Shown: positions 1-64,000, counted from the stretch's first letter. The stretch is DNA of 64,000 bases from Amnibacterium sp. (GCF_051956055.1 NZ_JBQCGC010000095.1:19456-83455), one strand, 5' to 3'. Notes: generated from the letters alone by a model not told the origin. Numbers and translations: made by a program.

Positions 1-156
<156 letters not shown>

Positions 157-216
157 TGCGGTGATCCCCGACTGATGCGGGACGCATCCGCACCACATCA
201 GTCGGGGATCACCGCA
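157..216. repeat. Palindromic element family A, copy 1 (21-bp perfect inverted repeat, 18-nt loop)
   Basis: TGCGGTGATCCCCGACTGATG (157-177) is the exact reverse complement of CATCAGTCGGGGATCACCGCA (196-216). Confidence 0.9.
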
Positions 217-1135
217 CGAGGCGCGAGACTCGGACGCCGGCGCTCGCGAGGATCGAGCCGAGGAGGCGCGCGTCGCGCCCCTCGGCCCATCCCCATCGGG
301 CCCACCCCCGCGTGACCCGGCGGCCGCGGTCCTCCCGCACCTTCTCGTCGTAGGCCTTCTTGCCCGCCCCCATCGGCGCGTACCTCGGATCGAGGTACTT
401 GACGAGGCCGTCGAACTCGCCCGCGACCTCCTCGTCCGGGAAGAAGAAGTCCGTGTCGCCGATCCGGCCGCGACGGTCGAACAGCGGATGCTGGAGCACG
501 GGGTGCAGGCCGAGCCGCCTCACCATCGTCACGCGGCTCACCGACTCGCCTGCGGACTTCCCACCGCCGTCGGCGAACGCCACCACTTCCGCGATGCTGC
601 GCCACGCTCGCCGCGGCCCGGCGAGATCGACCGCGTGGTCGAGCCGGTCGCGGGTGAGCCCGCCCGCGAGCGCGGAGTCCGCGGTGACGACGCCCTCCTC
701 GAACGTCCCTGCGCCGGCGATGTCGACGACGGTCCGTCCGATCGTGGTGACGAGCAGCCCGTGCACCTCCTCGACCTCGCAGTCCTGCAGCGCGAAGACG
801 TGGCCCGCGACGCGATCGAAGCTCCTGAGGCCTGGGGCGGAGAAGGTCACGTGCACCCTCCCGAAACGGTTGCCGAGCGTCGCGCGATCGTGTGCGACGG
901 CCGAGGACCAGTGCGAGAAGACGAGCGGTCGGTCACTCGCGAGCGCGAGGGCGCGCATGCCGATCAGGTGGAGGTCCTGCGCCGATCCACCGGCGAGCGC
1001 GTCGGCGGGGACGTAGATCCCCGCGCGGACCCTCCGGAAGCGCCCGCGGGCAGCCTCGCGGGCGGCGGCGCGCTGCTCCCGATCGCCCCGAGCCGCGATC
1101 AACTCGATCTCCCAAGCGTTCACGCCGAGCAGCAT
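209..1135 (-). CDS. AbiEi-antitoxin-like / DUF559 (Vsr-like PD-(D/E)xK) domain protein, stand-alone
   Basis: Motifs RFRRVRAGIYV, FSHWSSAVAH, VTTIGRTVVDIA, SAGESVSR, DFFFPDEEVAGEFDGLVKY typical of actinobacterial AbiEi_N + DUF559-like proteins; start uncertain (ATG 1135, GTG 1123, or ORF start 1225 inside the repeat). Confidence 0.7.
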   Translation of the reverse strand: MLLGVNAWEIELIAARGDREQRAAAREAARGRFRRVRAGIYVPADALAGGSAQDLHLIGMRALALASDRPLVFSHWSSAVAHDRATLGNRFGRVHVTFSAPGLRSFDRVAGHVFALQDCEVEEVHGLLVTTIGRTVVDIAGAGTFEEGVVTADSALAGGLTRDRLDHAVDLAGPRRAWRSIAEVVAFADGGGKSAGESVSRVTMVRRLGLHPVLQHPLFDRRGRIGDTDFFFPDEEVAGEFDGLVKYLDPRYAPMGAGKKAYDEKVREDRGRRVTRGWARWGWAEGRDARLLGSILASAGVRVSRLVR

Positions 1136-1184
1136 GGAGCGCCGCCGCCCGCTGCGCTTGTGGAGGGACGGAACGGAGGGCGTG

Positions 1185-1243
1185 TGCGGTGATCTCCGAC
1201 TCCTGCGGCGCGAATGGACGCGCATCAGTCGCGGATCACCGCA
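1185..1243. repeat. Palindromic element family A, copy 2
   Basis: TGCGGTGATCTCCGACTCCTG (1185-1205) ... CATCAGTCGCGGATCACCGCA (1223-1243); 1223-1248 matches 196-221 at 25/26 nt. Confidence 0.9.
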
Positions 1244-1255
1244 CGAGGGCGGGGG

Positions 1256-2113
1256 TCAGTAGGTGGGCGCGGGCGGCAGGTCGAAGAACTGCTCGAGCGT
1301 CTTCACGCCGCTCTCGTGCATCGCCGTCGCCGCGGGCACCCCGATGTACCGGAAGTGCCACGGCTCGGTCTGGATACCGGTGATCGCGGTGTACCCGAGC
1401 GGGTAGCGGAGGATCCAGCCGAAGCGCCACGAGTTCGCGAGCAGCCACTTCGCGGCCGGATGCGACTCGAAGCACACCTCGAGGTCGCAGGAGGTGCCGT
1501 CACCGAGGTCGTCGGCGAGCCCCGTCTGATGCTCGCTGTACCCGGGCTCGGCCGTCAGCTCCAGGGTCTTCGCCGACCCGAGCTCGCGGGTGTTGCGGTC
1601 GAAGATCGACTTCTGCGTCGCGTAGGAGCGATACGCGGACAGCGAGTACAGCGTGATCCCGTCCTCCTCCTTCGCGTCCTCGAACATCTCCACGAGGGCG
1701 TCCGAGGCGACCTTCCGCAGCTGCGGCAGGTTGGTGTGCGGCACCTCGGGGGTGACGAGGTCCGGCGGCACGTAGTCGGCCGGCTGCAGCGGACGGCGCT
1801 TGTTGACGATCACCCAGATGCTCGTCGGATCGTCGAGCGAGTGCGCCGACCGGTCGAAGCCGGCCGTCCGCGACCTCGTCGGCGTCGCGGTGGGGGAGGG
1901 CGTGCCGGAGGCGCTGGTCACGCTCGGCGACCCGGCTGCCGCGGTGCTCCCCGGGGAGTGCGACGACGCGCACGAGGTGAGGAGCAGAGCGGCCGCGACG
2001 GCTGCGACTCCCCCGCTGATGAGACGACTGGGGGAACGGCGGAGCACGCGGCGACCATACTGGCGGCCCGCGGACGGGGGAGCGGCGACAGGCCGCCGAG
2101 GCGCCTCGTTCAT
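1256..2113 (-). CDS. M15B family D-alanyl-D-alanine carboxypeptidase (VanY-like), secreted/lipoprotein
   Basis: SAYRSY..Q, SEHQTGLADD (SxH-x6-D Zn motif), EPWHFRY (ExxH); N-terminal hydrophobic stretch ending LLTSC, then Ser/Thr/Pro linker; start uncertain. Confidence 0.85.
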   Translation of the reverse strand: MNEAPRRPVAAPPSAGRQYGRRVLRRSPSRLISGGVAAVAAALLLTSCASSHSPGSTAAAGSPSVTSASGTPSPTATPTRSRTAGFDRSAHSLDDPTSIWVIVNKRRPLQPADYVPPDLVTPEVPHTNLPQLRKVASDALVEMFEDAKEEDGITLYSLSAYRSYATQKSIFDRNTRELGSAKTLELTAEPGYSEHQTGLADDLGDGTSCDLEVCFESHPAAKWLLANSWRFGWILRYPLGYTAITGIQTEPWHFRYIGVPAATAMHESGVKTLEQFFDLPPAPTY

Positions 2114-2165
2114 GGTCGTGGCACCCGGGCCCGGCTCGAGTCGGTCGGCCGGATGGACCGCGTGT

Positions 2166-2210
2166 TCCGGGTGGTCTCGAGGCTCGCTCCGCTCGCACCT
2201 CGACCGGCGG
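2166..2210 (+). repeat. REP-like element family B, copy 1
   Basis: TCCGGGTGGTCTCGAGGCTCGCTCCGCTCGCACCTCGACCGGCGG; 44/45 identical to 2290-2334 and 42/42 to 16351-16392; internal imperfect hairpin GGTCTCGAGG...CCTCGACC. Confidence 0.9.
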
Positions 2211-2289
2211 CAGGGGGAGAGCGGGACCGCAGGCCACCTGCCACTGCCTGCTGATCCAGGTGCGGCGAAGCCCAGCCCACACCAATCGC

Positions 2290-2334
2290 TCCGGGTGGTC
2301 TCGAGGCTCGCTCCGCTCGTACCTCGACCGGCGG
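2290..2334 (+). repeat. REP-like element family B, copy 2
   Basis: Direct repeat of 2166-2210 with one substitution. Confidence 0.9.
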
Positions 2335-2352
2335 GAGGGGCGACCCGCTGTC

Positions 2353-3228
2353 TCAGCGAGGACGCGGGCGCCCCGCCATCGACTCGAGGCGGGCGATGCG
2401 CTCCTGCATCGGCGGGTGGGTCGAGAAGAGCCGCCCCACGTCCCGCGCGCGGAAGGGGTTGGCGATCATGAGGTGGCTCGCCGACTGCAGCTGCGGCTCC
2501 GGAGCGAGCGGACGCGCCTCCACCCCGCGCTCGAGCTTGCGCAGCGCCGAGGCCAGCGCGAGCGGGTCGCCGGTCAGCTTGGCACCGTCCTCGTCCGCGT
2601 CGTACTCGCGCGTGCGGCTGATCGCCATCTGCACCAGTCCGGCGGCGATCGGGCCGAGGATCAGCATGAACAGCGCGCCGATCCCGCCGCCGCCCCGCTC
2701 ACGGTCGTTCCCGCCGCCTCCGAAGAGCATCGCGCCGTACGCGAGGTACGTGATCACCGAGCTCATCGCCGCGGCCAGGGAGCCCGTCAGCATGTCGCGG
2801 TTGTACACGTGCATCAGCTCGTGCCCGAGCACACCCCGCAGCTCCCGCTCGTCGAGGATCTGCAGGATCCCCTCGGTGCAGCAGACGGCCGCGTGCTCCG
2901 GGTTGCGGCCGGTCGCGAACGCGTTCGGCGCGAGGGTCGGGGACACGTAGAGGCGCGGCATGGGCTGCCCGGCCCGCTCCGACAGCTCCCGGACGATTCG
3001 GTGCATCGCCGGCTGCTCCGCCTCCGTCACGGGCCGCGCCCGCATCGCGCGGATGGCGACGGTGTCGCTGAACCAGTACGAGCCGAGATTGACGGCGAGC
3101 GCGATCACCAGCCCGATCGTCAGCGCGGCGAGGTTCCTGCCGAACAGGAGGTAGCTCGCGAGCAGGACGACCCCGCCCAGCAGTCCGAAGAGCAGCGCGG
3201 TCTTCAGGCCGTTGTAGTGGCGGTGCAT
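2353..3228 (-). CDS. htpX: Zinc metalloprotease HtpX (M48)
   Basis: N-terminal [12 protein letters not shown] pair, [19 protein letters not shown] (HExxH), [15 protein letters not shown]. Confidence 0.95.
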
Positions 3229-3364
3229 TCGTCCCTTCCGTTCCGCGCCGCGAGCCGACGCGCCGTATCGGTCAGAACACCAGCGTGACGGCCGATCTTC
3301 CCCACCGGGGCCCCATCGTCTTGGAGATGGGTAAGAGATCCTTGAGCGCCGCGCCGGGCTCGCG

Positions 3365-4435
3365 CTACGGCACGCGCTCGAGCCACTCCCTGGTCGAGAA
3401 CTTCGTCTCCACGAGCCGCTCCGCCGCGGCGAGCTCGGCCTCGGTCAGGTCGCCGCGGGCCGCCCCGGTGAGACGCACGAACGTCTCCTCCATGCGCTCG
3501 ATGATCGCGGCGCGGGAGAGGCCGCTCTGCTTCCGGAGGGGGTCAACGCGCTTGGCCGCGGAGACCGTGCCCTTGTCGCTCATCTTCTCGCGACCGATCC
3601 GGAGCACCTGGACCATCTTCTCGCCGTCCATGTCGTACGACATCGTCACGTGGTGCAGCACCGCACCCGCGCCGAGCCGCTTCTGCGCCGCCCCGCCGAT
3701 CTTGCCCGCCGGCGAGCTGATGTCGTTGAGCGGCTGGTAGGTCGCGTCGATGCCGAGCGACCGGAGGGCCTGCAGCACCCAGTCGTCGAGGTAGGCGTAC
3801 GACTCCGCGAACGACATCCCCCGCACGAGGTCGCCCGGCGCGTAGAGCGAGTACGTGACCACGCTCCCCGCCTCCATGAACATGGCCCCGCCGCCGGAGA
3901 TGCGCCGGACCACGTCGACCCCGTACCGCGCCGCGTTCTCGAGGTCGACCTCGTTCTTCAACGACTGGAAGCTGCCGATCACGACCGCCGGCTCGTCCCA
4001 CTCCCAGATCCGGAGGGTCGGCTTCCTGCGTCCGGCTCCGACCTCCTCCGTCAGCACCTGATCGAGCGCGAGGTGGACCGCAGGCCGGACGGCCGGCGGG
4101 TGCAGCAGCTCCCAGTCGAAGTCGCGCCAGTCGGCGGCGCGCCCGATCGCGCGGCGCACCGCGGTCGCGACGGACTCCGGCGTGAAGCCGAGGAGCACGG
4201 CGTCCGGCGGCAGGGCGGCACGGACGGCGGCGGCGATGTCGGCCGCCGATGCCTCGAGCGGCAGGCCCACGACCGCGCGATCGATCGCCTCCAGCGCCTC
4301 GTCGGGTTCGAGGAAGAAGTCGCCGGCGAGCCGGAACCGCGCGATCCGCCCCTCCGCCACCCCGAGGTCGACGACCACGAGCTTGCCGCCCGGCACCTTG
4401 TACTCGCCGTGCAGCAGGTCGATCCCATCGGTCAT
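3365..4435 (-). CDS. lplA: Lipoate-protein ligase A family protein
   Basis: [16 protein letters not shown]-terminus, [29 protein letters not shown]; ATG at 4435 overlaps upstream stop (ATGA). Confidence 0.9.
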
Positions 4436-5283
4436 GCGCCGCGCTCCTTCAGGACGTGGGTGCGAATCCAGTCGACGAGGTCGGCCACGACCTCGTCCCG
4501 GTTGGTCTCGTTGAGCACCTCGTGCCTGGCGCCCTCGTACACGCGGACGGTGACGTCGCGCAGCCCGGACCGCTCCCGGTAGACGCGGGCCAGGCGTTCG
4601 ACGCTCCGCCTGCCGCCGAGGGTGTCGTCGGAGCCGACCTGCAGCAGGAGGGGGAGCGCGGGCGGCAGATCCCTGGCCGGGCGCCCGAGCAGCCGGAGGG
4701 AGTCGCGGATGCCGATCAGCTTCGTCGTCCGCGCCAGGAAGGTCAGCGGGTCCTGCACCCAGGCCTCGGCGACGGCCGGGTCGCGGCTCAGCCACTCCGC
4801 GCCCGTCGTGCCGAGCGAACGGTGCCGGCGGTTGAGGTCCCCCGCATCCATGAACCCGGGGAGGCGGTACGCGGTGCCGGTGAGCACGACCCCGTCGTAC
4901 GCGTCCGGCTCCTGGTTGAGGGACATCTGCGCCATGAGGGAGCCCCAGCTGTGCGCGAGCAGGACGAGCGGGACGCCGGGGAAGCGCGCACGCGTCAGCT
5001 CGCGGAAGCGCGAGATCGCCCCGACCGCGGCTCGCAGGCCGCCGGGGCCGAGCCGCCCGAGCTTCGCCGGGTCGCCCCACTGCCGCATGCCGGTCGCACC
5101 GTGGCCGCGGTGGTCGTTCGCGACCACGGTGAAACCCGCCCGGTTCAGGTCGGCGGCGACGGCCGCGTACCGGCCGCTGTGCTCGCCGATGCCGTGGCTG
5201 ATCTGCACCACGGCGGCAGGGGAGTCGACCGGCCACTCGACGGTCTCGATGACGACGCCCTCGTCGTCGGTGAAGGAACCCAC
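4432..5283 (-). CDS. Alpha/beta hydrolase (lysophospholipase/monoacylglycerol lipase-like)
   Basis: QISHGIGEHSGRY, DHRGHG, AHSWGS nucleophile elbow, ARHEVLNE. Confidence 0.9.
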   Translation of the reverse strand: MGSFTDDEGVVIETVEWPVDSPAAVVQISHGIGEHSGRYAAVAADLNRAGFTVVANDHRGHGATGMRQWGDPAKLGRLGPGGLRAAVGAISRFRELTRARFPGVPLVLLAHSWGSLMAQMSLNQEPDAYDGVVLTGTAYRLPGFMDAGDLNRRHRSLGTTGAEWLSRDPAVAEAWVQDPLTFLARTTKLIGIRDSLRLLGRPARDLPPALPLLLQVGSDDTLGGRRSVERLARVYRERSGLRDVTVRVYEGARHEVLNETNRDEVVADLVDWIRTHVLKERGA

Positions 5284-5356
5284 GCCCCGATTCTGGTGCG
5301 CCGTCGCTGGGCGCGTGCGCCAGATACACAGTCTGGACTGCGTATACTCGACGACG

Positions 5357-6598
5357 ATGAGCGCGGTGACCGGTGCGGGGATGTTCCGCTCCCTCCGTGT
5401 GCACGACTACCGCCTGTGGGCCTCCGGTGCGATCGTCTCCAACGTCGGCACATGGATGCAGCGGACGACGCAGGACTGGATCGTCCTCACCCGGCTGACG
5501 CACCACGACGCGTTCGCGGTCGGTGTCACCACGGCGCTGCAGTTCGGGCCGCAGCTGTTCCTCTCCCCCGTCACCGGGTACGTGGCGGACCGGGTGCCGA
5601 AGCGCACGCTGCTCACCATCACGCAGGCGACCATGGGCATCCTCGGCCTCGGGCTGGGTGTCCTGGTGCTGACGGGCGCGGGCACGCTCCTCGAGGTCTA
5701 CGGCTTCGCGCTGCTGCTCGGCATCACCGCCTCGTTCGACGCCCCCGCCAGGCAGAGCTTCGTCTCCGACCTGGTCGGACCGGAGGACGTCTCCAACGCG
5801 GTCGCCCTCAACTCCGCCTCCTTCAACCTTGCGCGGCTGCTGGGCCCCGCGGTCGCGGGCCTGCTCACGGAGGCGGTCGGCCCGGGCTGGGTGTTCGTGA
5901 TCAACGCGGCCAGCTTCGCCGCGGTGCTCACCTCGCTGCGCTTCATCCACGCGCCCGCCTTCGACGCGGCGGGACGCCCGCACCGATCCTTCAGCGACAT
6001 CGGCGAGGGCTTCACGACCGTCGTGCGGCGGCGCGACCTCGCGATCGTCTTCGTCATGGTGGCGGTGCTCGGCACGTTCGGCCTGAACTTCGCGATCTAC
6101 GCGTCGACGATGGCGGTCCTCTTCGGTCAGGGAGCGACCGGGTACGGGCTCCTGTCCTCCGCGCTCGCGATCGGCGCGGTGACCGGAGCGCTGCTCTCCG
6201 CCCGCCGCCCCGCACCGCGGTTCCCGCTGCTCGTGCTCGCGGGCGTGCTGTTCGGCGTCGGCCTGCTGCTCGGATCGGTCGCTCCCTCGTACCTGTGGCT
6301 CGCGATCGTGCTGCCGCTCGTCGGGGTGGCCGCCCAGACCTTCATGACCACCGCGAACGGGCTGGTCCAGATGGGGGTCGACCGCGTGGTCCGCGGTCGG
6401 GTGATGGCGCTCTACATGGCCACGGTCATGGGCGGCACCGTGCTCGGCGGCCCGCTGATCGGGTGGATCGCGAACGTCCTCGGCCCCCGGGACGGCCTCA
6501 TCGCCGGTGGACTCGCGGGGCTGGCGACGGCCGCGATCGGCGCGGTCTACCTCCGTCGGCATGCAGGCGAGCCCGCCCCGGAGCTCCGCACGCAGTAG
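5357..6598 (+). CDS. MFS transporter (DUF894/MFS_3-type)
   Basis: MFRSLRVHDYRLWASG, GTWMQRTTQDW, DAPARQSFV, ~12 hydrophobic helices; TATACT -10 at 5343-5348. Confidence 0.9.
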   Translation: MSAVTGAGMFRSLRVHDYRLWASGAIVSNVGTWMQRTTQDWIVLTRLTHHDAFAVGVTTALQFGPQLFLSPVTGYVADRVPKRTLLTITQATMGILGLGLGVLVLTGAGTLLEVYGFALLLGITASFDAPARQSFVSDLVGPEDVSNAVALNSASFNLARLLGPAVAGLLTEAVGPGWVFVINAASFAAVLTSLRFIHAPAFDAAGRPHRSFSDIGEGFTTVVRRRDLAIVFVMVAVLGTFGLNFAIYASTMAVLFGQGATGYGLLSSALAIGAVTGALLSARRPAPRFPLLVLAGVLFGVGLLLGSVAPSYLWLAIVLPLVGVAAQTFMTTANGLVQMGVDRVVRGRVMALYMATVMGGTVLGGPLIGWIANVLGPRDGLIAGGLAGLATAAIGAVYLRRHAGEPAPELRTQ

Positions 6599-6603
6599 CC
6601 CGT

Positions 6604-6726
6604 GCGCATCGCGGGCCGTCCAGGGCCGCGGTGCGTCCAGCCGCAGCGGGGACGACCCCCCGCCCACACGACCCGACCCACCCACGCGCATCGCGGCCCG
6701 TTCAGGGCCGCGGAGCGTCCAGCCGC
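6604..6726. repeat. REP-like family C: two 41-nt direct repeats, each an imperfect hairpin
   Basis: 6604-6644 and 6686-6726 match at 38/41; arms CGCATCGCGGCCC / GGGCCGCGG(T/A)GCG; between convergent genes. Confidence 0.85.
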
Positions 6727-6761
6727 GCCGCAGCGGCGGCGGCGGCGGCGCGGCAATGAAA

Positions 6762-7649
6762 TCAGAGCAGGTCGGCGGCGAGCGCGAGGGCGCCGATCAC
6801 GCCGGGGGAGTCCGGCACACCGGGGGCGACCAGTACCTCCGACGGGTCGGACACCGACAGCGCCTTCGGGCCGTAGCCGCGAGCGATCGCCGGGAGGGCG
6901 GCTCGCGTCGCCTCGAGCAGGCCGGGGGAGAGCATCACGCCGCCCCCGAGCACGACCTTCTCCGACCCGGTCGTGAGGATCACGCTGTAGGCCATCTGCG
7001 CGATGTACGAGGCGAGCACGGCGATGCGGCCCGCGCGCTCCGACTCCGGGAACGAGGACGCGTCCGCACCCCACCTGCCGAGCACCGCCGGCCCCGCGGT
7101 CAGGCCCTCGAGGCAGTCGCCGTGGAACGGGCAGTTGCCGGCGTAGTCGTCGTCGGGGTGCCTGCGCACCAGGAGGTGGCCCACCTCCGGCCAGCCGTCG
7201 CCGCCGATGGGGCGCCCGTCGACGACGATCCCGACGCCGACCCCGGTCCCGATCGTGGCGTAGGCGAGGGAGGAGGTGCCGCGGCCCGCCCCGTAGCGGA
7301 GCTCCCCCACCGCGGCACCGAGGACGTCGCTCACGAACGCCGACGGGGTGCCGCGCGGCACGACGCGGCCGAGCAGGTCGACGTCCGCCCAGCCGGGCTT
7401 CGGGGTCGTGGTGATCCAGCCGTACCGGGCGCTGGCGGGGTCCGCGTCCACGGGGCCGAAGGAGGCCAGGCCGATCGCCTCCACGGCATCCTCGGCCCCC
7501 GCCTCGGCGATGAAGTCGTGGATCCGACCGATCGTCTCGTCGGCCGTGGTCGTGGGGAAGCGTCCGGTGAGCACCGGGACGTCGGGGGCGTCCGCCCGCG
7601 CGGCCGCGCAGACCACCTTCGTGCCGCCCGTCTCGATGCCCACGATCAT
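6762..7649 (-). CDS. ROK family sugar kinase (fructokinase-like)
   Basis: MIVGIETGGTKVVCA, IGLASFGPVD, TIGTGVGVG, EVGH...CPFHGDCLEG Zn motif as in ScrK/YdhR-type fructokinases. Confidence 0.9.
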   Translation of the reverse strand: MIVGIETGGTKVVCAAARADAPDVPVLTGRFPTTTADETIGRIHDFIAEAGAEDAVEAIGLASFGPVDADPASARYGWITTTPKPGWADVDLLGRVVPRGTPSAFVSDVLGAAVGELRYGAGRGTSSLAYATIGTGVGVGIVVDGRPIGGDGWPEVGHLLVRRHPDDDYAGNCPFHGDCLEGLTAGPAVLGRWGADASSFPESERAGRIAVLASYIAQMAYSVILTTGSEKVVLGGGVMLSPGLLEATRAALPAIARGYGPKALSVSDPSEVLVAPGVPDSPGVIGALALAADLL

Positions 7650-7838
7650 GCCGAACCCCGTTCCTCCCGCCGCAGCGCGGTCGAGCCCCGAATCTAGCGA
7701 GCGCCGGCACCCCCGTGTCGGGCGACGGCGAGCGACCGTGCAGCCTGGGGCACTAGCGTTCGTGAGCGGCGCGGCTCCTCCGGCCCCGCCCCGAAGGCGG
7801 GCGGCCACCACAGTTCCGAACGAAAGGTTCGTGCCCCC

Positions 7839-9530
7839 GTGACGACCTCACCCGTCGACCCCACCACCTCCGGCGCCTGGCAGGCGCTCACCGACCTCGC
7901 CGAGGACTTCGCGCCGGACCTCCGCGCCTGGTTCGAGGACGAGGGGCGCGCCGCCCGCTACACCTTCCAGGCCGCCGACCTCACCGTGGACCTCTCGAAG
8001 AACCTCGTGACGGAGGAGATCCTCGGGCACCTCCTGGAGATCGCGCGCACCGTCGACGTCGCCGGGCGGTACCGGGCGATGCTCTCCGGCGAGCACATCA
8101 ACGTCACCGAGGACCGCGCGGTGCTCCACACCGCCCTGCGGCGCCCGGCGGGGGGCGCGCTCGAGCCGGCTGCGCCCCTGACCGTCGACGGCCAGGACGT
8201 CGACCACGACGTGCACGAGGTGCTCGCCCGCATCGCGACGTTCGCGGACGCCGTACGGGACGGTTCCTGGACCGGCGTGACCGGCAAGCGCGTCGAGACG
8301 GTCGTGAACATCGGCATCGGCGGCTCGGACCTCGGGCCCGTGATGGTCTACGAGGCGCTGAAGCCCTACGTGCAAGCGGGCCTCGAGGCGCGGTTCGTGT
8401 CGAACATCGACCCGACCGACCTCTTCGAGAAGACCGCGGACCTCGACCCGGAGACGACGCTGTTCATCGTCGCCTCGAAGACGTTCGGCACCCTCGAGAC
8501 CCTCACGAACGCGCGGCTCGCCCGCGACTGGCTCTGGAAGGGGCTCGCGGACGCCGGCGCGATCGAGGACACCGACGAGTCGCGCCGCGACGCGGTCTCG
8601 AAGCACTTCGTGGCCGTGTCGACCGCGCTCGACAAGGTGGCGGCGTTCGGGATCGACCCCGCGAACGCGTTCGGGTTCTGGGACTGGGTGGGCGGCCGCT
8701 ACTCCGTCGACTCCGCGATCGGCACGTCGCTCGCGATCACGATCGGGCCCGATCGGTTCGCCGAGTTCCTGGCCGGCTTCCACGCCGTCGACGAGCACAT
8801 GCGGACCGCGCCGCTCGAGTCGAACGTGCCCGTCCTGATGGGCATGCTGAACGTCTGGTACTCGAACTTCCTCGGCGCGCAGAGCCACGCGGTGCTGCCC
8901 TACGCGCAGTACCTGCACCGGTTCCCCGCGTACCTGCAGCAGCTGACGATGGAGTCGAACGGCAAGAGCGTCCGGTGGGACGGCTCCCCGGTCGTCACGG
9001 ACACCGGCGAGGTCTTCTGGGGCGAACCGGGCACGAACGGCCAGCACGCCTTCTACCAGCTCATCCACCAGGGCACCCGGCTGATCCCCGCCGACTTCAT
9101 CGCCGTGGCGAACCCCGCGCACCCGCTGCGGGACGGCGACACCGACGTGCACAGCCTCTTCCTCGCGAACTTCTTCGCGCAGACGAAGGCGCTGGCCTTC
9201 GGGAAGACGGCGGAGGAGGTCCGGGCGGAGGGGACCGCGGAGGCCGTCGTACCCGCCCGCACGTTCAGCGGCAACCGCCCGACGACCTCGATCCTCGCGC
9301 CGGCGCTGACCCCCTCGGTCGTCGGCCAGCTGATCGCGCTCTACGAGCACATCACGTTCGTGGAGGGCACCGTCTGGGGCATCGACTCGTTCGACCAGTG
9401 GGGCGTCGAGCTCGGCAAGCAGCTCGCGCTGCAGATCGCGCCGGCCGTCGAGGGCGACACCGAGGCGCTCGCGTCGCAGGACCCGAGCACGAAGTCCCTC
9501 ATCGCGAAGTACCTCGAGCTCCGGCGGTAG
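7839..9530 (+). CDS. pgi: Glucose-6-phosphate isomerase
   Basis: [50 protein letters not shown]. Confidence 0.98.
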
Positions 9531-9572
9531 CGCCTCCGGGCGCGTGTCCCGCCCCCCGCCGGAGCAGTTCCC

Positions 9573-9661
9573 GGAGCACGACAGCAGGACCCTGGAGCAT
9601 CAGCAGGCCGGGTAAGCCCCCTGGGTCCTGCCGATGGTGCCGGTTCCTGCTGTCGTGCTCC
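9573..9661. repeat. Long hairpin (family D): terminator or REP-like element
   Basis: 17-bp perfect inverted repeat GGAGCACGACAGCAGGA (9573-9589)/TCCTGCTGTCGTGCTCC (9645-9661) with inner CATCAGCAGG/CCTGCCGATG stem. Confidence 0.75.
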
Positions 9662-9691
9662 CCAGCGCGGAGCGGTGGTGCGCGGGTCGGC

Positions 9692-9880
9692 TCAGGCGGC
9701 GCGACCCGCGTGGCCGAGGTGCACCTTCGGCGCGTCCACGTCGAGCGGGCGGCGCCGGCTGCGGACGGGCGCGGAGGCGCTCCCCGGCAGTTCGACGCCG
9801 GTCCGGTGCGTGCGCGGACCGTGGGCGAGCAGCGGGTTCGTGGCGGTCGCGGTGGCGAACCGGCTCAGGAGGCGGCTCAT
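9692..9880 (-). CDS. Hypothetical microprotein, 62 aa
   Basis: Strong GC3 codon bias; ATG overlaps the stop of the 37-aa upstream ORF (ATGA). Confidence 0.55.
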   Translation of the reverse strand: MSRLLSRFATATATNPLLAHGPRTHRTGVELPGSASAPVRSRRRPLDVDAPKVHLGHAGRAA

Positions 9881-9990
9881 CGGCCGTCGTGGAACAGCTG
9901 GATGGTCAGCGGGGCGTTGAACTGCAGGGCCGAGTAGCGGTCCCAGCGCAGGAACAGCTCGCGGACCAGTTCGGTGATGCGCGTGGTCAT
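9877..9990 (-). CDS. Hypothetical microprotein, 37 aa (MTTRITELVRELFLRWDRYSALQFNAPLTIQLFHDGR)
   Basis: GAGGGGGAG RBS just upstream of ATG 9990; nearly all third positions G/C. Confidence 0.6.
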   Translation of the reverse strand: MTTRITELVRELFLRWDRYSALQFNAPLTIQLFHDGR

Positions 9991-10027
9991 GGCTCCCCCT
10001 CGGAGTCGTCGATCCGATCTGGATCTC

Positions 10028-10048
10028 TTCGTATGGTAACTGAACGAA
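10028..10048. promoter_or_regulatory. Candidate ROK operator TTCGT-N11-ACGAA overlapping a minus-strand -10 (TACCAT)
   Basis: AT-richer palindrome in the divergent promoter between the microproteins and the ROK regulator. Confidence 0.45.
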
Positions 10049-10089
10049 CGAAGATGTGCGAGTGTTCCCGTGCGACGTGAGGAGGCCCG

Positions 10090-11220
10090 ATGACGCTGCC
10101 CGAACCCCTGGGCGAGACGGCGGCGCGCGCCTTCCGCGCGCTGCTCGACAGCGGCCGCGCCACCCCTCCCGAGCTGGCGGAGGCCCTCGGGGTCACCAAG
10201 CAGACGATCTCCGCGGCCGTCGTCGAGCTGGAGGAGCGGGAGCTCGTGGAGGCCGTCGCGGTCCAGCAGGGCCGGACCGGTCGCTCCGCGCTGCGGTACG
10301 CGCTGCACCGGCGTGCGGGCTGGGTGGCCGGCATCGATCTCGGCTCGGCACGGCTGCGGGTGGCGGCGGCCCGGCTCGACGGCACGGTCGTGGCCGAGCG
10401 ACTCGTCCCGAATCCCGCGCCGACCGTCTCGCGCGAGTGGCCCGACCAGCTCGAGCTGGCCGCGCACGCCCTCGCCGACCTCGCCCACGAGCTCTCCGAG
10501 TCCGAGGGCGGCCTGCTCGGCGCCGCGATCGCGGTCCCGCGTGCCGTCCCCGTGCGGCAGGACCTCCTCGGCCTCGGCGCGGAGGACGTGGACGTGCGGC
10601 TCCTGGCGGCCCTCGCGCCGGTGGCCCCCGCGGCCGTCTGGACCGAGAACGACGTGAACTGCGAGGCGATCGCGCAGCTCGTGTACCGGCCGGGTCCGAC
10701 CCCGCCGAGCGTGCTCCACCTGCACGTGGGCGCCGGCGTGGGCGTGGCGCTCATCATGGAGGGCACGATCCTGCGCGGGGCGCGAGGCCGCGCGGGGGAG
10801 ATCAAGGGTCTCGCATCGCCGATCGGGCGCGGCCGGACGGTCGAGGACGCCCTGTCGCTCGCCGGTCTGCTGGAGGCGGCGGGTCACTCGCCCGCCGCGC
10901 CGCTGCCCGGGGCGCTCGACGACCTGTTCGCGGCCGCGGCGACCGGGGATCCGGCGGCCGAGGCCGCGCTCGCGGAGGAGGCGACGGGGGTCGCGCTCCT
11001 GCTGCGGGATCTCACCGCCCTGGTGGATCCGGATCTCGTCGTGCTCTCCGGCGCCCTCGGCGCACGGCCCGAGCTCCACGACCGCGTCGTCGCCGCGTGC
11101 GCGCGGCAGGGCGTCGAACCGGTGCCCGAGCCGGACCCGCTCGGGGATGCGGCTCCCGTGCTCGGCGCGGCGGCGCTGGCCGCGGACCTCGTGCTCGGCG
11201 CCCTGGCCCCTCGGGGCTGA
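10090..11220 (+). CDS. ROK family transcriptional regulator
   Basis: N-terminal HTH (TPPELAEALGVTKQTIS...GRTGRS), GIDLGS, ENDVN, GVGVALIMEG..LRGARGRAGEI; AGGAGG RBS. Confidence 0.9.
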   Translation: MTLPEPLGETAARAFRALLDSGRATPPELAEALGVTKQTISAAVVELEERELVEAVAVQQGRTGRSALRYALHRRAGWVAGIDLGSARLRVAAARLDGTVVAERLVPNPAPTVSREWPDQLELAAHALADLAHELSESEGGLLGAAIAVPRAVPVRQDLLGLGAEDVDVRLLAALAPVAPAAVWTENDVNCEAIAQLVYRPGPTPPSVLHLHVGAGVGVALIMEGTILRGARGRAGEIKGLASPIGRGRTVEDALSLAGLLEAAGHSPAAPLPGALDDLFAAAATGDPAAEAALAEEATGVALLLRDLTALVDPDLVVLSGALGARPELHDRVVAACARQGVEPVPEPDPLGDAAPVLGAAALAADLVLGALAPRG

Positions 11221-11226
11221 GCGGGC

Positions 11227-12255
11227 TCAGCCGGCCGCGATCAGCCGATCGACCGCGGCGACGACCACGGTCGGCGCCACGGACGTGAGGCACGGATGGC
11301 CGGGCACGGGGCAGAGCGTGGCGCGGGTGCCCGCGCAGGGCGCGTCCCGCTGCCCGAGGAGCTCGACCGGCACCCCGTACGGCGCCCAGCGCTCGGGCGG
11401 CACGACCGCGGAGAAGAGGCTCACGATGGGTCGGCCGACGGCGGCCGCGAGATGCGCGGGTCCCGTGTTGCCGACCACCACGACGGAGGCGCCCGCGAGC
11501 GCGAGCGCCGTGCCGCCGAGGTCGAGCAGGCCGCCGAGGTCGATGCCGTCGCTGCCGGCGACCCGCGCGGTCAGCTCCCGCTCGTGCTCGCCGCCGGTGA
11601 CCGCGACGGCATGCCCCGCCTCCGCCAGCAGTCGCACGACCTCGGCGAAGTGGTGCGCCGGGTACTCCCTGGCCGGGTACTGCGCGCCGGGATGCACGAC
11701 GACGTACTCGTCGGGCAGCGCATCGAGCGTCGCGGGTCTCGCCGGAGGGAGCCGCACGTGCAGCCGCCCGTCGTCCTCGTCGGGGAGCGCGTAGCCGGCG
11801 AGGCGCACGATAGCGAGGTTCCGCTCCGGCTCGGGGATGTCCTCCGGGAACGTCTCCCCCGGGATCCACCGCTCGTCGAGCAGCCCGGCGGAGGCCTCCA
11901 CGGACGCGCCGAGGATCCGCGGCACCCCCGCGAGCCGGAGGAGGAGTGCGATCGGCAGCGGCGACTGGTGGAACGACGTGAGGATGATCGCCTCGTCCGG
12001 ACGGCACTCCTCGACCACGGCGTTCACGTCGGCGACGAGCTCGGCGTCGACGGGCCGGTCCACGGCCGTGATCCACGGGATGCCGACCACCCGCAACTGG
12101 TCGATGCCCGGGAGGAGGCGCGCCGCGGACCTCCCCCGCGGCCCGGCCATCATCCACACCTCGGTGTCCTCACGCGCGGCGACGGCGCGCACGGCGGGAC
12201 CCGCCATGAGCACGTCGCCCATGCTGTCGAGGCGGACGAGGAGCACCCGCCGCAC
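11227..12255 (-). CDS. Glycosyltransferase family 9 (heptosyltransferase-like)
   Basis: VLLVRLDSMGDVLM, VVVHPGA, VVVGNTGPAHLAAAVG. Confidence 0.88.
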   Translation of the reverse strand: MRRVLLVRLDSMGDVLMAGPAVRAVAAREDTEVWMMAGPRGRSAARLLPGIDQLRVVGIPWITAVDRPVDAELVADVNAVVEECRPDEAIILTSFHQSPLPIALLLRLAGVPRILGASVEASAGLLDERWIPGETFPEDIPEPERNLAIVRLAGYALPDEDDGRLHVRLPPARPATLDALPDEYVVVHPGAQYPAREYPAHHFAEVVRLLAEAGHAVAVTGGEHERELTARVAGSDGIDLGGLLDLGGTALALAGASVVVVGNTGPAHLAAAVGRPIVSLFSAVVPPERWAPYGVPVELLGQRDAPCAGTRATLCPVPGHPCLTSVAPTVVVAAVDRLIAAG

Positions 12256-12260
12256 GGGGC

Positions 12261-12848
12261 TCAGCGCTTCAACGCGGCGCGCGCGGTGTCGGCGAGCTTC
12301 GCCGCCGCGTTCGCCCTGGTGTCGGCGTCGGGCACGCCCGCGATCGCGAGCCGGACCGCCTTGCGGATCTGCTCGGCCTCGAGCAGCCAGGCGATGTGCC
12401 CCAGGAACTCGGAGGCGTGCTCCTCCGGAGGCAGGTCCTTCGCCGCGGGGCTCAGCCCGAGCTTCGGGAGCACGATCTCGTGCGCGACGACGAAGGCGCC
12501 GATGCCGTACGCGGCACCCGCCCAGAGCTTCGTCCTGGGGAGGTACTCGGCCGCGACCGAGTACGCCGCGACGGTGACCACCGAGAAGCCGAAGTGCACG
12601 GCGAGCACACCCCAGGGGACCTGGTTGCCGTTGTACTCGTAGGTCGCGCCGTCCGGGTCGACGCCGCGCTGCTTCAGGAAGGTCACGGGCGGCACCTCCC
12701 GATCGGGCGTGCGCGGCGGGAACAGGGCCTCCCAGCCCATCTTCACGGCACCGGAGGTGAGCCCGGCGACGACGCCGGCGACCAGCGCGGCGCCCGGGCG
12801 GCGGCTCTCCTTGGCGGACAGGTCGAGCAGTCCGAACGGCGTCTTCAT
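12261..12848 (-). CDS. DUF1440 / YagU-like membrane protein
   Basis: GLTSGAVKMGWEALFPPRTP, HFGFSV, SEFLGHIAW..EQIRK resemble YagU (DUF1440). Confidence 0.8.
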   Translation of the reverse strand: MKTPFGLLDLSAKESRRPGAALVAGVVAGLTSGAVKMGWEALFPPRTPDREVPPVTFLKQRGVDPDGATYEYNGNQVPWGVLAVHFGFSVVTVAAYSVAAEYLPRTKLWAGAAYGIGAFVVAHEIVLPKLGLSPAAKDLPPEEHASEFLGHIAWLLEAEQIRKAVRLAIAGVPDADTRANAAAKLADTARAALKR

Positions 12849-12936
12849 GGCTGCATCGTCCCGTGCGCCTGTTACCGCTGTCTGGGAACCGGCTGCAACC
12901 CCTTGCGGAGGAGCTCGCACCGGCCCCTCGAGTCGG

Positions 12937-13587
12937 TCAACCGGGCACGAGGGCGGGCACGAGCACCGCGAGCAGCACCGCGGGCAGGGCCACGAGGGCG
13001 AGCCCGGCCGCTGCCGGCGCCGGGCGATCTCGGCGCCGCTCGGCCACGACGAACTCGGCGACCGCGGCCGCGAGCACCACCACGGTGAGCACGCGGACAC
13101 CCCCGCTCGGTGGGGAACCCGTGAGGAGCCCCCCGATCTGCGTGAACGCCACCGTCCCCCACGGCACGATCCCGAGCACCGCCGACCAGTGCAGGGGGCG
13201 CGGATCGCCGCCCGGTCGGTGCAGGGACCGCAGCAGCACGGCGCCACCGCTCGCGGCGTAGACGAGGACGATCGCCACCGCGTCGGCGATCCCGTTCAAG
13301 CGGGCGACCAGGACCAGCACGATCGGGCTCGCCGCTCCGAGCGCCCAGGCGACGGCGCCGCCCGCGAGCCGCCCGCGCGCCCGGATCACCGCGACCACCG
13401 CGACGAGCGCGGGAGGGATCAGGACCGCGTCCCCGACGCGGAGGTCGGCGATGCGGACGGGACCGCCCGGCAGGACCGCGAACACGGGACGGGCCACCGG
13501 CCCGTGCAGCACGGCGACGACGCCGAGCAGCACCGTGACGAGCGCGAGGCCCGCCGAGAGCCACCCGGCACGCCGCGCGTCGTTCAC
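12937..13587 (-). CDS. 7-TM membrane protein, degenerate heliorhodopsin-like (no Lys)
   Basis: Seven hydrophobic segments; PVRIADLRVGDAV, SPIVLVLVARLNGIADAVA, PLHWSAVLGIVPW resemble heliorhodopsin helices B-E; GTG start overlaps upstream stop (GTGA). Confidence 0.6.
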   Translation of the reverse strand: MNDARRAGWLSAGLALVTVLLGVVAVLHGPVARPVFAVLPGGPVRIADLRVGDAVLIPPALVAVVAVIRARGRLAGGAVAWALGAASPIVLVLVARLNGIADAVAIVLVYAASGGAVLLRSLHRPGGDPRPLHWSAVLGIVPWGTVAFTQIGGLLTGSPPSGGVRVLTVVVLAAAVAEFVVAERRRDRPAPAAAGLALVALPAVLLAVLVPALVPG

Positions 13588-14225
13588 GGCAGCGCGGCGC
13601 CCGTCGGGTCGCTCTCGGCCGCCGGGATGCGGCGGTCGGTCCACCGGTCGACCAGCCAGTCGCCCTCGACGCGGTCGAGGATCACCACCCCGGTGTTCGG
13701 CAGCCCGTGCTCGGCGCCGAAGTCGTCGGGCACGTTGACGGCCCGAGCCGACGCCCACGCGCGGATCGCGGCGCCGTGGCTCACGCAGAGCACCGAGTCC
13801 GCGCCGTCGAGCGCCGCGGCGATCGCCCGGTCGAAGCGCTCGAAGAACGTCTCCCCCGTCTCCGGTGCGCCGGGCACCGTCGCGGCGAGATCACCGGTCG
13901 CCCAGGCGAGCACCGTCCCGAGGTAGCGCAGGTGCGCCTCGCGGTCGGCGCGCAGCTCGAGCTCGCCCGCGAGGACCTCGCGCAGCCCCGCGTCCGTGGC
14001 GAGGTCGAGACCCCGCGCCGCCGCGATGGGGGTCGCGGTCTGGACGGTGCGGGCGAGCGGGGACGCGACCACCCTGTCGATGCGCTCGTCGGCGAGGACA
14101 CCGACCAGCGCATCGGCCTGCCGCCGCCCGGTGGGCGTCAGCTCCGCGCCCGGGATCGCCGTGTCGAGCAGCCCCTGCACGTTCGACCGGGTCTCACCAT
14201 GACGGACCAGGATCACGCGGCTCAT
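13584..14225 (-). CDS. Histidine phosphatase family protein (phosphoglycerate mutase-like)
   Basis: VILVRHGET (RHG motif), SPLARTVQTA, LREVLAG, VSHGAAIR. Confidence 0.92.
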   Translation of the reverse strand: MSRVILVRHGETRSNVQGLLDTAIPGAELTPTGRRQADALVGVLADERIDRVVASPLARTVQTATPIAAARGLDLATDAGLREVLAGELELRADREAHLRYLGTVLAWATGDLAATVPGAPETGETFFERFDRAIAAALDGADSVLCVSHGAAIRAWASARAVNVPDDFGAEHGLPNTGVVILDRVEGDWLVDRWTDRRIPAAESDPTGAALP

Positions 14226-14295
14226 GCCGCCATCCTTCCCGAACAGTCGTGCACACCCGCTGCGCGCATCCGGATCGCGCGCGTACCGTGCCGCC

Positions 14296-14493
14296 ATGGA
14301 CAGCGACGTCATCGGCAGCTCGAACCCCGGCCCCGAGGAGGGTGAGCCCCGCTCGCCCGGGCAGGGCACGGAGGATCCCGGTCCCGGCGGGGAGATCCCC
14401 GGGCGCGGCTCGTCGAACCCCGGGCCCGCGGAACCGGACGAGGTGGAGGAGCCGGGGCGGGGATCCGAGAACCCGGGTCCGGAGGAGGACTGA
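14296..14493 (+). CDS. Small acidic Gly/Pro/Glu-rich repeat peptide, 65 aa
   Basis: TACCGT -10 six nt before ATG; GC3-biased; four (N/D)PGP-containing repeats. Confidence 0.6.
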   Translation: MDSDVIGSSNPGPEEGEPRSPGQGTEDPGPGGEIPGRGSSNPGPAEPDEVEEPGRGSENPGPEED

Positions 14494-15336
14494 TCACGCC
14501 TCCCGCGTGATCTCCACCTCCACGAACAGCCGGCTGCCGAACGGCCCGGCGTAGATCCCGCGGAGCGGCGCCACGTCGCCGTAGTCCCTCCCCCTGCCCA
14601 CGAGCACGTGCCGCTCGCCGATCGGGAGGTCGTTCGTCGGGTCGAAGCCGTGCCACGAGCCGCAGAACCACTCGACCCACGCGTGGGACTCACCCGTCAC
14701 GGGGACGCCGACCGGGAAGGCCGGGTCGGGGTGGAGGTAGCCCGAGACGTACCTGGCCGGCACGCCGATCGCCCGCAGCGCACCGATCGCGATGTGCGCG
14801 ATGTCCTGGCACACACCGCGGCCGTGCGCCCACGCCTCCTGCGCGGTGGACTGCACCCCGGTGACGCCGGCCATGTAGACGATGCGGCGGTGGATCTCCC
14901 GGCAGACCTCGAGCGCGGCGGCGCAGGGAGCGAGGTCCGCGGCCGCCGCTCGGGCGAGCTCCACGACCTCCGCCGGCGGCTCGGTCGACACGGTCTGCTG
15001 GAGCTGCTCGACGGTCTCGACGGACGACTGCGCGGCCCGCGCGAGCTCCTCCCAGGTCAGCGGGGCCGAGCGGTGCTCCTCGCGCCGCACCTCCACGAGG
15101 CTCGTCGCCGTGAGCGAGAGCTCCCGATGAGGCGTGAGGATCTCGAACGAGTTCACGCGGGTGCCCCAGTAGTCGACGTACCCGTGCGACGAGGAGATGG
15201 GGGAGATCTCGAGATGCGAGGCGAGCACGAACTGGCCGTCGTCGCTGCCGGGAAGCATCCTGGCCTCGTTGTACGACTGGGTGACCTCACCGCCGTAGTG
15301 ATAGCCGGTCGCATGCCTGACCCGGAGTCGGCTCAT
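14494..15336 (-). CDS. Transglutaminase family protein (Bact_transglu_N + transglutaminase core)
   Basis: LRVRHATGYHY, GVCQDIAH, ARYVSGYL, SHAWVE, GFDPTN, GRGRDYGDVAP. Confidence 0.93.
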   Translation of the reverse strand: MSRLRVRHATGYHYGGEVTQSYNEARMLPGSDDGQFVLASHLEISPISSSHGYVDYWGTRVNSFEILTPHRELSLTATSLVEVRREEHRSAPLTWEELARAAQSSVETVEQLQQTVSTEPPAEVVELARAAAADLAPCAAALEVCREIHRRIVYMAGVTGVQSTAQEAWAHGRGVCQDIAHIAIGALRAIGVPARYVSGYLHPDPAFPVGVPVTGESHAWVEWFCGSWHGFDPTNDLPIGERHVLVGRGRDYGDVAPLRGIYAGPFGSRLFVEVEITREA

Positions 15337-15365
15337 GCCGCACCACGCATCCTTCTCGCCACGGC

Positions 15366-16292
15366 TCAGAACTCCCCGACCCACACGGGCGTCGCGTTCG
15401 TCGGGAAGTAACGCTGCCGGATCGCCTCCGACGCCGCGGAGGTCGCGCCCTGCACCGCCTCCATCTGCACCCCGAGCTGCGCCAGGATCTCGTCGATGGG
15501 GCGGTACTCGAGCTCGGAGCGGATCTGGCCGAGCACCCGGAGCGCGCGATCGGAGGTCCCGACGCGCTCGTTGCGCGGCTCCAGCTGCCGGAGGCACGAC
15601 TCCGCCCGCTGGATCGAGAACAGGATCGAGCGGGGGAACAGCCGATCCACCGCGAGGAACTCGGCCGCGTTCTGCGCCGACGGGTTGCCACGGTAGGTCC
15701 GGAGGTAGGCCTCGTAGCCGCCGCACGAGCGCAGCAACGTCGTCCCGCTCGGGCCGTTGTTGCCGGTGGGGGCATGGGTCGCGAGCAGCCGGGCCGTCAT
15801 GTCGGCGCGCTCGATGCTCCGGCCGAGGGTGAAGAACTGCCACGCGTCGTCACGGCTCGTCGCGCTCTCGATGATGCCGACGGCGAGCGCCGTGCGCTCC
15901 CGCACCCAGGCGAAGTACTCGGCCACGTGGGCAGGCGATACCTGCCGCGGCATGCGCGACCTGGTGGTGTTCAGGCACTCCCAGAGCTCGGTGCTCACGA
16001 TCTCCCGCGCGCGTCTCGCGTTCTCCCGCGCCGCGGTGAGCGAGTACGCGATCGACGCGGGATGGGTGCGGTCGATGGCGAGGACCGCGAGGACGTCGCC
16101 CCGGCGGAGGGGGCCGTCGGCGGGGGGCGGGGAGCCCATCACCGCGAGCAGCGCCCTGCAGGCGGTGTCCTCGTCGACCCACGGGTCCTCGAGCAGCAGC
16201 TGCAGGTGCACGTCGAGGATGCGGGCGGTGCCGTCGCCGCGCTCGATGTACCGCCCGATCCAGAACAGGCTCTCCGCGATCCGGCTCAGCAC
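15366..16292 (-). CDS. Alpha-E domain protein (DUF403)
   Basis: LSRIAESLFWIGRYIER, ARENARRAREIVSTELWE, LGRSIERAD (two ER motifs). Confidence 0.93.
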   Translation of the reverse strand: MLSRIAESLFWIGRYIERGDGTARILDVHLQLLLEDPWVDEDTACRALLAVMGSPPPADGPLRRGDVLAVLAIDRTHPASIAYSLTAARENARRAREIVSTELWECLNTTRSRMPRQVSPAHVAEYFAWVRERTALAVGIIESATSRDDAWQFFTLGRSIERADMTARLLATHAPTGNNGPSGTTLLRSCGGYEAYLRTYRGNPSAQNAAEFLAVDRLFPRSILFSIQRAESCLRQLEPRNERVGTSDRALRVLGQIRSELEYRPIDEILAQLGVQMEAVQGATSAASEAIRQRYFPTNATPVWVGEF

Positions 16293-18034
16293 GGGGCGCC
16301 CTCGTCCGTGGCGTTCGGGGTGGTCTCGAGGCTCGGGGTCTCGAGGCTCGGGGTGGTCTCGAGGCTCGCTCCGCTCGCACCTCGACCGGCGGAGGGCATC
16401 GACTGCTGCTGTTGCTGCTGCTGCTCGCCGGTGTCGTCGACGACGTCGAGCGGCGCGCGATCGGGCTCGTGGGACGGGGGCTCGGCGATCCGCTCGGCCC
16501 GGTCGTGGGCCGCCTGGCCGCGCACGATCGCGCCCACGGACCGCTCCTGCTGGATCGGTCCCGACCCGATGACCCAGGTGTCCTTCGAACCGCCGCCCTG
16601 GCTCGAGTTGACGACCAGCTGCCCCTCCGGCAGCGCGACCCGGGTGAGGCCGCCCGGCAGCACCCACACGTCGCGCCCGTCGTTCACGGCGAACGGCCGC
16701 AGGTCGGCGTGCCGCGGGCGCACCCCCTCCTCCACGAGGGTCGGGATCGTCGAGAGCTGCACGACCGGCTGCGCGATCCAGCCCCGCGGATCGGCGATCA
16801 GCGTCCGGCGCAGCGCGTCGAGCTGCGCGGTCGTCGCCATCGGCCCGACGACGAGCCCCTTGCCTCCCGAACCGTCCACGGGCTTCACCACGAGCTCGTC
16901 GAGCCGGTCGAGCACCTCCGCGAGTGCCTCCGGCTCCTCGAGGCGCCAGGTGTCGACGTTCCGCAGCCTCGGCTCCTCGCCCAGGTAGTAGCGGATGAGG
17001 TCGGGCAGGTAGGTGTAGACGAGCTTGTCGTCGGCGACCCCGTTGCCGACCGCGTTGGCGATCGTGACGTTCCCCAGCCTGGCGGCGAGCATCAGGCCGG
17101 GGGAGCCGAGCAGCGAGTCGGCACGGAACTGCAGCGGGTCGAGGAACTCGTCGTCGACCCGGCGGTAGATGACGTCGACCCGGGTCGGGCCCGCGGTCGT
17201 CCGCATCCACACGCGACCGCCCGAGCAGAACAGGTCGCGCCCCTCCACCAGCTCCACGCCCATCAGGCGCGCGAGGAGGGTGTGCTCGAAGTAGGCCGAG
17301 TTGTACACGCCGGGGGTGAGCACGACGACGGTCGGATCGTCGATCCCGGGAGGCGCGGCGGCGCGGAGGGCCTGCAGCAGCCGCCGTGGGTACTCGCCGA
17401 CCGGTCGGATGCGCATCTGGACGAACAGCTCCGGCAGCGTCTGCGCCATCACCCGCCGGTTCGAGATGACGTAGCTCACGCCCGACGGCACGCGCACGTT
17501 GTCCTCGAGCACCCGCCAGTCGCCGTGCTCGTCGCGGATCAGGTCGATCCCCGACACCTGGATCCGCACCCCGTTCGCCGGCACGACCCCGGCCGCCTGC
17601 CGGTGGAAGTGGGAGGAGGAGCTGATCAGCGCCGCCGGGACGACCCCGTCGCGCACGGCCGCCTGCGGCCCGTACACGTCGGCGAGGAACGCCTCGAGCG
17701 CCCGGACCCGCTGCTGCACACCGGCCTCGACGAACGCCCAGTCGTCCGCCTCGATCACCCGCGGCACCGCGTCGAGGGGGAACGGGCGCTCCTCGCCCGC
17801 GAAGTCGAAGGTGACGCCCTGCGCGAGGTACGAGTCGGCGAGCGCCGCGGTCCGCCCCCGCAGCTCCGCCTGGGTCATGGTGGCGAGCGCGCCGTGCACC
17901 TCCCGGTACGGAGCGCGGGGCACCGCGTCGGCCGTGGTCATCGGCAGCTCGGCGAACATCTCGTCGAACGGCCCGGTCGCGCCGGGCGCGGAGGGGCTGC
18001 CCGTGCGCGCGTACCCGTCGAAGAGGTCCGCCAT
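16286..18034 (-). CDS. Circularly permuted type 2 ATP-grasp protein
   Basis: FPLDAVPR, VLEDNVRVPSGVSY, NSAYFEH, YRRVDD, NAVGNGVADDK, VVKPVDGSGG, DLRPF, VNSSQGGGSKDTWV; polyQ tail. Confidence 0.93.
   Translation of the reverse strand: MADLFDGYARTGSPSAPGATGPFDEMFAELPMTTADAVPRAPYREVHGALATMTQAELRGRTAALADSYLAQGVTFDFAGEERPFPLDAVPRVIEADDWAFVEAGVQQRVRALEAFLADVYGPQAAVRDGVVPAALISSSSHFHRQAAGVVPANGVRIQVSGIDLIRDEHGDWRVLEDNVRVPSGVSYVISNRRVMAQTLPELFVQMRIRPVGEYPRRLLQALRAAAPPGIDDPTVVVLTPGVYNSAYFEHTLLARLMGVELVEGRDLFCSGGRVWMRTTAGPTRVDVIYRRVDDEFLDPLQFRADSLLGSPGLMLAARLGNVTIANAVGNGVADDKLVYTYLPDLIRYYLGEEPRLRNVDTWRLEEPEALAEVLDRLDELVVKPVDGSGGKGLVVGPMATTAQLDALRRTLIADPRGWIAQPVVQLSTIPTLVEEGVRPRHADLRPFAVNDGRDVWVLPGGLTRVALPEGQLVVNSSQGGGSKDTWVIGSGPIQQERSVGAIVRGQAAHDRAERIAEPPSHEPDRAPLDVVDDTGEQQQQQQQSMPSAGRGASGASLETTPSLETPSLETTPNATDEGAPC
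16317..16392 (+). repeat. REP-like family B copy with tandem partial duplications, inside a CDS
   Basis: 16351-16392 identical to 2169-2210; GGTCTCGAGGCTCG occurs three times in 16317-16368. Confidence 0.9.
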
Positions 18035-18057
18035 GACCGCAGCGTAGCCAGGGCCGT

Positions 18058-18073
18058 GTTCCGGGCTTGTTAC
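18058..18073 (-). promoter_or_regulatory. Candidate GlnR box GTAAC-N6-GGAAC upstream of the ATP-grasp operon
   Basis: Minus strand reads GTAAC aagccc GGAAC, 11 nt before -10 TACGCT (18046-18041); resembles actinobacterial GlnR consensus gTnAc-n6-GaAAc. Confidence 0.5.
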
Positions 18074-18129
18074 AGGTGTCGGGGCCGTCGACCGCCGTCC
18101 GGACCGGCCCTGGCAATACGATCGCGCCC

Positions 18130-19302
18130 ATGTCGGGCCCGCCGTGGAGCGCGCGCCGCGCGCTGTCGGACGGGCTGCGCGCTGCGGGCCTCTGGTACGG
18201 GGGCGCCGTCCTGCTGCTCGCGTGGGGCGCCACCGCGGTCCTCGGCGCCGCGCCGCCGACGCTCGGGCTGCTCGCCGTCACGTCCGCGGTCGTCGCCGCG
18301 GGGGGCCTGCTGTTCCTGCTGCCGGTGTCCCGGCCGGCGGGCGCCGTCATCGTGCTCGCCGCGGTCGTCGTCATGGCCGCGGGCTTCGCGGCGTCCCTGG
18401 TGGTCCTCGCACGGTCGTCGGTGCCGCTGACCAGCACCGCCGGGTTCCCGCTGTCGCCGATGAAGAGCGCGATGCTGGCGTTCGCGGTGAACGCGGGCAG
18501 GCGCAGGGCCCCGCTGACCGCCGGGCTCGCTCTCGTGGCGGTCAGCGAGACGCTGTGCGCCATCGCCGGCCCCGCGCTCGGCGTGCGGTGGGGGTTCGAC
18601 CTGCCGGAGGCGGCGACCCTCGCGCTCGTCGCCCTGGCCTCGACGGGGTTCCTCATCGCCGGGCGCCGCACGGAGCAGCCGAGGCGCGCGTCGCGGGCGG
18701 CCGCGGGGGAGGAGGCGCTCACCCGCACCAGGTCGATCGCCCGGTCGCGGGCGGCGGCGGTCGTGCACGACACGGTGCTCGGGGACCTCGCGGCGATCGC
18801 GGCGACGGGACCCGGCCGGCTCCCTCCCGCCGCCGTCGGCCGGCTGGAGCGCACGCTCGAGCTGCTCGCCTCGCCGGACTGGGCCGCTCCGGCCGCCTTG
18901 CCGGAGTCGATCGGCGGCCCAGTGCTCGCCGCCATCGCACGCCGGGAGGCCGACGGCCTCGTCGTGCGGCTCGACGGCGAGCTGACCGAGCTCCGCGGGC
19001 TCGGCACGGAGGTCGAGCAGGCGCTGGCCGCCGCGATCGAGCAGTGCCTCGTGAACACCGCCAAGCATGCGGGGACGGAGATCGCGGACGTGACCGTGCT
19101 CGCGGACCGGGACGGGCTGACCGTCATGGTCGCCGACGCGGGATCGGGGTTCGATCCCGACGCCGTGGACCGCAACCGGCTCGGGATCAGCACCGCCGTG
19201 CGCGCGCGCATCGCGGAGGTCGGCGGCACCGTCAGGGTCTTCGCCCAGCCGGGCGTCGGGACGACCGTGCTGCTCACCGTGCCGAAGGGCGCCGGCGCAT
19301 GA
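18130..19302 (+). CDS. Membrane sensor histidine kinase-like protein (HisKA_3/HATPase_c type)
   Basis: TM N-half; VVHDTVLGDL, CLVNTAKHAG (N box), VADAGSGFD (G1), GLG-like RLGIS, QPGVGTTV. Confidence 0.8.
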   Translation: MSGPPWSARRALSDGLRAAGLWYGGAVLLLAWGATAVLGAAPPTLGLLAVTSAVVAAGGLLFLLPVSRPAGAVIVLAAVVVMAAGFAASLVVLARSSVPLTSTAGFPLSPMKSAMLAFAVNAGRRRAPLTAGLALVAVSETLCAIAGPALGVRWGFDLPEAATLALVALASTGFLIAGRRTEQPRRASRAAAGEEALTRTRSIARSRAAAVVHDTVLGDLAAIAATGPGRLPPAAVGRLERTLELLASPDWAAPAALPESIGGPVLAAIARREADGLVVRLDGELTELRGLGTEVEQALAAAIEQCLVNTAKHAGTEIADVTVLADRDGLTVMVADAGSGFDPDAVDRNRLGISTAVRARIAEVGGTVRVFAQPGVGTTVLLTVPKGAGA

Positions 19303-20369
19303 GCCTCGCCGCCCGAGACCCCCTGCTGCTCGGCGCTCCCGCGCCCGTGCTCGCCGCGGGCGGTGCCGCCGTCGCGGCCGTGGTCGCTGCCGTCGCGACC
19401 GTCCAGGGTCGCGCGCAGATCGCCTCCTGGCCGATCGAGGCGGCAGCGCTCGCCGCCCTCGTCGCCGCGGGCGTCGTCGTCGTGCGGTTCGCCAGCCCGT
19501 TCCGGGCGCCGTTCCGCGCCCGGTCGCACATCGCCGTGCTCGCCCTCGTGCTGCTCGCCGCGGTGCTCGACGAGGCGGCGCAGATCGGGCGGGACGTCCT
19601 GATCCACGACGACTGGGGCCTCGTCGTCGTGCCCGTCTTCCTGCTCGTCCTCGCCACGCTGCGACCCCCGGGGGAGGTCCTCGTCGGCGGGCTGGTCGCG
19701 ACCGCGGTCATCACCCTGACCGTGCTCGTGCTCTCCCCCTTCCTCCTCGCGCCCCTGCCACCGCTCGCCAGGGTCGCGATCACGATCACGCAGGTGCTCC
19801 CGCCCGCGCTCGCGGCCGCCGCGCTCGCCCGGATCACGGTGCGCAGGCTGGAGGTGCCCCACGCCTCCCCCGAGCCGGTGCCCGACCCGACGCTGTCGGT
19901 GCAGCAGGAGGCGATCGCTCGGCTCGAGGCCGAAGCGATCCCGCTGCTGTCGGCACTCGCGCGGACCGGCACCGCGTCGCCCGCGCAGGCGGACCGGGCG
20001 CGCGCGATCATGACCGAGCTGCGGGCGGCGCTGGTGGCGGACCTGGCCAGGGGCTGGCTCGCGGAGGCGGGCTTCGGGGTCGACGACCCGGACGCCTACG
20101 CCGAGCGGATGACGCCCGAGCAGCGCACCGCGCTGCGCACGACCGTCGCGAGCCTGCCGCTCGCCGACTTCGAGCGGCCGGGGACCGCTTCCGTGCGCGG
20201 GCAGGACCGCGAGGCGCGCCTGGTGCTGGACCTGCCCGTCGCCGCGCGGCCGCGCCGCACCCGGGTCGCACCGCTCGTGCCGCTGCTGCGCACCGCGTTC
20301 CCGCGGGCCGACCTGCGGATGGACGACGCGCACGTCCTCGTGGAGGTGGCCTTCACCGTGCCGCGGTGA
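19299..20369 (+). CDS. Hypothetical membrane protein, possible degenerate kinase partner
   Basis: ATGA overlap with upstream gene; ~6 TM helices followed by cytoplasmic helical domain lacking recognisable ATPase boxes. Confidence 0.7.
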   Translation: MSLAARDPLLLGAPAPVLAAGGAAVAAVVAAVATVQGRAQIASWPIEAAALAALVAAGVVVVRFASPFRAPFRARSHIAVLALVLLAAVLDEAAQIGRDVLIHDDWGLVVVPVFLLVLATLRPPGEVLVGGLVATAVITLTVLVLSPFLLAPLPPLARVAITITQVLPPALAAAALARITVRRLEVPHASPEPVPDPTLSVQQEAIARLEAEAIPLLSALARTGTASPAQADRARAIMTELRAALVADLARGWLAEAGFGVDDPDAYAERMTPEQRTALRTTVASLPLADFERPGTASVRGQDREARLVLDLPVAARPRRTRVAPLVPLLRTAFPRADLRMDDAHVLVEVAFTVPR

Positions 20370-21762
20370 GCGCCGCCTCCTGCTCCTGCACGTGAGCACG
20401 GTCGGGCGGTGCGACGGGCAGCCGCAGCACCAGGACGGCGCCGGGCAGGTCCCCGTCGACGGGGTCGGCGCAGACGAGCGAACCGCCGTGCGCCTCGAGC
20501 AGGCCGCGGGCGATCGGCAGGCCGAGCCCCGCACCGCCCCGCGCGGCCGAGCGCGCCGGGTCGAGCCGGACGAGGCGGTCGAACACGACCTCCCTGGCCT
20601 CCGGCGGGATGCCGGGGCCGTCGTCGGAGACCCGCACCACCGCCTCTCGCCCCTGAAAGGCGGCGCGGAGGCGGACGCGGCCCGCGCCGGCGGCAGCGGC
20701 GTTCGCGATGAGGTTCGCGAGCACCTGCTCGATCCGGCCGGGATCGACGGCGACGGTCGCGTCGATCCCGGACACGTCGACCTCCGGTGCGTCGCGTCGG
20801 GCGGTGACCCGCTCGGCCGCGTCGGTGAGGACCGCCAGGATCGACCGCGGCACCGTCTCGACGGTGAGCTCACCGAGCCGCGAAACGAGCAGCAGGTCCT
20901 CCACGAGCCGTCCCGCGCGGCGCGTCTCGCGCACCAGCTGGACGAGCACCCGGTCGCGCTCGGCGTCGTCGACGGGATCCCGGATGAGCCGCTCCGCCCC
21001 CGCGGACAGCGCCGCGATCGGCGTCCGCAGCTCGTGGGAGGCGTCCGAGAGGAAGCGGGCGAGTCGATCGGCCGCCTCCGCCGCTCGGTGCTCGGCCCCC
21101 TCCAGCTCCTCGAGCATCGCGTCGAACTGTGTCGCCGCGCGCCCGAGGTCCGTGCCGGGGTCCTTCGGCGCGAGCCGCCTGCCCCTGCCGCCGGCCGCGG
21201 TCTCGCGGGCGGCGCGGGTGAGCTCGCCGAGCGGGCGCATCGCGCGCCGCAGCACGACGGGCAGCAGGAGCGCCGCGAGGACCACCGCCGCCGCGCTCGC
21301 GATCGACATGATGAGGCGCACCCTGGCGAGCTCCGCGTCGATCTGCCTCGCGTCGGCGGTCAGGACGAGCGTGACGCCGGGCCGGATGGTCTCCCGCGCC
21401 ACCAGCAGGCCGCCCTCCTCCGTCACGGTCGCCGTCGCCGAGCCGGGGGCGGCCGCGGGCGGGCGGGGCCTCCCCTGCCTCGGCTCGCCGGGCTGCGGGA
21501 CGCCGACGACCGCGCTGCCGCCGGATCGGTAGGTGATGCGCGCCTCGATGCCCGGCATGCTCAGCCGGTCCGCGAGGGACTGGTCCGACAGCCCGGTCAG
21601 GGCCCCCGCGAGGGAGGCCACCGACTCGAGGCGCTGCCGCTGCTCCGCCTTCAGCACGGCGGCGAGCGTCAGGTCGACGCCGACGCCCACGACGAGGAGC
21701 AGCAGGGCCAGCACCGCGACGGACCAGAGCACCACCCGGCGCCGGAGGGACGGGGTCCTCAC
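20353..21762 (-). CDS. Sensor histidine kinase (HAMP-HisKA-HATPase_c)
   Basis: FLSDASHELRTP (H box), QVLANLIANA, VSDDGPGI, FDRLVR, GAGLGLPIA; GTGA overlap with RR stop. Confidence 0.93.
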   Translation of the reverse strand: MRTPSLRRRVVLWSVAVLALLLLVVGVGVDLTLAAVLKAEQRQRLESVASLAGALTGLSDQSLADRLSMPGIEARITYRSGGSAVVGVPQPGEPRQGRPRPPAAAPGSATATVTEEGGLLVARETIRPGVTLVLTADARQIDAELARVRLIMSIASAAAVVLAALLLPVVLRRAMRPLGELTRAARETAAGGRGRRLAPKDPGTDLGRAATQFDAMLEELEGAEHRAAEAADRLARFLSDASHELRTPIAALSAGAERLIRDPVDDAERDRVLVQLVRETRRAGRLVEDLLLVSRLGELTVETVPRSILAVLTDAAERVTARRDAPEVDVSGIDATVAVDPGRIEQVLANLIANAAAAGAGRVRLRAAFQGREAVVRVSDDGPGIPPEAREVVFDRLVRLDPARSAARGGAGLGLPIARGLLEAHGGSLVCADPVDGDLPGAVLVLRLPVAPPDRAHVQEQEAALTAAR

Positions 21763-22451
21763 GCCGCCCTGACCTTCTCGACCGGCCGCAGGACGTAGCC
21801 GAACCCGCGGACCGTGTGCAGGATCCGCGGGCCGTGCTCCTCGAGCTTCCGGCGGAGCGCGCTGACATGCACCTCGACGAGGTTCGCGTCGTAGTCGTCG
21901 TACCCCCACACCTGCGTGAGCAGCTGTGTCTTCGACAGGATCCGGCCGCGCTCGTGCGCCAGGTAGGCGAGCAGCCGGTACTCGGTGGCGGTGAGGTCGA
22001 GGAGGACGCCGGCGCGCACCACCGCGGTGCCGCCCTCGTCGATCGTGAGATCACCGAGGTCGAGGGTCGCAGGCAGCCGGCCCAGTCGGCGCAGCACCGC
22101 CCGGACCCTGGCGATCAGCTCCTCCACGATGAACGGCTTGACGACGTAGTCGTCGGCTCCTGCGTCGAAGCCCGCGAGGCGGTCCGCGGCCGTGTCGCGC
22201 GCCGTCAGGAAGATCACGGGCACGTCGCGATCGCGTCGCAGCACGCGCGCGAGCCCGAAGCCGTCGGCGGGGCCGGGCAGGGAGACGTCGAGGAGCACGA
22301 GGTCCGGCAGGAAGTCGGCCGAGACGGCCGCGATCCCGGTGCCGTCCTCGACCCCGCGCACCACGAACCCGTCGTGCGCGAGCGCGGCCAGCACCGACTC
22401 CCGGATGAGGGCGTCGTCCTCGACGACGAGCACCCGGGCGCAGGAGGACAT
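21759..22451 (-). CDS. OmpR/PhoB family response regulator
   Basis: VLVVEDD, DLVLLDVSLP, FLTARD, GADDYVVKPF, LTATEYRLL, HTVRGFGY. Confidence 0.95.
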   Translation of the reverse strand: MSSCARVLVVEDDALIRESVLAALAHDGFVVRGVEDGTGIAAVSADFLPDLVLLDVSLPGPADGFGLARVLRRDRDVPVIFLTARDTAADRLAGFDAGADDYVVKPFIVEELIARVRAVLRRLGRLPATLDLGDLTIDEGGTAVVRAGVLLDLTATEYRLLAYLAHERGRILSKTQLLTQVWGYDDYDANLVEVHVSALRRKLEEHGPRILHTVRGFGYVLRPVEKVRAA

Positions 22452-22472
22452 CCCTCGACCCTCGGGGCACGG

Positions 22473-22555
22473 CCTGAAGCGGACCTGAAGCGGACCCGAT
22501 GGATCCACCCTGAGGCGGGGCTGAAGAAGCCGGCCGCTTCAGCGCCGCTTCAGCG
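22473..22555. promoter_or_regulatory. Three pairs of 11-bp-spaced CTGA(A/G)G / CTTCAG direct repeats, candidate OmpR-family binding sites
   Basis: CCTGAAGCGGA x2 (22473-22494), CTGAGG/CTGAAG (22510, 22521), CCGCTTCAGCG x2 (22534-22555). Confidence 0.6.
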
Positions 22556-22611
22556 CCGCGCCGTCGGCTGGAAGGGCCGCGGCGGTCGCGGCACGAACCG
22601 AGGAGAACGAC

Positions 22612-23190
22612 ATGCCCGCTTCCATCCGACCCGCTACCCGGCGCGCGGCGATCATCGCCGGGGCCGCCGGGCTGGCCGTCATCGGCACGATCGGCGCCGG
22701 CGCCGCGGCCTTCGCGGACGGCGCACCCTCCCCCGCCGCGTCGACGTCCGCGTCGTCGACGGTCGCACCGGGCCCGCACGGCGGCCCGGACCGCGACGCC
22801 GGCCCGCACCACGCTCCGCACATCGGCGGCCGCGTCCTCACCGTCGACGGCCGCACGGTGACCGTGCAGGACCGGGACGGCTTCACGCGGACGATCGTCC
22901 TCGCGTCCGGAGCGAGCATCACGAAGGACGGGGCCGCCTCCTCCGTCGCGGCCATCGCGAAGGACACGTGGATCGAGGCGACCGGCACGGTGGACCGGAA
23001 CGGGACCACGCTGGATGCGACCACAGTGACCATCGGCCGGCCCACGCCGCCGAAGGGCGGACCCGCGGGCCCGCGCGGAGCGGGGCCGGGTGCGCGCGCC
23101 GGCCAGAAGGACGCCCCGGCGACCCCGTCGACCGGCGCGACGAGCGCACCGAGCGCACCGAGCGCACCGAGCGCACCGGCCCGATCCTGA
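22612..23190 (+). CDS. Secreted protein with DUF5666-like beta domain
   Basis: AGGAG RBS; signal peptide ending AAAFA; GGRVLTVDGRTVTV..TRTIVL..GTWIEATG-type repeat; Ala/Pro/Ser tail (SAP)x4. Confidence 0.65.
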   Translation: MPASIRPATRRAAIIAGAAGLAVIGTIGAGAAAFADGAPSPAASTSASSTVAPGPHGGPDRDAGPHHAPHIGGRVLTVDGRTVTVQDRDGFTRTIVLASGASITKDGAASSVAAIAKDTWIEATGTVDRNGTTLDATTVTIGRPTPPKGGPAGPRGAGPGARAGQKDAPATPSTGATSAPSAPSAPSAPARS

Positions 23191-23194
23191 TCCC

Positions 23195-23228
23195 TCCGGT
23201 GCCGGGTGGGCGCGCGCCCGGCACCGGA
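23195..23228 (+). terminator. Intrinsic terminator-like hairpin
   Basis: 12-bp stem TCCGGTGCCGGG/CCCGGCACCGGA immediately after the stop at 23190. Confidence 0.6.
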
Positions 23229-23242
23229 CGGATGATGGCGTG

Positions 23243-23860
23243 GTGGACGACGCGACACGACGCAGCAGGGACTTCTGGGAGGGCCGCTACCTGGCCGCGG
23301 AGGCCGACGGGACCACCCTGTGGGGCGACGCGCCGAACGGCTGGATCGCCGAGCAGGTGGGCGCCCGCCTGCAGCGACCCGGCCGGGCGCTCGACATCGG
23401 GGCGGGGGAGGGGCGGAACGCGCTCTGGCTCGCCCGCCGCGGCTGGAGCGTGGTGGCGACCGACTTCTCGGCCGCGGCGCTGCAGGGGCTGCGCTCGCGC
23501 AGCGCCGGGCTGGACCTCGAGACGATCGAGGCGGACGCCACGACCTGGGCGGCTGCGGAGTCCGCCGACCTCGCCGTGATCTGCTACCGGCAGCTGCCCG
23601 CCGACTCGCTGGCCGCGGCGATCGCCCGCGCAGGCGAGTCCCTCCGGCGCGGGGGCGTCCTGCTCGGGATCTGGCACGACCGGGAGGACCTCGCGCGCGG
23701 CCTCGGGGGCACCATGACCCCGGCGATCCGCACGACGCCCGATGAGACGCGCGCCGCGGCGGAGGCGGCGGGCCTGCAGGTCGAGCTGAGCGGCAGGCGC
23801 GACCGCGAGACGGCCGCCGGAACGGCCTGCGACTGCCTCCTCATCGCGACCAGGCCCTGA
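23243..23860 (+). CDS. Class I SAM-dependent methyltransferase
   Basis: FWEGRY, LWGDAPN, ALDIGAGEGRNALWLARRGW..TDFS; start approximate. Confidence 0.88.
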   Translation: MDDATRRSRDFWEGRYLAAEADGTTLWGDAPNGWIAEQVGARLQRPGRALDIGAGEGRNALWLARRGWSVVATDFSAAALQGLRSRSAGLDLETIEADATTWAAAESADLAVICYRQLPADSLAAAIARAGESLRRGGVLLGIWHDREDLARGLGGTMTPAIRTTPDETRAAAEAAGLQVELSGRRDRETAAGTACDCLLIATRP

Positions 23861-23879
23861 CGCCGACCGGGCGTCAGGG
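23855..23879. terminator. Bidirectional hairpin spanning both convergent stop codons
   Basis: CCCTGACGCC (23855-64)/GGCGTCAGGG (23870-79). Confidence 0.6.
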
Positions 23880-25076
23880 GCGCAGGGCGGCCTCGAAGAC
23901 GTCGATCGCGTGGTGCAGATCCGCCTCCTGGATGACGATCGGGGGAGCGAACCGCACCGTCTGGCCGTGCGTGTCCTTGGCGAGCACGCCGCGGGCCATC
24001 ATGCGCTCGCACACCTCCCGCGCGGTGCCGAGCGCGGGGTCGATGTCGACCCCTGCCCAGAGGCCGCGCGTCCGCACGGCGGTGACGCCGTGCCCGACGA
24101 GGGGCTCGAGCCGGCCGCGCAGCACGTCGCCGAGCTCACGGGCCCGCCGCTGCGGCTCACCGGTCGCGAGCATCTGCACGACCTCCAGCCCGACGGCCGC
24201 CGCGAGCGGGTTGCCGCCGAACGTCGACCCGTGCTCCCCCGGCCGGAGCACGCCGAGCACGTCCTCGTCGCCGACGACGGCCGATACCGGCACGATGCCG
24301 CCGCCGAGCGCCTTGCCGAGCAGGTAGAGGTCCGGGACCACGCCGACGAGGTCGCACGCGAACGTCGCGCCGACCCGGCCGAGGCCGGACTGGATCTCGT
24401 CGGCGATCATGAGCACCCGGCGCTCGTCGCAGATGCGACGCACGGCCGGCAGGTAGTCCTCGGGAGGCACGACGACACCGGCCTCGCCCTGCACCGGCTC
24501 GAGCAGCACCGCGACCGTCGTGTCGTCGATCGCGGCCTCGAGCGCCTCCGCCGAGCCGTACGGCACGATCCGGAATCCGGGGGTGTACGGGCCGAAGCCG
24601 TCCCGGGCGGACGGGTCGTCGCTGAACGACACGATCGTGGTGGTGCGACCGTGGAAGTTGCCGCTCGCGACCACGATCGTCGCGGCGCCGTCCTGGACGC
24701 CCTTGACGCGGTAGCCCCAGGCGCGCGCGACCTTGATGCCCGACTCGACCGCCTCCGCACCGGTGTTCATCGGCAGCACCATCTGCTTGCCCGCCAGGGC
24801 CGCGAGCTCCCGGGCGAACGGTTCGAGCCGGTCGTTCTCGAACGCGCGGCTCACGAGCGTCACCCGGTCGAGCTGCTGCTTGGCTGCTGCGATCAGGCGG
24901 GGGTGGCCGTGCCCGAAGTTCACCGCGGAGTACGCGGCGAGCAGGTCGAGGTACCGGCGCCCGTCCGTGTCGGTGACCCACGCGCCCTCCCCCGAGGCGA
25001 TCTCGACGGGCAGCGGGTGGTAGTTGCGGGCGAGCGCGCTCGGCCGCGTCCCCTCGACGAGGTGCGTGCCGCTCAT
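23874..25076 (-). CDS. rocD: Ornithine--oxo-acid aminotransferase
   Basis: NYHPLPV, YLDLLAAYSAVNFGH, MNTGAEAVE, NFHGRT, EPVQGEAG, ADEIQSGLGR, LGKALGGG, HGSTFGGNP. Confidence 0.95.
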   Translation of the reverse strand: MSGTHLVEGTRPSALARNYHPLPVEIASGEGAWVTDTDGRRYLDLLAAYSAVNFGHGHPRLIAAAKQQLDRVTLVSRAFENDRLEPFARELAALAGKQMVLPMNTGAEAVESGIKVARAWGYRVKGVQDGAATIVVASGNFHGRTTTIVSFSDDPSARDGFGPYTPGFRIVPYGSAEALEAAIDDTTVAVLLEPVQGEAGVVVPPEDYLPAVRRICDERRVLMIADEIQSGLGRVGATFACDLVGVVPDLYLLGKALGGGIVPVSAVVGDEDVLGVLRPGEHGSTFGGNPLAAAVGLEVVQMLATGEPQRRARELGDVLRGRLEPLVGHGVTAVRTRGLWAGVDIDPALGTAREVCERMMARGVLAKDTHGQTVRFAPPIVIQEADLHHAIDVFEAALRP

Positions 25077-25930
25077 CGCTCGCCCCGCAGCTCGAGCGTG
25101 CAGCACTTCACACCGCCACCGCCGAGCAGCAGCTCGGCGAGGTCGAGCCCGATCGGCGTGTAGCCGCGGTCGCGCAGCGACGCCTCGAAGCCGGTCGCCC
25201 GCGAGGCGATGACCACGTTGCGGCCGTCGGAGATGGAGTTGAGCCCGAGCCAGCGGGCATCCTCGATGCCGACCTCCACCGCGTCGGGGTAGCGGCGCGC
25301 GAGCTCGGCCCTGGACGCCTCATCGAAGGCCTCGGGGAGGTAGGCGATGTTCGCGTCGGCCCCCACCGGATCGAGCACGGCGAGCGCCGTGTCGAGGTGG
25401 TAGAACCGCGGGTCGACGAGCCGGAGGGTGACGACCTCGCGGCCGGTCACGCCCGCGAGCTCGGCGTGGCTCTCGACGCTCGTCCGGAAGCCGGTGCCGG
25501 CCAGGATCACGTCGCCGACGAGCAGGAAGTCGCCTTCGCCCTCGTTCACCTCCTGCGCCTCGTGCACGCGGAAGCCGTGCGCCCGGAACCAGTCGCCGTA
25601 CGCGGGGCCCTCCGGCTGGCGCTCCGGATGGGTGAACCGCGCGGTGTAGGCGACGCCGTCGAGGGTGAAGCCGCCGTTGGCCGCGTAGACCATGTCCGGC
25701 AGACCGGCGATCGGGTCGATCAGCTCGACCTCGTGACCGAGCGCGACGTAGGTGTCGTACAGCGTCTGCCACTGGCCGAGCGCCACCGAGGTGTCGGTCG
25801 GGTCCTCCGGATTCATCCAGGGGTTGATCCGGTACGCGACGGTGAAGTGCTCGGGCCGGCACATGAGGAAGCGGCGCCGGAGCGCGGCACGTTCCCCCTG
25901 GAGGGCGGAGGCGGGGACGGGAAGCGACAC
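25073..25930 (-). CDS. ddaH: Dimethylargininase / amidinotransferase family
   Basis: FLMCRP..F.V.Y.INPWM, LPDMVYAANGG, NEGEGDFL, FYHLDTA, LLLGGGGVKCCTL; AAGGA RBS before GTG. Confidence 0.9.
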   Translation of the reverse strand: MSLPVPASALQGERAALRRRFLMCRPEHFTVAYRINPWMNPEDPTDTSVALGQWQTLYDTYVALGHEVELIDPIAGLPDMVYAANGGFTLDGVAYTARFTHPERQPEGPAYGDWFRAHGFRVHEAQEVNEGEGDFLLVGDVILAGTGFRTSVESHAELAGVTGREVVTLRLVDPRFYHLDTALAVLDPVGADANIAYLPEAFDEASRAELARRYPDAVEVGIEDARWLGLNSISDGRNVVIASRATGFEASLRDRGYTPIGLDLAELLLGGGGVKCCTLELRGER

Positions 25931-26193
25931 GACGGTCCTTTCGTTCGGGTGACGCTGAACGGTGCCGGACCAGGTCGACGGCTCTTCCAGTGTGCCTGCG
26001 AAATCGCGCAACGGCCGCGGATCCCACGCAATCCCGCTGCGTCCGCGCCCGCGGGACGCAACGATCCGCGGGTCTCGTGCCTCCGTCGCGCCGACCCGAT
26101 CATCCGCTTCCCGCGAGCGCGCGCGGCGAGCGGGGCGCGCACCGATGCTGCGCGGACAGCCTCCTGGACGCAATGGAGTCCTACGCTTTTCGC

Positions 26194-26631
26194 ATGGATG
26201 CCATCGACTCCCGCATCATCGACCTCCTGAAGCGCAATGCACGGTCCGCCTACGGCGACATCGGCGCGGTCGTGGGCCTCTCCGCCTCCGCGGTGAAGCG
26301 CCGGGTGGATCGACTGCTCGCCGAGGGCGTCATCCGGTCGTTCACGGTGCAGGTGGACCCCGCGACCGAAGGCATGAGCACGGAGGCGTGGGTCGAGCTG
26401 TTCTGTCGGGGCACGGTGTCCCCGACCGAGCTGCGGCGCATCCTCTCCGCCGTGCCGGAGGTGGTGTACGCGGGCACCGTCACGGGCAGCGCGGACGCGA
26501 TCGTGCACATGCGCAGCCGGGACATCCCGAGCCTCGAGCTGGCGCTCGAGCGGGTCCGCGTCGCGCCCAACGTGGACCACACGCGCAGCGCCATCGTGCT
26601 GTCGCGCCTCGTGAACCGCACGAGCGCCTGA
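26194..26631 (+). CDS. Lrp/AsnC family transcriptional regulator
   Basis: MDAIDSRIIDLL..NAR..Y.DIG..VGLS.SAVKRRVDRL, VTGSADAIVH; TACGCT -10 six nt upstream. Confidence 0.93.
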   Translation: MDAIDSRIIDLLKRNARSAYGDIGAVVGLSASAVKRRVDRLLAEGVIRSFTVQVDPATEGMSTEAWVELFCRGTVSPTELRRILSAVPEVVYAGTVTGSADAIVHMRSRDIPSLELALERVRVAPNVDHTRSAIVLSRLVNRTSA

Positions 26632-26946
26632 TCGGCGCCGGATTCCGCTGAGCGGGATCCGATGCGACCATCGGCGCTGCCCTGGGAATCCCGGGCACGA
26701 CCTGGGGTTCGAGTGCCTCGACGGGGCCGATCCGACCACACCGCGGGGCCGCCGCCGGCGACCCGCTCGCACTCGGCGTGATCGTCCTGTTACCTTCCTC
26801 CGCGACAACCCGCCGTCCTCCCGATGCCCCCGGGGAGACGCCCATCCGGCGCCAGCGCCATGGCCGACGACACCCGCGTCCGGCCGGCCTCCGGCGCGCC
26901 TGCGGCATGCCTTCGACCTGCCGCGCCCGACGTCAAGGAGTCCCCC

Positions 26947-27741
26947 ATGCGCATCCGGACCGCCGCTCGGCGCACCGCGCTCGTCCTGACCGGCGCAGCG
27001 ACCGCAGCCGCTGTCGCCGTCGGCTGCGTCGTCGCAGCGGCACCCCACTCCGCCCCGGACGCAGCGGCCCCCTCCGCCGCCCGGCAGACGGCCGTCGAGC
27101 AGCTCGTGCAGGCCCGGCTCGCCGTCCTCGAGGGCCAGGCCGATCGGGCCGGCCGGACGGCGCAGCTCGCCGACGAGGCCGTGCTCGAGCACGACACCAC
27201 GGCGAACCGGGCCGCCGCGGACCGGGCCGAGCGGGCGCTCGCCACGCTGGCCGCGCAGCAGACCCCCGAGCTCGACGGGCTGCTCGGCCGCCTGACCGCC
27301 CTCGGCGTGCACGTCGGTGCCCCCACCGCCGACGGCGCCGTCGTCACCACCGCGGCGCTGGTGGGGCGAACGAAGGCGCTGCGTGCCGTGTCCTTCGCTC
27401 GCAAGCAGATCGGCGATCCGTACGTGTTCGCCGCCGCGGGGCCGCACCGCTACGACTGCTCCGGGCTGACGATGCGGTCGTACCAGGCGGTGCACGTCGG
27501 CATCGGCGGCCACAGCGCGACCGCGCAGTGGCGGACGGCCAAGCGGCACCACCGGCTCGTCTCGTACGCCCACCGCAAGCCGGGCGACCTCATCTTCTAC
27601 GGGCGTCCCGGCGCGGTGTACCACGTCGCGATCTACGTGGGGCACAACCGGATGATCGAGGCACCGTACCCGGGCAAGCGGGTGCGGGAGGTGCCGGTGC
27701 GCAGCTTCCAGCGGCTGTCGCAGGTCGGACGGCCCGCGTAG
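26947..27741 (+). CDS. NlpC/P60 (C40) cell-wall peptidase, secreted
   Basis: AAGGAG RBS; signal peptide; QIGDPYVF, YDCSGL, PGDLIFY, HVAIYVG. Confidence 0.92.
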   Translation: MRIRTAARRTALVLTGAATAAAVAVGCVVAAAPHSAPDAAAPSAARQTAVEQLVQARLAVLEGQADRAGRTAQLADEAVLEHDTTANRAAADRAERALATLAAQQTPELDGLLGRLTALGVHVGAPTADGAVVTTAALVGRTKALRAVSFARKQIGDPYVFAAAGPHRYDCSGLTMRSYQAVHVGIGGHSATAQWRTAKRHHRLVSYAHRKPGDLIFYGRPGAVYHVAIYVGHNRMIEAPYPGKRVREVPVRSFQRLSQVGRPA

Positions 27742-27808
27742 CCGGACCCCTCGGGCACGGGCCGTCGCTACAGTCGAGCGGTCCGTGTTCGAGCGCGTCA
27801 GGAGCGGT

Positions 27809-29044
27809 ATGCCCGTCGACCCCACCGATCCCGATCTGCCGCTGTACGGCGCCTCCCCGCTGACGGCCTACGCGCGGTACTGGCGCCGGTACGTGGTGTT
27901 CTCGGGCCGCGCGAGCCTCTCCGAGTACTGGTGGACGGTGCTGATCAGCGTGGTGATCGCCGTCGTGCTCGGGGCCGCGGGCGCGATCCTGCTGGCGATC
28001 GGAGCAGCGATCGCCAGGCAGGGCTCGGGCTTCGCCGCGATCCCGAACGCGGTCGGCGCCGTGCTGCTGTTCACGCTGGTGGTCTTCGCCCTCGCGCAGA
28101 TCGTCCCCAGCATCGCGCTCACCGTGCGGCGCCTGCACGACGCGAACCTCTCCGGGCTCCTCTTCCTCCTCGGTCTCATCCCGTCCGTCGGGGGCCTCAT
28201 CCTGCTCGTCCTGAGCGTGCTGCCCGCGAACCCCGACGGTCGCCGCTTCGATCAGGGGGCCACCGCATGGCCGCCGTCCGCTCCGGCCGCCCCAGCGACC
28301 TCCGCCGCGGCTCCTCCGGCCGCGCCCTCCTCGGCCGCCTCGGCGGCGAACGGCGGGTTCGACGCGTGGCCGGCTCCCGCCGATCCGGCGCCGAGCACCG
28401 CGCCCCTCCCGGTGCTCCGATCCGCCGACGCCGCGTCGGCGCCCGAGGACGCGCTCACCGCCGCGTGGGGCGCCATCGGCGAGGTCGAGCCGGTCGAGCC
28501 GCGGCTCGGCGTGCAGCCCTCCTGGCGCCGGCAGGGCTACCTGCTGGTCCGGCGGGCCGACGGGCTGCAGCTCCTCGCGACGAACGGGCTCGCCGCATCG
28601 GAGGGCGCCGCCGCGCTCGGCGCCGGTGCCGAGGTGTACCTCGCGAGCCCGGCGCTCGGCGCCGACCCGGACGCCGTGGCCGACGGGTGGCGGTTCACGG
28701 TCGTCGCGGCGGTCGCCAGACGCATCGGGGCGAGCGGGATGCACCTGCCCGCCGAGCTCGAGCAGTTCGGCGCGCTCTCGATGGCGGTTCCCGCCGACGC
28801 GCCCGACGGCTGGCGGAACGAGGACGGCCGGGTCGGCGTGCTGATCGGCGTCGGGGTGCCCGAGGTGCCCGACTCGGTCGCCACCGCTGCGGGCGAGGTC
28901 CGGCTGGTGGGACTCACGCCGCTGCGCCCGCAGGAGCTGCAGCGCATCCTCGACGGGGGCAGGGAGGCGCGGTCCGCGATCGCGGGACGGCTCGCAGCGC
29001 TCCCTCCTGCCGCCCTCACCGATCCGGAGCGCCCCGCCGTCTGA
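27809..29044 (+). CDS. DUF805 membrane domain fused to a Suppressor-of-fused (SUFU)-like domain
   Basis: FSGRASLSEYWW and LTVRRLHDAN (DUF805); Pro/Ala linker; ATNGL..GAGAEVYL..GWRF..VRLVGLTPLRPQEL (SUFU-like). Confidence 0.72.
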   Translation: MPVDPTDPDLPLYGASPLTAYARYWRRYVVFSGRASLSEYWWTVLISVVIAVVLGAAGAILLAIGAAIARQGSGFAAIPNAVGAVLLFTLVVFALAQIVPSIALTVRRLHDANLSGLLFLLGLIPSVGGLILLVLSVLPANPDGRRFDQGATAWPPSAPAAPATSAAAPPAAPSSAASAANGGFDAWPAPADPAPSTAPLPVLRSADAASAPEDALTAAWGAIGEVEPVEPRLGVQPSWRRQGYLLVRRADGLQLLATNGLAASEGAAALGAGAEVYLASPALGADPDAVADGWRFTVVAAVARRIGASGMHLPAELEQFGALSMAVPADAPDGWRNEDGRVGVLIGVGVPEVPDSVATAAGEVRLVGLTPLRPQELQRILDGGREARSAIAGRLAALPPAALTDPERPAV

Positions 29045-29078
29045 CCCGACCTGCTCCGCCGCGCGGCGCCGGTCGGCT

Positions 29079-29148
29079 CCCACCCCTTCGTCGTTCAGGA
29101 GATCCTGCCGCCACCGGCGAAATCCTCCTGAACGACGAAGGGAGTGGG
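29079..29148. repeat. Long hairpin (family E): bidirectional terminator or REP-like element
   Basis: 18-bp perfect arms CCCTTCGTCGTTCAGGAG (29084-29101)/CTCCTGAACGACGAAGGG (29125-29142). Confidence 0.8.
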
Positions 29149-29156
29149 GCCTCGGC

Positions 29157-30113
29157 TCAGTGGAAGCGGTGGTCCTGGGGCGCGAGCCGCTGCGCCCGCC
29201 GGGGCACGGCGACGCCCGAGGCGACGATGAGGCGCATCACCCGCTGCCGATGCCCCCGCCACGGCTCGAGCAGCTCGAGCATGCCCGCGTCGTCGACCTT
29301 CCTACCGATCAGGGCCGTGCCGACGATCCCGGGCAGGTGCAGGTCGCCGAAGCTCGGGGCGTCCGGGTCGCCGTGCGACCGCTGCGTCGTCTCTGCGGCG
29401 GTCCAGATGCCGACGCCCGGCACGCTCCTGAGGCGCTTCGCGACCTCCGCACCGCCCCGGCCGAGGCCGAGGGTGCGCTCGAGGCCCGGCGCGACGGCCG
29501 TGGCCGCCATCACCGCCGCCGACCGCTTCGGGTCGACGCCGGCGCGGTGCCAGTCCCAGGAGGGGATGCGCCGCCACGTCTCCGCGGTCGGCGCGACCCG
29601 CATGCCGTCGGGGGCCGGACCGGGCGCGCGCTCGCCGTGGCGCCGGAGGAGCCACGCCCACGCCCGGTGCGCATCGACCGTGGCCACCTTCTGCTCGAGG
29701 ATCGCCGCGACCAGCATCTCGAGCACCTGCCTGCACCTGGTGAGGCGCAGCCCCTGCTGACGGCGCCGCGTCTCCGCGAGCAGCGGTACGGCGGCGACGT
29801 CGAGGTCGCTCCAGTCGTCCCCGTCGCCGAGCAGCTCGGGCACGCCGTCGATGGCCCACTCGGCTCCTTCGCCCCATGCGGCGGCGTGCACGGCGCCGTC
29901 GCCGTGCTGCGCGAGCCGCAGTGTCGCGGGACCCTCGGGCGTCCGCACCGTCCGCCACACGACCGGGCGGTCGGGCTCGCGCCGGAACGTCGGATCACCG
30001 GCGCCGCGACGGAGCACCCGGACGGTCGCGAGGAGGTCGACGGGATCCGCGGGCGCGTAGACGGTCCGCACCGCCGGGACGGCGCCGAGCGCCGGACTCG
30101 CTGTCCCCCGCAC
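29157..30113 (-). CDS. DNA-3-methyladenine glycosylase II (AlkA-like, HhH-GPD)
   Basis: RRGAGDP, AILEQKV, LRSVPGVGIWTA (HhH), GDPDAPSFGDLH, LEPWRGHR; GTG 30113 follows -10 TACGCT (alternative start 30071). Confidence 0.88.
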   Translation of the reverse strand: MRGTASPALGAVPAVRTVYAPADPVDLLATVRVLRRGAGDPTFRREPDRPVVWRTVRTPEGPATLRLAQHGDGAVHAAAWGEGAEWAIDGVPELLGDGDDWSDLDVAAVPLLAETRRRQQGLRLTRCRQVLEMLVAAILEQKVATVDAHRAWAWLLRRHGERAPGPAPDGMRVAPTAETWRRIPSWDWHRAGVDPKRSAAVMAATAVAPGLERTLGLGRGGAEVAKRLRSVPGVGIWTAAETTQRSHGDPDAPSFGDLHLPGIVGTALIGRKVDDAGMLELLEPWRGHRQRVMRLIVASGVAVPRRAQRLAPQDHRFH

Positions 30114-30203
30114 GGGGGACAGCGTAGGAACGCGAGCGGCGCGCTCCCGCATCGACACGCCGCCCGCAGGCTTCTCACCTCCCGACGGACTACCGTCCCG
30201 CGG

Positions 30204-30692
30204 ATGGCGACACAGGACGAGACCGAGCGGCTCCGCGCACTCATCGACAAGGCGCGCATCGGCATCATCACGACCGTCAGCGCGGACGGGCAGCTGGTGA
30301 GCCGCCCCATGACGCTCGAGCAGCGCGAGTTCGACGGCGACCTCTGGTTCTTCACCGAGGACCCGTCCCACAAGACGGACGAGGTGCGGGCGAACCCGCA
30401 GGTCAACGTCGCGCTCCAGTCCGGCAAGGGCTGGGTCTCGATCGCGGGCGAGGCGCACGTGGTCAAGGACGCCGCCAAGATCGACGAGCTCTGGGACACC
30501 GGCGCCGAGGCCTGGTTCGAGGGCGGCCGCGACGACCCGAAGGTGGCGCTGCTGCAGGTGTCGGCGCGGACCGCGGAGTACTGGGCCTCCGACGACCCGA
30601 AGCCGGTCGTCCTCTTCAAGTACGCCAAGGCCGCGGTGACGGGCGGTCGCCCGGACGTCGGCGAGGCCCGCACCGTCGAGCTCGACGGCTGA
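30204..30692 (+). CDS. Pyridoxamine 5'-phosphate oxidase-like / general stress protein 26 family
   Basis: ARIGIITT, LVSRPMT, DLWFFT..HK..EV..NPQVNV, WVSIAG, AEYW. Confidence 0.88.
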   Translation: MATQDETERLRALIDKARIGIITTVSADGQLVSRPMTLEQREFDGDLWFFTEDPSHKTDEVRANPQVNVALQSGKGWVSIAGEAHVVKDAAKIDELWDTGAEAWFEGGRDDPKVALLQVSARTAEYWASDDPKPVVLFKYAKAAVTGGRPDVGEARTVELDG

Positions 30693-30694
30693 CC

Positions 30695-31630
30695 GTGCGC
30701 GCGATCCTCGCCACGGAACAGGGCGCACCCGCGCGCCTGACCGACCGCCCGGACCCGGAGGGCGCCGCCGTCACCGGGCTCTGGTCCTCGCTCAACTACA
30801 AGGACGCCCTGGCGGTCGCCGGACAACCCGGGGTGCTCCGGTCGCTCCCCATGGTGCCGGGCATCGACGTGGTCGGCCGCGACGACGCCGGACGGACGGT
30901 CATCGTGACGGGCGCCGGGCTCGGGGAGCGGGTCGACGGCGGCCTCGCCGACCGGGTCGCGATCGACCCGTCGACGGCCGTCCCCGTCCCGGACGCGTTC
31001 ACGCCGCAGCAGGCCGCAGCCATCGGCACCGCGGGGGTCACCGCGGCGCTCTCGGTGCTGGCGTTCGAACGCGCGGGCATCCCGGACGGTCCCGTGCTCG
31101 TCACCGGGGCGGGCGGGGGCGTCGGCGGATTCGCGATCGCGCTGCTCGCCGCCGGCGGCCGGGAGGTGCACGCCGCGACGGGCCGCGCCGCGGCGCTCGG
31201 CGACCACCTGCGCGCCCTCGGCGCTGCGGAGGTAGTGGACCGGCTGCCCGCCGAAGCCGGGCGCCCGCTGCAGCGGGCCGCCTGGGCCGGCGTCGTCGAT
31301 TCCGTGGGCGGTGGCGCGCTGGTCAACGCGATCGCCCAGACGCTCCCCGGGGGCGTGGTGGCCGCGTGTGGGCTCGCCGCATCGCCCGACCTGCCGGGTT
31401 CGGTGCTGCCCTTCATCCTCCGCGGCGTCACCCTGGCCGGCATCTTCTCCGTCGACCTCGAGCCGCAGCGCCGGGCGGAGGCGTGGGAGCTGCTCGCCGA
31501 GCGGATCGACGCGGCCACCGTCGACCGACTCGTCGAGCGCACGATCGGGCTCGAGGAGGTGCCGTCGGCAGCGGAGGACGTGCTCGCGGGCCGCGTCCGG
31601 GGCCGGATCGTCGTGCGCCTCACGGCCTGA
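30695..31630 (+). CDS. MDR family oxidoreductase (YhdH/AcuI-like)
   Basis: WSSLNYKDALA, VPGIDVVG, AIGTAGVTAAL, VLVTGAGGGVG, PFILRGVTL. Confidence 0.9.
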   Translation: MRAILATEQGAPARLTDRPDPEGAAVTGLWSSLNYKDALAVAGQPGVLRSLPMVPGIDVVGRDDAGRTVIVTGAGLGERVDGGLADRVAIDPSTAVPVPDAFTPQQAAAIGTAGVTAALSVLAFERAGIPDGPVLVTGAGGGVGGFAIALLAAGGREVHAATGRAAALGDHLRALGAAEVVDRLPAEAGRPLQRAAWAGVVDSVGGGALVNAIAQTLPGGVVAACGLAASPDLPGSVLPFILRGVTLAGIFSVDLEPQRRAEAWELLAERIDAATVDRLVERTIGLEEVPSAAEDVLAGRVRGRIVVRLTA

Positions 31631-31680
31631 CGCCGCTGCGGGGGCCCTGCGCGGCTGACGGGGCGGCGCGCGCCGCCCCA

Positions 31681-32727
31681 TCAGCCGCGGGTCGCCCCCG
31701 GAGCGCGGTCGGGCACGGACCGGCTCGGCGGAGCGGTCGACGTCCTGACGACGAGCTCCACCGGCGCGGGCGCGGTGCTCACGGCCCCCCGGCGCACGCC
31801 CAGCTCGGCGAGCAGCAGCGCCGCGGCCCTCGCCCCCTGCTCGGCGGGTGACTGCCGCACGGTCGTGAGCCCGAATGCGGCCGAGAACGGCAGGTCGTCG
31901 AGCCCCGCGACCGACACGGCCTCGGGGACGCGCAGCCCCAGCCCGCGCGCCGCGAGCATCACGCCGTACGCGGCCTCGTCCGAGGCCGCGAAGACCGCGG
32001 TGGGGCGGTCGGCGCCGGCGAGGAGTCGCAGCGCCGCGGCGCGACTCGCCTCCAGCTGCATGCCCCCCGAGACGAAGAGGCCGTCATCGGGGTCGACCCC
32101 CGCCTCGGTGAGCAGCTCGGCCCACGCCGCCCGCCTGGCACCCACCACGAACGCGTTCAGCCCCGGCTCGCGGTCACCGCCGACGTGCCCGATCCGGCGG
32201 TGTCCCAGGTCCAGGAGGTGACGGACGGCGAGCCGGGCGGCCTCCGCCTCCGGGATCCCGATGCCGCGCACGCCGGCGACGCGGCCGCCGACGGTCACCA
32301 CCGGCTCACGCACCTCCCGGACGACGCGCTGCTCCTCCTCGTCGAGCCCGAACCCGTTCACGATGTGGGCGGACGCGTTCCCCGCGTGCAGCTCCGCCGC
32401 GGTCAGCCGCCGCCGCTGGCCGCCCGCCTCGCCGAGGTTCACCAGGCTCGTCGCCCACCCCGCCTGGCGCAGCGCCGCGTCCACCCCCTCGACGACCGAC
32501 GAGTAGAACCACGGCGTCAGCGCCGGCGTGACCACGGTCACCGCCTTCGGGCGCCCGGTGGCGAGCGCGGAGGCGCTGCGCGAGGCGACGAAGCCGAGAC
32601 GATCAGCGGCCTCGCGGACCGCTTCCGCGGTCTCCGGGGCGACGTGCCGCAGGTCCCGCAGGGCCCGGGACACGGTGGCCTCCGACACCCCCGCCAGCCT
32701 GGCCACGTCCCGGATCGTCGCCGGCAT
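31681..32727 (-). CDS. LacI family transcriptional regulator
   Basis: MPATIRDVARLAGVSEATVSRAL HTH, PTAVFAASDE, VPEAVSVAGLDD, LTTVRQ. Confidence 0.95.
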   Translation of the reverse strand: MPATIRDVARLAGVSEATVSRALRDLRHVAPETAEAVREAADRLGFVASRSASALATGRPKAVTVVTPALTPWFYSSVVEGVDAALRQAGWATSLVNLGEAGGQRRRLTAAELHAGNASAHIVNGFGLDEEEQRVVREVREPVVTVGGRVAGVRGIGIPEAEAARLAVRHLLDLGHRRIGHVGGDREPGLNAFVVGARRAAWAELLTEAGVDPDDGLFVSGGMQLEASRAAALRLLAGADRPTAVFAASDEAAYGVMLAARGLGLRVPEAVSVAGLDDLPFSAAFGLTTVRQSPAEQGARAAALLLAELGVRRGAVSTAPAPVELVVRTSTAPPSRSVPDRAPGATRG

Positions 32728-32807
32728 CCCACCCGTTCCCCGCAGTCCGGTCGATCCGGGCACGGACAACGCTACGACCCGTGCAGCGCCCGCGTGGCGA
32801 TTTGCTC

Positions 32808-32821
32808 CGCAACCGCTTGCA
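32808..32821. promoter_or_regulatory. Candidate LacI-family operator CGCAACCGCTTGCA
   Basis: Close to the LacI/GalR palindrome TGnAAnCGnTTnCA, between divergent lacI and MFS genes. Confidence 0.55.
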
Positions 32822-32918
32822 GATCGAGCCTGCACGCGCCTCCACGAGCGTCGACGCCGGATCCGGTGTCCCCGTGTCCGGGCCGGCGCTCCACCGCTTT
32901 CGATCCGTTCAGGAACCC

Positions 32919-34175
32919 GTGTCCACGAACACCGCCGCCATCCCCGTCATCCGACCCGCCGTGTCGCCGGGCGACGCCCTCCACCGGCGCGCCCGCACGA
33001 CCGTCGTCGTGGTGCTCGGGCTGCTCGTCGCGCTCGGCCCGTTCACGACCGACCTGTACCTGCCGGCCTTCCCCGCGGTGCAGGCCTCGTTCCGCACCTC
33101 CGACGTCGCGATCCAGCTGACCCTGTCGGCGACGATCCTCGGCTTCGCGCTGGGACAGCTCGTCGTCGGTCCGCTCTCCGACCGCTTCGGCCGGCGCGTG
33201 CCCCTGCTCGCGGCCACGACGCTGCACGTGCTCACCTGCCTCGGCGCCGCCGTGGCCCCGAACGTGGGCGTGCTCGCGGCGCTGCGGCTGCTGCAGGGCG
33301 TGGGGGCGGCAGGCGGAGGCGTCGTCGCGGCGGCGATGGTGCGCGACCTGTTCCACGGGCACCGGCTGGTCCGCATGCTCGCGAACATGGGGCTCGTCTC
33401 CGGGCTGGCGCCCATCCTCGCGCCGCTGATCGGGTCCCAGCTGCTCGCCGTCCTCGACTGGCGCGGCCTCTTCGTCTCCCTCGCGATCTACGGCGCCGCC
33501 GCGCTCTCGCTCGCCGCGTTCTCGCTCGGCGAGACCCGTCGGTCGGACGGTGGATCGGCCGATCGCCGCGGCACGGTGCGGGCCCGCTACCGGGCCGTGC
33601 TCTCCGACCGGGTGTTCGTCGGCGCTGCGGTCGTGGGCGCGATGCAGGGTGCCGGGCTGTTCTCGTACCTCGCGGTGTCGCCCTTCCTGCTGCAGGACCG
33701 CTACGGCCTGAGCCCGCAGCAGTACGGGTTCGTGTTCGCGGTGAACTCGGTCGGGGTGATCGTCGGCGCGCAGTCCGCAGCGCGGGTCATGCGCCGGGTC
33801 GGCCCCCAGTGGATCCTCGTCGCCACGATCTCCGCGCAGCTGCTGAGCGCGGTGGCCCTCGTCTCGACGGCGCTGTACCCGGCGCCGCTGGTCGCGGTCA
33901 TCGCTCCCCTGTGCCTGTTCATGACGGCCTGCGGCTTCGCGTTCCCGAGCGTGCAGGTGCTGGGGCTGATCCACCACGGGGAGGAGGCGGGCACCGCCGC
34001 GAGCCTCCTCGGCGTCGGCAACTTCGGGCTCGCCGCGATCATCCCGGTGCTCGTCGGCCTGCTCGGCTCCGCGGCCGCGTCGTCGATCGGGATCGTGGCA
34101 TCGGTCGGTGGCGTGTGCGCGGCGACCGCGATGCTCCTCCTGATCCGCCCGAGGACGGTCCCGCCGATCGCGTAG
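32919..34175 (+). CDS. Bcr/CflA family multidrug efflux MFS transporter
   Basis: ALGPFTTDLYLPAFP, GPLSDRFGRR, AMVRDLF, ~12 TM; AGGAA RBS. Confidence 0.92.
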   Translation: MSTNTAAIPVIRPAVSPGDALHRRARTTVVVVLGLLVALGPFTTDLYLPAFPAVQASFRTSDVAIQLTLSATILGFALGQLVVGPLSDRFGRRVPLLAATTLHVLTCLGAAVAPNVGVLAALRLLQGVGAAGGGVVAAAMVRDLFHGHRLVRMLANMGLVSGLAPILAPLIGSQLLAVLDWRGLFVSLAIYGAAALSLAAFSLGETRRSDGGSADRRGTVRARYRAVLSDRVFVGAAVVGAMQGAGLFSYLAVSPFLLQDRYGLSPQQYGFVFAVNSVGVIVGAQSAARVMRRVGPQWILVATISAQLLSAVALVSTALYPAPLVAVIAPLCLFMTACGFAFPSVQVLGLIHHGEEAGTAASLLGVGNFGLAAIIPVLVGLLGSAAASSIGIVASVGGVCAATAMLLLIRPRTVPPIA

Positions 34176-34180
34176 CCGCC

Positions 34181-34231
34181 CGCGGCCGACCACGACGTGC
34201 GCTCGGAGTGGCCTCGGGGCGAGACCACCCC
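34181..34231 (-). repeat. Degenerate family B copy
   Basis: Reverse complement GGGGTGGTCTCG..AGGC.ACTCCG.GCGCAC.TCG aligns with family B; between convergent genes. Confidence 0.5.
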
Positions 34232-34234
34232 GGG

Positions 34235-35638
34235 TCAGGCGGGCGGGGTCGCCGCCGCTGCGGCCCGTGCCGCGGCGGGCAGCGCCGCCTCGACCCGCGC
34301 GAGCGCGGCGTCGTCGTGCGCCGCCGTGAGGAACCACGCCTCGAACACCGAGGGCGGCAGGCTGACGCCCTGCTGGAGCATCGCGTGGAAGAAGGCGGGG
34401 TGCCGCCACGCCTCCTGCTCGCGGACCTCGTCGTAGTCCCTGGGCGGCCGGTCGAGGCCGAACGCGACGCTGAACAGGTTCCCCGCCCGCGAGATCGCGT
34501 GCCGGACCCCCGCCTCCGTGAGCGCCGAGCCCACCGCGGCGACGACGCGGTCCGCTGCGGCGTCGACGCGGGCGTACACGTCCTCGTCCGCCGCATGGAG
34601 GGTCGCGAGGCCCGCGGCGACGGCGAGCGGGTTCCCCGACAGCGTGCCTGCCTGGTACACCGGGCCGAGCGGCGCGAGGAGGTCCATGACCGCCGCTCGG
34701 CCACCGAGCGCGGCGAGGGGCATGCCCCCGCCGATCACCTTGCCGTAGGTGAGCAGGTCGACGTCGACGGCGCCGGCGGGATCGAGCGCCCACCAGCCGC
34801 CCGCGTGCACGCGGAACCCGGTCAGCACCTCGTCCATGATCACGAGGGCACCGTGCGCGTGCGCCACCTCGACGAGGGTGCGGTTGAAGTCGGCGTCCGG
34901 TGCGACGACCCCCATGTTCGCCGCGGCGGCCTCCGTGATCACCGCGGCGATCCGGCCGGGGTGCCGCTCGAACGCGAGCCGGAGCGCGCCCTCGTCGTTG
35001 TACGGCAGCACGAGCGTCTGCGCCGCGATCTCGGCGGGGACGCCCGCGGAGGCGGGCAGTGCGAGCGTGGCGACGCCCGAGCCCGCATCGGCGAGCAGGC
35101 CGTCGGAGTGCCCGTGGTAGTGCCCGGCGAACTTCACGATCAGCGGCCGGCCGGTGGCGCCCCTGGCGAGCCGCACCGCGGTCATCGTCGCCTCGGTCCC
35201 CGTGGACACGAGGCGCAGCCGCTCGACGGGGGAGCGGCCGTCGCGGCGCACCCGCGCGCGGACGAGCTCGGCCAGCTCGACCTCGCCCTCGGTGGGCGCC
35301 CCGAAGGAGAGCCCCCGGTCGGCGGCGCGCTTCACCGCCTCGACGACGGCCGCGTGGCCGTGCCCGAGCAGCGCGGGTCCCCAGCTGGCGACGAGGTCCA
35401 CGTACTCGCGGTCCTCCGCGTCGTAGACGTAGGGGCCGGAGGCGCGCTGCACGAAGCGCGGGGCTCCCCCGACCGAGCGGTAGGCGCGGACGGGCGAGTT
35501 GACCCCACCTGGGATCGAGCGCTGTGCCCGCTCGAACAACCGGGCGTTCGCGTCGAACGGCTCCTGCGGCCCGGGGCCGCTCGGCTCGGCGGCGGCGTCC
35601 GCGAGGTGCGCAGCGCCGGTCAGCGGTTCCTCAGCCAT
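34235..35638 (-). CDS. hemL: Glutamate-1-semialdehyde 2,1-aminomutase
   Basis: [65 protein letters not shown]. Confidence 0.97.
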
Positions 35639-36597
35639 CCGGCCACCTCCACGGCCCAGTAGGTGAGCACCGCATCGGCGCCCGCGCGCCGGATCGCGGT
35701 GATCGACTCGAGGATCGTGCGCTCGCGGTCGATCCAGCCGTTCCGCGCAGCGGCCTCGACCATCGCGTACTCGCCCGACACCTGGTAGGCCCAGACGGGC
35801 ACCGGGCTCTCCCGCGCGACGTCGGCGAGCACGTCGAGGTAGAACGAGGCCGGCTTGACCATGACGACGTCGGCGCCCTCCTCGACGTCGAGCACCGCCT
35901 CGCGGCGCCCCTCGCGGCGGTTCGCCGGGTCGAGCTGGTAGGTGCGGCGGTCGCCCTGCAGCGCCGACTCGACCGCGTCGCGGAACGGCCCGTAGAGCGC
36001 GGAGGCGTACTTCGCGGCGTAGGCGAGCAGCAGCACGTCCTGCCTGCCCGCCGCGTCCAGCGCCTCGCGCACCGCGGCGACCTGGCCGTCCATCATCCCC
36101 GACAGCCCGAGCATGGCCGAGCCGGCGTCCGCCTGAGCGAGGGCCATCTCGCGGTAGCGGAGCAGCGTCGCGTCGTTGTCGACGCTGCCGTCGGGGGCGA
36201 GCACCCCGCAGTGCCCGTGATCCGTGAACTCGTCGAGGCAGAGGTCGGTCTGCACGACCAGCGCGTCCCCGACCTCCTCCGCCACCGCCCGGGTCGCGAC
36301 GTTCAGCACGCCGTCCGGGTCGCTGCCGCCCGAGCCCACCGCATCGCGGTGCTCGGGGACGCCGTAGAGCATGATCCCGCCCACGCCCGCCTCAGCGGCC
36401 TCGACGGCGGCGCGGCGCAGGCTGTCGAGGCTGTGATGCAGGGTGCCCGGCATCGACTCGATGGGTCGGGGTTCGGTGATGCCCTCCCGGACGAAGGCGG
36501 GGAGCACGAGCTGGGCGGGGTCCAGCCGGGTCTCCGCGACGAGGCGGCGGACGGCGGCCGACTGGCGGATGCGGCGGGGGCGGATGGGGAGGTTCAC
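35620..36597 (-). CDS. hemB: Porphobilinogen synthase
   Basis: [56 protein letters not shown]. Confidence 0.97.
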
Positions 36598-37382
36598 GGC
36601 AGTGGTCCCTGCATGGTTCGGTGGAGGGCGAGCTCCACGAGCGTGTCGATGAGCGACTCGCTGCTGCGCTCGCGGGCGACGAGGTCGACGCGCAGGCCGG
36701 CGGCCTCGGCGTCGACGGCCGTGCGCGGGCCGATGCACGCGATGACGGTGCGCGACGGCACGAGCCCGATCTGCATCGAGATCTGGTTGGCCACGCTGCC
36801 TGAGGTGATGAGGATCGCGTCGAACTGGCCGGCCGCGACGCTCGCGATCGTCTCCGGTGCGATCGGCACCCCGACGGTCCGGTACGCGACCACCGCGTCG
36901 ACGTCGTGCCCTGCGGCCCGCAGGCCGTCGGTGAGCACGGGCTTCGCGATGTCGCTGCGGAGGGCGAGGATGCGCAGCGGCACGACGCCGTCGGTCGCGT
37001 CGGCCCACTCGGCGAGCAGCCCGGCCGCGGAGTTGTCCCGCCGTGGCACGAAGTCGACGCGGTAGCCGACGGCCCCGAGCGCGGCGGCCGTCGTCTCGCC
37101 GACCGCCGCGACCTTCGTGCGCTCGGGGATGACGACCCGGTGCGCCGCGAGCACGTCGACCGTGGTGGCGCTCGTGATCGAGATCCAGTCGTACTCCCCC
37201 GCCCGGAGCCGCTCGAGCCCGCGGTCCAGGGCGGGCTCGTCGGCCGTGCCCGCGAAGTTGATCGAGGGCGCGACGACGGGGTTCGCGCCCCGGAGGCGCA
37301 GCTCCGCGGCGACGCCGTGACCCCACGGACCGCCGCGCGGCACGAGCACGCGCCAGCCGCGGAGCGGCTTGTCCGCGCTCAT
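36594..37382 (-). CDS. hemD: Uroporphyrinogen-III synthase
   Basis: [42 protein letters not shown]; operon position. Confidence 0.88.
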
Positions 37383-38320
37383 GCGGAGGCTCCGAGCGGA
37401 GCGAGTTCGGCGGCTCCGGCAGCGAGGAGGTCGCGCGCGAGCGCCTCCGCCGCGGCGAGGAGCACCGCGGGGCGGTCGCGGCCCGCGAGGTCCACCGCGG
37501 TCCGCCGGTCGATCCGCCGGCCGCCACCGGGGCGGTGCACCGCGGCCCACAGCTCGGCGGTCCCCTCGTGCACGGCGCTCGCGACGCCGATCGGCGCGGC
37601 GCAGCCGGCCTCGAGCAGCCCGAGCACGCGACGTTCGGCGGTCGCGGCGTCCCGGGCGACGGGATCGGTCAACCGGGCGACGAGCGCCCCGATCGTCGTG
37701 GCGGGGTCGGCGTCCGCCGCGCGGACCTCGATCGCGAGCGCCCCCTGGCCGGCCGCGGTGGGCCACGCGTCCAGCTCGAGCACCTCCGTGACCGCCTCCA
37801 GCCTGCCCAGCCTTGCGAGGCCGGCACGCGAGAGCACCACCGCGTCGAGGTCGCCGTCGCGCACCCGGCCGAGGCGCGTGTCGACGTTGCCCCGCAGGTC
37901 CACCACCCGCAGGTCCGGCCGCCGGTCGACGAGCTGCGCGTGGCGGCGGGGCGAGCCCGTGCCCACCGTCGCGCCCGCGGGGAGGCCGGCGAGGTCGAGC
38001 CCGTCGCGCGCGCACAGCACGTCCCGCGCGTCCTCGCGCTCGGGCACGCCCGCCACGACGAGGCCGGGGGCGGGAGCGACCGGGAGGTCCTTCAACGAGT
38101 GGACGACCAGGTCCACCGCACCCCCGGCGAGGGCGGCCCGCAGCGCGCCGGCGAACACGCCGGTACCGCCGATCTGCGCGAGCGACGCCTTCGACACGTC
38201 CCCGTCGGTCGTGACGGTCACCAGCTCGCACTCGGTTCCGAGCGCCCGGATCGCGTCCCGGATCGTCCCGGCCTGCGCGAGCGCGAGCGCGCTCCCCCTC
38301 GTGCCGAGCCGGACCGTCAC
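37379..38320 (-). CDS. hemC: Hydroxymethylbilane synthase
   Basis: [56 protein letters not shown]. Confidence 0.97.
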
Positions 38321-39492
38321 GGAGCGAGCCCCGCGACCGCCGGACGGAACCCGAGCCTGGCGTTCTCGCAGCACCCTGGCCGGCAGACGTCGTACCAGGG
38401 TCCGAGCGCGGTCTCCGCCGGTCGCTCCGCGGTCGGGGTGCCGTGCACCCGCTCGAGCACGAGGTCGACGAGGCCGGCCACGTAGGCCGGGTCGACGCCG
38501 GGCGTCGGGGTCCTCACCGCGACGAGACCGAGCTCCGCCGCGGTCGCCTTCGCCTCCTCGTCGAGGTCCCACATGACCTCCATGTGGTCGGAGACGAAGC
38601 CGAGCGGCACGAGCAGCACACCCTTCACGCCGCGCTCCGCGAGCGTCGCGAGCGCGTCGTTCACGTCGGGCTCGAGCCAGGGCTGGCTCGGGGGGCCGCT
38701 GCGCGACTGGTAGACGAGATCCCACGGCACGTCCCGGCCGGACCTCGCCATGACGACCTCGGCGACCGCCCGGTGCTGGGCCGCGTACGCGCCGCCCTCG
38801 CCGAAGCCGCGCTCGTGAGGCCCGCTGCGGGACGCGTCCCCGGTCGGGTTCGAGTGGGTGCAGAACAGCACGTGGGCCTGGGTGGCGAGATCGATGCCCG
38901 GCACCCGCCGTTCGAGCTCGGCGAGCCCGTCCGCGACGCCCGCGACGAACGGCGCGACGAAGCCGGGGTGGTCGAAGTACTGGCGCACCTTGTCGATGAC
39001 CATCGTGTCCGCGAGCCCCGTCTCGTCGAGCTCGCGCGCGAAGTCCTCGCGGTACTGACGGCAGGAGGAGTACGAGCTGTATGCGCTCGTCGCGATGGCG
39101 ATCAGCCGGGTGTCGTCCGCGGCGGCCGCCTCACGCAGCGCCTCCGAGAGGTACGGCGCCCAGTTGCGGTTGCCCCAGTACACGGGCAGGTCGACGCCCC
39201 TCGCGGCGAGCTCCGCTTCGAGGGCGGCCTTCAGCGCGCGGTTCTGCGCGTTGATGGGCGAGACGCCGCCGAAGTGCCGGTAGTGGTGCGCGACCTCCTC
39301 CAGCCGCTCGTCGGGGATGCCGCGGCCGCGGGTGACGTTGCGGAGGAACGGGATGACGTCGTCCTGCCCCTCTGGGCCGCCGAAGCTCGCGAGCAGGATG
39401 GCGTCGTACGCGACGGGCTCCTCCACGTGCTCGGGGCCGGAGACCGCGGCCTCGGAGGCGTTGCGCACGGCGCCGAGGTTCACGGCCGTCAC
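38317..39492 (-). CDS. hemH: Ferrochelatase (coproporphyrin ferrochelatase)
   Basis: LASFGGPEG, HYRHFGGVSPIN, YWGNRNW, YSSCRQY, YQSRSG..WLEPD, GFVSDHMEV.WDLD. Confidence 0.95.
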   Translation of the reverse strand: MTAVNLGAVRNASEAAVSGPEHVEEPVAYDAILLASFGGPEGQDDVIPFLRNVTRGRGIPDERLEEVAHHYRHFGGVSPINAQNRALKAALEAELAARGVDLPVYWGNRNWAPYLSEALREAAAADDTRLIAIATSAYSSYSSCRQYREDFARELDETGLADTMVIDKVRQYFDHPGFVAPFVAGVADGLAELERRVPGIDLATQAHVLFCTHSNPTGDASRSGPHERGFGEGGAYAAQHRAVAEVVMARSGRDVPWDLVYQSRSGPPSQPWLEPDVNDALATLAERGVKGVLLVPLGFVSDHMEVMWDLDEEAKATAAELGLVAVRTPTPGVDPAYVAGLVDLVLERVHGTPTAERPAETALGPWYDVCRPGCCENARLGFRPAVAGLAP

Positions 39493-40151
39493 GACAGCAC
39501 CTCGACCAGCTCGTCGAGCTCGATGCGGCGGCCCGTGAAGAACGGGGTCTCCTCGTTCACGTGGAGCCGGGCCTCGGTGGCGCGGAGGGCGCGCATCATG
39601 TCCACGAGGTCGGTGAGCGAGTCGGACTCCATGGGCAGGATCCACTCGTAGTCGCCGAGCGCGAACGCCGCGACCGTGTTCGCGACCACCGACGTGTACG
39701 CGGCGCCCTTCCTGCCGTGCTCGGCGAGCATGCGCTTCCGGTCGTCCTCCGGGAGCACGTACCAGTCGTAGCCGCGGACGAAGGGGTACACGGCCAGCCA
39801 CGCGCGGGGACGCTCGCCGCGCAGGAAGCCGGGCACGTGGCTGCGGTTGAACTCCGCGTCGCGGTGCACGCCGAGCGCACTCCAGGTGGGCAGGAGCGGC
39901 GCGATCATCGCCGTGCGGCGGATGCGGCGCAGCGCCGACTGCAGGACGGCGGGATCGTCGCCGTGCAGCCAGAACATGAGGTCCGCGTCGGCCCGGAGAC
40001 CCGAGACGTCGTAGATCCCGCGCGTCGTCACGCCGCGTTCGGCGAGCTCGTCGAGCACGTGGGCCAGGTGCTCCGGCGTCTCGTCGCCCGGTATCTGTCC
40101 AGCGGTCCCTCGGCGGAACACGGCCCAGAGGGCCCAGCCCTCGTCTGTCAT
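39489..40151 (-). CDS. hemQ: Coproheme decarboxylase (HemQ/ChdC)
   Basis: RGIYDVSGLRADADLMFW, AEFNRSHVP, VYPFVR.YDWY, MLAEHG, FALGDYEW. Confidence 0.95.
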   Translation of the reverse strand: MTDEGWALWAVFRRGTAGQIPGDETPEHLAHVLDELAERGVTTRGIYDVSGLRADADLMFWLHGDDPAVLQSALRRIRRTAMIAPLLPTWSALGVHRDAEFNRSHVPGFLRGERPRAWLAVYPFVRGYDWYVLPEDDRKRMLAEHGRKGAAYTSVVANTVAAFALGDYEWILPMESDSLTDLVDMMRALRATEARLHVNEETPFFTGRRIELDELVEVLS

Positions 40152-40299
40152 GGTGCGGTACTTCCTTCGCCGGCAGCGCGTTCTGGTTCGTCCGCGCGGG
40201 CGGCTGCGACCCGCACGGCGGTCGGCACGCACTCGAGCGCGCCCGTCGTCGGCCGCGTCCGCGCGGGCCGCCACCAGTGTCGCACCCGTTCCCGAGCGC

Positions 40300-40334
40300 C
40301 TCGTCCCGGCCCGGGATGCCCGGGCCGGGACGAG
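40300..40334 (-). terminator. Strong hairpin downstream of the DUF3618 gene
   Basis: 16-bp perfect stem CTCGTCCCGGCCCGGG / CCCGGGCCGGGACGAG, 3-nt loop. Confidence 0.7.
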
Positions 40335-40352
40335 ATCGTGGACCGGGCGGTG

Positions 40353-40616
40353 CTACCGCCTCGCCGCACTCCGGACGATCAGCGCCGTCACGCCTGCGAC
40401 CAGACCGAGCGCGCTCGCGATCGCGGCGTACACGTACTCCGGGTGATCCTGCCGGATCGCGTCGAGCCGCTCGATCGCGTCGCGCACGGCCTCGCGGACG
40501 CGCTTCGGCACGTCGAGGCGGTCCTCGATCGCATCGAGGGTCTCCGCGAGCCGCTGGCGGGTCGCCTCGATGTCCGACCGGATCTCCGAGAGCTGCCGCT
40601 CCTTGTCATCGGTCAT
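40353..40616 (-). CDS. DUF3618 domain protein
   Basis: EIRSDIEATRQRLAETLDAIEDRL, C-terminal TM. Confidence 0.85.
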   Translation of the reverse strand: MTDDKERQLSEIRSDIEATRQRLAETLDAIEDRLDVPKRVREAVRDAIERLDAIRQDHPEYVYAAIASALGLVAGVTALIVRSAARR

Positions 40617-41016
40617 ACTGCTGGACCCCCTTGAACGCCTTCACGTCGTCTTTCACGCTGTCGACCGCCTCCTTGGGCACCGGAGGCACGCCCTTCTTGA
40701 GCCGCGACACCCCGATGAGCGCCAGCACCACCGCGACGAGCAGCAGCGCCACCCCGACGATGAGGGCGGACAGCCAGAGCGGCAGGGCCTCCCCGATGCC
40801 GAGGATCACCGCGGCCATGAGCGGGAACGCGGCGAAGTACAGGAACACCGCGGCGCCCAGGAAGAGGGCGATGCCGATGCCCGCGCTCTTCAGGCGGCCG
40901 ACGGCCTCCCGCTTGATCTGCTCGAACTCGTCCCGGATGAGGGTGGTGATGAGCCCCGGCAGCTCACCGATGAGTGCGAAGACGGACTTCTTGCCGTCGC
41001 TCCTCTCGGCCGCCAT
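40606..41016 (-). CDS. Actinobacterial holin-like membrane protein (Phage_holin_3_6/DUF1469)
   Basis: LIRDEFEQIKRE, two TM helices, PVP..AVDSVKDD; standard partner of DUF3618. Confidence 0.85.
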   Translation of the reverse strand: MAAERSDGKKSVFALIGELPGLITTLIRDEFEQIKREAVGRLKSAGIGIALFLGAAVFLYFAAFPLMAAVILGIGEALPLWLSALIVGVALLLVAVVLALIGVSRLKKGVPPVPKEAVDSVKDDVKAFKGVQQYDR

Positions 41017-41021
41017 CGTCG

Positions 41022-41300
41022 TCAGATGGACGGCGACGGGGCGCCGTCGTCGTCGGTCTTCTTCACCTTCGCGGCCACCTTCTTCGCCTGGCCGACGACG
41101 GCGTCCTGCACCTCCGGCGCCTTCTCCTTGACGAAGCCCTGGACGGTGCCGACGACCTCGTGCACGCCCTTCTGGACGTTGCGGTCGTTCCAGAGGCGGT
41201 CGGCGGCCGCCTTGATCTGCTCATAGCGCCGCCGGCCGGCCCGCGCTCCGAGGACGTACCCGACGGCTGCGCCGGCGACGAACAGGATTCGGCCCTGCAT
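41022..41300 (-). CDS. Small conserved membrane-anchored protein (YtxH-like)
   Basis: GRILFVAGAAVGYVLGARAGRRRYEQI, common actinobacterial N-terminus. Confidence 0.8.
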   Translation of the reverse strand: MQGRILFVAGAAVGYVLGARAGRRRYEQIKAAADRLWNDRNVQKGVHEVVGTVQGFVKEKAPEVQDAVVGQAKKVAAKVKKTDDDGAPSPSI

Positions 41301-41359
41301 GGCTCACCCCTTTTTGGATCGAAGGAATCGGGCCACTGTATCGAGGGCCGACTGTGTGC

Positions 41360-42718
41360 TCAGGAGCTTCCCGACGGATGATCAGGAGCCTCGAGGCTCG
41401 CCGCCCTCTCGGCGCCGGCCACCACGGAGGCGAGCCCCGTGCCCGCCACCCAGGAGCCGGCGACCGTCAGGCCCGCAGGCAGCGCGGTCCGAGCGAGCGC
41501 GCTGCGGACCGCGAGCGTCTCGGGTGCGAGCGCCGGCGCGCTGTCGGTCCACACCGCGTCCGCCCGAGCGGCGACCGCGATCCGGTCGACCCCGAGCAGT
41601 GCGGCGGCGTCCGCGGCGGCGACGCCGTCCGGCACCTCGTCGCCGCCGCGGTACGACAGCCGGAGGTAATGCGTACCCGGCTCGACGCGGTCGCGCAGCC
41701 ATGGCCACTTCGCGGTGAGGTGGGTGATCGCGGTCGCCCGCACCCCTTCGCGGCCGGCGGCCCGGAGCACACCCGTGCCGCGCGGCGCCGCGTCCAGGCG
41801 GCGGTCCGGCACCTGGAGGAGCACCGCCCGCGTGCGCGCCGGCGCGGGCAGCGGCAGCGCCGCGAGCGCCGGCGCGGCGTCGGCGAGCAGCTCGAGCGCG
41901 GTCGCGCCGTCCGCCGCGACCACGACCCGGTCCGCCTGCAGATCCTCCTCGGCGGTGACGACCGTGATCGGGCCCCCGAGCGGATCCGGGTGCACGCCGA
42001 TCACCCGCGACCCGAGCCGCAGATCGACCCCCGCCGCGCGCAGCCCGTCGGTCAGCGCCGTCACCAGGCGGTGCACGCCGCCGGCGATGCCCTGGGCGGC
42101 GGCACCAGGAGGCGCTGCGGCGCGCAGCTCGAGCACCGCGCCCGACAACGTGCCCGCCCGGGTGAGCGCCGCGTTCAGACCCGGGGCGACCGCGTCGAGC
42201 GGCACCTCGTCCGGGTCGGCGCCGTACACGTTGCCGACCACCGGGGCGACGAGCCGATCGAGGACGCGGTCGCCCATCCGCCGCCGCACGAGCGGGCCGA
42301 GCCGGTCGTAGCGACCGACCCCCAGCACCGGGAGCAGCCGATCGACGTAGGCCCGTGCCGCGCCGCCCGCACCGAGGACCCGGATCACGTCGGTGGCGAG
42401 CGGCGAGGAGGGGATGCCGAGCAGCCCGGCGCTCGGGAGGGGCACCGTCCTGTCGGGGAGGGCGACCCAGGCGGACCCCGCCGGGTCCTGCACGTCCGCA
42501 CCGAGCCCGAGCCGGTCGACGAGGGCCCGGACGGCGCCGCCGCGCACCGCGAAGCTCTCGGCGCCCGTGTCGAGCACCACACCGCCGAGCTCGGTGGCGG
42601 CGACCCGGCCGCCCAGGCGGTCCGCGGCTTCGAGCAGCACGACGTCCGCACCGCCCAGCACGAGCCGTCGCGCGGCGACCAGCCCCGCGACGCCCCCGCC
42701 GATGACGACCGCGCGCAT
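41360..42718 (-). CDS. hemG: Coproporphyrinogen/protoporphyrinogen oxidase (HemY/HemG)
   Basis: VIGGGVAGL..LEAADRLGG, DTGAESF, PVVGNVYGADP, GSWVAGTGLASVV. Confidence 0.93.
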   Translation of the reverse strand: MRAVVIGGGVAGLVAARRLVLGGADVVLLEAADRLGGRVAATELGGVVLDTGAESFAVRGGAVRALVDRLGLGADVQDPAGSAWVALPDRTVPLPSAGLLGIPSSPLATDVIRVLGAGGAARAYVDRLLPVLGVGRYDRLGPLVRRRMGDRVLDRLVAPVVGNVYGADPDEVPLDAVAPGLNAALTRAGTLSGAVLELRAAAPPGAAAQGIAGGVHRLVTALTDGLRAAGVDLRLGSRVIGVHPDPLGGPITVVTAEEDLQADRVVVAADGATALELLADAAPALAALPLPAPARTRAVLLQVPDRRLDAAPRGTGVLRAAGREGVRATAITHLTAKWPWLRDRVEPGTHYLRLSYRGGDEVPDGVAAADAAALLGVDRIAVAARADAVWTDSAPALAPETLAVRSALARTALPAGLTVAGSWVAGTGLASVVAGAERAASLEAPDHPSGSS

Positions 42719-43734
42719 CAGCGCCGGTGCGTCCACTCGACGATGCGCGTGAGCACGCCGGGGTCGGTGTCCGGCGGCACCCCGTGACCGAGGTTGAGCA
42801 CGTGGGCCGGTGCGGCGCGACCTGCGGCCGCCACCGCCTCCAGATGCCGCTCCAGCACCGGCCACGGCGCGGCGAGCAGCGCGGGATCGATGTTGCCCTG
42901 GACGGGGGTGCTCCCCCCGAGCAGCGCGGAGGCGGCGTCCAGCGGGAGCCGGTGATCCACGCCGACGACGTCCGCGCCGGCATCCCTCATGGCGGGCAGG
43001 AGGAGCGCGGTCCCGGTGCCGAAGTGCACCTTGGGCACGTCGTGCACGGCGGCGAGCGCCGCCGCCGACGCGGGGAGCGCGCCGGCCCGGTAGTCCGCCT
43101 CCGACAGCGCACCCGCCCAGGAGTCGAACAGCTGCACGGCCCGGGCGCCGCTGCGGACCTGGGCCGCCAGGAACGCGCCGGAGATCCGAGCGAGGTACCC
43201 GGTCAGCGTCCGCCACGCCTCCGGCTCCGCGTGCATCAGGGTGCGCGCGCGGAGCTGGTCCTTCGACGGGCCACCCTCGACGACGTAGGAGGCGAGGGTG
43301 AACGGCGCGCCCGCGAAGCCGATGAGCGGCACGTCGCCCAGCTCCGCGACCGTGCGCGCGACCGCCTCCTCGATCGGTGCGAGCGCCTGGGGGTCCAGGT
43401 CGTGGGCGACGAGGTCGGCGAGGTCCGCCGCGTCGCGCACCGGCCGGCCGAACACCGGTCCCCTGCCGGGGACGATCTCCACGTCGACGCCGGCGAGCTT
43501 CAGCGGGACGACGATGTCGCTGAAGAAGATCGCGGCGTCCACCCCGTGCCGGCGCACGGGCTGGAGCGTGATCTCCGCCGCGAGCTCCGGGGTGAGGCAC
43601 GCGTCGAGCATGACCGTGCCGGCGCGGCTGGCCCGGTACTCGGGTAGGGAGCGGCCCGCCTGGCGCATGAACCACACCGGCAGCCGGTCGGGTCGGATGC
43701 CGCGGTAGGCGGACAGCAGCGGGGAGTTCGACAC
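42718..43734 (-). CDS. hemE: Uroporphyrinogen decarboxylase
   Basis: PVWFMRQAGRSLPEYR, AAIFFSDIV, GFAGAPFTLASY, QLFDSWAG, QGNIDP, NLGHGV. Confidence 0.97.
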   Translation of the reverse strand: MSNSPLLSAYRGIRPDRLPVWFMRQAGRSLPEYRASRAGTVMLDACLTPELAAEITLQPVRRHGVDAAIFFSDIVVPLKLAGVDVEIVPGRGPVFGRPVRDAADLADLVAHDLDPQALAPIEEAVARTVAELGDVPLIGFAGAPFTLASYVVEGGPSKDQLRARTLMHAEPEAWRTLTGYLARISGAFLAAQVRSGARAVQLFDSWAGALSEADYRAGALPASAAALAAVHDVPKVHFGTGTALLLPAMRDAGADVVGVDHRLPLDAASALLGGSTPVQGNIDPALLAAPWPVLERHLEAVAAAGRAAPAHVLNLGHGVPPDTDPGVLTRIVEWTHRR

Positions 43735-43837
43735 GGTGCGGCATCCTGCCAGGGCCCGCTCGCAGCGTGCACGGCACCTGGTCGGCTCCGCGTCCCCGCA
43801 CGGGGCTCCGATTCGACGGCTGGTAGAATCTCGCGCC

Positions 43838-45109
43838 GTGCTCACCGCCTTGACCGCCGACTACCGCAGCGCGGGGTTCGAGGTCCTGGAGCGGCTGGCC
43901 ACCGTCTCCCCCGAGTCGATCGCGCGGTTCGTGGACTCGCGCCCCGAGGTCCGCGGCGGCGTGCTGCTCGCGACCTGCAACCGGTTCGAGGCGTACCTCG
44001 ACGCGGCCGACGGCGCGGAGGTCGAGCAGCTGCTGGCGTTCGCCGCCGCGGAGGCCGGCGTGGACGCAGCAGCGGTCGCCACCGCCGCGGAGCGCCGCAC
44101 CGGCACCGACGTCGCCGGGCACCTCTTCGCGGTCTCGAGCGGCCTGGAGTCGCTCGTCGTCGGCGAGGCGGAGATCGCCGGCCAGGTCTCCCGCGCGCTC
44201 GAGGCGGCGCGCGCGCTCGGCACCACGACGCCCGACCTCGAGCGCCTCTTCCAGCGCGCCTCCCGCACCTCGAGCGCCGTGCAGCAGCGGACCAGGGTCG
44301 GCAGCGCCGGCCGCAGCATCGTCCGGCTCGCGCTCGATCTCGCCGAGAGCCGCTTCGCCGACTGGGCCACGACCCGGGTGCTGCTGATCGGCACCGGCAC
44401 CTACGCACGCGCGACCCTCGCCGCGCTGCGCGACCGCGGGGTGAGCGAGGTGCTCGTGTACTCGCCGAGCGGCCGCGCGCTGCGGTTCGCGCAGCGGGAG
44501 GGCGTGACAGCGGTGGAGCGCGCCGATCTGCCGCACCGTCTCGCGGTCGCCGACCTCGTCATCTCCTGCAGCATCGCGACCACGCCGATCCTCGACGCGG
44601 CCAAGCTGCGTCGGGCCCGCTCCGCGGTGGCGGCACCGAGCCGGCAGCTCGTCGTCGACCTGGGCATGCCGAGGAACGTCGAGCCCGACGTCGAGCAGCT
44701 GGAGGACGTCGAGCTGCTCGACCTCGAGACCATCGGGCGGCACGCGCCGCTGCCCGAGCTGCAGGCGACCGACGACGCGCTCGCGCTCATCGCCGAGGCC
44801 GTCGCCGAGTACGGCGCCGATCAGCGGGCGACCGCGGCGACACCGGCCGTCGTGGCGTACCGGGCGCACGTCTTCGAGCTCGTCGACCAGGAGCTCGAGC
44901 GCCTCCGGCGCCGCGGTGAGGCGACCGAGACGGTTGAGCGCGCCATGCGACACCTCGCAGGCGTCCTCGTGCACACCCCCTCCGCCAGGGCGAAGGCGCT
45001 GGCGGCGGCGGGCGAGGCGGACCGGTTCGCCGCCGCGATCGAGACCGTCTACGGGCTCGTCCCGGAGGCGACCGAACGCCGGGAGCCGGGCGCCGACCTC
45101 GCCGGATGA
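43838..45109 (+). CDS. hemA: Glutamyl-tRNA reductase
   Basis: LLATCNRFEAY, HLFAVSSGLESLVVGEAEIAGQV, LIGTG, DLGMPRNV; TAGAAT -10 eight nt before GTG. Confidence 0.96.
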   Translation: MLTALTADYRSAGFEVLERLATVSPESIARFVDSRPEVRGGVLLATCNRFEAYLDAADGAEVEQLLAFAAAEAGVDAAAVATAAERRTGTDVAGHLFAVSSGLESLVVGEAEIAGQVSRALEAARALGTTTPDLERLFQRASRTSSAVQQRTRVGSAGRSIVRLALDLAESRFADWATTRVLLIGTGTYARATLAALRDRGVSEVLVYSPSGRALRFAQREGVTAVERADLPHRLAVADLVISCSIATTPILDAAKLRRARSAVAAPSRQLVVDLGMPRNVEPDVEQLEDVELLDLETIGRHAPLPELQATDDALALIAEAVAEYGADQRATAATPAVVAYRAHVFELVDQELERLRRRGEATETVERAMRHLAGVLVHTPSARAKALAAAGEADRFAAAIETVYGLVPEATERREPGADLAG

Positions 45110-45159
45110 TCCGGCGGCGACCCGGCTCGCATACGTAACGCCTGCGTATCATCTGGGGC

Positions 45160-45468
45160 GTGACCTACCGCGTCGTGATCCCGCGCAGCATCCCGTTCGA
45201 CGACTCGAACCGGGTTCAGCGCGAGGTGTGGAAGCGCGGCTACAGCACGCGTCTCGCCGGCCGTGACGTGGCCCACCCCGATCACCTGGTCGTCGAGTTC
45301 CTCCGCCTCGTCGACGAGCTCCCGGAACCCGCCGACGTGCCCGCGCTCGAGCAGGACCTCGAGCGCCTGCTGTCCGGCAGCCGCATCCACGCGCCGTTCA
45401 ACGGCCGGGGCGGCTGGGTCGAGACGGTGCAGAACCGGCCGCAGCGCGCGACGAAGCGCTCCGCCTGA
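45160..45468 (+). CDS. Hypothetical protein, 102 aa
   Basis: TATCAT -10 seven nt before GTG; GC3-biased codons; no family recognised. Confidence 0.65.
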   Translation: MTYRVVIPRSIPFDDSNRVQREVWKRGYSTRLAGRDVAHPDHLVVEFLRLVDELPEPADVPALEQDLERLLSGSRIHAPFNGRGGWVETVQNRPQRATKRSA

Positions 45469-45478
45469 CCCCTCAGAC

Positions 45479-45611
45479 CCTTCATTTTGAAGGGGATTCG
45501 GTCCGCCCCTTCGTCGTGGAGCGCTCCGGCTGAACCTTCATATTTTGAAGGGGATTCGGCGCACAGGATCAGAGCAGGCGTCGACGGCCGACGCCGAATC
45601 CCCTTCAAAAT
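45479..45611. repeat. Repeat family F: ATTTTGAAGGGGATTCGG three times (two direct, one inverted)
   Basis: 45484-45501, 45542-45559, inverted 45594-45611; copies 2 and 3 form a 20-bp stem; copies 1 and 2 carry a CCTTCA..TGAAGG mini-hairpin. Confidence 0.9.
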
Positions 45612-45657
45612 GCAGCCCGGCGAGACTCGAAATCAGGCTGGCGATGCGAGTCGCGTC

Positions 45658-46566
45658 TCAGCAGACGTACTCGAGGATCCCGATCCCGATCGTGCGCATC
45701 GCCTGGAGCACGGCGAGCCGACGGGTGTGCACGTCGTCGTCGAACTGGATCGTCACCGTGTAGGCGACGGAGGACCGCGGTCCGCGCAGCACACCCGCCT
45801 CGCTGCGGACGCCGGGTGCGGAGCCGGTCTTGTTCAGCAGGCTCAGCCCGTGATCGCTCCGTACGTGCGACAGGGGGTCGAGCGCGAACGCCGACGCCAC
45901 CAGGGACAGATCGGCGTTCAGTGCGAGCCAGTCGGAGACGCGCGACGACACGGCGCGACTGACCGCCTCCCCGCGGGCGATGCGGGCGAAGAGCGTCGTG
46001 AGCTCCGCGGCGGAGCCGACCGAGAGCTGGGGCGCGTCGTCCGGACCGCGGCGGTCGCGGACCCGGTCGAGCAGCGCGGTGCGCTTCAGCCCGAGCGCGT
46101 CCGCACGAGCCCTGATCGAGTCGAGACCGACGGCCCGCAGGAGGACGTTCGTCGCCAGGTTGTCGCTGGTGGCGGCGACGAGCGCGGCCAGGTCGGTCAG
46201 CGGGAGGCTCGGCGCGTGCAGGTACTGCCAGACGCCGGCTTCGGAGACCAGATCCTCCGGCGTGCGGTCCAGCAGGTCGAACCGGGTGTTCACCTGCTCC
46301 TCGAGCCGCGCGGCGATCTCGATGAGCAGCAGCACCTTGCCGACGCTCGCGGTTGGCAGCACCACGTGGTCGTCGACCGAGAAGAGCGCCCTGCCGGACA
46401 GCAGGTCGATCACCCGGGCCGAGACCTGCGCCCCGTCGAGCGCCAGGTGCGCGAGCGCGGTGAAGCCGTCCGTGAAGTCCGCGCGCACCGCTTCGCCCCG
46501 GTGCCTGGCGTTCTCCTCGCCGCTCCGCTGCCGGGACCGTCGGGTCTCGGCATGAGCGGCGGTCAC
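45658..46566 (-). CDS. Serine hydrolase, class A beta-lactamase-like fold (Beta-lactamase2)
   Basis: PTASVGK (SxxK), SDNLATN (SDN), NKTGS (KTG); GTGA overlap with M13 peptidase stop. Confidence 0.85.
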   Translation of the reverse strand: MTAAHAETRRSRQRSGEENARHRGEAVRADFTDGFTALAHLALDGAQVSARVIDLLSGRALFSVDDHVVLPTASVGKVLLLIEIAARLEEQVNTRFDLLDRTPEDLVSEAGVWQYLHAPSLPLTDLAALVAATSDNLATNVLLRAVGLDSIRARADALGLKRTALLDRVRDRRGPDDAPQLSVGSAAELTTLFARIARGEAVSRAVSSRVSDWLALNADLSLVASAFALDPLSHVRSDHGLSLLNKTGSAPGVRSEAGVLRGPRSSVAYTVTIQFDDDVHTRRLAVLQAMRTIGIGILEYVC

Positions 46567-48506
46567 CAGATCGTGACCCGCTTCGTCGGATCCAGCCACA
46601 GGGCATCCGTCTCGGTGAGGTCGAACGCCGCCGCGAACTCGTCCAGGTTCTTCACGATCTGGTTGCAGCGGAACTCGGGCGGGGAGTGCGGGTCGATGGT
46701 CAGGAGGCGCTTCGCCTCCTCCTCCCGGCGCTTCTCGCGCCACACGGTCGCCCAGGCGATGAAGAACCGCTGCGCCCCGGTGCGGCCGTCGATGACCGGG
46801 GGCTCAGCGCCCTCCAGGGAGAGCACGTAGGCCTTCCAGGCGATCGCGAGGCCGCCGAGGTCGCCGATGTTCTCGCCGATCGTCAGCGCCCCGTTGACGT
46901 GATCGGTCAGCCCCTGCGGCACGAGCGCGTCGTACTGCGCGACGAGCGCCTTGGTGCGCTCCTCGAACGCGGCGCGGTCGGCCCCCGTCCACCAGTCGTG
47001 CAGCCGCCCCTCGCCGTCGAACTGCGAGCCCTGGTCGTCGAAGCCGTGCCCGATCTCGTGGCCGATCACGGCGCCGATCCCGCCGTAGTTCTCGGCGTCG
47101 TCGCGGTCGGGGTCGAAGAAGGGGGGCTGGAGGATCGCGGCCGGGAAGACGATCTCGTTCATGCCCGGGTTGTAGTAGGCGTTCACCGTCTGCGGCGTCA
47201 TGAACCACTCGTCGCGGTCGACCGGCCGGCCGATCTTGCCGAGCTCCCGGTCGAACTCGAAGGCGCTGGACGCCTGCACGTTGGCCACCAGGTCGTCGGC
47301 GACGATCTCGAGCCTCGAGTAGTCGCGCCAGAGCGCCGGGTACCCGATCTTCGGCGTGAACCTGCCGAGCTTCTCGAGCGCCTTCGCGCGTGTCTCGTCG
47401 CTCATCCAGTCCAAGGAGGAGATCGAGTCGCGGTACGCCGCCACGAGGTTGGCGACGAGGACGTCCATGCGGACCTTGGCGATGGGCGGGAAGTGCTCCT
47501 CGACGTAGAGGCGCCCGACCGCCTCCCCCATGGCCCCCTCGACGAGCGCGACGCCGCGCTTCCATCGGGCGCGCAGCTCCCTGGCGCCGGTCAGCGCCGT
47601 GCCGGTGAACGCGAACTGGGCGTCCACGAAGGCCGACGAGAGGTACGGCGCGAGCGGCCGGATGACACGGATCGCGAGCCAGTCGCGCCAGGCGTCGAGG
47701 CGGTCGTGCGTGAGCAGGTCGAGCACACCGGTGACGAAGCTCGGCTCGCGGACTACGACCGTCGCGAGGGCGCCGGCGGGCGCGCCGAGGCCCGCGGCCC
47801 AGGCGTCGAGCAGCGCACCCCGCTCGCCCGCGCCGGCGACGAGGTCGGCCCAGGAGGTCGGGTTGTAGGTCGCCTGCACGTCCCGGGTCGCGACCGCGTC
47901 CCAGTGCGTCAGCGCGATCTCCGTCTCGAGCGCGAGCACCCGGTCCGCCCTGGCCTCCGCACCGTCCAGGCCGGCGAGGCTGAACATCGCGACGAGGAAC
48001 ACCCGGTACGCGTCGCGGTGGGCGGCGAAGTCGTCCTCGCGGTAGTACCGCTCGTCCGGCAGCCCGAGGCCGCCCTGCTCGACGAACACGAGGTAGCGCT
48101 CGGGATCGCCGGGATCGTTGTCGACGAACAGGCGGAAGAGGCTGCCACCCCCGCGCCGCTCGAGCGTGCCCAGCACCGCGAGCACCGTCGCGATCGAGTC
48201 CGCGGCGGCGACGAGGCCGAGCGGCTCGGCGAGCGGAGCAGCACCGAGCGCCTCGATGCGCTCCTCGTCCATGAAGGAGGCGTAGAGGTCGCCGATCTTG
48301 CGCGCCTCCGTGCCGGGCTCCGCCTCCTGCGCGCGCTCCACGATCGCGCGGACGGCGATCTCCGCCTCGTCAACGAGGTCGAGGAAGGCGCCGGATCGCG
48401 CCCGATCGGCGGGGATCTCCGCCGTCGCGAGCCACTCGCCGTTGACGGCGCGGTAGAGGTCGTCCTGGATGCGCGCGGGAACCACCGCGCCTTCGGGTTC
48501 GGCCAC
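46563..48506 (-). CDS. M13 family metallopeptidase (PepO/Zmp1-like)
   Basis: QDDLYRAVNG, VNAYY, FPAAILQ, GHEIGHGFDDQG (HExxH), GENIGD, DPHSP. Confidence 0.95.
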   Translation of the reverse strand: MAEPEGAVVPARIQDDLYRAVNGEWLATAEIPADRARSGAFLDLVDEAEIAVRAIVERAQEAEPGTEARKIGDLYASFMDEERIEALGAAPLAEPLGLVAAADSIATVLAVLGTLERRGGGSLFRLFVDNDPGDPERYLVFVEQGGLGLPDERYYREDDFAAHRDAYRVFLVAMFSLAGLDGAEARADRVLALETEIALTHWDAVATRDVQATYNPTSWADLVAGAGERGALLDAWAAGLGAPAGALATVVVREPSFVTGVLDLLTHDRLDAWRDWLAIRVIRPLAPYLSSAFVDAQFAFTGTALTGARELRARWKRGVALVEGAMGEAVGRLYVEEHFPPIAKVRMDVLVANLVAAYRDSISSLDWMSDETRAKALEKLGRFTPKIGYPALWRDYSRLEIVADDLVANVQASSAFEFDRELGKIGRPVDRDEWFMTPQTVNAYYNPGMNEIVFPAAILQPPFFDPDRDDAENYGGIGAVIGHEIGHGFDDQGSQFDGEGRLHDWWTGADRAAFEERTKALVAQYDALVPQGLTDHVNGALTIGENIGDLGGLAIAWKAYVLSLEGAEPPVIDGRTGAQRFFIAWATVWREKRREEEAKRLLTIDPHSPPEFRCNQIVKNLDEFAAAFDLTETDALWLDPTKRVTIW

Positions 48507-48619
48507 GGTGCGAGTCTAGGAGCGCCCACCCCCCGGTTGCGGGAGGGCTCGCGCGGGTCGACCGGACCCGCAGCGTTCTCGCGGCGGCCACCGTCCGAGC
48601 ATCCTGCGAGGATCGCGGG

Positions 48620-49537
48620 GTGAGCCGCCGCGGGATCCTGTTGTTCGCGGCGCTCGGCATCGCCTGGGGCATCCCGTACCTGCTGATCAAGATCGCGGTG
48701 CAGGAGGTGGATCCCGCCGTCGTGGTGGTCGGTCGCAGCGCGCTCGGCGCACTCGTGCTGCTGCCGCTCGTGGTCGCGAGGCGCCAGCTCCTGCCGGTGC
48801 TGCGCCGCTGGCGCCCCCTGGTGCTCTACTCGATCGTCGAGATCGTCATCCCGTGGAACTTCCTGAGCGCCGCGGAGCGGCACCTGCCGAGCTCGACCAC
48901 GGGCCTGCTGCTCGCGGCGGTACCGATCGTCGGGGTCGCGGTGGCATTCCTCGCCGGACGCCCCGAGCCGCTGTCGCGCATCAACTGGCTCGGCATCGGG
49001 GCGGGGATGCTCGGCGTGGCCGCCCTCGTCGCCCTCGCCCCGTCGAGCGCGTCGGCGCAGCAGGGCGCGTCGCCCCTCATCGGGGTCGCCCAGATGGTCG
49101 TCGTGGTCATCGGGTACGCCGTCGGCCCCGTGATCCTCGCGCGGCACATGGCCGATCTGCCGGGCGCAGGGGTCGTGGCGCTGTCGCTCGCCATCACCGC
49201 CGTCGTGTCCGCGCCGCTCGTGCCGCTGCTCGGCTCGTGGCCGCACCGCCTCCCGTCCGCGGAGACGATCGGCGCGATCGTGACGCTCGCCCTCGTGTGC
49301 AGCGCCGCCGCGTTCCTCATCATGTTCGCGCTCGTCGCGGAGATCGGTCCGGTGCGGGTCACGATGATCACCTACGTCAACCCGGCCGTCGCCGTGGCCG
49401 CCGGCGCCGTCGTGCTCCACGAGCCGGTGACGGCGTGGACCCTCGTGGGCTTCGTGCTGGTGCTGGCGGGCTCGTACCTCGTGACCAGGAGGCGTCGTGC
49501 CCCCGCCGTCGTGGAGGAGCGGACCGCCACCCCCTGA
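48620..49537 (+). CDS. EamA/DMT family transporter
   Basis: [11 protein letters not shown], two EamA repeats of ~5 TM, YVNPAVA. Confidence 0.9.
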
Positions 49538-49574
49538 CGGCCGCGCGCGCCGCGGGTCCGTAGGCTTGCCGCCC

Positions 49575-50270
49575 GTGCGACTGGTGGTGGCGGAGTGCTC
49601 GGTCGATTACGCGGGACGACTGTCCGCGCACCTCGACCCGGCGCGCAGGGTGCTCATGCTGAAGGCGGACGGGAGCGTGCTCGTCCACGCGGACGGCGGC
49701 TCCTACAAGCCCCTGAACTGGATGAGCCCGCCGTGCTCGCTCGCGGTCGAGGAGCCCGACGAGGACCTGGCCGCCTCCGGCGTGCAGCAGGTGTGGCGCG
49801 TCGCGCACGCGAAGACGGGCGACGTGCTCATCATCCGGATCCACGAGCTGCTGGTCGACGAGACCGTCGAGCTCGGCGTGGACCCCGGGCTCGTGAAGGA
49901 CGGCGTGGAGGCGGACCTGCAGCGGCTCCTCGCGGAGCAGATCGAGCTGCTCGGCGACGGCCACTCGCTCGTGCGCCGCGAGTACATGACCGCCATCGGC
50001 CCGGTGGACATCCTGGCCAGGGACGCCGGCGGCGTCGCGGTCGCCGTGGAGATCAAGCGCCGCGGCGACATCGACGGCGTCGAGCAGCTGACGCGCTACC
50101 TGGAGCTCATGAACCGCGACCCGCACCTCGCGCCGGTCTCGGGCGTCTTCGCGGCGCAGGAGATCAAACCGCAGGCGCGCACGCTCGCCGAGGACCGCGG
50201 CATCCGATGCCTCGTCCTCGACTACGACGCGATGCGCGGCGTCGAGGTGGGCCCGGCCCGCCTGTTCTGA
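49575..50270 (+). CDS. nucS: Mismatch-specific endonuclease NucS/EndoMS
   Basis: [61 protein letters not shown]. Confidence 0.96.
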
Positions 50271-50353
50271 GCGCGCCGCACCTCCGGTCCTCGCCCACCC
50301 TCCCGCTCGGGGTGGTGCAGCGCGGAGGGACGGTCCGGGAGGATGGCTGCCTC

Positions 50354-51043
50354 ATGCCTCAGCCGTTCACCGTGATCCTGGTCGACCTCGACGGCACCGT
50401 CATGGAGTCGGCGTCCTCCATCACGGGGAGCCTCGCCACCGCGATGGAGGAGCTCGGCCACCCGGTGCCGCCGCCCGCGCGCATGGTCGAGTTCGTCGGA
50501 CCGCCGCTCCTCGACGGGCTCAGGGACATCGCCGGACTCCCCGACGACGCGGCCCGGGCGGTGCTGGAGCGCTACCGCGTCCACTACCGCGCAGTGGGCG
50601 CGTTCGAAGCCGAGCCGTACCCCGGCATCCGCGAGGCGCTCGAGGCGCTGCGGACGACGGCGCCGCTCGCGATCGCGACCTCCAAGCCGGAGTCGATCGC
50701 GACCCGGATCCTCGAGCACGCGGGCCTCGCGCCGCTCTTCACGGTCATCGCCGGCGCCTCCGACGACGAGTCGCGCAGCAGGAAGGCGGACGTGATCACC
50801 CGCGCCCTCGAGCTGCTCGCCGACCGCGGGGTCGACGTGACCCGGCCCGTGATGATCGGCGACCGCATCCACGACGTCGAAGGCGCCGCCGCGCACGGCA
50901 TCCCGACCGTGGTCGCGGGGTGGGGGTACGGCGCTCCTGAGGAGACCGCCGGTGCGATCGCGATCGCCAGGTCGACCGCCGACCTGCCCGGCATCATCGC
51001 CGCCGGATGGCCGCGGGCCGCCGACCGGCCGCCCGGCGGCTGA
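50354..51043 (+). CDS. HAD family hydrolase (phosphoglycolate phosphatase-like)
   Basis: LVDLDGT, FVGPPL, ATSKP, MIGDRIHD.EGA. Confidence 0.9.
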   Translation: MPQPFTVILVDLDGTVMESASSITGSLATAMEELGHPVPPPARMVEFVGPPLLDGLRDIAGLPDDAARAVLERYRVHYRAVGAFEAEPYPGIREALEALRTTAPLAIATSKPESIATRILEHAGLAPLFTVIAGASDDESRSRKADVITRALELLADRGVDVTRPVMIGDRIHDVEGAAAHGIPTVVAGWGYGAPEETAGAIAIARSTADLPGIIAAGWPRAADRPPGG

Positions 51044-51077
51044 GCGTCGTGCCACGCGAGTGCGGGAGAATCACCCC

Positions 51078-52550
51078 ATGACCCTGACGCAGGTGGAGCG
51101 GCAGTACCAGAAGGCCGCGCAGTCGACCGCCCCGCACGTCGTCGTCCTCTTCGGCGCTGCCGGGGACCTGGCGAAGCGGAAGCTGCTGCCCGGCATGGCG
51201 AACCTGGTCCTGTCGTCGCTCGCACCGGACATCGAGATCGTCGGCACGTCGCTCGAGGACCTCGACGACGAGACGTACCGCGAGCAGGCGAAGGCCGCGC
51301 TCGACGAGTTCGACCGACGGCACCTCACGGACGACGAGTGGAACCACTTCTCCGAGAAGCTCCACTACGTGCCGAGCAAGGCGGGACCGAAGGCGCTCGC
51401 GCAGGCGGTCGCCGCCGCGGCCGGCCGTCTCGGGCCCTCCGCGCGCCGGATCCACTACCTCTCGGTGCCGCCGAAGGCGGCCCTCGCCGCCGTCGAGACG
51501 ATCCGCGACGCCGGCCTCGTCGAGGGCTCCAGGATCATCATGGAGAAGCCGTTCGGCACCGACCTGGCGAGCGCCGTCGAGCTGAACCGGCGCCTCCACG
51601 AGACGTTCGACGAGGCGCAGATCTTCCGGATCGACCACTTCCTCGGCAAGGAGCCCGCGCAGAACATCCTCGCGATCCGATTCGGCAACGGCCTCTTCGA
51701 GCCCATCTGGAACCGTAACTTCATCCAGCAGATCCAGATCGACGTGCCGGAGACGCTGGGGCTCGAGCAGCGCGCCTCGTTCTACGAGGCGACGGGCGCC
51801 TACCGCGACATGGTCGTGACCCACCTGTTCCAGATCCTCGCGTTCGTCGCGATGGAGGCGCCCACCGCGCTCGAGCCGAAGGCGATCAGCGAGGAGAAGA
51901 ACAAGGTCTGCAACTCGATGAAGGCGATCGACCCCGAGTCGGTGGTGCGGGGCCAGTACGTCGGGTACAAGGACATCCCCGGCGTCTCGCCCGACAGCGA
52001 GACGGAGACCTTCGTCGCGCTGAAGTGCGAGATCGACAACTGGCGCTGGGCGGGCGTGCCGTTCTACCTCCGCACCGGGAAGAAGATGGCGGAGGGCCAG
52101 CGCATCGTCTCGATCGCGTTCAAGGAGCCGCCGCAGTCGATGTTCCCGGCCGGGTCCGGCATCGGGTCGAAGGGCCCGGACCACCTCACGTTCGACCTCG
52201 CCGACGCGTCGAAGATGTCCCTGTCGTTCTACGGCAAGAAGCCCGGCCCCGGCATGCGGCTCGACAAGATGTCGATGCAGTTCGCGATGCAGGACACCGC
52301 GAACGCGGGTGACGTGCTGGAGGCGTACGAGCGCCTGATCCTCGACGCGATGCGCGGCGACCACACCCTGTTCACCTCGGCGGCGGGCATCGAGCGGCTC
52401 TGGGAGGTCAGCCAGCCGCTGCTCGACGACCCGCCTCCCGTGCGGCCCTACGCGGTCGGCAGCTGGGGGCCGAACGCCATCCACCAGCTGATCGCCCCGT
52501 ACGCGTGGCGCCTGCCGTTCGAGCGCGTCTGGCGCGAGTCCCACCACTGA
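51078..52550 (+). CDS. zwf: Glucose-6-phosphate 1-dehydrogenase
   Basis: FGAAGDLAKRK, MEKPFG, FRIDHFLGKE, DMVVTHL, RWAGVPFYLRTGK, EAYERL. Confidence 0.97.
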   Translation: MTLTQVERQYQKAAQSTAPHVVVLFGAAGDLAKRKLLPGMANLVLSSLAPDIEIVGTSLEDLDDETYREQAKAALDEFDRRHLTDDEWNHFSEKLHYVPSKAGPKALAQAVAAAAGRLGPSARRIHYLSVPPKAALAAVETIRDAGLVEGSRIIMEKPFGTDLASAVELNRRLHETFDEAQIFRIDHFLGKEPAQNILAIRFGNGLFEPIWNRNFIQQIQIDVPETLGLEQRASFYEATGAYRDMVVTHLFQILAFVAMEAPTALEPKAISEEKNKVCNSMKAIDPESVVRGQYVGYKDIPGVSPDSETETFVALKCEIDNWRWAGVPFYLRTGKKMAEGQRIVSIAFKEPPQSMFPAGSGIGSKGPDHLTFDLADASKMSLSFYGKKPGPGMRLDKMSMQFAMQDTANAGDVLEAYERLILDAMRGDHTLFTSAAGIERLWEVSQPLLDDPPPVRPYAVGSWGPNAIHQLIAPYAWRLPFERVWRESHH

Positions 52551-52557
52551 GTTCATG

Positions 52558-52585
52558 GCCTTCGATCCGCGAGCGGATCGAAGGC
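52558..52585 (+). terminator. Hairpin terminator after zwf
   Basis: GCCTTCGATCCGC / GCGGATCGAAGGC perfect arms. Confidence 0.7.
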
Positions 52586-52782
52586 TGTGCGGTACGAGAA
52601 CGCTGAACGCGTTCTCGCTGACCGCGATCGACTCGCCGAGGTCCTGATCGCCTGACCGTTGTTCACGGATCAGGGCCCAGGCCCTCATCCGTGAACACGA
52701 CCAGGCGGAAGTCCGCCCGGCGAATGTTCGGAAGAGGTATGGCGGTCCCTCCGTTCGGGGGATCCGCCCCTAGCGTCGAATC

Positions 52783-54051
52783 GTGCAGGTAATCCCCGTG
52801 CTCGGCGGCCGGTACCGGCTGGGGCCGGAGATCGGTTCCGGCGGCATGGGCGCCGTCCACCGCGCGTGGGACGAGCGGTTCAACCGCGAGGTGGCGATCA
52901 AGATCCTGCGCGCCGGGTCCGACTCGGTCGAGCGGGAGCGCCTGCGCCGCGAGGCGCAGTACCTCGCGCACCTCGACCACCCGAACCTGGTGGCCGTGCT
53001 CGACGCGGGATCGGACCGGCTGCGGTCGCGTGAGGCCGTCTGGTTCGCCATGGAGCTCGTGCAGGGGCCCGACCTCCGCACCGTCGTCCGGCAGGACGGC
53101 CCGCTCGACGGCGTCGCCGTCCGCCGGGTGCTGCTCGGCCTGCTGGCCGCGCTGCACGCACTGCACACCGCCGGGGTCGTGCACCGGGACCTGAAGCCGG
53201 CGAACGTCCTGCTCACGGCCGAGCCCGCCTCCGGGCGCTGGGACGTCAAGCTGGTCGATCTCGGCATCGCGCAGCGGATCCACACCGATCAGCTCACCTC
53301 CACGGGCCAGGTCGTCGGCACCGCCGCGTACCTCAGCCCCGAGCAGGTGAACGGGGAGACCGTCGGCCCGGCGAGCGACGTGTACGCGCTCGGCCTCGTC
53401 GCGATCGAGGCGGTCACTGGCCGCATCGCGTTCCCCGGCTCCCCCAACGAGTCCGCGGTGGCACGGCTCGTCCGCGGCCCCGAGCTGCCGGGCGACCTGC
53501 ACCCGGCCTGGCGCCGCGTGCTCGGCGGCATGACGGCCCTCGACCCGCTCGACCGGCCGTCCGTCCCCGAGCTCTGCGATTTGGTCGCCGTCCTGCCCGA
53601 CGATCTCCGCTCGCCGTACGACGCGACCGACCCGAGCACCGAGGTGCTGACCCGCGCCTGGTCCCGCGACCCCTCCGCCACCGCGGTGCTCGAGGCACCG
53701 GAGGCGCCCCTGCTCCGGCCGCGGGTCCGCAGACGGCCGCGACGGCACCTCCTCGTGGCCGGCTTCCTGCTGCTGACCCTGGCCGGCGCAGGCGGCTGGG
53801 TCGCCGCGCTCTCCGGGGGCCCCTCCCCGACGGCCGCCGCCCGCACGACCGCATCCCCGGCCGCACCCGCGCCTGCGGCGGTGGTGACGCCGGCACCGAC
53901 CGTCACCGTGACCGCGCCGCCCCCGGCGACCGCCCCCGTGGCGAAGCCCGTCGTGCAGCCCGTCACCCACCCCACCGCGCGCACGAAGGACGCGGCCGCG
54001 CAGTGGCGGGCCCGTCTCCGCGCCCTCTTCGCTCACCACACGCACCACTGA
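52783..54051 (+). CDS. Hanks-type Ser/Thr protein kinase with C-terminal TM and Pro/Ala/Thr-rich tail
   Basis: IGSGGMGAV, VAIK, HRDLKPAN, KLVDLGIA, GTAAYLSPEQ, SDVYALG; TAGCGT -10 six nt upstream. Confidence 0.93.
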   Translation: MQVIPVLGGRYRLGPEIGSGGMGAVHRAWDERFNREVAIKILRAGSDSVERERLRREAQYLAHLDHPNLVAVLDAGSDRLRSREAVWFAMELVQGPDLRTVVRQDGPLDGVAVRRVLLGLLAALHALHTAGVVHRDLKPANVLLTAEPASGRWDVKLVDLGIAQRIHTDQLTSTGQVVGTAAYLSPEQVNGETVGPASDVYALGLVAIEAVTGRIAFPGSPNESAVARLVRGPELPGDLHPAWRRVLGGMTALDPLDRPSVPELCDLVAVLPDDLRSPYDATDPSTEVLTRAWSRDPSATAVLEAPEAPLLRPRVRRRPRRHLLVAGFLLLTLAGAGGWVAALSGGPSPTAAARTTASPAAPAPAAVVTPAPTVTVTAPPPATAPVAKPVVQPVTHPTARTKDAAAQWRARLRALFAHHTHH

Positions 54052-54080
54052 CGCGCAGGCCGCCGGGCTAGCGTCCCGGC

Positions 54081-54290
54081 ATGGCTGACGACCTGCACAA
54101 GGGCGACCACGTGTCGTGGAAGTCGCACGGCGGCGAGGCCGAGGGCCACGTCGAGAAGAAGATCACCACGGAGACCGACGCGGGCGGTCGTCACGTCGAC
54201 GCGTCGGAGGACGACCCCCAGTACCTCGTGAAGAGCGACAAGTCCGGCGGGGAGGCCGTCCACAGGCCGAGCGCCCTGAAGCAGGACTGA
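54081..54290 (+). CDS. DUF2945 (Hva1/Tudor-like) small protein
   Basis: KGDHVSWKSHGG..G.V, ASEDDPQY.VKSDKSG.EAVH.P.AL. Confidence 0.88.
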   Translation: MADDLHKGDHVSWKSHGGEAEGHVEKKITTETDAGGRHVDASEDDPQYLVKSDKSGGEAVHRPSALKQD

Positions 54291-54328
54291 TCTCGCGCAG
54301 AGGGGCCCATCTCCACGATGATCGGAGC

Positions 54329-54550
54329 GTGAGCTTCAACGCGCGCCTGCGGGCCCTGGTCGGCATCCGGCCGGGCAGCGCGCTGTCGTCGAGCCTGCGC
54401 AACGCCGCGCAGATCGACGTGTATGGCACGGTGCGGCGCCCTGGGCCGTTCGACGTGCCGCTCGCGGAACCCGTGGAACTCGTCGATCCCATCCCGTGGG
54501 AGCTGCAGGACGGACACGGCGCGGTGGCCGACTGGGTCAACCGCGCCTGA
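54329..54550 (+). CDS. Hypothetical small protein, 73 aa
   Basis: GC3-biased ORF from GTG 54329; no family recognised. Confidence 0.5.
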   Translation: MSFNARLRALVGIRPGSALSSSLRNAAQIDVYGTVRRPGPFDVPLAEPVELVDPIPWELQDGHGAVADWVNRA

Positions 54551-54559
54551 ACCGCGGCG

Positions 54560-54760
54560 TCAGCGGGGCAGCGTGCGGCGCCGGAGGGTCGGCCCGACCG
54601 CCAGCGTCCCCGCGAGCGCCGCGAGACCGAGCACGCCGCAGCCGATCGTCCACAGATCCAGCTCGGCCCCGTCACTCAGCAGGGCCGAGCCCCGGACGCC
54701 CGCGACCGCGAGCAGCGCGACGGTGATGGAGCCGGAGAGAGCCATCAGCACGAAGCGCAT
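54560..54760 (-). CDS. Hypothetical small membrane protein, 66 aa, two TM helices
   Basis: MRFVLMALSGSITVALLAVAG...WTIGCGVLGLAALAGTLAV. Confidence 0.55.
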   Translation of the reverse strand: MRFVLMALSGSITVALLAVAGVRGSALLSDGAELDLWTIGCGVLGLAALAGTLAVGPTLRRRTLPR

Positions 54761-54903
54761 GCGCGGAGCGTAGAGCGGTTCGCACCCGACGTCGCGGTCC
54801 AGGTCTGGGACTTGACAGCCGCTGCCGCGCCGCGTGCGCGAGCCGGTCGCTCGGAGGCCGCCGAGGCACTCCACACGGCGCCCGGAACCGGCCCGGAAAC
54901 GAG

Positions 54904-54941
54904 GGATCCCCGGCTCTGCTTCCGCATGAAACCGGGGATCC
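54904..54941 (-). terminator. Hairpin downstream of tRNA-Leu
   Basis: GGATCCCCGG (54904-13)/CCGGGGATCC (54932-41). Confidence 0.65.
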
Positions 54942-54946
54942 TGTCG

Positions 54947-55030
54947 TGCGCGAGGGGGGAGTTGAACCCCCACGCCCTTCCGGGCACACGGACCTGAACC
55001 GTGCGCGTCTGCCTATTCCGCCACTCGCGC
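54947..55030 (-). tRNA. tRNA-Leu (anticodon CAG), CCA not encoded
   Basis: GCGCGAG acceptor stem, D-loop GGAATAGGCAGAC, anticodon arm GCACGG-TTCAGGT-CCGTGT, long variable arm, GGTTCAACTCC T arm. Confidence 0.97.
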
Positions 55031-55222
55031 GTGCGCGGCACCCGATGGGCGCCGAAGGCCCGGCGAGCCTAGCACGGGGTGGGGGGCCGATCCGGGTCCC
55101 GCGAGCGCCGAACATCCGGCGCGCGCAGCGCGGTGCCCCCCGTCTTGGCGCCCCGCGTTACCCTGGGCCATTCGCGGGCGGGCCCCTCCGTGCGCAGTCA
55201 CACACATGAACGGGTCCGGCTG

Positions 55223-55894
55223 GTGGGCATTCTCGACAGCTTCGAGCGCGGTCTGGAGCGCGCCGTCAACGGCGCGTTCGCGCGGACCTTCCGTTCCGGG
55301 CTGGCCCCCGTCGAGATCACCGCGGCGCTCCGCAAGGAGCTCGACACCCACGCGTCCCCGGTCTCGCGGGACCGAGTGCTCGTCCCCAACCGCTTCGTGG
55401 TCCGCATGAATCCGGAGGACCACGCCACGATGTCGGCGCTCGGTGACGGGCTCATGGACGAGCTCTCCTCCGCGCTCACCCGGTACGCGGAGGAGCAGCG
55501 CTACCAGATGGTCTCGCCGCCCGTGATCCTGCTGGAGCCGGACTCGGCGATCACCCTCGGCCTGCTCGACGTGCGCTCCTCCTCCGAGCGCGTGGAGGTC
55601 TCCTGGGAGCCGACGGTCGAGATCGACGGACGGCGCCACGTGCTCGGCGCCAGGACGGTCATCGGTCGCGGGTCGGAGGCGGACATCACCGTCGACGACT
55701 CCGGGATCAGCCGGCGCCATCTGGAGATCCAGTGGGACGGGCGCCGAGCCGAGGCGCGCGACCTGGGCTCCACCAACGGCTCGACGCTGAACGGGACGCG
55801 CCTGACCCACGCCGCCCTGCCCAACGATTCGGTGCTGCAGATCGGCCGCACGCGGATCGTGTTCCGCGTCGTCGCCCGGGCGCGGGAGCAGTGA
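55223..55894 (+). CDS. fhaA: FhaA (DUF3662 + FHA domain)
   Basis: GILDSFERGLERAVNGAFA, VLVPNRF, IGRGSEADI..SRRH, DLGSTNG. Confidence 0.92.
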   Translation: MGILDSFERGLERAVNGAFARTFRSGLAPVEITAALRKELDTHASPVSRDRVLVPNRFVVRMNPEDHATMSALGDGLMDELSSALTRYAEEQRYQMVSPPVILLEPDSAITLGLLDVRSSSERVEVSWEPTVEIDGRRHVLGARTVIGRGSEADITVDDSGISRRHLEIQWDGRRAEARDLGSTNGSTLNGTRLTHAALPNDSVLQIGRTRIVFRVVARAREQ

Positions 55895-55895
55895 C

Positions 55896-56414
55896 ATGAG
55901 CGATCTCACCCTGCTCGTCCTCAGGATCGCGTTCCTCCTGCTGCTCTGGGTCTTCGTCTTCGCGGTCGTGTACTCGCTGCGGAGCGACCTGTTCGGCGGC
56001 CGCGTCCGCCGGGTGCCGGAAGCGACGGCCCCTCCCGCTCCCGCGCCCCCGAGCGCGCCGCCCGCGGTGCAGTCCCTCCCCTCGCCGCCCACCCCAGGGG
56101 CCGGTACCCGCGCCTCCCAGGGGCCGGCGTCGACGCTCGTCATCACGTCGGGCGGCAAGGCGGGGCTCGAGATCCCGCTCGGCACGGAGCCGCTCATGAT
56201 CGGGCGGGCGAGCGACGCGGGCCTGCAGATCCGCGACGACTACACGTCGACGCACCACGCCCGCCTGCTCCTCTGGGGATCGGACTGGGTGATCCAGGAC
56301 CTCGACTCCACCAACGGCACCTTCGTGGACGGTGCGCGGATCGACTCCCCCACCCAGGTGCCGGTCGGCGTGCCGGTGAAGGTGGGCGCGACCACGTTCG
56401 AGCTCCGTGGCTGA
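55896..56414 (+). CDS. fhaB: FhaB/FipA membrane-anchored FHA protein
   Basis: N-terminal TM; IGRASD..DDYTSTHHA, DLDSTNGT. Confidence 0.92.
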   Translation: MSDLTLLVLRIAFLLLLWVFVFAVVYSLRSDLFGGRVRRVPEATAPPAPAPPSAPPAVQSLPSPPTPGAGTRASQGPASTLVITSGGKAGLEIPLGTEPLMIGRASDAGLQIRDDYTSTHHARLLLWGSDWVIQDLDSTNGTFVDGARIDSPTQVPVGVPVKVGATTFELRG

Positions 56415-57663
56415 CCGCGTGACGACGATGACCACCGGCGCGGCCGTCAGCCACGTCGGCAGGGTGCGCACCCAGAACCAGGATTCCGGGTACGCGGGCA
56501 GCTCCCTGTTCGTGGTCGCGGACGGCATGGGCGGGCACGCCGGTGGCGACATCGCCTCCGCGATCGCCGTCCGGCGCATCGCGGAGACCGACCGGCTCGA
56601 CTTCGCGACGCCGCAGGAGGCGGAGTTCGCCCTGCAGTCGGCGATGATCGCGGCGAACCAGGAGATCAGCGCCGCGGTCGAGGACCGGCCGGAGCTGACC
56701 GGCATGGGGACCACGGTCAGCGCCCTCGTCCGCGTCGGCGACGTCATCGCGACGGCGCACATCGGCGATTCGCGGATCTACCTCCTCCGCGACGGCGAGC
56801 TGTCGCAGATCACGAACGATCACACGTTCGTCCAGCGGCTCGTCGAGACCGGCAGGATCACGCCGGAGGAGGCCGCCGTGCATCCGCGCCGCAGCGTGCT
56901 CATGCGCGTGCTCGGCGACATCGACCAGTCCCCGGAGATCGACACCTCCGTGCTCGGGACGGTACCGGGCGACCGCTGGATGCTCTGCTCCGACGGCCTG
57001 ACGAGCTATGTCCCGCTCGAGCGCGTGCTCGTGGCGATGAGCACCGCCGAGACCCCCGCCGAAGCGGCCGAGGCGCTCGTCGGCGAGGCGCTCGAGCACG
57101 GGGCGCCGGACAACGTGACGGCGATCGTCGTCGACATCGACCGTCCGGGCACCGGACCGGCCGCCGCGCAGCTCGTCGGCTCCGCGGCGAGCGGGCTCGA
57201 CCCGGAGCTCGCCGCGTCCGGGCGGGCGCACAACCGCCTCCCGGCCCTGCTGCTGCACCCGATCCGCACCGCCACCCCGGAGGCGAGCTTCCAGCCGGAG
57301 TCGGAGGACTACCTCGACGCGCTCATCCGCGAGGACCGCCGCCGGGTGTGGCGGAGGCGCCTCACCTGGCTCGCCGCGACGGCCCTCATCCTGGCCGCGC
57401 TCGTCGGCGCGGCGGTGCTCGGTTACCGCTACACCCAGACCCGGTACTACGTCGGCTTCGACGGCGACCGCGTGGCCATCTACCAGGGGGTGCAGGGCAC
57501 GATCGGGCCGATCACGCTGAGCCACGTGGTGGAGGTCACCGACGTGACCCGGCAGCAGCTCGGCTCGTTCACCCGATCCCAGATCGACGAGACCATCTCG
57601 ACGTCCTCCCTCCGGGACGCGCAGGCCGTCGTCGACAACGCGAGGACCGACTCCGATGGCTGA
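56407..57663 (+). CDS. pstP: PP2C family Ser/Thr phosphatase
   Basis: SHVGRVR..NQDS, VADGMGGH, GMGTT, HIGDSR, LCSDGL, APDNVT; TM near C-terminus. Confidence 0.95.
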   Translation: MADRVTTMTTGAAVSHVGRVRTQNQDSGYAGSSLFVVADGMGGHAGGDIASAIAVRRIAETDRLDFATPQEAEFALQSAMIAANQEISAAVEDRPELTGMGTTVSALVRVGDVIATAHIGDSRIYLLRDGELSQITNDHTFVQRLVETGRITPEEAAVHPRRSVLMRVLGDIDQSPEIDTSVLGTVPGDRWMLCSDGLTSYVPLERVLVAMSTAETPAEAAEALVGEALEHGAPDNVTAIVVDIDRPGTGPAAAQLVGSAASGLDPELAASGRAHNRLPALLLHPIRTATPEASFQPESEDYLDALIREDRRRVWRRRLTWLAATALILAALVGAAVLGYRYTQTRYYVGFDGDRVAIYQGVQGTIGPITLSHVVEVTDVTRQQLGSFTRSQIDETISTSSLRDAQAVVDNARTDSDG

Positions 57664-59041
57664 CGCGACCACGACGCTCGCGCGCCCCGAGGTCGATCGC
57701 GCGCCCGGCATCCGGCCCTCCACGCGCCTCCGCAACACCGAGCTCGGGCTGCTGCTCATCGCGCTGGGCGTCGCGGCGAGCGCGATCGTGCTCGTCCAGC
57801 TCGGCGCGCTCGGCCGCGTCGACCTGAACGTCGTCAAGCTCGTCGGCGGCGTGGGTCTGCTCACCATCGCGATGCACGTGGTGCTCCGGTTCATCGCCAG
57901 GGACGCGGATCCGTTCATCCTGCCCATCGCGACCGCCGTCAACGGGCTCGGCATCGCGGAGATCTACCGCATCGACCTCAGTCCGACCGGGCAGCGGAAC
58001 CACTGGGACTACGGGACCAGCCAGATCCTGTGGACGGCCCTCGGCGTCGCGGCCGCCATCGTCGTGCTGTTCGTCATCCGGAACCACCGGCTGCTCCAGC
58101 GCTACACGTACATCGCGATGCTGGCGTCGATCGTGCTGCTGATCCTGCCGCTGATCCCCGGCCTGCGCCTCAGGAGCGCGACCGCGCTCGTCTGGGTCAG
58201 CATCGGCCCGCTGAACTTCCAACCGGGCGAGATGGCGAAGATCACGCTCGCGATGTTCTTCGCCGGCTTCCTCGTCGCGCGCCGGGACTCGCTCGCGATG
58301 GTCGGGCGCAAGATCCTCTTCATCCGGCTGCCGCGGGCCCGCGACCTCGGCCCGATCTTCGTCGTCTGGGCGCTCGCGCTCGTCGTGATCATCGCCGAGC
58401 ACGACCTCGGCACCGGTCTGCTGCTGTTCGGCATGTTCGTCGCGATGCTGTACGTCGCGACCGGCAGGACGAGCTGGATCCTGCTCGGCCTGCTGCTCGC
58501 CGCCGCGGGGGCCTTCGCGGTGGCGCGCACGCTCTCGTACGTGCAGGGCCGGATCACGAACTGGCTCGACGCGTTCGACCCCAAGCTCTACGACGCCGCA
58601 GGCGGGTCGTTCCAGCTCGTCAACGGCATCTTCGGTCTCGCGCACGGCGGCCTGTTCGGCACCGGCCTCGGGCAGGGCAGGCCGGACCTCACCCCCGCGG
58701 CGAACAGCGACTTCATCATCGCCTCGATCGGCGAGGAGCTCGGCCTCGTCGGCGTGTTCGCGATCCTCTGCCTCTACCTCCTGTTCGTCTCCCGCGGCTT
58801 CCGGATCGGCTTCTCCGGCCCGGACGACTACGGCAAGCTGCTCGCCGCCGGACTCGCGTTCGTCTTCGCGCTGCAGGTCTTCATCGTCGTCGGCGGTGTG
58901 ATGCGGGTGATCCCGGAGACGGGGCTCACCACGCCGTTCCTCGCGGCGGGCGGGTCGTCCCTCGTCGCCAACTGGATGATCGCGGCGCTGCTGCTGCGCA
59001 TCTCCGACACGATCCGAAGCGGCCCGAGGACGGTGATCTAG
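57656..59041 (+). CDS. rodA: FtsW/RodA/SpoVE (SEDS) family protein
   Basis: NFQPGEMAK, EHDLGT, NSDFII..IGEELG, PETGLTTPFLAAGGSS. Confidence 0.95.
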   Translation: MADATTTLARPEVDRAPGIRPSTRLRNTELGLLLIALGVAASAIVLVQLGALGRVDLNVVKLVGGVGLLTIAMHVVLRFIARDADPFILPIATAVNGLGIAEIYRIDLSPTGQRNHWDYGTSQILWTALGVAAAIVVLFVIRNHRLLQRYTYIAMLASIVLLILPLIPGLRLRSATALVWVSIGPLNFQPGEMAKITLAMFFAGFLVARRDSLAMVGRKILFIRLPRARDLGPIFVVWALALVVIIAEHDLGTGLLLFGMFVAMLYVATGRTSWILLGLLLAAAGAFAVARTLSYVQGRITNWLDAFDPKLYDAAGGSFQLVNGIFGLAHGGLFGTGLGQGRPDLTPAANSDFIIASIGEELGLVGVFAILCLYLLFVSRGFRIGFSGPDDYGKLLAAGLAFVFALQVFIVVGGVMRVIPETGLTTPFLAAGGSSLVANWMIAALLLRISDTIRSGPRTVI

Positions 59042-59043
59042 GG

Positions 59044-60513
59044 ATGAACCGGGAGCTGAAGCGCATCAGCGCGCTCGTCCTGCTGATGTTCACGACCCTG
59101 TTCGTGGCGTCGTCGATCATCCAGGTGTTCCAGACGGACAACCTGGAGGCGGACGCCAGGAACCAGCGGGCGAGGGCCGACCAGTACGCGATCCAGCGGG
59201 GTCAGATCCTCACCTCCGACGGGAAGGCGATCGTCACGTCGCCGAAGTCGGGGGACACGTACCAGTTCGACCGCAAGTACACGGACGGCCCGCTGTACGC
59301 CGCGGTCACCGGCTACTACAACCCCATCGGGGCGCCGACCGGCATCGAGGGTGCGCTCAACGCGCAGCTCGCCGGCACCTCCTCCGACCAGGTGCTCAGC
59401 CGCCTGCAGAGCATCGTGACCGGGAAGGACCCGAAGGGCGCCTCGGTCCAGCTGACGATCGATCCGAAGGTCCAGAAGGCCGCGTACGACGCCCTCGGCA
59501 ACCTGCGCGGCGCCGTCGTGGCCATCCAGCCGAAGACGGGCAAGGTGCTCGCGATGGTCTCGAAGCCGTCCTTCGACCCGAATGCGATCGCCGATCACAC
59601 GAACGGCGTCGCGGCGTACCAGGCGCTGTCCAGCAAGGCCGTGAACCCGCTCGTGAACCGGGCGATCGGAGGCAACCTGAACCCGCCGGGGTCCACCTTC
59701 AAGCTCATCACCACGTCGGCGGCCCTCGAGAGCGGCAAGTACAAGCCGAACTCGAGCTTCCCGAACCCGCCGATCTACACCCTCCCCGGCACGAGCACGA
59801 CGATCCACAACGCGGACGGCGAGTACTGCGGTGCGTCCAAGACGGCGACGATCGCCGTCGCCGTCGCGCTCTCCTGCAACGTCCCGATGGCCCAGCTCGG
59901 CGCGAAGCTCGGGCCGGCGGCGCTCCGCACGCAGGCGGAGAAGTTCGGGTTCGACAAGCCGCTGTCCATCCCGGTCAAGGTGACGCCGAGCATCTACCCG
60001 CCCGTCAGTGCGTCCGGGCAGGACCTGAACAGCGCCGAGACCGCGCAGACCGCGTTCGGGCAGTTCGAGGTTCGGGCCACGCCGATGGAGATGGCCATGG
60101 TGGCGGCGACCATCGGCAACGGTGGCGTCGAGATGCAGCCGAACCTGGTCGACAAGATCGTGTCGCCGTCGCTCCAGACCACCCAGGCGTTCAGCCCGAC
60201 GGTCCTGAACACCCCGGTGAGCAGCAAGACGGCGGATGAGGTGAAGGCGATGATGGTCGCGTCCGTCGCGAGTGGGGCGGCGACCAATGCAAGAATCAAC
60301 GGGGTCACGGTCGCGGGGAAGACGGGGACCGCGCAGAACGGGACGGGGCAGCCGTACACGCTCTGGTTCACGGGGTTCGCTCCGTCGAACGACCCGCAGG
60401 TCGCCGTGGCGGTGGTCATCGAGAACGGTGGGGGTCTGGGCCAGTCGGGGTGGGGCAACCTCGTCGCCGCCCCGATCGCCAAGCAGGTCATGGAGGCGGT
60501 GCTGAACGGATGA
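59044..60513 (+). CDS. pbpA: Class B penicillin-binding protein PbpA
   Basis: QRGQI, PPGSTFK (SxxK), [11 protein letters not shown]. Confidence 0.95.
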
Positions 60514-62321
60514 GACCGGTGTCCGGGCTCACTTTCGGGGGCCGCTACGAGCTCTCCTCGCGGATCGCCATCGGCGGCATGGGCGAGGTCTGGGAGGCGA
60601 CCGACCTCGTCATCGGGCGACCCGTCGCCATCAAGATCCTGAAGGACGAGTACCTCGGCGACCCCGGGTTCCTCGAACGCTTCCGGGCTGAGGCGCGGCA
60701 CGCGGCCCTCGTGAACCACGAGGGCATCGCCAACGTCTACGACTACGGCGAGGAGGACGGCTCCGCCTTCCTCGTGATGGAGCTCGTGCCGGGCGAGCCG
60801 CTCTCCTCGATCCTCGAGCGGCAGCACACGCTGCCGCCGGACCGGGTGCTCGACGTCGTCTCCCAGACGGCGATGGCCCTCCACGCCGCGCACGCCGCCG
60901 GTCTGGTGCACCGGGACATCAAGCCGGGCAACCTGCTCGTCACGCCGGACGGCCGCGTCAAGATCACGGACTTCGGCATCGCGCGCATCACCGATCAGGT
61001 TCCGCTCACCGCCACCGGCCAGGTGATGGGCACCGTGCAGTACCTCTCGCCCGAGCAGGCGAGCGGCCAGCCGGCGTCGCCCGCGACGGACATCTACTCG
61101 CTCGGCATCGTCGCGTACGAAGCCCTCGCCGGGCACCGCCCCTTCACGGGCGAGTCGCAGGTCGCCATCGCGATGGCGCAGATCAACGACACCGCGCCCG
61201 ATCTGCCCCACTCGGTGCCCGAGCCCGTGCGCCGGCTCGTCTTCGCCTGCATCGCGAAGGCGCCGTCCGACCGGCCGACCACGGCCGCCCTGCTCGCCCG
61301 TGCGGCGCAGGCCCTGCGCCGCGGCGACGTGCTCGCCGCGGCCTCGGCGGTGCCCGCGGTGCTCCCGGCCGGGGTCGCCGCTCCGACGATGGCCATGCAG
61401 ACCGACGCGGCGACCTCCGTGATGCCGTCGCAGGCGCCCGGCTTCGACACGATGCTGCTGGGCGTCCCCGGCGGCACGCCGACGGCCGCCACCTCCGCGT
61501 ACCCGCAGCCGGTGGAGGGTCCGCCGACGCTCACCGGCCCATACGGCACGGGCGACGGGCCGCGGGACGACGGGCCGCGCAAGCGCAGCGCCTGGACCAT
61601 CCCGCTCATCATCCTGAGCGTCATGCTCGCCGTGCTCCTCGTGGTGTTCCTCATCACCACCCTCACGAGCGGCAAGGGCACGCCGGGGAGCACGGGCACC
61701 CCGAGCACCACGTCGAGCAGCGCCTCGACGTCGAGCAGCCCGTCCACCTCCGCGACGCCGATCGTGCTCGACCCGGCGCAGTACTACGGCAAGCAGTACT
61801 CGGTCGTGAAGAGTCAGCTGGAGGGCATGGGGCTCGTCGTCGCCGGCGACCAGATCCCGGCCACGAGCTCGAGCGACTCCGGCAAGGTCACGAAGATCGA
61901 CCCGACCACCACCACGTCGGGCAGCACCGTGACCGTCACCTACTACGGCACGTCGACGACCCCCGACGCCCCGTCGTCGGCGCCGACGACCTCGTCGAAG
62001 TCCGTGACCGCCGGGCAGACCTTCACCGTGAACTGGCCGGTGTACACCTGCAAGTCCGGGACCGGCGGCTCGCTCTCGGGGTACACGCTCAAGCTCTCGG
62101 GCGACGCCGCATCGCCGGGCGACACGCCCCTCGGTACGGTGCAGAGCCAGCAGGTGCAGGCGGGGTCGAGCCCGGGCAAGATGACCATCGTGTACTCGGC
62201 GAACTGCGGGGCGGTCGAGACCCCCGACTCGCCGAAGCTGACGGTCACCGTGACTGCGCCGACCACCCCGAGCCCCGGCCCGACGGCCAGCTCGAACCCG
62301 AGCCCCACCACGACCCCATGA
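60510..62321 (+). CDS. pknA: Ser/Thr protein kinase PknA
   Basis: [33 protein letters not shown]; TM; Ser/Thr-rich extracellular region; operon position. Confidence 0.93.
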
Positions 62322-64000
62322 CCACCGAGGACGGCACGCCGACGACCGCCGTCACGGGCCCGATCCTGGCCCTGACCGGCGGCGAGCGGCTGCTCGCGGG
62401 GCGCTACCGCGTCGAGCAGCACATCGGCCGCGGGGGCATGGCCGAGGTGCACGTCGGCACCGACACCCGGCTCGGCCGCAAGGTCGCGATCAAGCTCCTG
62501 AAGTCCTCGCTGGCCAACGACCCGACGTTCCGCATGCGGTTCCGGCAGGAGGCGCAGGCGGCGTCCCGGATGACGCACCCGACGATCGTGCGGGTGTTCG
62601 ACGCGGGCGAGGAGACGGTGCTCGAGTCCGGCGGCGGCGAGGCGCAGCTGCCGTTCATCGTGATGGAGTTCGTCGACGGCAAGCTGCTGAAGGACCTCAT
62701 CAAGGACGGCCCGATGACCGCGCAGGAGGCCGGCCACATCGTGGGCGGCATCCTCACCGCGCTCGAGTACTCGCACCGCGCAGGCGTGGTCCATCGCGAC
62801 ATCAAGCCCGGCAACGTGATGGTCACGCGATCGGGCCAGATCAAGGTCATGGACTTCGGGATCGCCAGGGCCATCAGCGACTCGTCCGCGACCGTGGCGC
62901 AGACGAGCGTCATCCTCGGCACCGCGCAGTACTTCTCCCCCGAGCAGGCCAAGGGCGAGACGGTCGACGTCCGGAGCGACCTCTACTCCACGGGCGTCGT
63001 GCTCTTCGAGATGCTGACGGGGCGCGCCCCGTTCCGCGGCGACAGCCCGATCGCCGTCGCGTACCAGCACGTCTCCGAGCGGCCGGAGGTGCCGAGCCGG
63101 CTCAACCCGGCCCTCACCGAGGCGATGGACGCCGTGGTCCTCCGGGCGCTCGAGAAGGACAAGGCGAGGCGGTACCAGAGCGCGGACGAGTTCCGGGCCG
63201 ACGTCGACGCGGTGCTCGCCGGGCGCACGCCCACCGCGCGCCTCCCCACGATCGAGATCCAGCAGGAGTTCTTCGGCGGCCCCGAAGCGAGCCCCGACGC
63301 GACCGTGCGCCGGCTCGCGTTCGACGATCCGGGGCCCGCCGGCACGTCCAGCCGGCCGCCGGTCGCGTGGATCTGGGCCGGGATCCTGGTCGTCGTCGCC
63401 ATCGTGCTCGCGGTCGGCCTCTGGGTCGCTTCCATCGCCACCGGCGGGTTCGGCGCCGACAACCGCACCGTCCCTGACGGCCTGCAGGGCGCCACGAGCG
63501 CGACCGCCGAGCGGGCGCTGGGCGGCCTGGACCTGCGCTGGCTGATCCACAAGGAGCCCAGCAGCACGGTCGCTCAGGGCGTGGTGATCCGCGCGACGCC
63601 GAAGGCTGGCACGGTGCTGACCAAGGGCGATTCCGTGACGCTCTGGGTCTCCACGGGGACACCGCAGGCGACGGTGCCCGCGGTGGCGGGGCTGACGCAG
63701 GACGCCGCCCAGCAGGCGATCACCCAGGCGGGCCTGAAGGTCGGCACCGTGACCACCGATCATTCGGTCGACGTGCCGGGCGGCTCCGTCATCTCCGCCT
63801 CGCAGAAGGCGGGCACCTCGATCGACGAGGGCACGAGCGTCGACCTCGTGGTGTCGGACGGCAAGGTCGACCTGCCTGACCTCACCGGTCAGCCCATCTC
63901 CGACGCGCAGGCGAAGCTGCAGCAGCTCGGCCTGTCCGCGGACGTGCAGCCGCAGCAGGGCTGCGGTCAGGCCAGCGACATCGTCTACTACCAGGTGACC
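62318..64000 (+). CDS. pknB: PASTA-domain Ser/Thr kinase PknB (partial, runs off right edge)
   Basis: ATG 62318 overlaps pknA stop; [51 protein letters not shown] repeats (TVPDGL.G, TVPAVAG, DLPDLTG); open to window end. Confidence 0.95.

Follow-up and report, generated by a model that had tools for sequence, protein, structure and literature searches.

We identified a heliorhodopsin-like gene, here called HeRL (12937..13587, minus strand), in a 64,000-nucleotide stretch of DNA from Amnibacterium sp., referred to below as the window. Judged from its sequence, its modeled fold and a chain of intermediate proteins, the product is a true but very diverged homologue of the heliorhodopsins (HeRs), and descent from a HeR with loss of retinal binding is well supported and highly probable. 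The gene begins within the stop codon of a histidine phosphatase gene. By analogy with a HeR that binds the enzyme encoded beside it, we lean slightly towards a role in which a retinal-free HeR scaffold docks or regulates this acidic phosphatase through basic cytoplasmic loops.

HeRL and its homology to heliorhodopsins

The HeRL ORF consists of 216 codons with a GTG start, and its translation contains no lysine. The AlphaFold2 model, built from a 38-sequence alignment (pLDDT 90.5, pTM 0.86), has seven helices, at residues 3–28, 51–70, 78–97, 103–121, 130–155, 162–184 and 192–213, and a beta-hairpin (32–39/42–50) between the transmembrane segments TM1 and TM2. The ORF translation and the model thus bear out the 216 residues, the absence of lysine and the seven transmembrane segments that an earlier sequence-only reading of this DNA had described. 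When the positive-inside rule is applied to the model helices, 12 arginines fall in the N-terminus and the cytoplasmic loops ICL1–3 versus five in the outside loops, a predicted charge distribution that is consistent with an N-in (inverted) topology. Genes of the HeRL type currently carry the annotation 'hypothetical protein'. Scans of the region from 12.0 to 15.0 kb for promoters, terminators and tandem repeats gave nothing informative.

The absence of lysine was at first sight a remarkable feature per se, but we dropped this argument in view of lysine usage across the genome, which makes Lys-free proteins ordinary. The host genome is 75% GC, lysine accounts for 1.67% of residues genome-wide, and 47 of 344 ORFs of 180–260 aa in the same genome (13.7%) are Lys-free, as is the phosphatase partner. 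The Lys-free state is therefore weak evidence alone. The point of weight is that a HeR homologue lacks lysine where the Schiff base would form.

HeRL itself falls below the family thresholds for heliorhodopsins, scoring 14.4 bits against PF18761 (cut-off 26.7) and 13.4 bits against NF038020 (cut-off 100), which counts against HeR descent. However, a phmmer search against all PDB chains matched only entries for the heliorhodopsin 48C12 (E = 2.4e-4), pairing residues 85–146 with 110–176. This alignment reproduces letter for letter the second and third of three sequence blocks that the sequence-only reading had aligned with 48C12; the first block is only consistent with a weak HMMER placement of D48 with E62. 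A profile of the window family (A1, 38 members) was searched against 1.84 billion representative proteins and matched 70, the last of which are canonical HeRs with RWTEY and SLVAK motifs (P0104 and P0105); P0104 was reached at E = 1.1e-5. Comparison of this profile with P0104 by hhalign gave a probability of 92.7% and E = 4.4e-7 over 173 columns spanning TM1–TM6. The HMM search proposed with the original reading thus fails for the single sequence but is significant for the family profile and for hhalign.

About 64 intermediates bridge the remaining distance. All eight Lys-less ones that were scanned exceed the Pfam PF18761 threshold (32–127 bits), and among relatives from the same clade the scores are 31.9 (P0042), 46.7 (P0045) and 117.8 bits (P0061). 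With the HeRL model as the query, the top ten Foldseek matches in the PDB are all HeR chains (48C12 and TaHeR), with E-values from 3.6e-7 to 1.9e-5 and TM scores (TMq) of 0.74–0.81. Type-1 rhodopsins enter the list only from E = 9e-3, about 10^3-fold or more worse than the HeRs. The earlier proposal of a retinal-independent HeR derivative is therefore supported by sequence, by fold and by intermediates that pass the Pfam threshold.

Loss of the retinal site in a constrained lineage

Residues were numbered according to 48C12, whose sequence and numbering were recovered from the PDB alignment. The functional residues listed for HeRs include His23, His80, Ser76 and Ser237 of the Schiff-base cavity (Kovalev et al. 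2020, PMC7049168). A MAFFT alignment of 86 sequences comprises 80 rows from the Lys-less clade, with 12 rows for the window family, and six canonical HeRs. The K241 column never contains lysine in the 80 clade rows; it is occupied by Thr, Ala, Val, Pro, Gly, Leu or Ser, by Arg in four rows, and by Ala or Gly in the window family. None of these rows has a lysine anywhere inside TM7. The F203 column is Leu in all 80 rows, and at F206 most rows have Ala, Ser or Thr. Residues F72, M115, N138, Q213 and N207 are replaced clade-wide; Leu predominates at H23 and Arg at H80.

The counterion site is lost within a smaller group. R104-W105-x-E107 is still present in most of the Lys-less clade (E107 in 48 of 63 rows outside the window family), whereas the E107 column is Ala in all 12 window-family rows in the MAFFT alignment, and R104, W105 and Y108 have become small hydrophobic residues. 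In HeRL, both MAFFT and hhalign place the TM3 segment V79–G84 (VAWALG; 13336..13353, minus strand) at the canonical R104-W105-x-E107-Y108 site, and the counterion Glu is absent, its position being A82 by MAFFT or a gap beside A82/L83 by hhalign. The helix C RWxEY motif is thus lost, as had been claimed. In the window family S237, S242 and W246 are each replaced by Val, and the residues of HeRL in the His23, His80, Ser76 and Ser237 columns are L14, A66, V62 and V199.

TM7 of HeRL (residues 192–213; 12949..13014, minus strand) corresponds to the helix that carries S237 and K241 in HeRs and contains neither Lys nor Ser. The sequence-only reading equated its ALVAL with the SLVAK of HeRs. The absence of lysine from this helix stands, but the exact register cannot be fixed, as MAFFT aligns V199-A-L-P-A203 and hhalign leaves TM7 unaligned. 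This uncertainty is immaterial because the protein lacks lysine altogether.

Other features of the scaffold are retained. The TM5 motif G139-I-V-P-W-G144 (13156..13173, minus strand) is equivalent to the pi-bulge motif G169-I-V-P172-W173 in helix E of HeRs; GIVPW is invariant across all 80 clade rows and the canonical HeRs, including P142-W143. Also retained across the clade are the hairpin P40, I170, P172 and W173, and an acidic residue (Asp or Glu) at the D127 dimer-interface position. The equivalent of the AB-loop Pro40, P34, is found in 11 of the 12 family rows, and a [YW]-R-x-x-R motif in the TM6–TM7 cytoplasmic loop is kept throughout. The clade also has (near-)invariant residues of its own in the outer half of TM3–TM6, namely N98, Y110, G144, Q150, R165, T168 and L172. 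Canonical HeRs have Phe in place of Y110, Ile for G144, Tyr for R165, Ile for T168 and Phe for L172.

The Lys-less clade comprises about 64 clusters at 50% identity, all in Microbacteriaceae in this analysis, and the nearest relatives of HeRL belong to the genus Amnibacterium (A. soli, A. setariae, A. kyonggiense and MAGs). A sample of 201 Microbacteriaceae genomes contained 19 with a match, 16 of them Lys-less and three canonical SLVAK HeRs, the latter in genomes of 1.6–1.8 Mb and about 50–53% GC. Across the class, 105 of 401 sampled genomes had a match, and the best 27 outside Microbacteriaceae were all canonical SL[VLI]AK HeRs. A maximum likelihood tree separates the 80 Lys-less rows from the six canonical HeRs on one branch (SH-aLRT 99), and in this tree, which is thin in canonical HeRs (six), the lysine was likely lost once. 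The counterion-less, phosphatase-linked subclade is monophyletic (SH-aLRT 98) and its sister is a member of the RWWEW type. Apparent domain fusions in two longer clade members (P0071 and P0075) were rejected, being only loop expansions or doubtful N-terminal extensions. Two distant representatives of the clade, P0086 and P0088, have aberrant C-termini.

No canonical HeR was found in the window's genome. It does encode two type-1 rhodopsins, both with the DxxxK lysine intact, as well as crtB. A search that found blh in four related genomes detected none here, and blh is present in some genomes that carry Lys-less clade members (G156, G090 and G177). The earlier remark that carotenoid and blh genes are lacking nearby carries little weight, given crtB and the two rhodopsins elsewhere in the genome.

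Seven Amnibacterium-type copies, that of the window among them, were compared; every one is intact and has the same start position, at a dS of about 0.7. A sequence search recovered about 40 more clusters (90% identity), and neither these, the seven copies nor the more distant G156 contain a stop codon or frameshift. Identities within the family range down to 48%, with 27 invariant columns. From the 21 pairs of the seven copies, the Nei-Gojobori dN/dS is 0.44 for the whole HeRL gene (range 0.32–0.56), 0.38 for the phosphatase and 0.14–0.20 for four flanking genes, all values probably being raised by the extreme GC3 bias. The HeR-like gene evolves faster than every neighbor and is under weaker constraint. 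The ratio is nonetheless below 1 across orthologues, and purifying selection on HeRL is very likely. Constraint is unevenly distributed: dN/dS is 0.31 in the TM3–TM6 core (0.30 in TM4, 0.32 in ICL2 and 0.27 in TM5), 0.66 in TM1 and 0.69 in TM7, the least constrained helix. Weakest constraint in TM7, which is the chromophore helix of HeRs, fits a loss of retinal with another function kept.

Coupling to a histidine phosphatase

The gene upstream of HeRL (13584..14225, minus strand) encodes a 213-aa histidine phosphatase of branch 1 (His_Phos_1), which matches PF00300 with 134.8 bits (cut-off 21.7). Its catalytic RHG and SHG motifs are intact, and every linked copy conserves LVRHGET and VSHGAA. 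The protein is acidic, with a net charge of -10 in the window and -8 to -17 across linked copies. Its N-terminus is without signal peptide-like features and, on this sequence evidence, the enzyme is considered cytoplasmic. The nearest solved relatives are CobC/alpha-ribazole phosphatases (best E = 4.5e-12, range 1e-11 to 1e-12), and none of the NCBIfam equivalog thresholds is reached.

The GTG start of HeRL overlaps the TGA stop of the phosphatase in the sequence GTGA (13584..13587, minus strand), in agreement with the translational coupling to a histidine phosphatase that had been noticed from the sequence. This 4-bp overlap is shared by all seven Amnibacterium-type loci, counting that of the window, by G156, and by three metagenomic relatives (P0044, P0045 and P0048), that is, by 11 of 11 counterion-less-subclade loci where the upstream gene is visible. 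G156 is more distant but is assigned to the window's genus (phosphatase 59% and HeR-like protein 51% identical), and the metagenomic relatives show about 43–51% identity over aligned segments. The linkage is thus conserved, and it is kept despite differing flanks, with MFS/TetR genes upstream at one locus and differing downstream genes at others. In Amnibacterium the gene order is ATP-grasp, alpha-E, transglutaminase, phosphatase, HeR-like, (GT9), DUF1440, GT9, ROK and pgi, although synteny inside one genus is little proof of a link. The DUF1440 membrane-protein gene (12261..12848, minus strand; PF07274) lies 88 nt 3' of HeRL and is syntenic across Amnibacterium, though only in some of the relatives; it is probably outside the phosphatase–HeRL unit.

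Lys-less members beyond the counterion-less subclade are not linked to a phosphatase. On Pfam-annotated contigs their neighbors are unrelated, including AzlCD/glyoxalase and TetR genes, and no partner common to the whole clade was found on these contigs; a GC3-based gene caller was too noisy for the clade's loci of 66–76% GC. The function shared by the clade is therefore not phosphatase-specific. Phosphatase homologues of 42–48% identity also occur unlinked to HeR-like genes in other Microbacteriaceae. Since the genes are linked only in the counterion-less subclade and the homologues elsewhere stand alone, the pairing originated together with that subclade and is confined to it. A C-terminal DPTG tail was considered as a mark of linked phosphatases and rejected, as unlinked homologues have it too. 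A mirror-tree comparison of the phosphatase and the HeR-like protein gave no signal (r = 0.09), its power being limited by a star-like tree of six taxa; in the positive control, TGase/alpha-E, r was 0.64. Four sequencing runs guessed to be RNA contain a strain about 98% identical, with contigs that span the phosphatase/HeR-like junction. Coverage is even across genes and spacers alike, so that the reads may come from DNA.

We propose that HeRL and the phosphatase would be translated from one mRNA, with termination-reinitiation at the GTGA overlap, and that HeRL may act as a chromophore-free HeR scaffold, a light-independent membrane docking or regulatory subunit of the co-translated enzyme. 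The acidic phosphatase would be held at the cytoplasmic membrane face by Arg-rich loops, namely R120/H123/R124 in ICL2 and R184–R186 in ICL3. The (near-)invariant polar residues of the family gather in ICL2 (R120, LHRPGGDP motif) and ICL3 (Y/E183, R184–R186, D187), and in the family alignment two arginines of the basic motif R184-R185-R186 (13030..13038, minus strand), R184 and R186, never vary. There is a precedent in AbHeR, a canonical actinobacterial HeR whose operon encodes a glutamine synthetase directly upstream; AbHeR binds this enzyme, and the binding needs the ICL3 lysines K216, K217 and K220 (Cho et al. 2022, PMC9529153). AbHeR numbering equals that of 48C12 minus two (S235/S237, Q211/Q213, F204/F206), and in the hhalign alignment R184 of HeRL matches 48C12 K218, which is AbHeR K216, while R186 matches 48C12 K220.

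A functional partnership between HeRL and the phosphatase has, in our estimate, close to an even chance of being correct; the physical interaction, and any effect on the activity or location of the enzyme, are inferred. The enzyme-regulating membrane partner suggested by the sequence-only reading gains from the overlap across the counterion-less subclade with differing flanks, and stays at the level of a proposal. However, basic cytoplasmic loops are a general feature of membrane proteins, 4-bp overlaps are frequent in high-GC operons, and the mirror-tree shows no correlated evolution at its low power. In addition, the unlinked homologues indicate that this type of phosphatase needs no HeR-like partner, other Lys-less members lie beside unrelated genes, and the fast evolution of the HeR-like gene could mean a loose structural role.

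Alternatively, HeRL may be a HeR derivative without retinal that has no functional tie to the phosphatase, one that binds or senses another small hydrophobic or polar ligand (lipid, carotenoid or metabolite) in the remodeled former retinal pocket or is a purely structural dimer, with the overlap providing co-expression only. The clade-wide residues absent from canonical HeRs (Y110, G144, R165, T168, L172, N98 and Q150), the replacement of large pocket residues by small ones, the lack of a phosphatase link in most clade members and the silent mirror-tree all speak for this explanation. Coupling in every readable locus of a subclade at about 43–52% identity with differing flanks speaks against it, and the gene neighborhood offers no ligand candidate. 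We regard it as possible but rather unlikely; if the clade-specific residues do form a new site for a ligand or lipid, this could, moreover, coexist with a phosphatase partnership. The ligand sensor that the sequence-only reading also named neither gains nor loses ground from these results. HeRL might instead be a decaying HeR remnant, functionless, undisrupted so far and carried along in the operon, as the sequence-only reading had allowed. The highest dN/dS in the neighborhood, the disappearance of all hallmark functional residues and the aberrant C-termini of P0086 and P0088 would be expected of decay. Against this, no copy is disrupted despite the divergence in dS and identity, constraint is patterned between the invariant columns and core on one side and TM1 and TM7 (0.6–0.7) on the other, the Lys-less clade has diversified into its many clusters, and the start/stop overlap is preserved. 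Decay is consequently rejected as very improbable.

Least probable of all, by a hair, is that HeRL is still a photoreceptor, holding retinal or another chromophore non-covalently or via another residue and drawing on retinal acquired for the two type-1 rhodopsins. These Lys-bearing rhodopsins, crtB, and the blh genes that accompany some Lys-less members provide its support. However, HeRL lacks any lysine; the counterion, Ser237, His23/His80, W105, Y108, F203, F206 and W246 are all replaced; TM7 is the helix under least constraint; and blh, which the same search found in relatives, went undetected in this genome. Beyond the docking role that we prefer, it is conceivable, though doubtful, that the core role of the HeR scaffold without light is docking or controlling soluble cytoplasmic enzymes, which the chromophore-free Microbacteriaceae lineage would do either constitutively or upon some cue other than light. 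The Amnibacterium pair would then be a minimal two-gene signaling or metabolic module, and N98, Y110, Q150, R165 and T168 a ligand or lipid sensing site replacing retinal.

Relation to known rhodopsins and their partners

The physiological role of heliorhodopsins is still disputed, and HeRs pump no ions. To our knowledge, the only functional leads are light-modulated binding to neighbor enzymes, such as glutamine synthetase and photolyase. HeRL is a natural test case for the role of the HeR scaffold without light. Its lineage keeps the scaffold, the Asp that is likely at the dimer interface, and a predicted partner-binding loop, and drops the chromophore site; the HeRL–phosphatase pair may thus separate protein-partner function from photochemistry and is a simple pair to test. 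We found no publication on lysine-less heliorhodopsins or a HeR–phosphatase pair in a literature search that covered subscription papers in part, and this absence is not proof. At least one large HeR survey demanded the TM7 lysine (PMC9601134). Such Lys-less proteins would thereby have been filtered out, and the window subfamily also lies under the Pfam threshold; published HeR surveys therefore miss part of the HeR family.

HeRL shares with canonical HeRs (HeR-48C12, PDB 6su3/6uh3; TaHeR, 6is6; PF18761) a homologous 7-TM fold, the TM1–TM2 beta-hairpin that is a HeR hallmark, with its conserved Pro (P40 equivalent), the Asp at the D127 dimer-interface position, and the Y-[KR]-x-[KR] motif of cytoplasmic loop 3. 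However, it is about 40 residues shorter, and TM7, which is among the most conserved helices of canonical HeRs, is its least conserved. The other Lys-less HeR-like proteins of Microbacteriaceae (for example P0061, P0047, L007 and L009) belong to the same clade (SH-aLRT 99), have no TM7 lysine and share the AQLNG, LVYA, GIVPWG and VRVLT motifs. Unlike HeRL, they have R104-W105-x-E107 and often S237 and W246, exceed the Pfam HeR threshold with lengths of about 245–275 aa, and show no phosphatase linkage.

Lysine loss has been described outside the heliorhodopsins. Examples among animal opsins are known (PMC9368030), and those among type-1 relatives include 'blind' haloarchaeal opsins (PMC4915679), Rh-noK and freshwater FArhodopsins (both discussed in PMC10308929) and fungal opsin-related proteins. 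In these type-1 relatives, as in HeRL, selection has maintained the scaffold although the lysine is gone, and they are often tied to a specific partner gene (flotillin for FArhodopsin). However, they belong to another rhodopsin type with the opposite membrane orientation and are not close in sequence. Rh-noK also keeps a functional pocket and pumps once the lysine is restored, whereas the pocket of HeRL is wholly dismantled.

The closest functional parallels are the AbHeR–glutamine synthetase and TfHeR–photolyase pairs (PMC9529153, PMC9769723), in which a gene for a membrane protein of the HeR fold likewise adjoins a gene for a soluble cytoplasmic enzyme within one operon. In the AbHeR pair basic ICL3 residues are needed, and R184, their positional equivalent in HeRL, is invariant, although binding here is only predicted. 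The Amnibacterium pair differs in that the partner is a histidine phosphatase and the genes overlap by 4 bp. In addition, no chromophore is possible in HeRL, and if it regulates the enzyme, it would do so constitutively or under the control of a ligand instead of light.

Gene neighbourhood in Amnibacterium

Directly upstream of the histidine phosphatase gene (window 13584-14225, minus strand) lies a conserved block of three genes, also on the minus strand (window 14494-18034), which encode a circularly permuted ATP-grasp protein, an alpha-E domain protein and a transglutaminase-like protein. This block shows 82-93% identity across Amnibacterium, and the pairwise distances of its transglutaminase-like and alpha-E genes are correlated (r = 0.64). 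The full Amnibacterium synteny block is also present on a contig (L023, JABBOB010000045.1) from a MAG labelled 'Acidobacteria bacterium'. Its proteins are 72-92% identical to those of the window, or 74-92% if the heliorhodopsin (HeR)-like protein is left out, and the contig is almost certainly mis-binned or mislabelled Microbacteriaceae sequence.

The gap between the HeR-like gene (window 12937-13587, minus strand) and the DUF1440 gene (window 12261-12848, minus strand) shows presence/absence polymorphism within the genus; in the window it spans 12849-12936. An extra GT9-like glycosyltransferase gene separates the two genes in three Amnibacterium genomes (L022, L025 and L027), giving a spacer of ~1.2 kb (at about 5560-6780), and the spacer is only 57-120 nt in the window and three MAGs.

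Long spurious ORFs are typical of DNA with 75% GC. Very long examples occur in several frames here, including one of 1835 aa (window 15366-20873, minus strand), and many ORFs overlap in 9000-18000. In this region raw ORF lists are unreliable, and a simple GC3-based gene caller likewise failed.

Variation in the Lys-less HeR-like proteins

A strain ~98% identical to window positions 12000-15000 was found in four host-labelled public runs (X10-X13), the run type being guessed as RNA. The HeR-like gene of that strain differs from that of the window at 13 sites, six at third codon positions and seven at first or second positions.

Within the Lys-less Microbacteriaceae clade, a small subgroup (members L015, L018, P0088 and P0090) carries an arginine at the column of the HeR 48C12 Schiff-base lysine, K241 (GVVLR/GLLAR). 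In P0088 and P0086, both metagenomic representatives of the clade, TM7 is replaced by non-homologous C-terminal tails. These aberrant tails may be products of frameshifts or faulty assembly, or they may mark genuine decay in certain lineages.

Retinal-related genes elsewhere in the genome

Outside the window, the same genome encodes crtB (C39:33159-33911). The search for blh (PF15461) did not detect it in this genome; the identical search recovers blh in four related genomes. Two type-1 rhodopsin genes are present, at C37:127585-128265 (plus strand) and C112:9464-10171 (minus strand). Both match PF01036 (87 and 77 bits for the two genes) and retain the DxxxK lysine. In one of the two proteins TM3 carries a DSE-like motif, RYIDWTVSVPLLVVE; the second protein shows a DTE motif, RYADWAITVPLLIVE.
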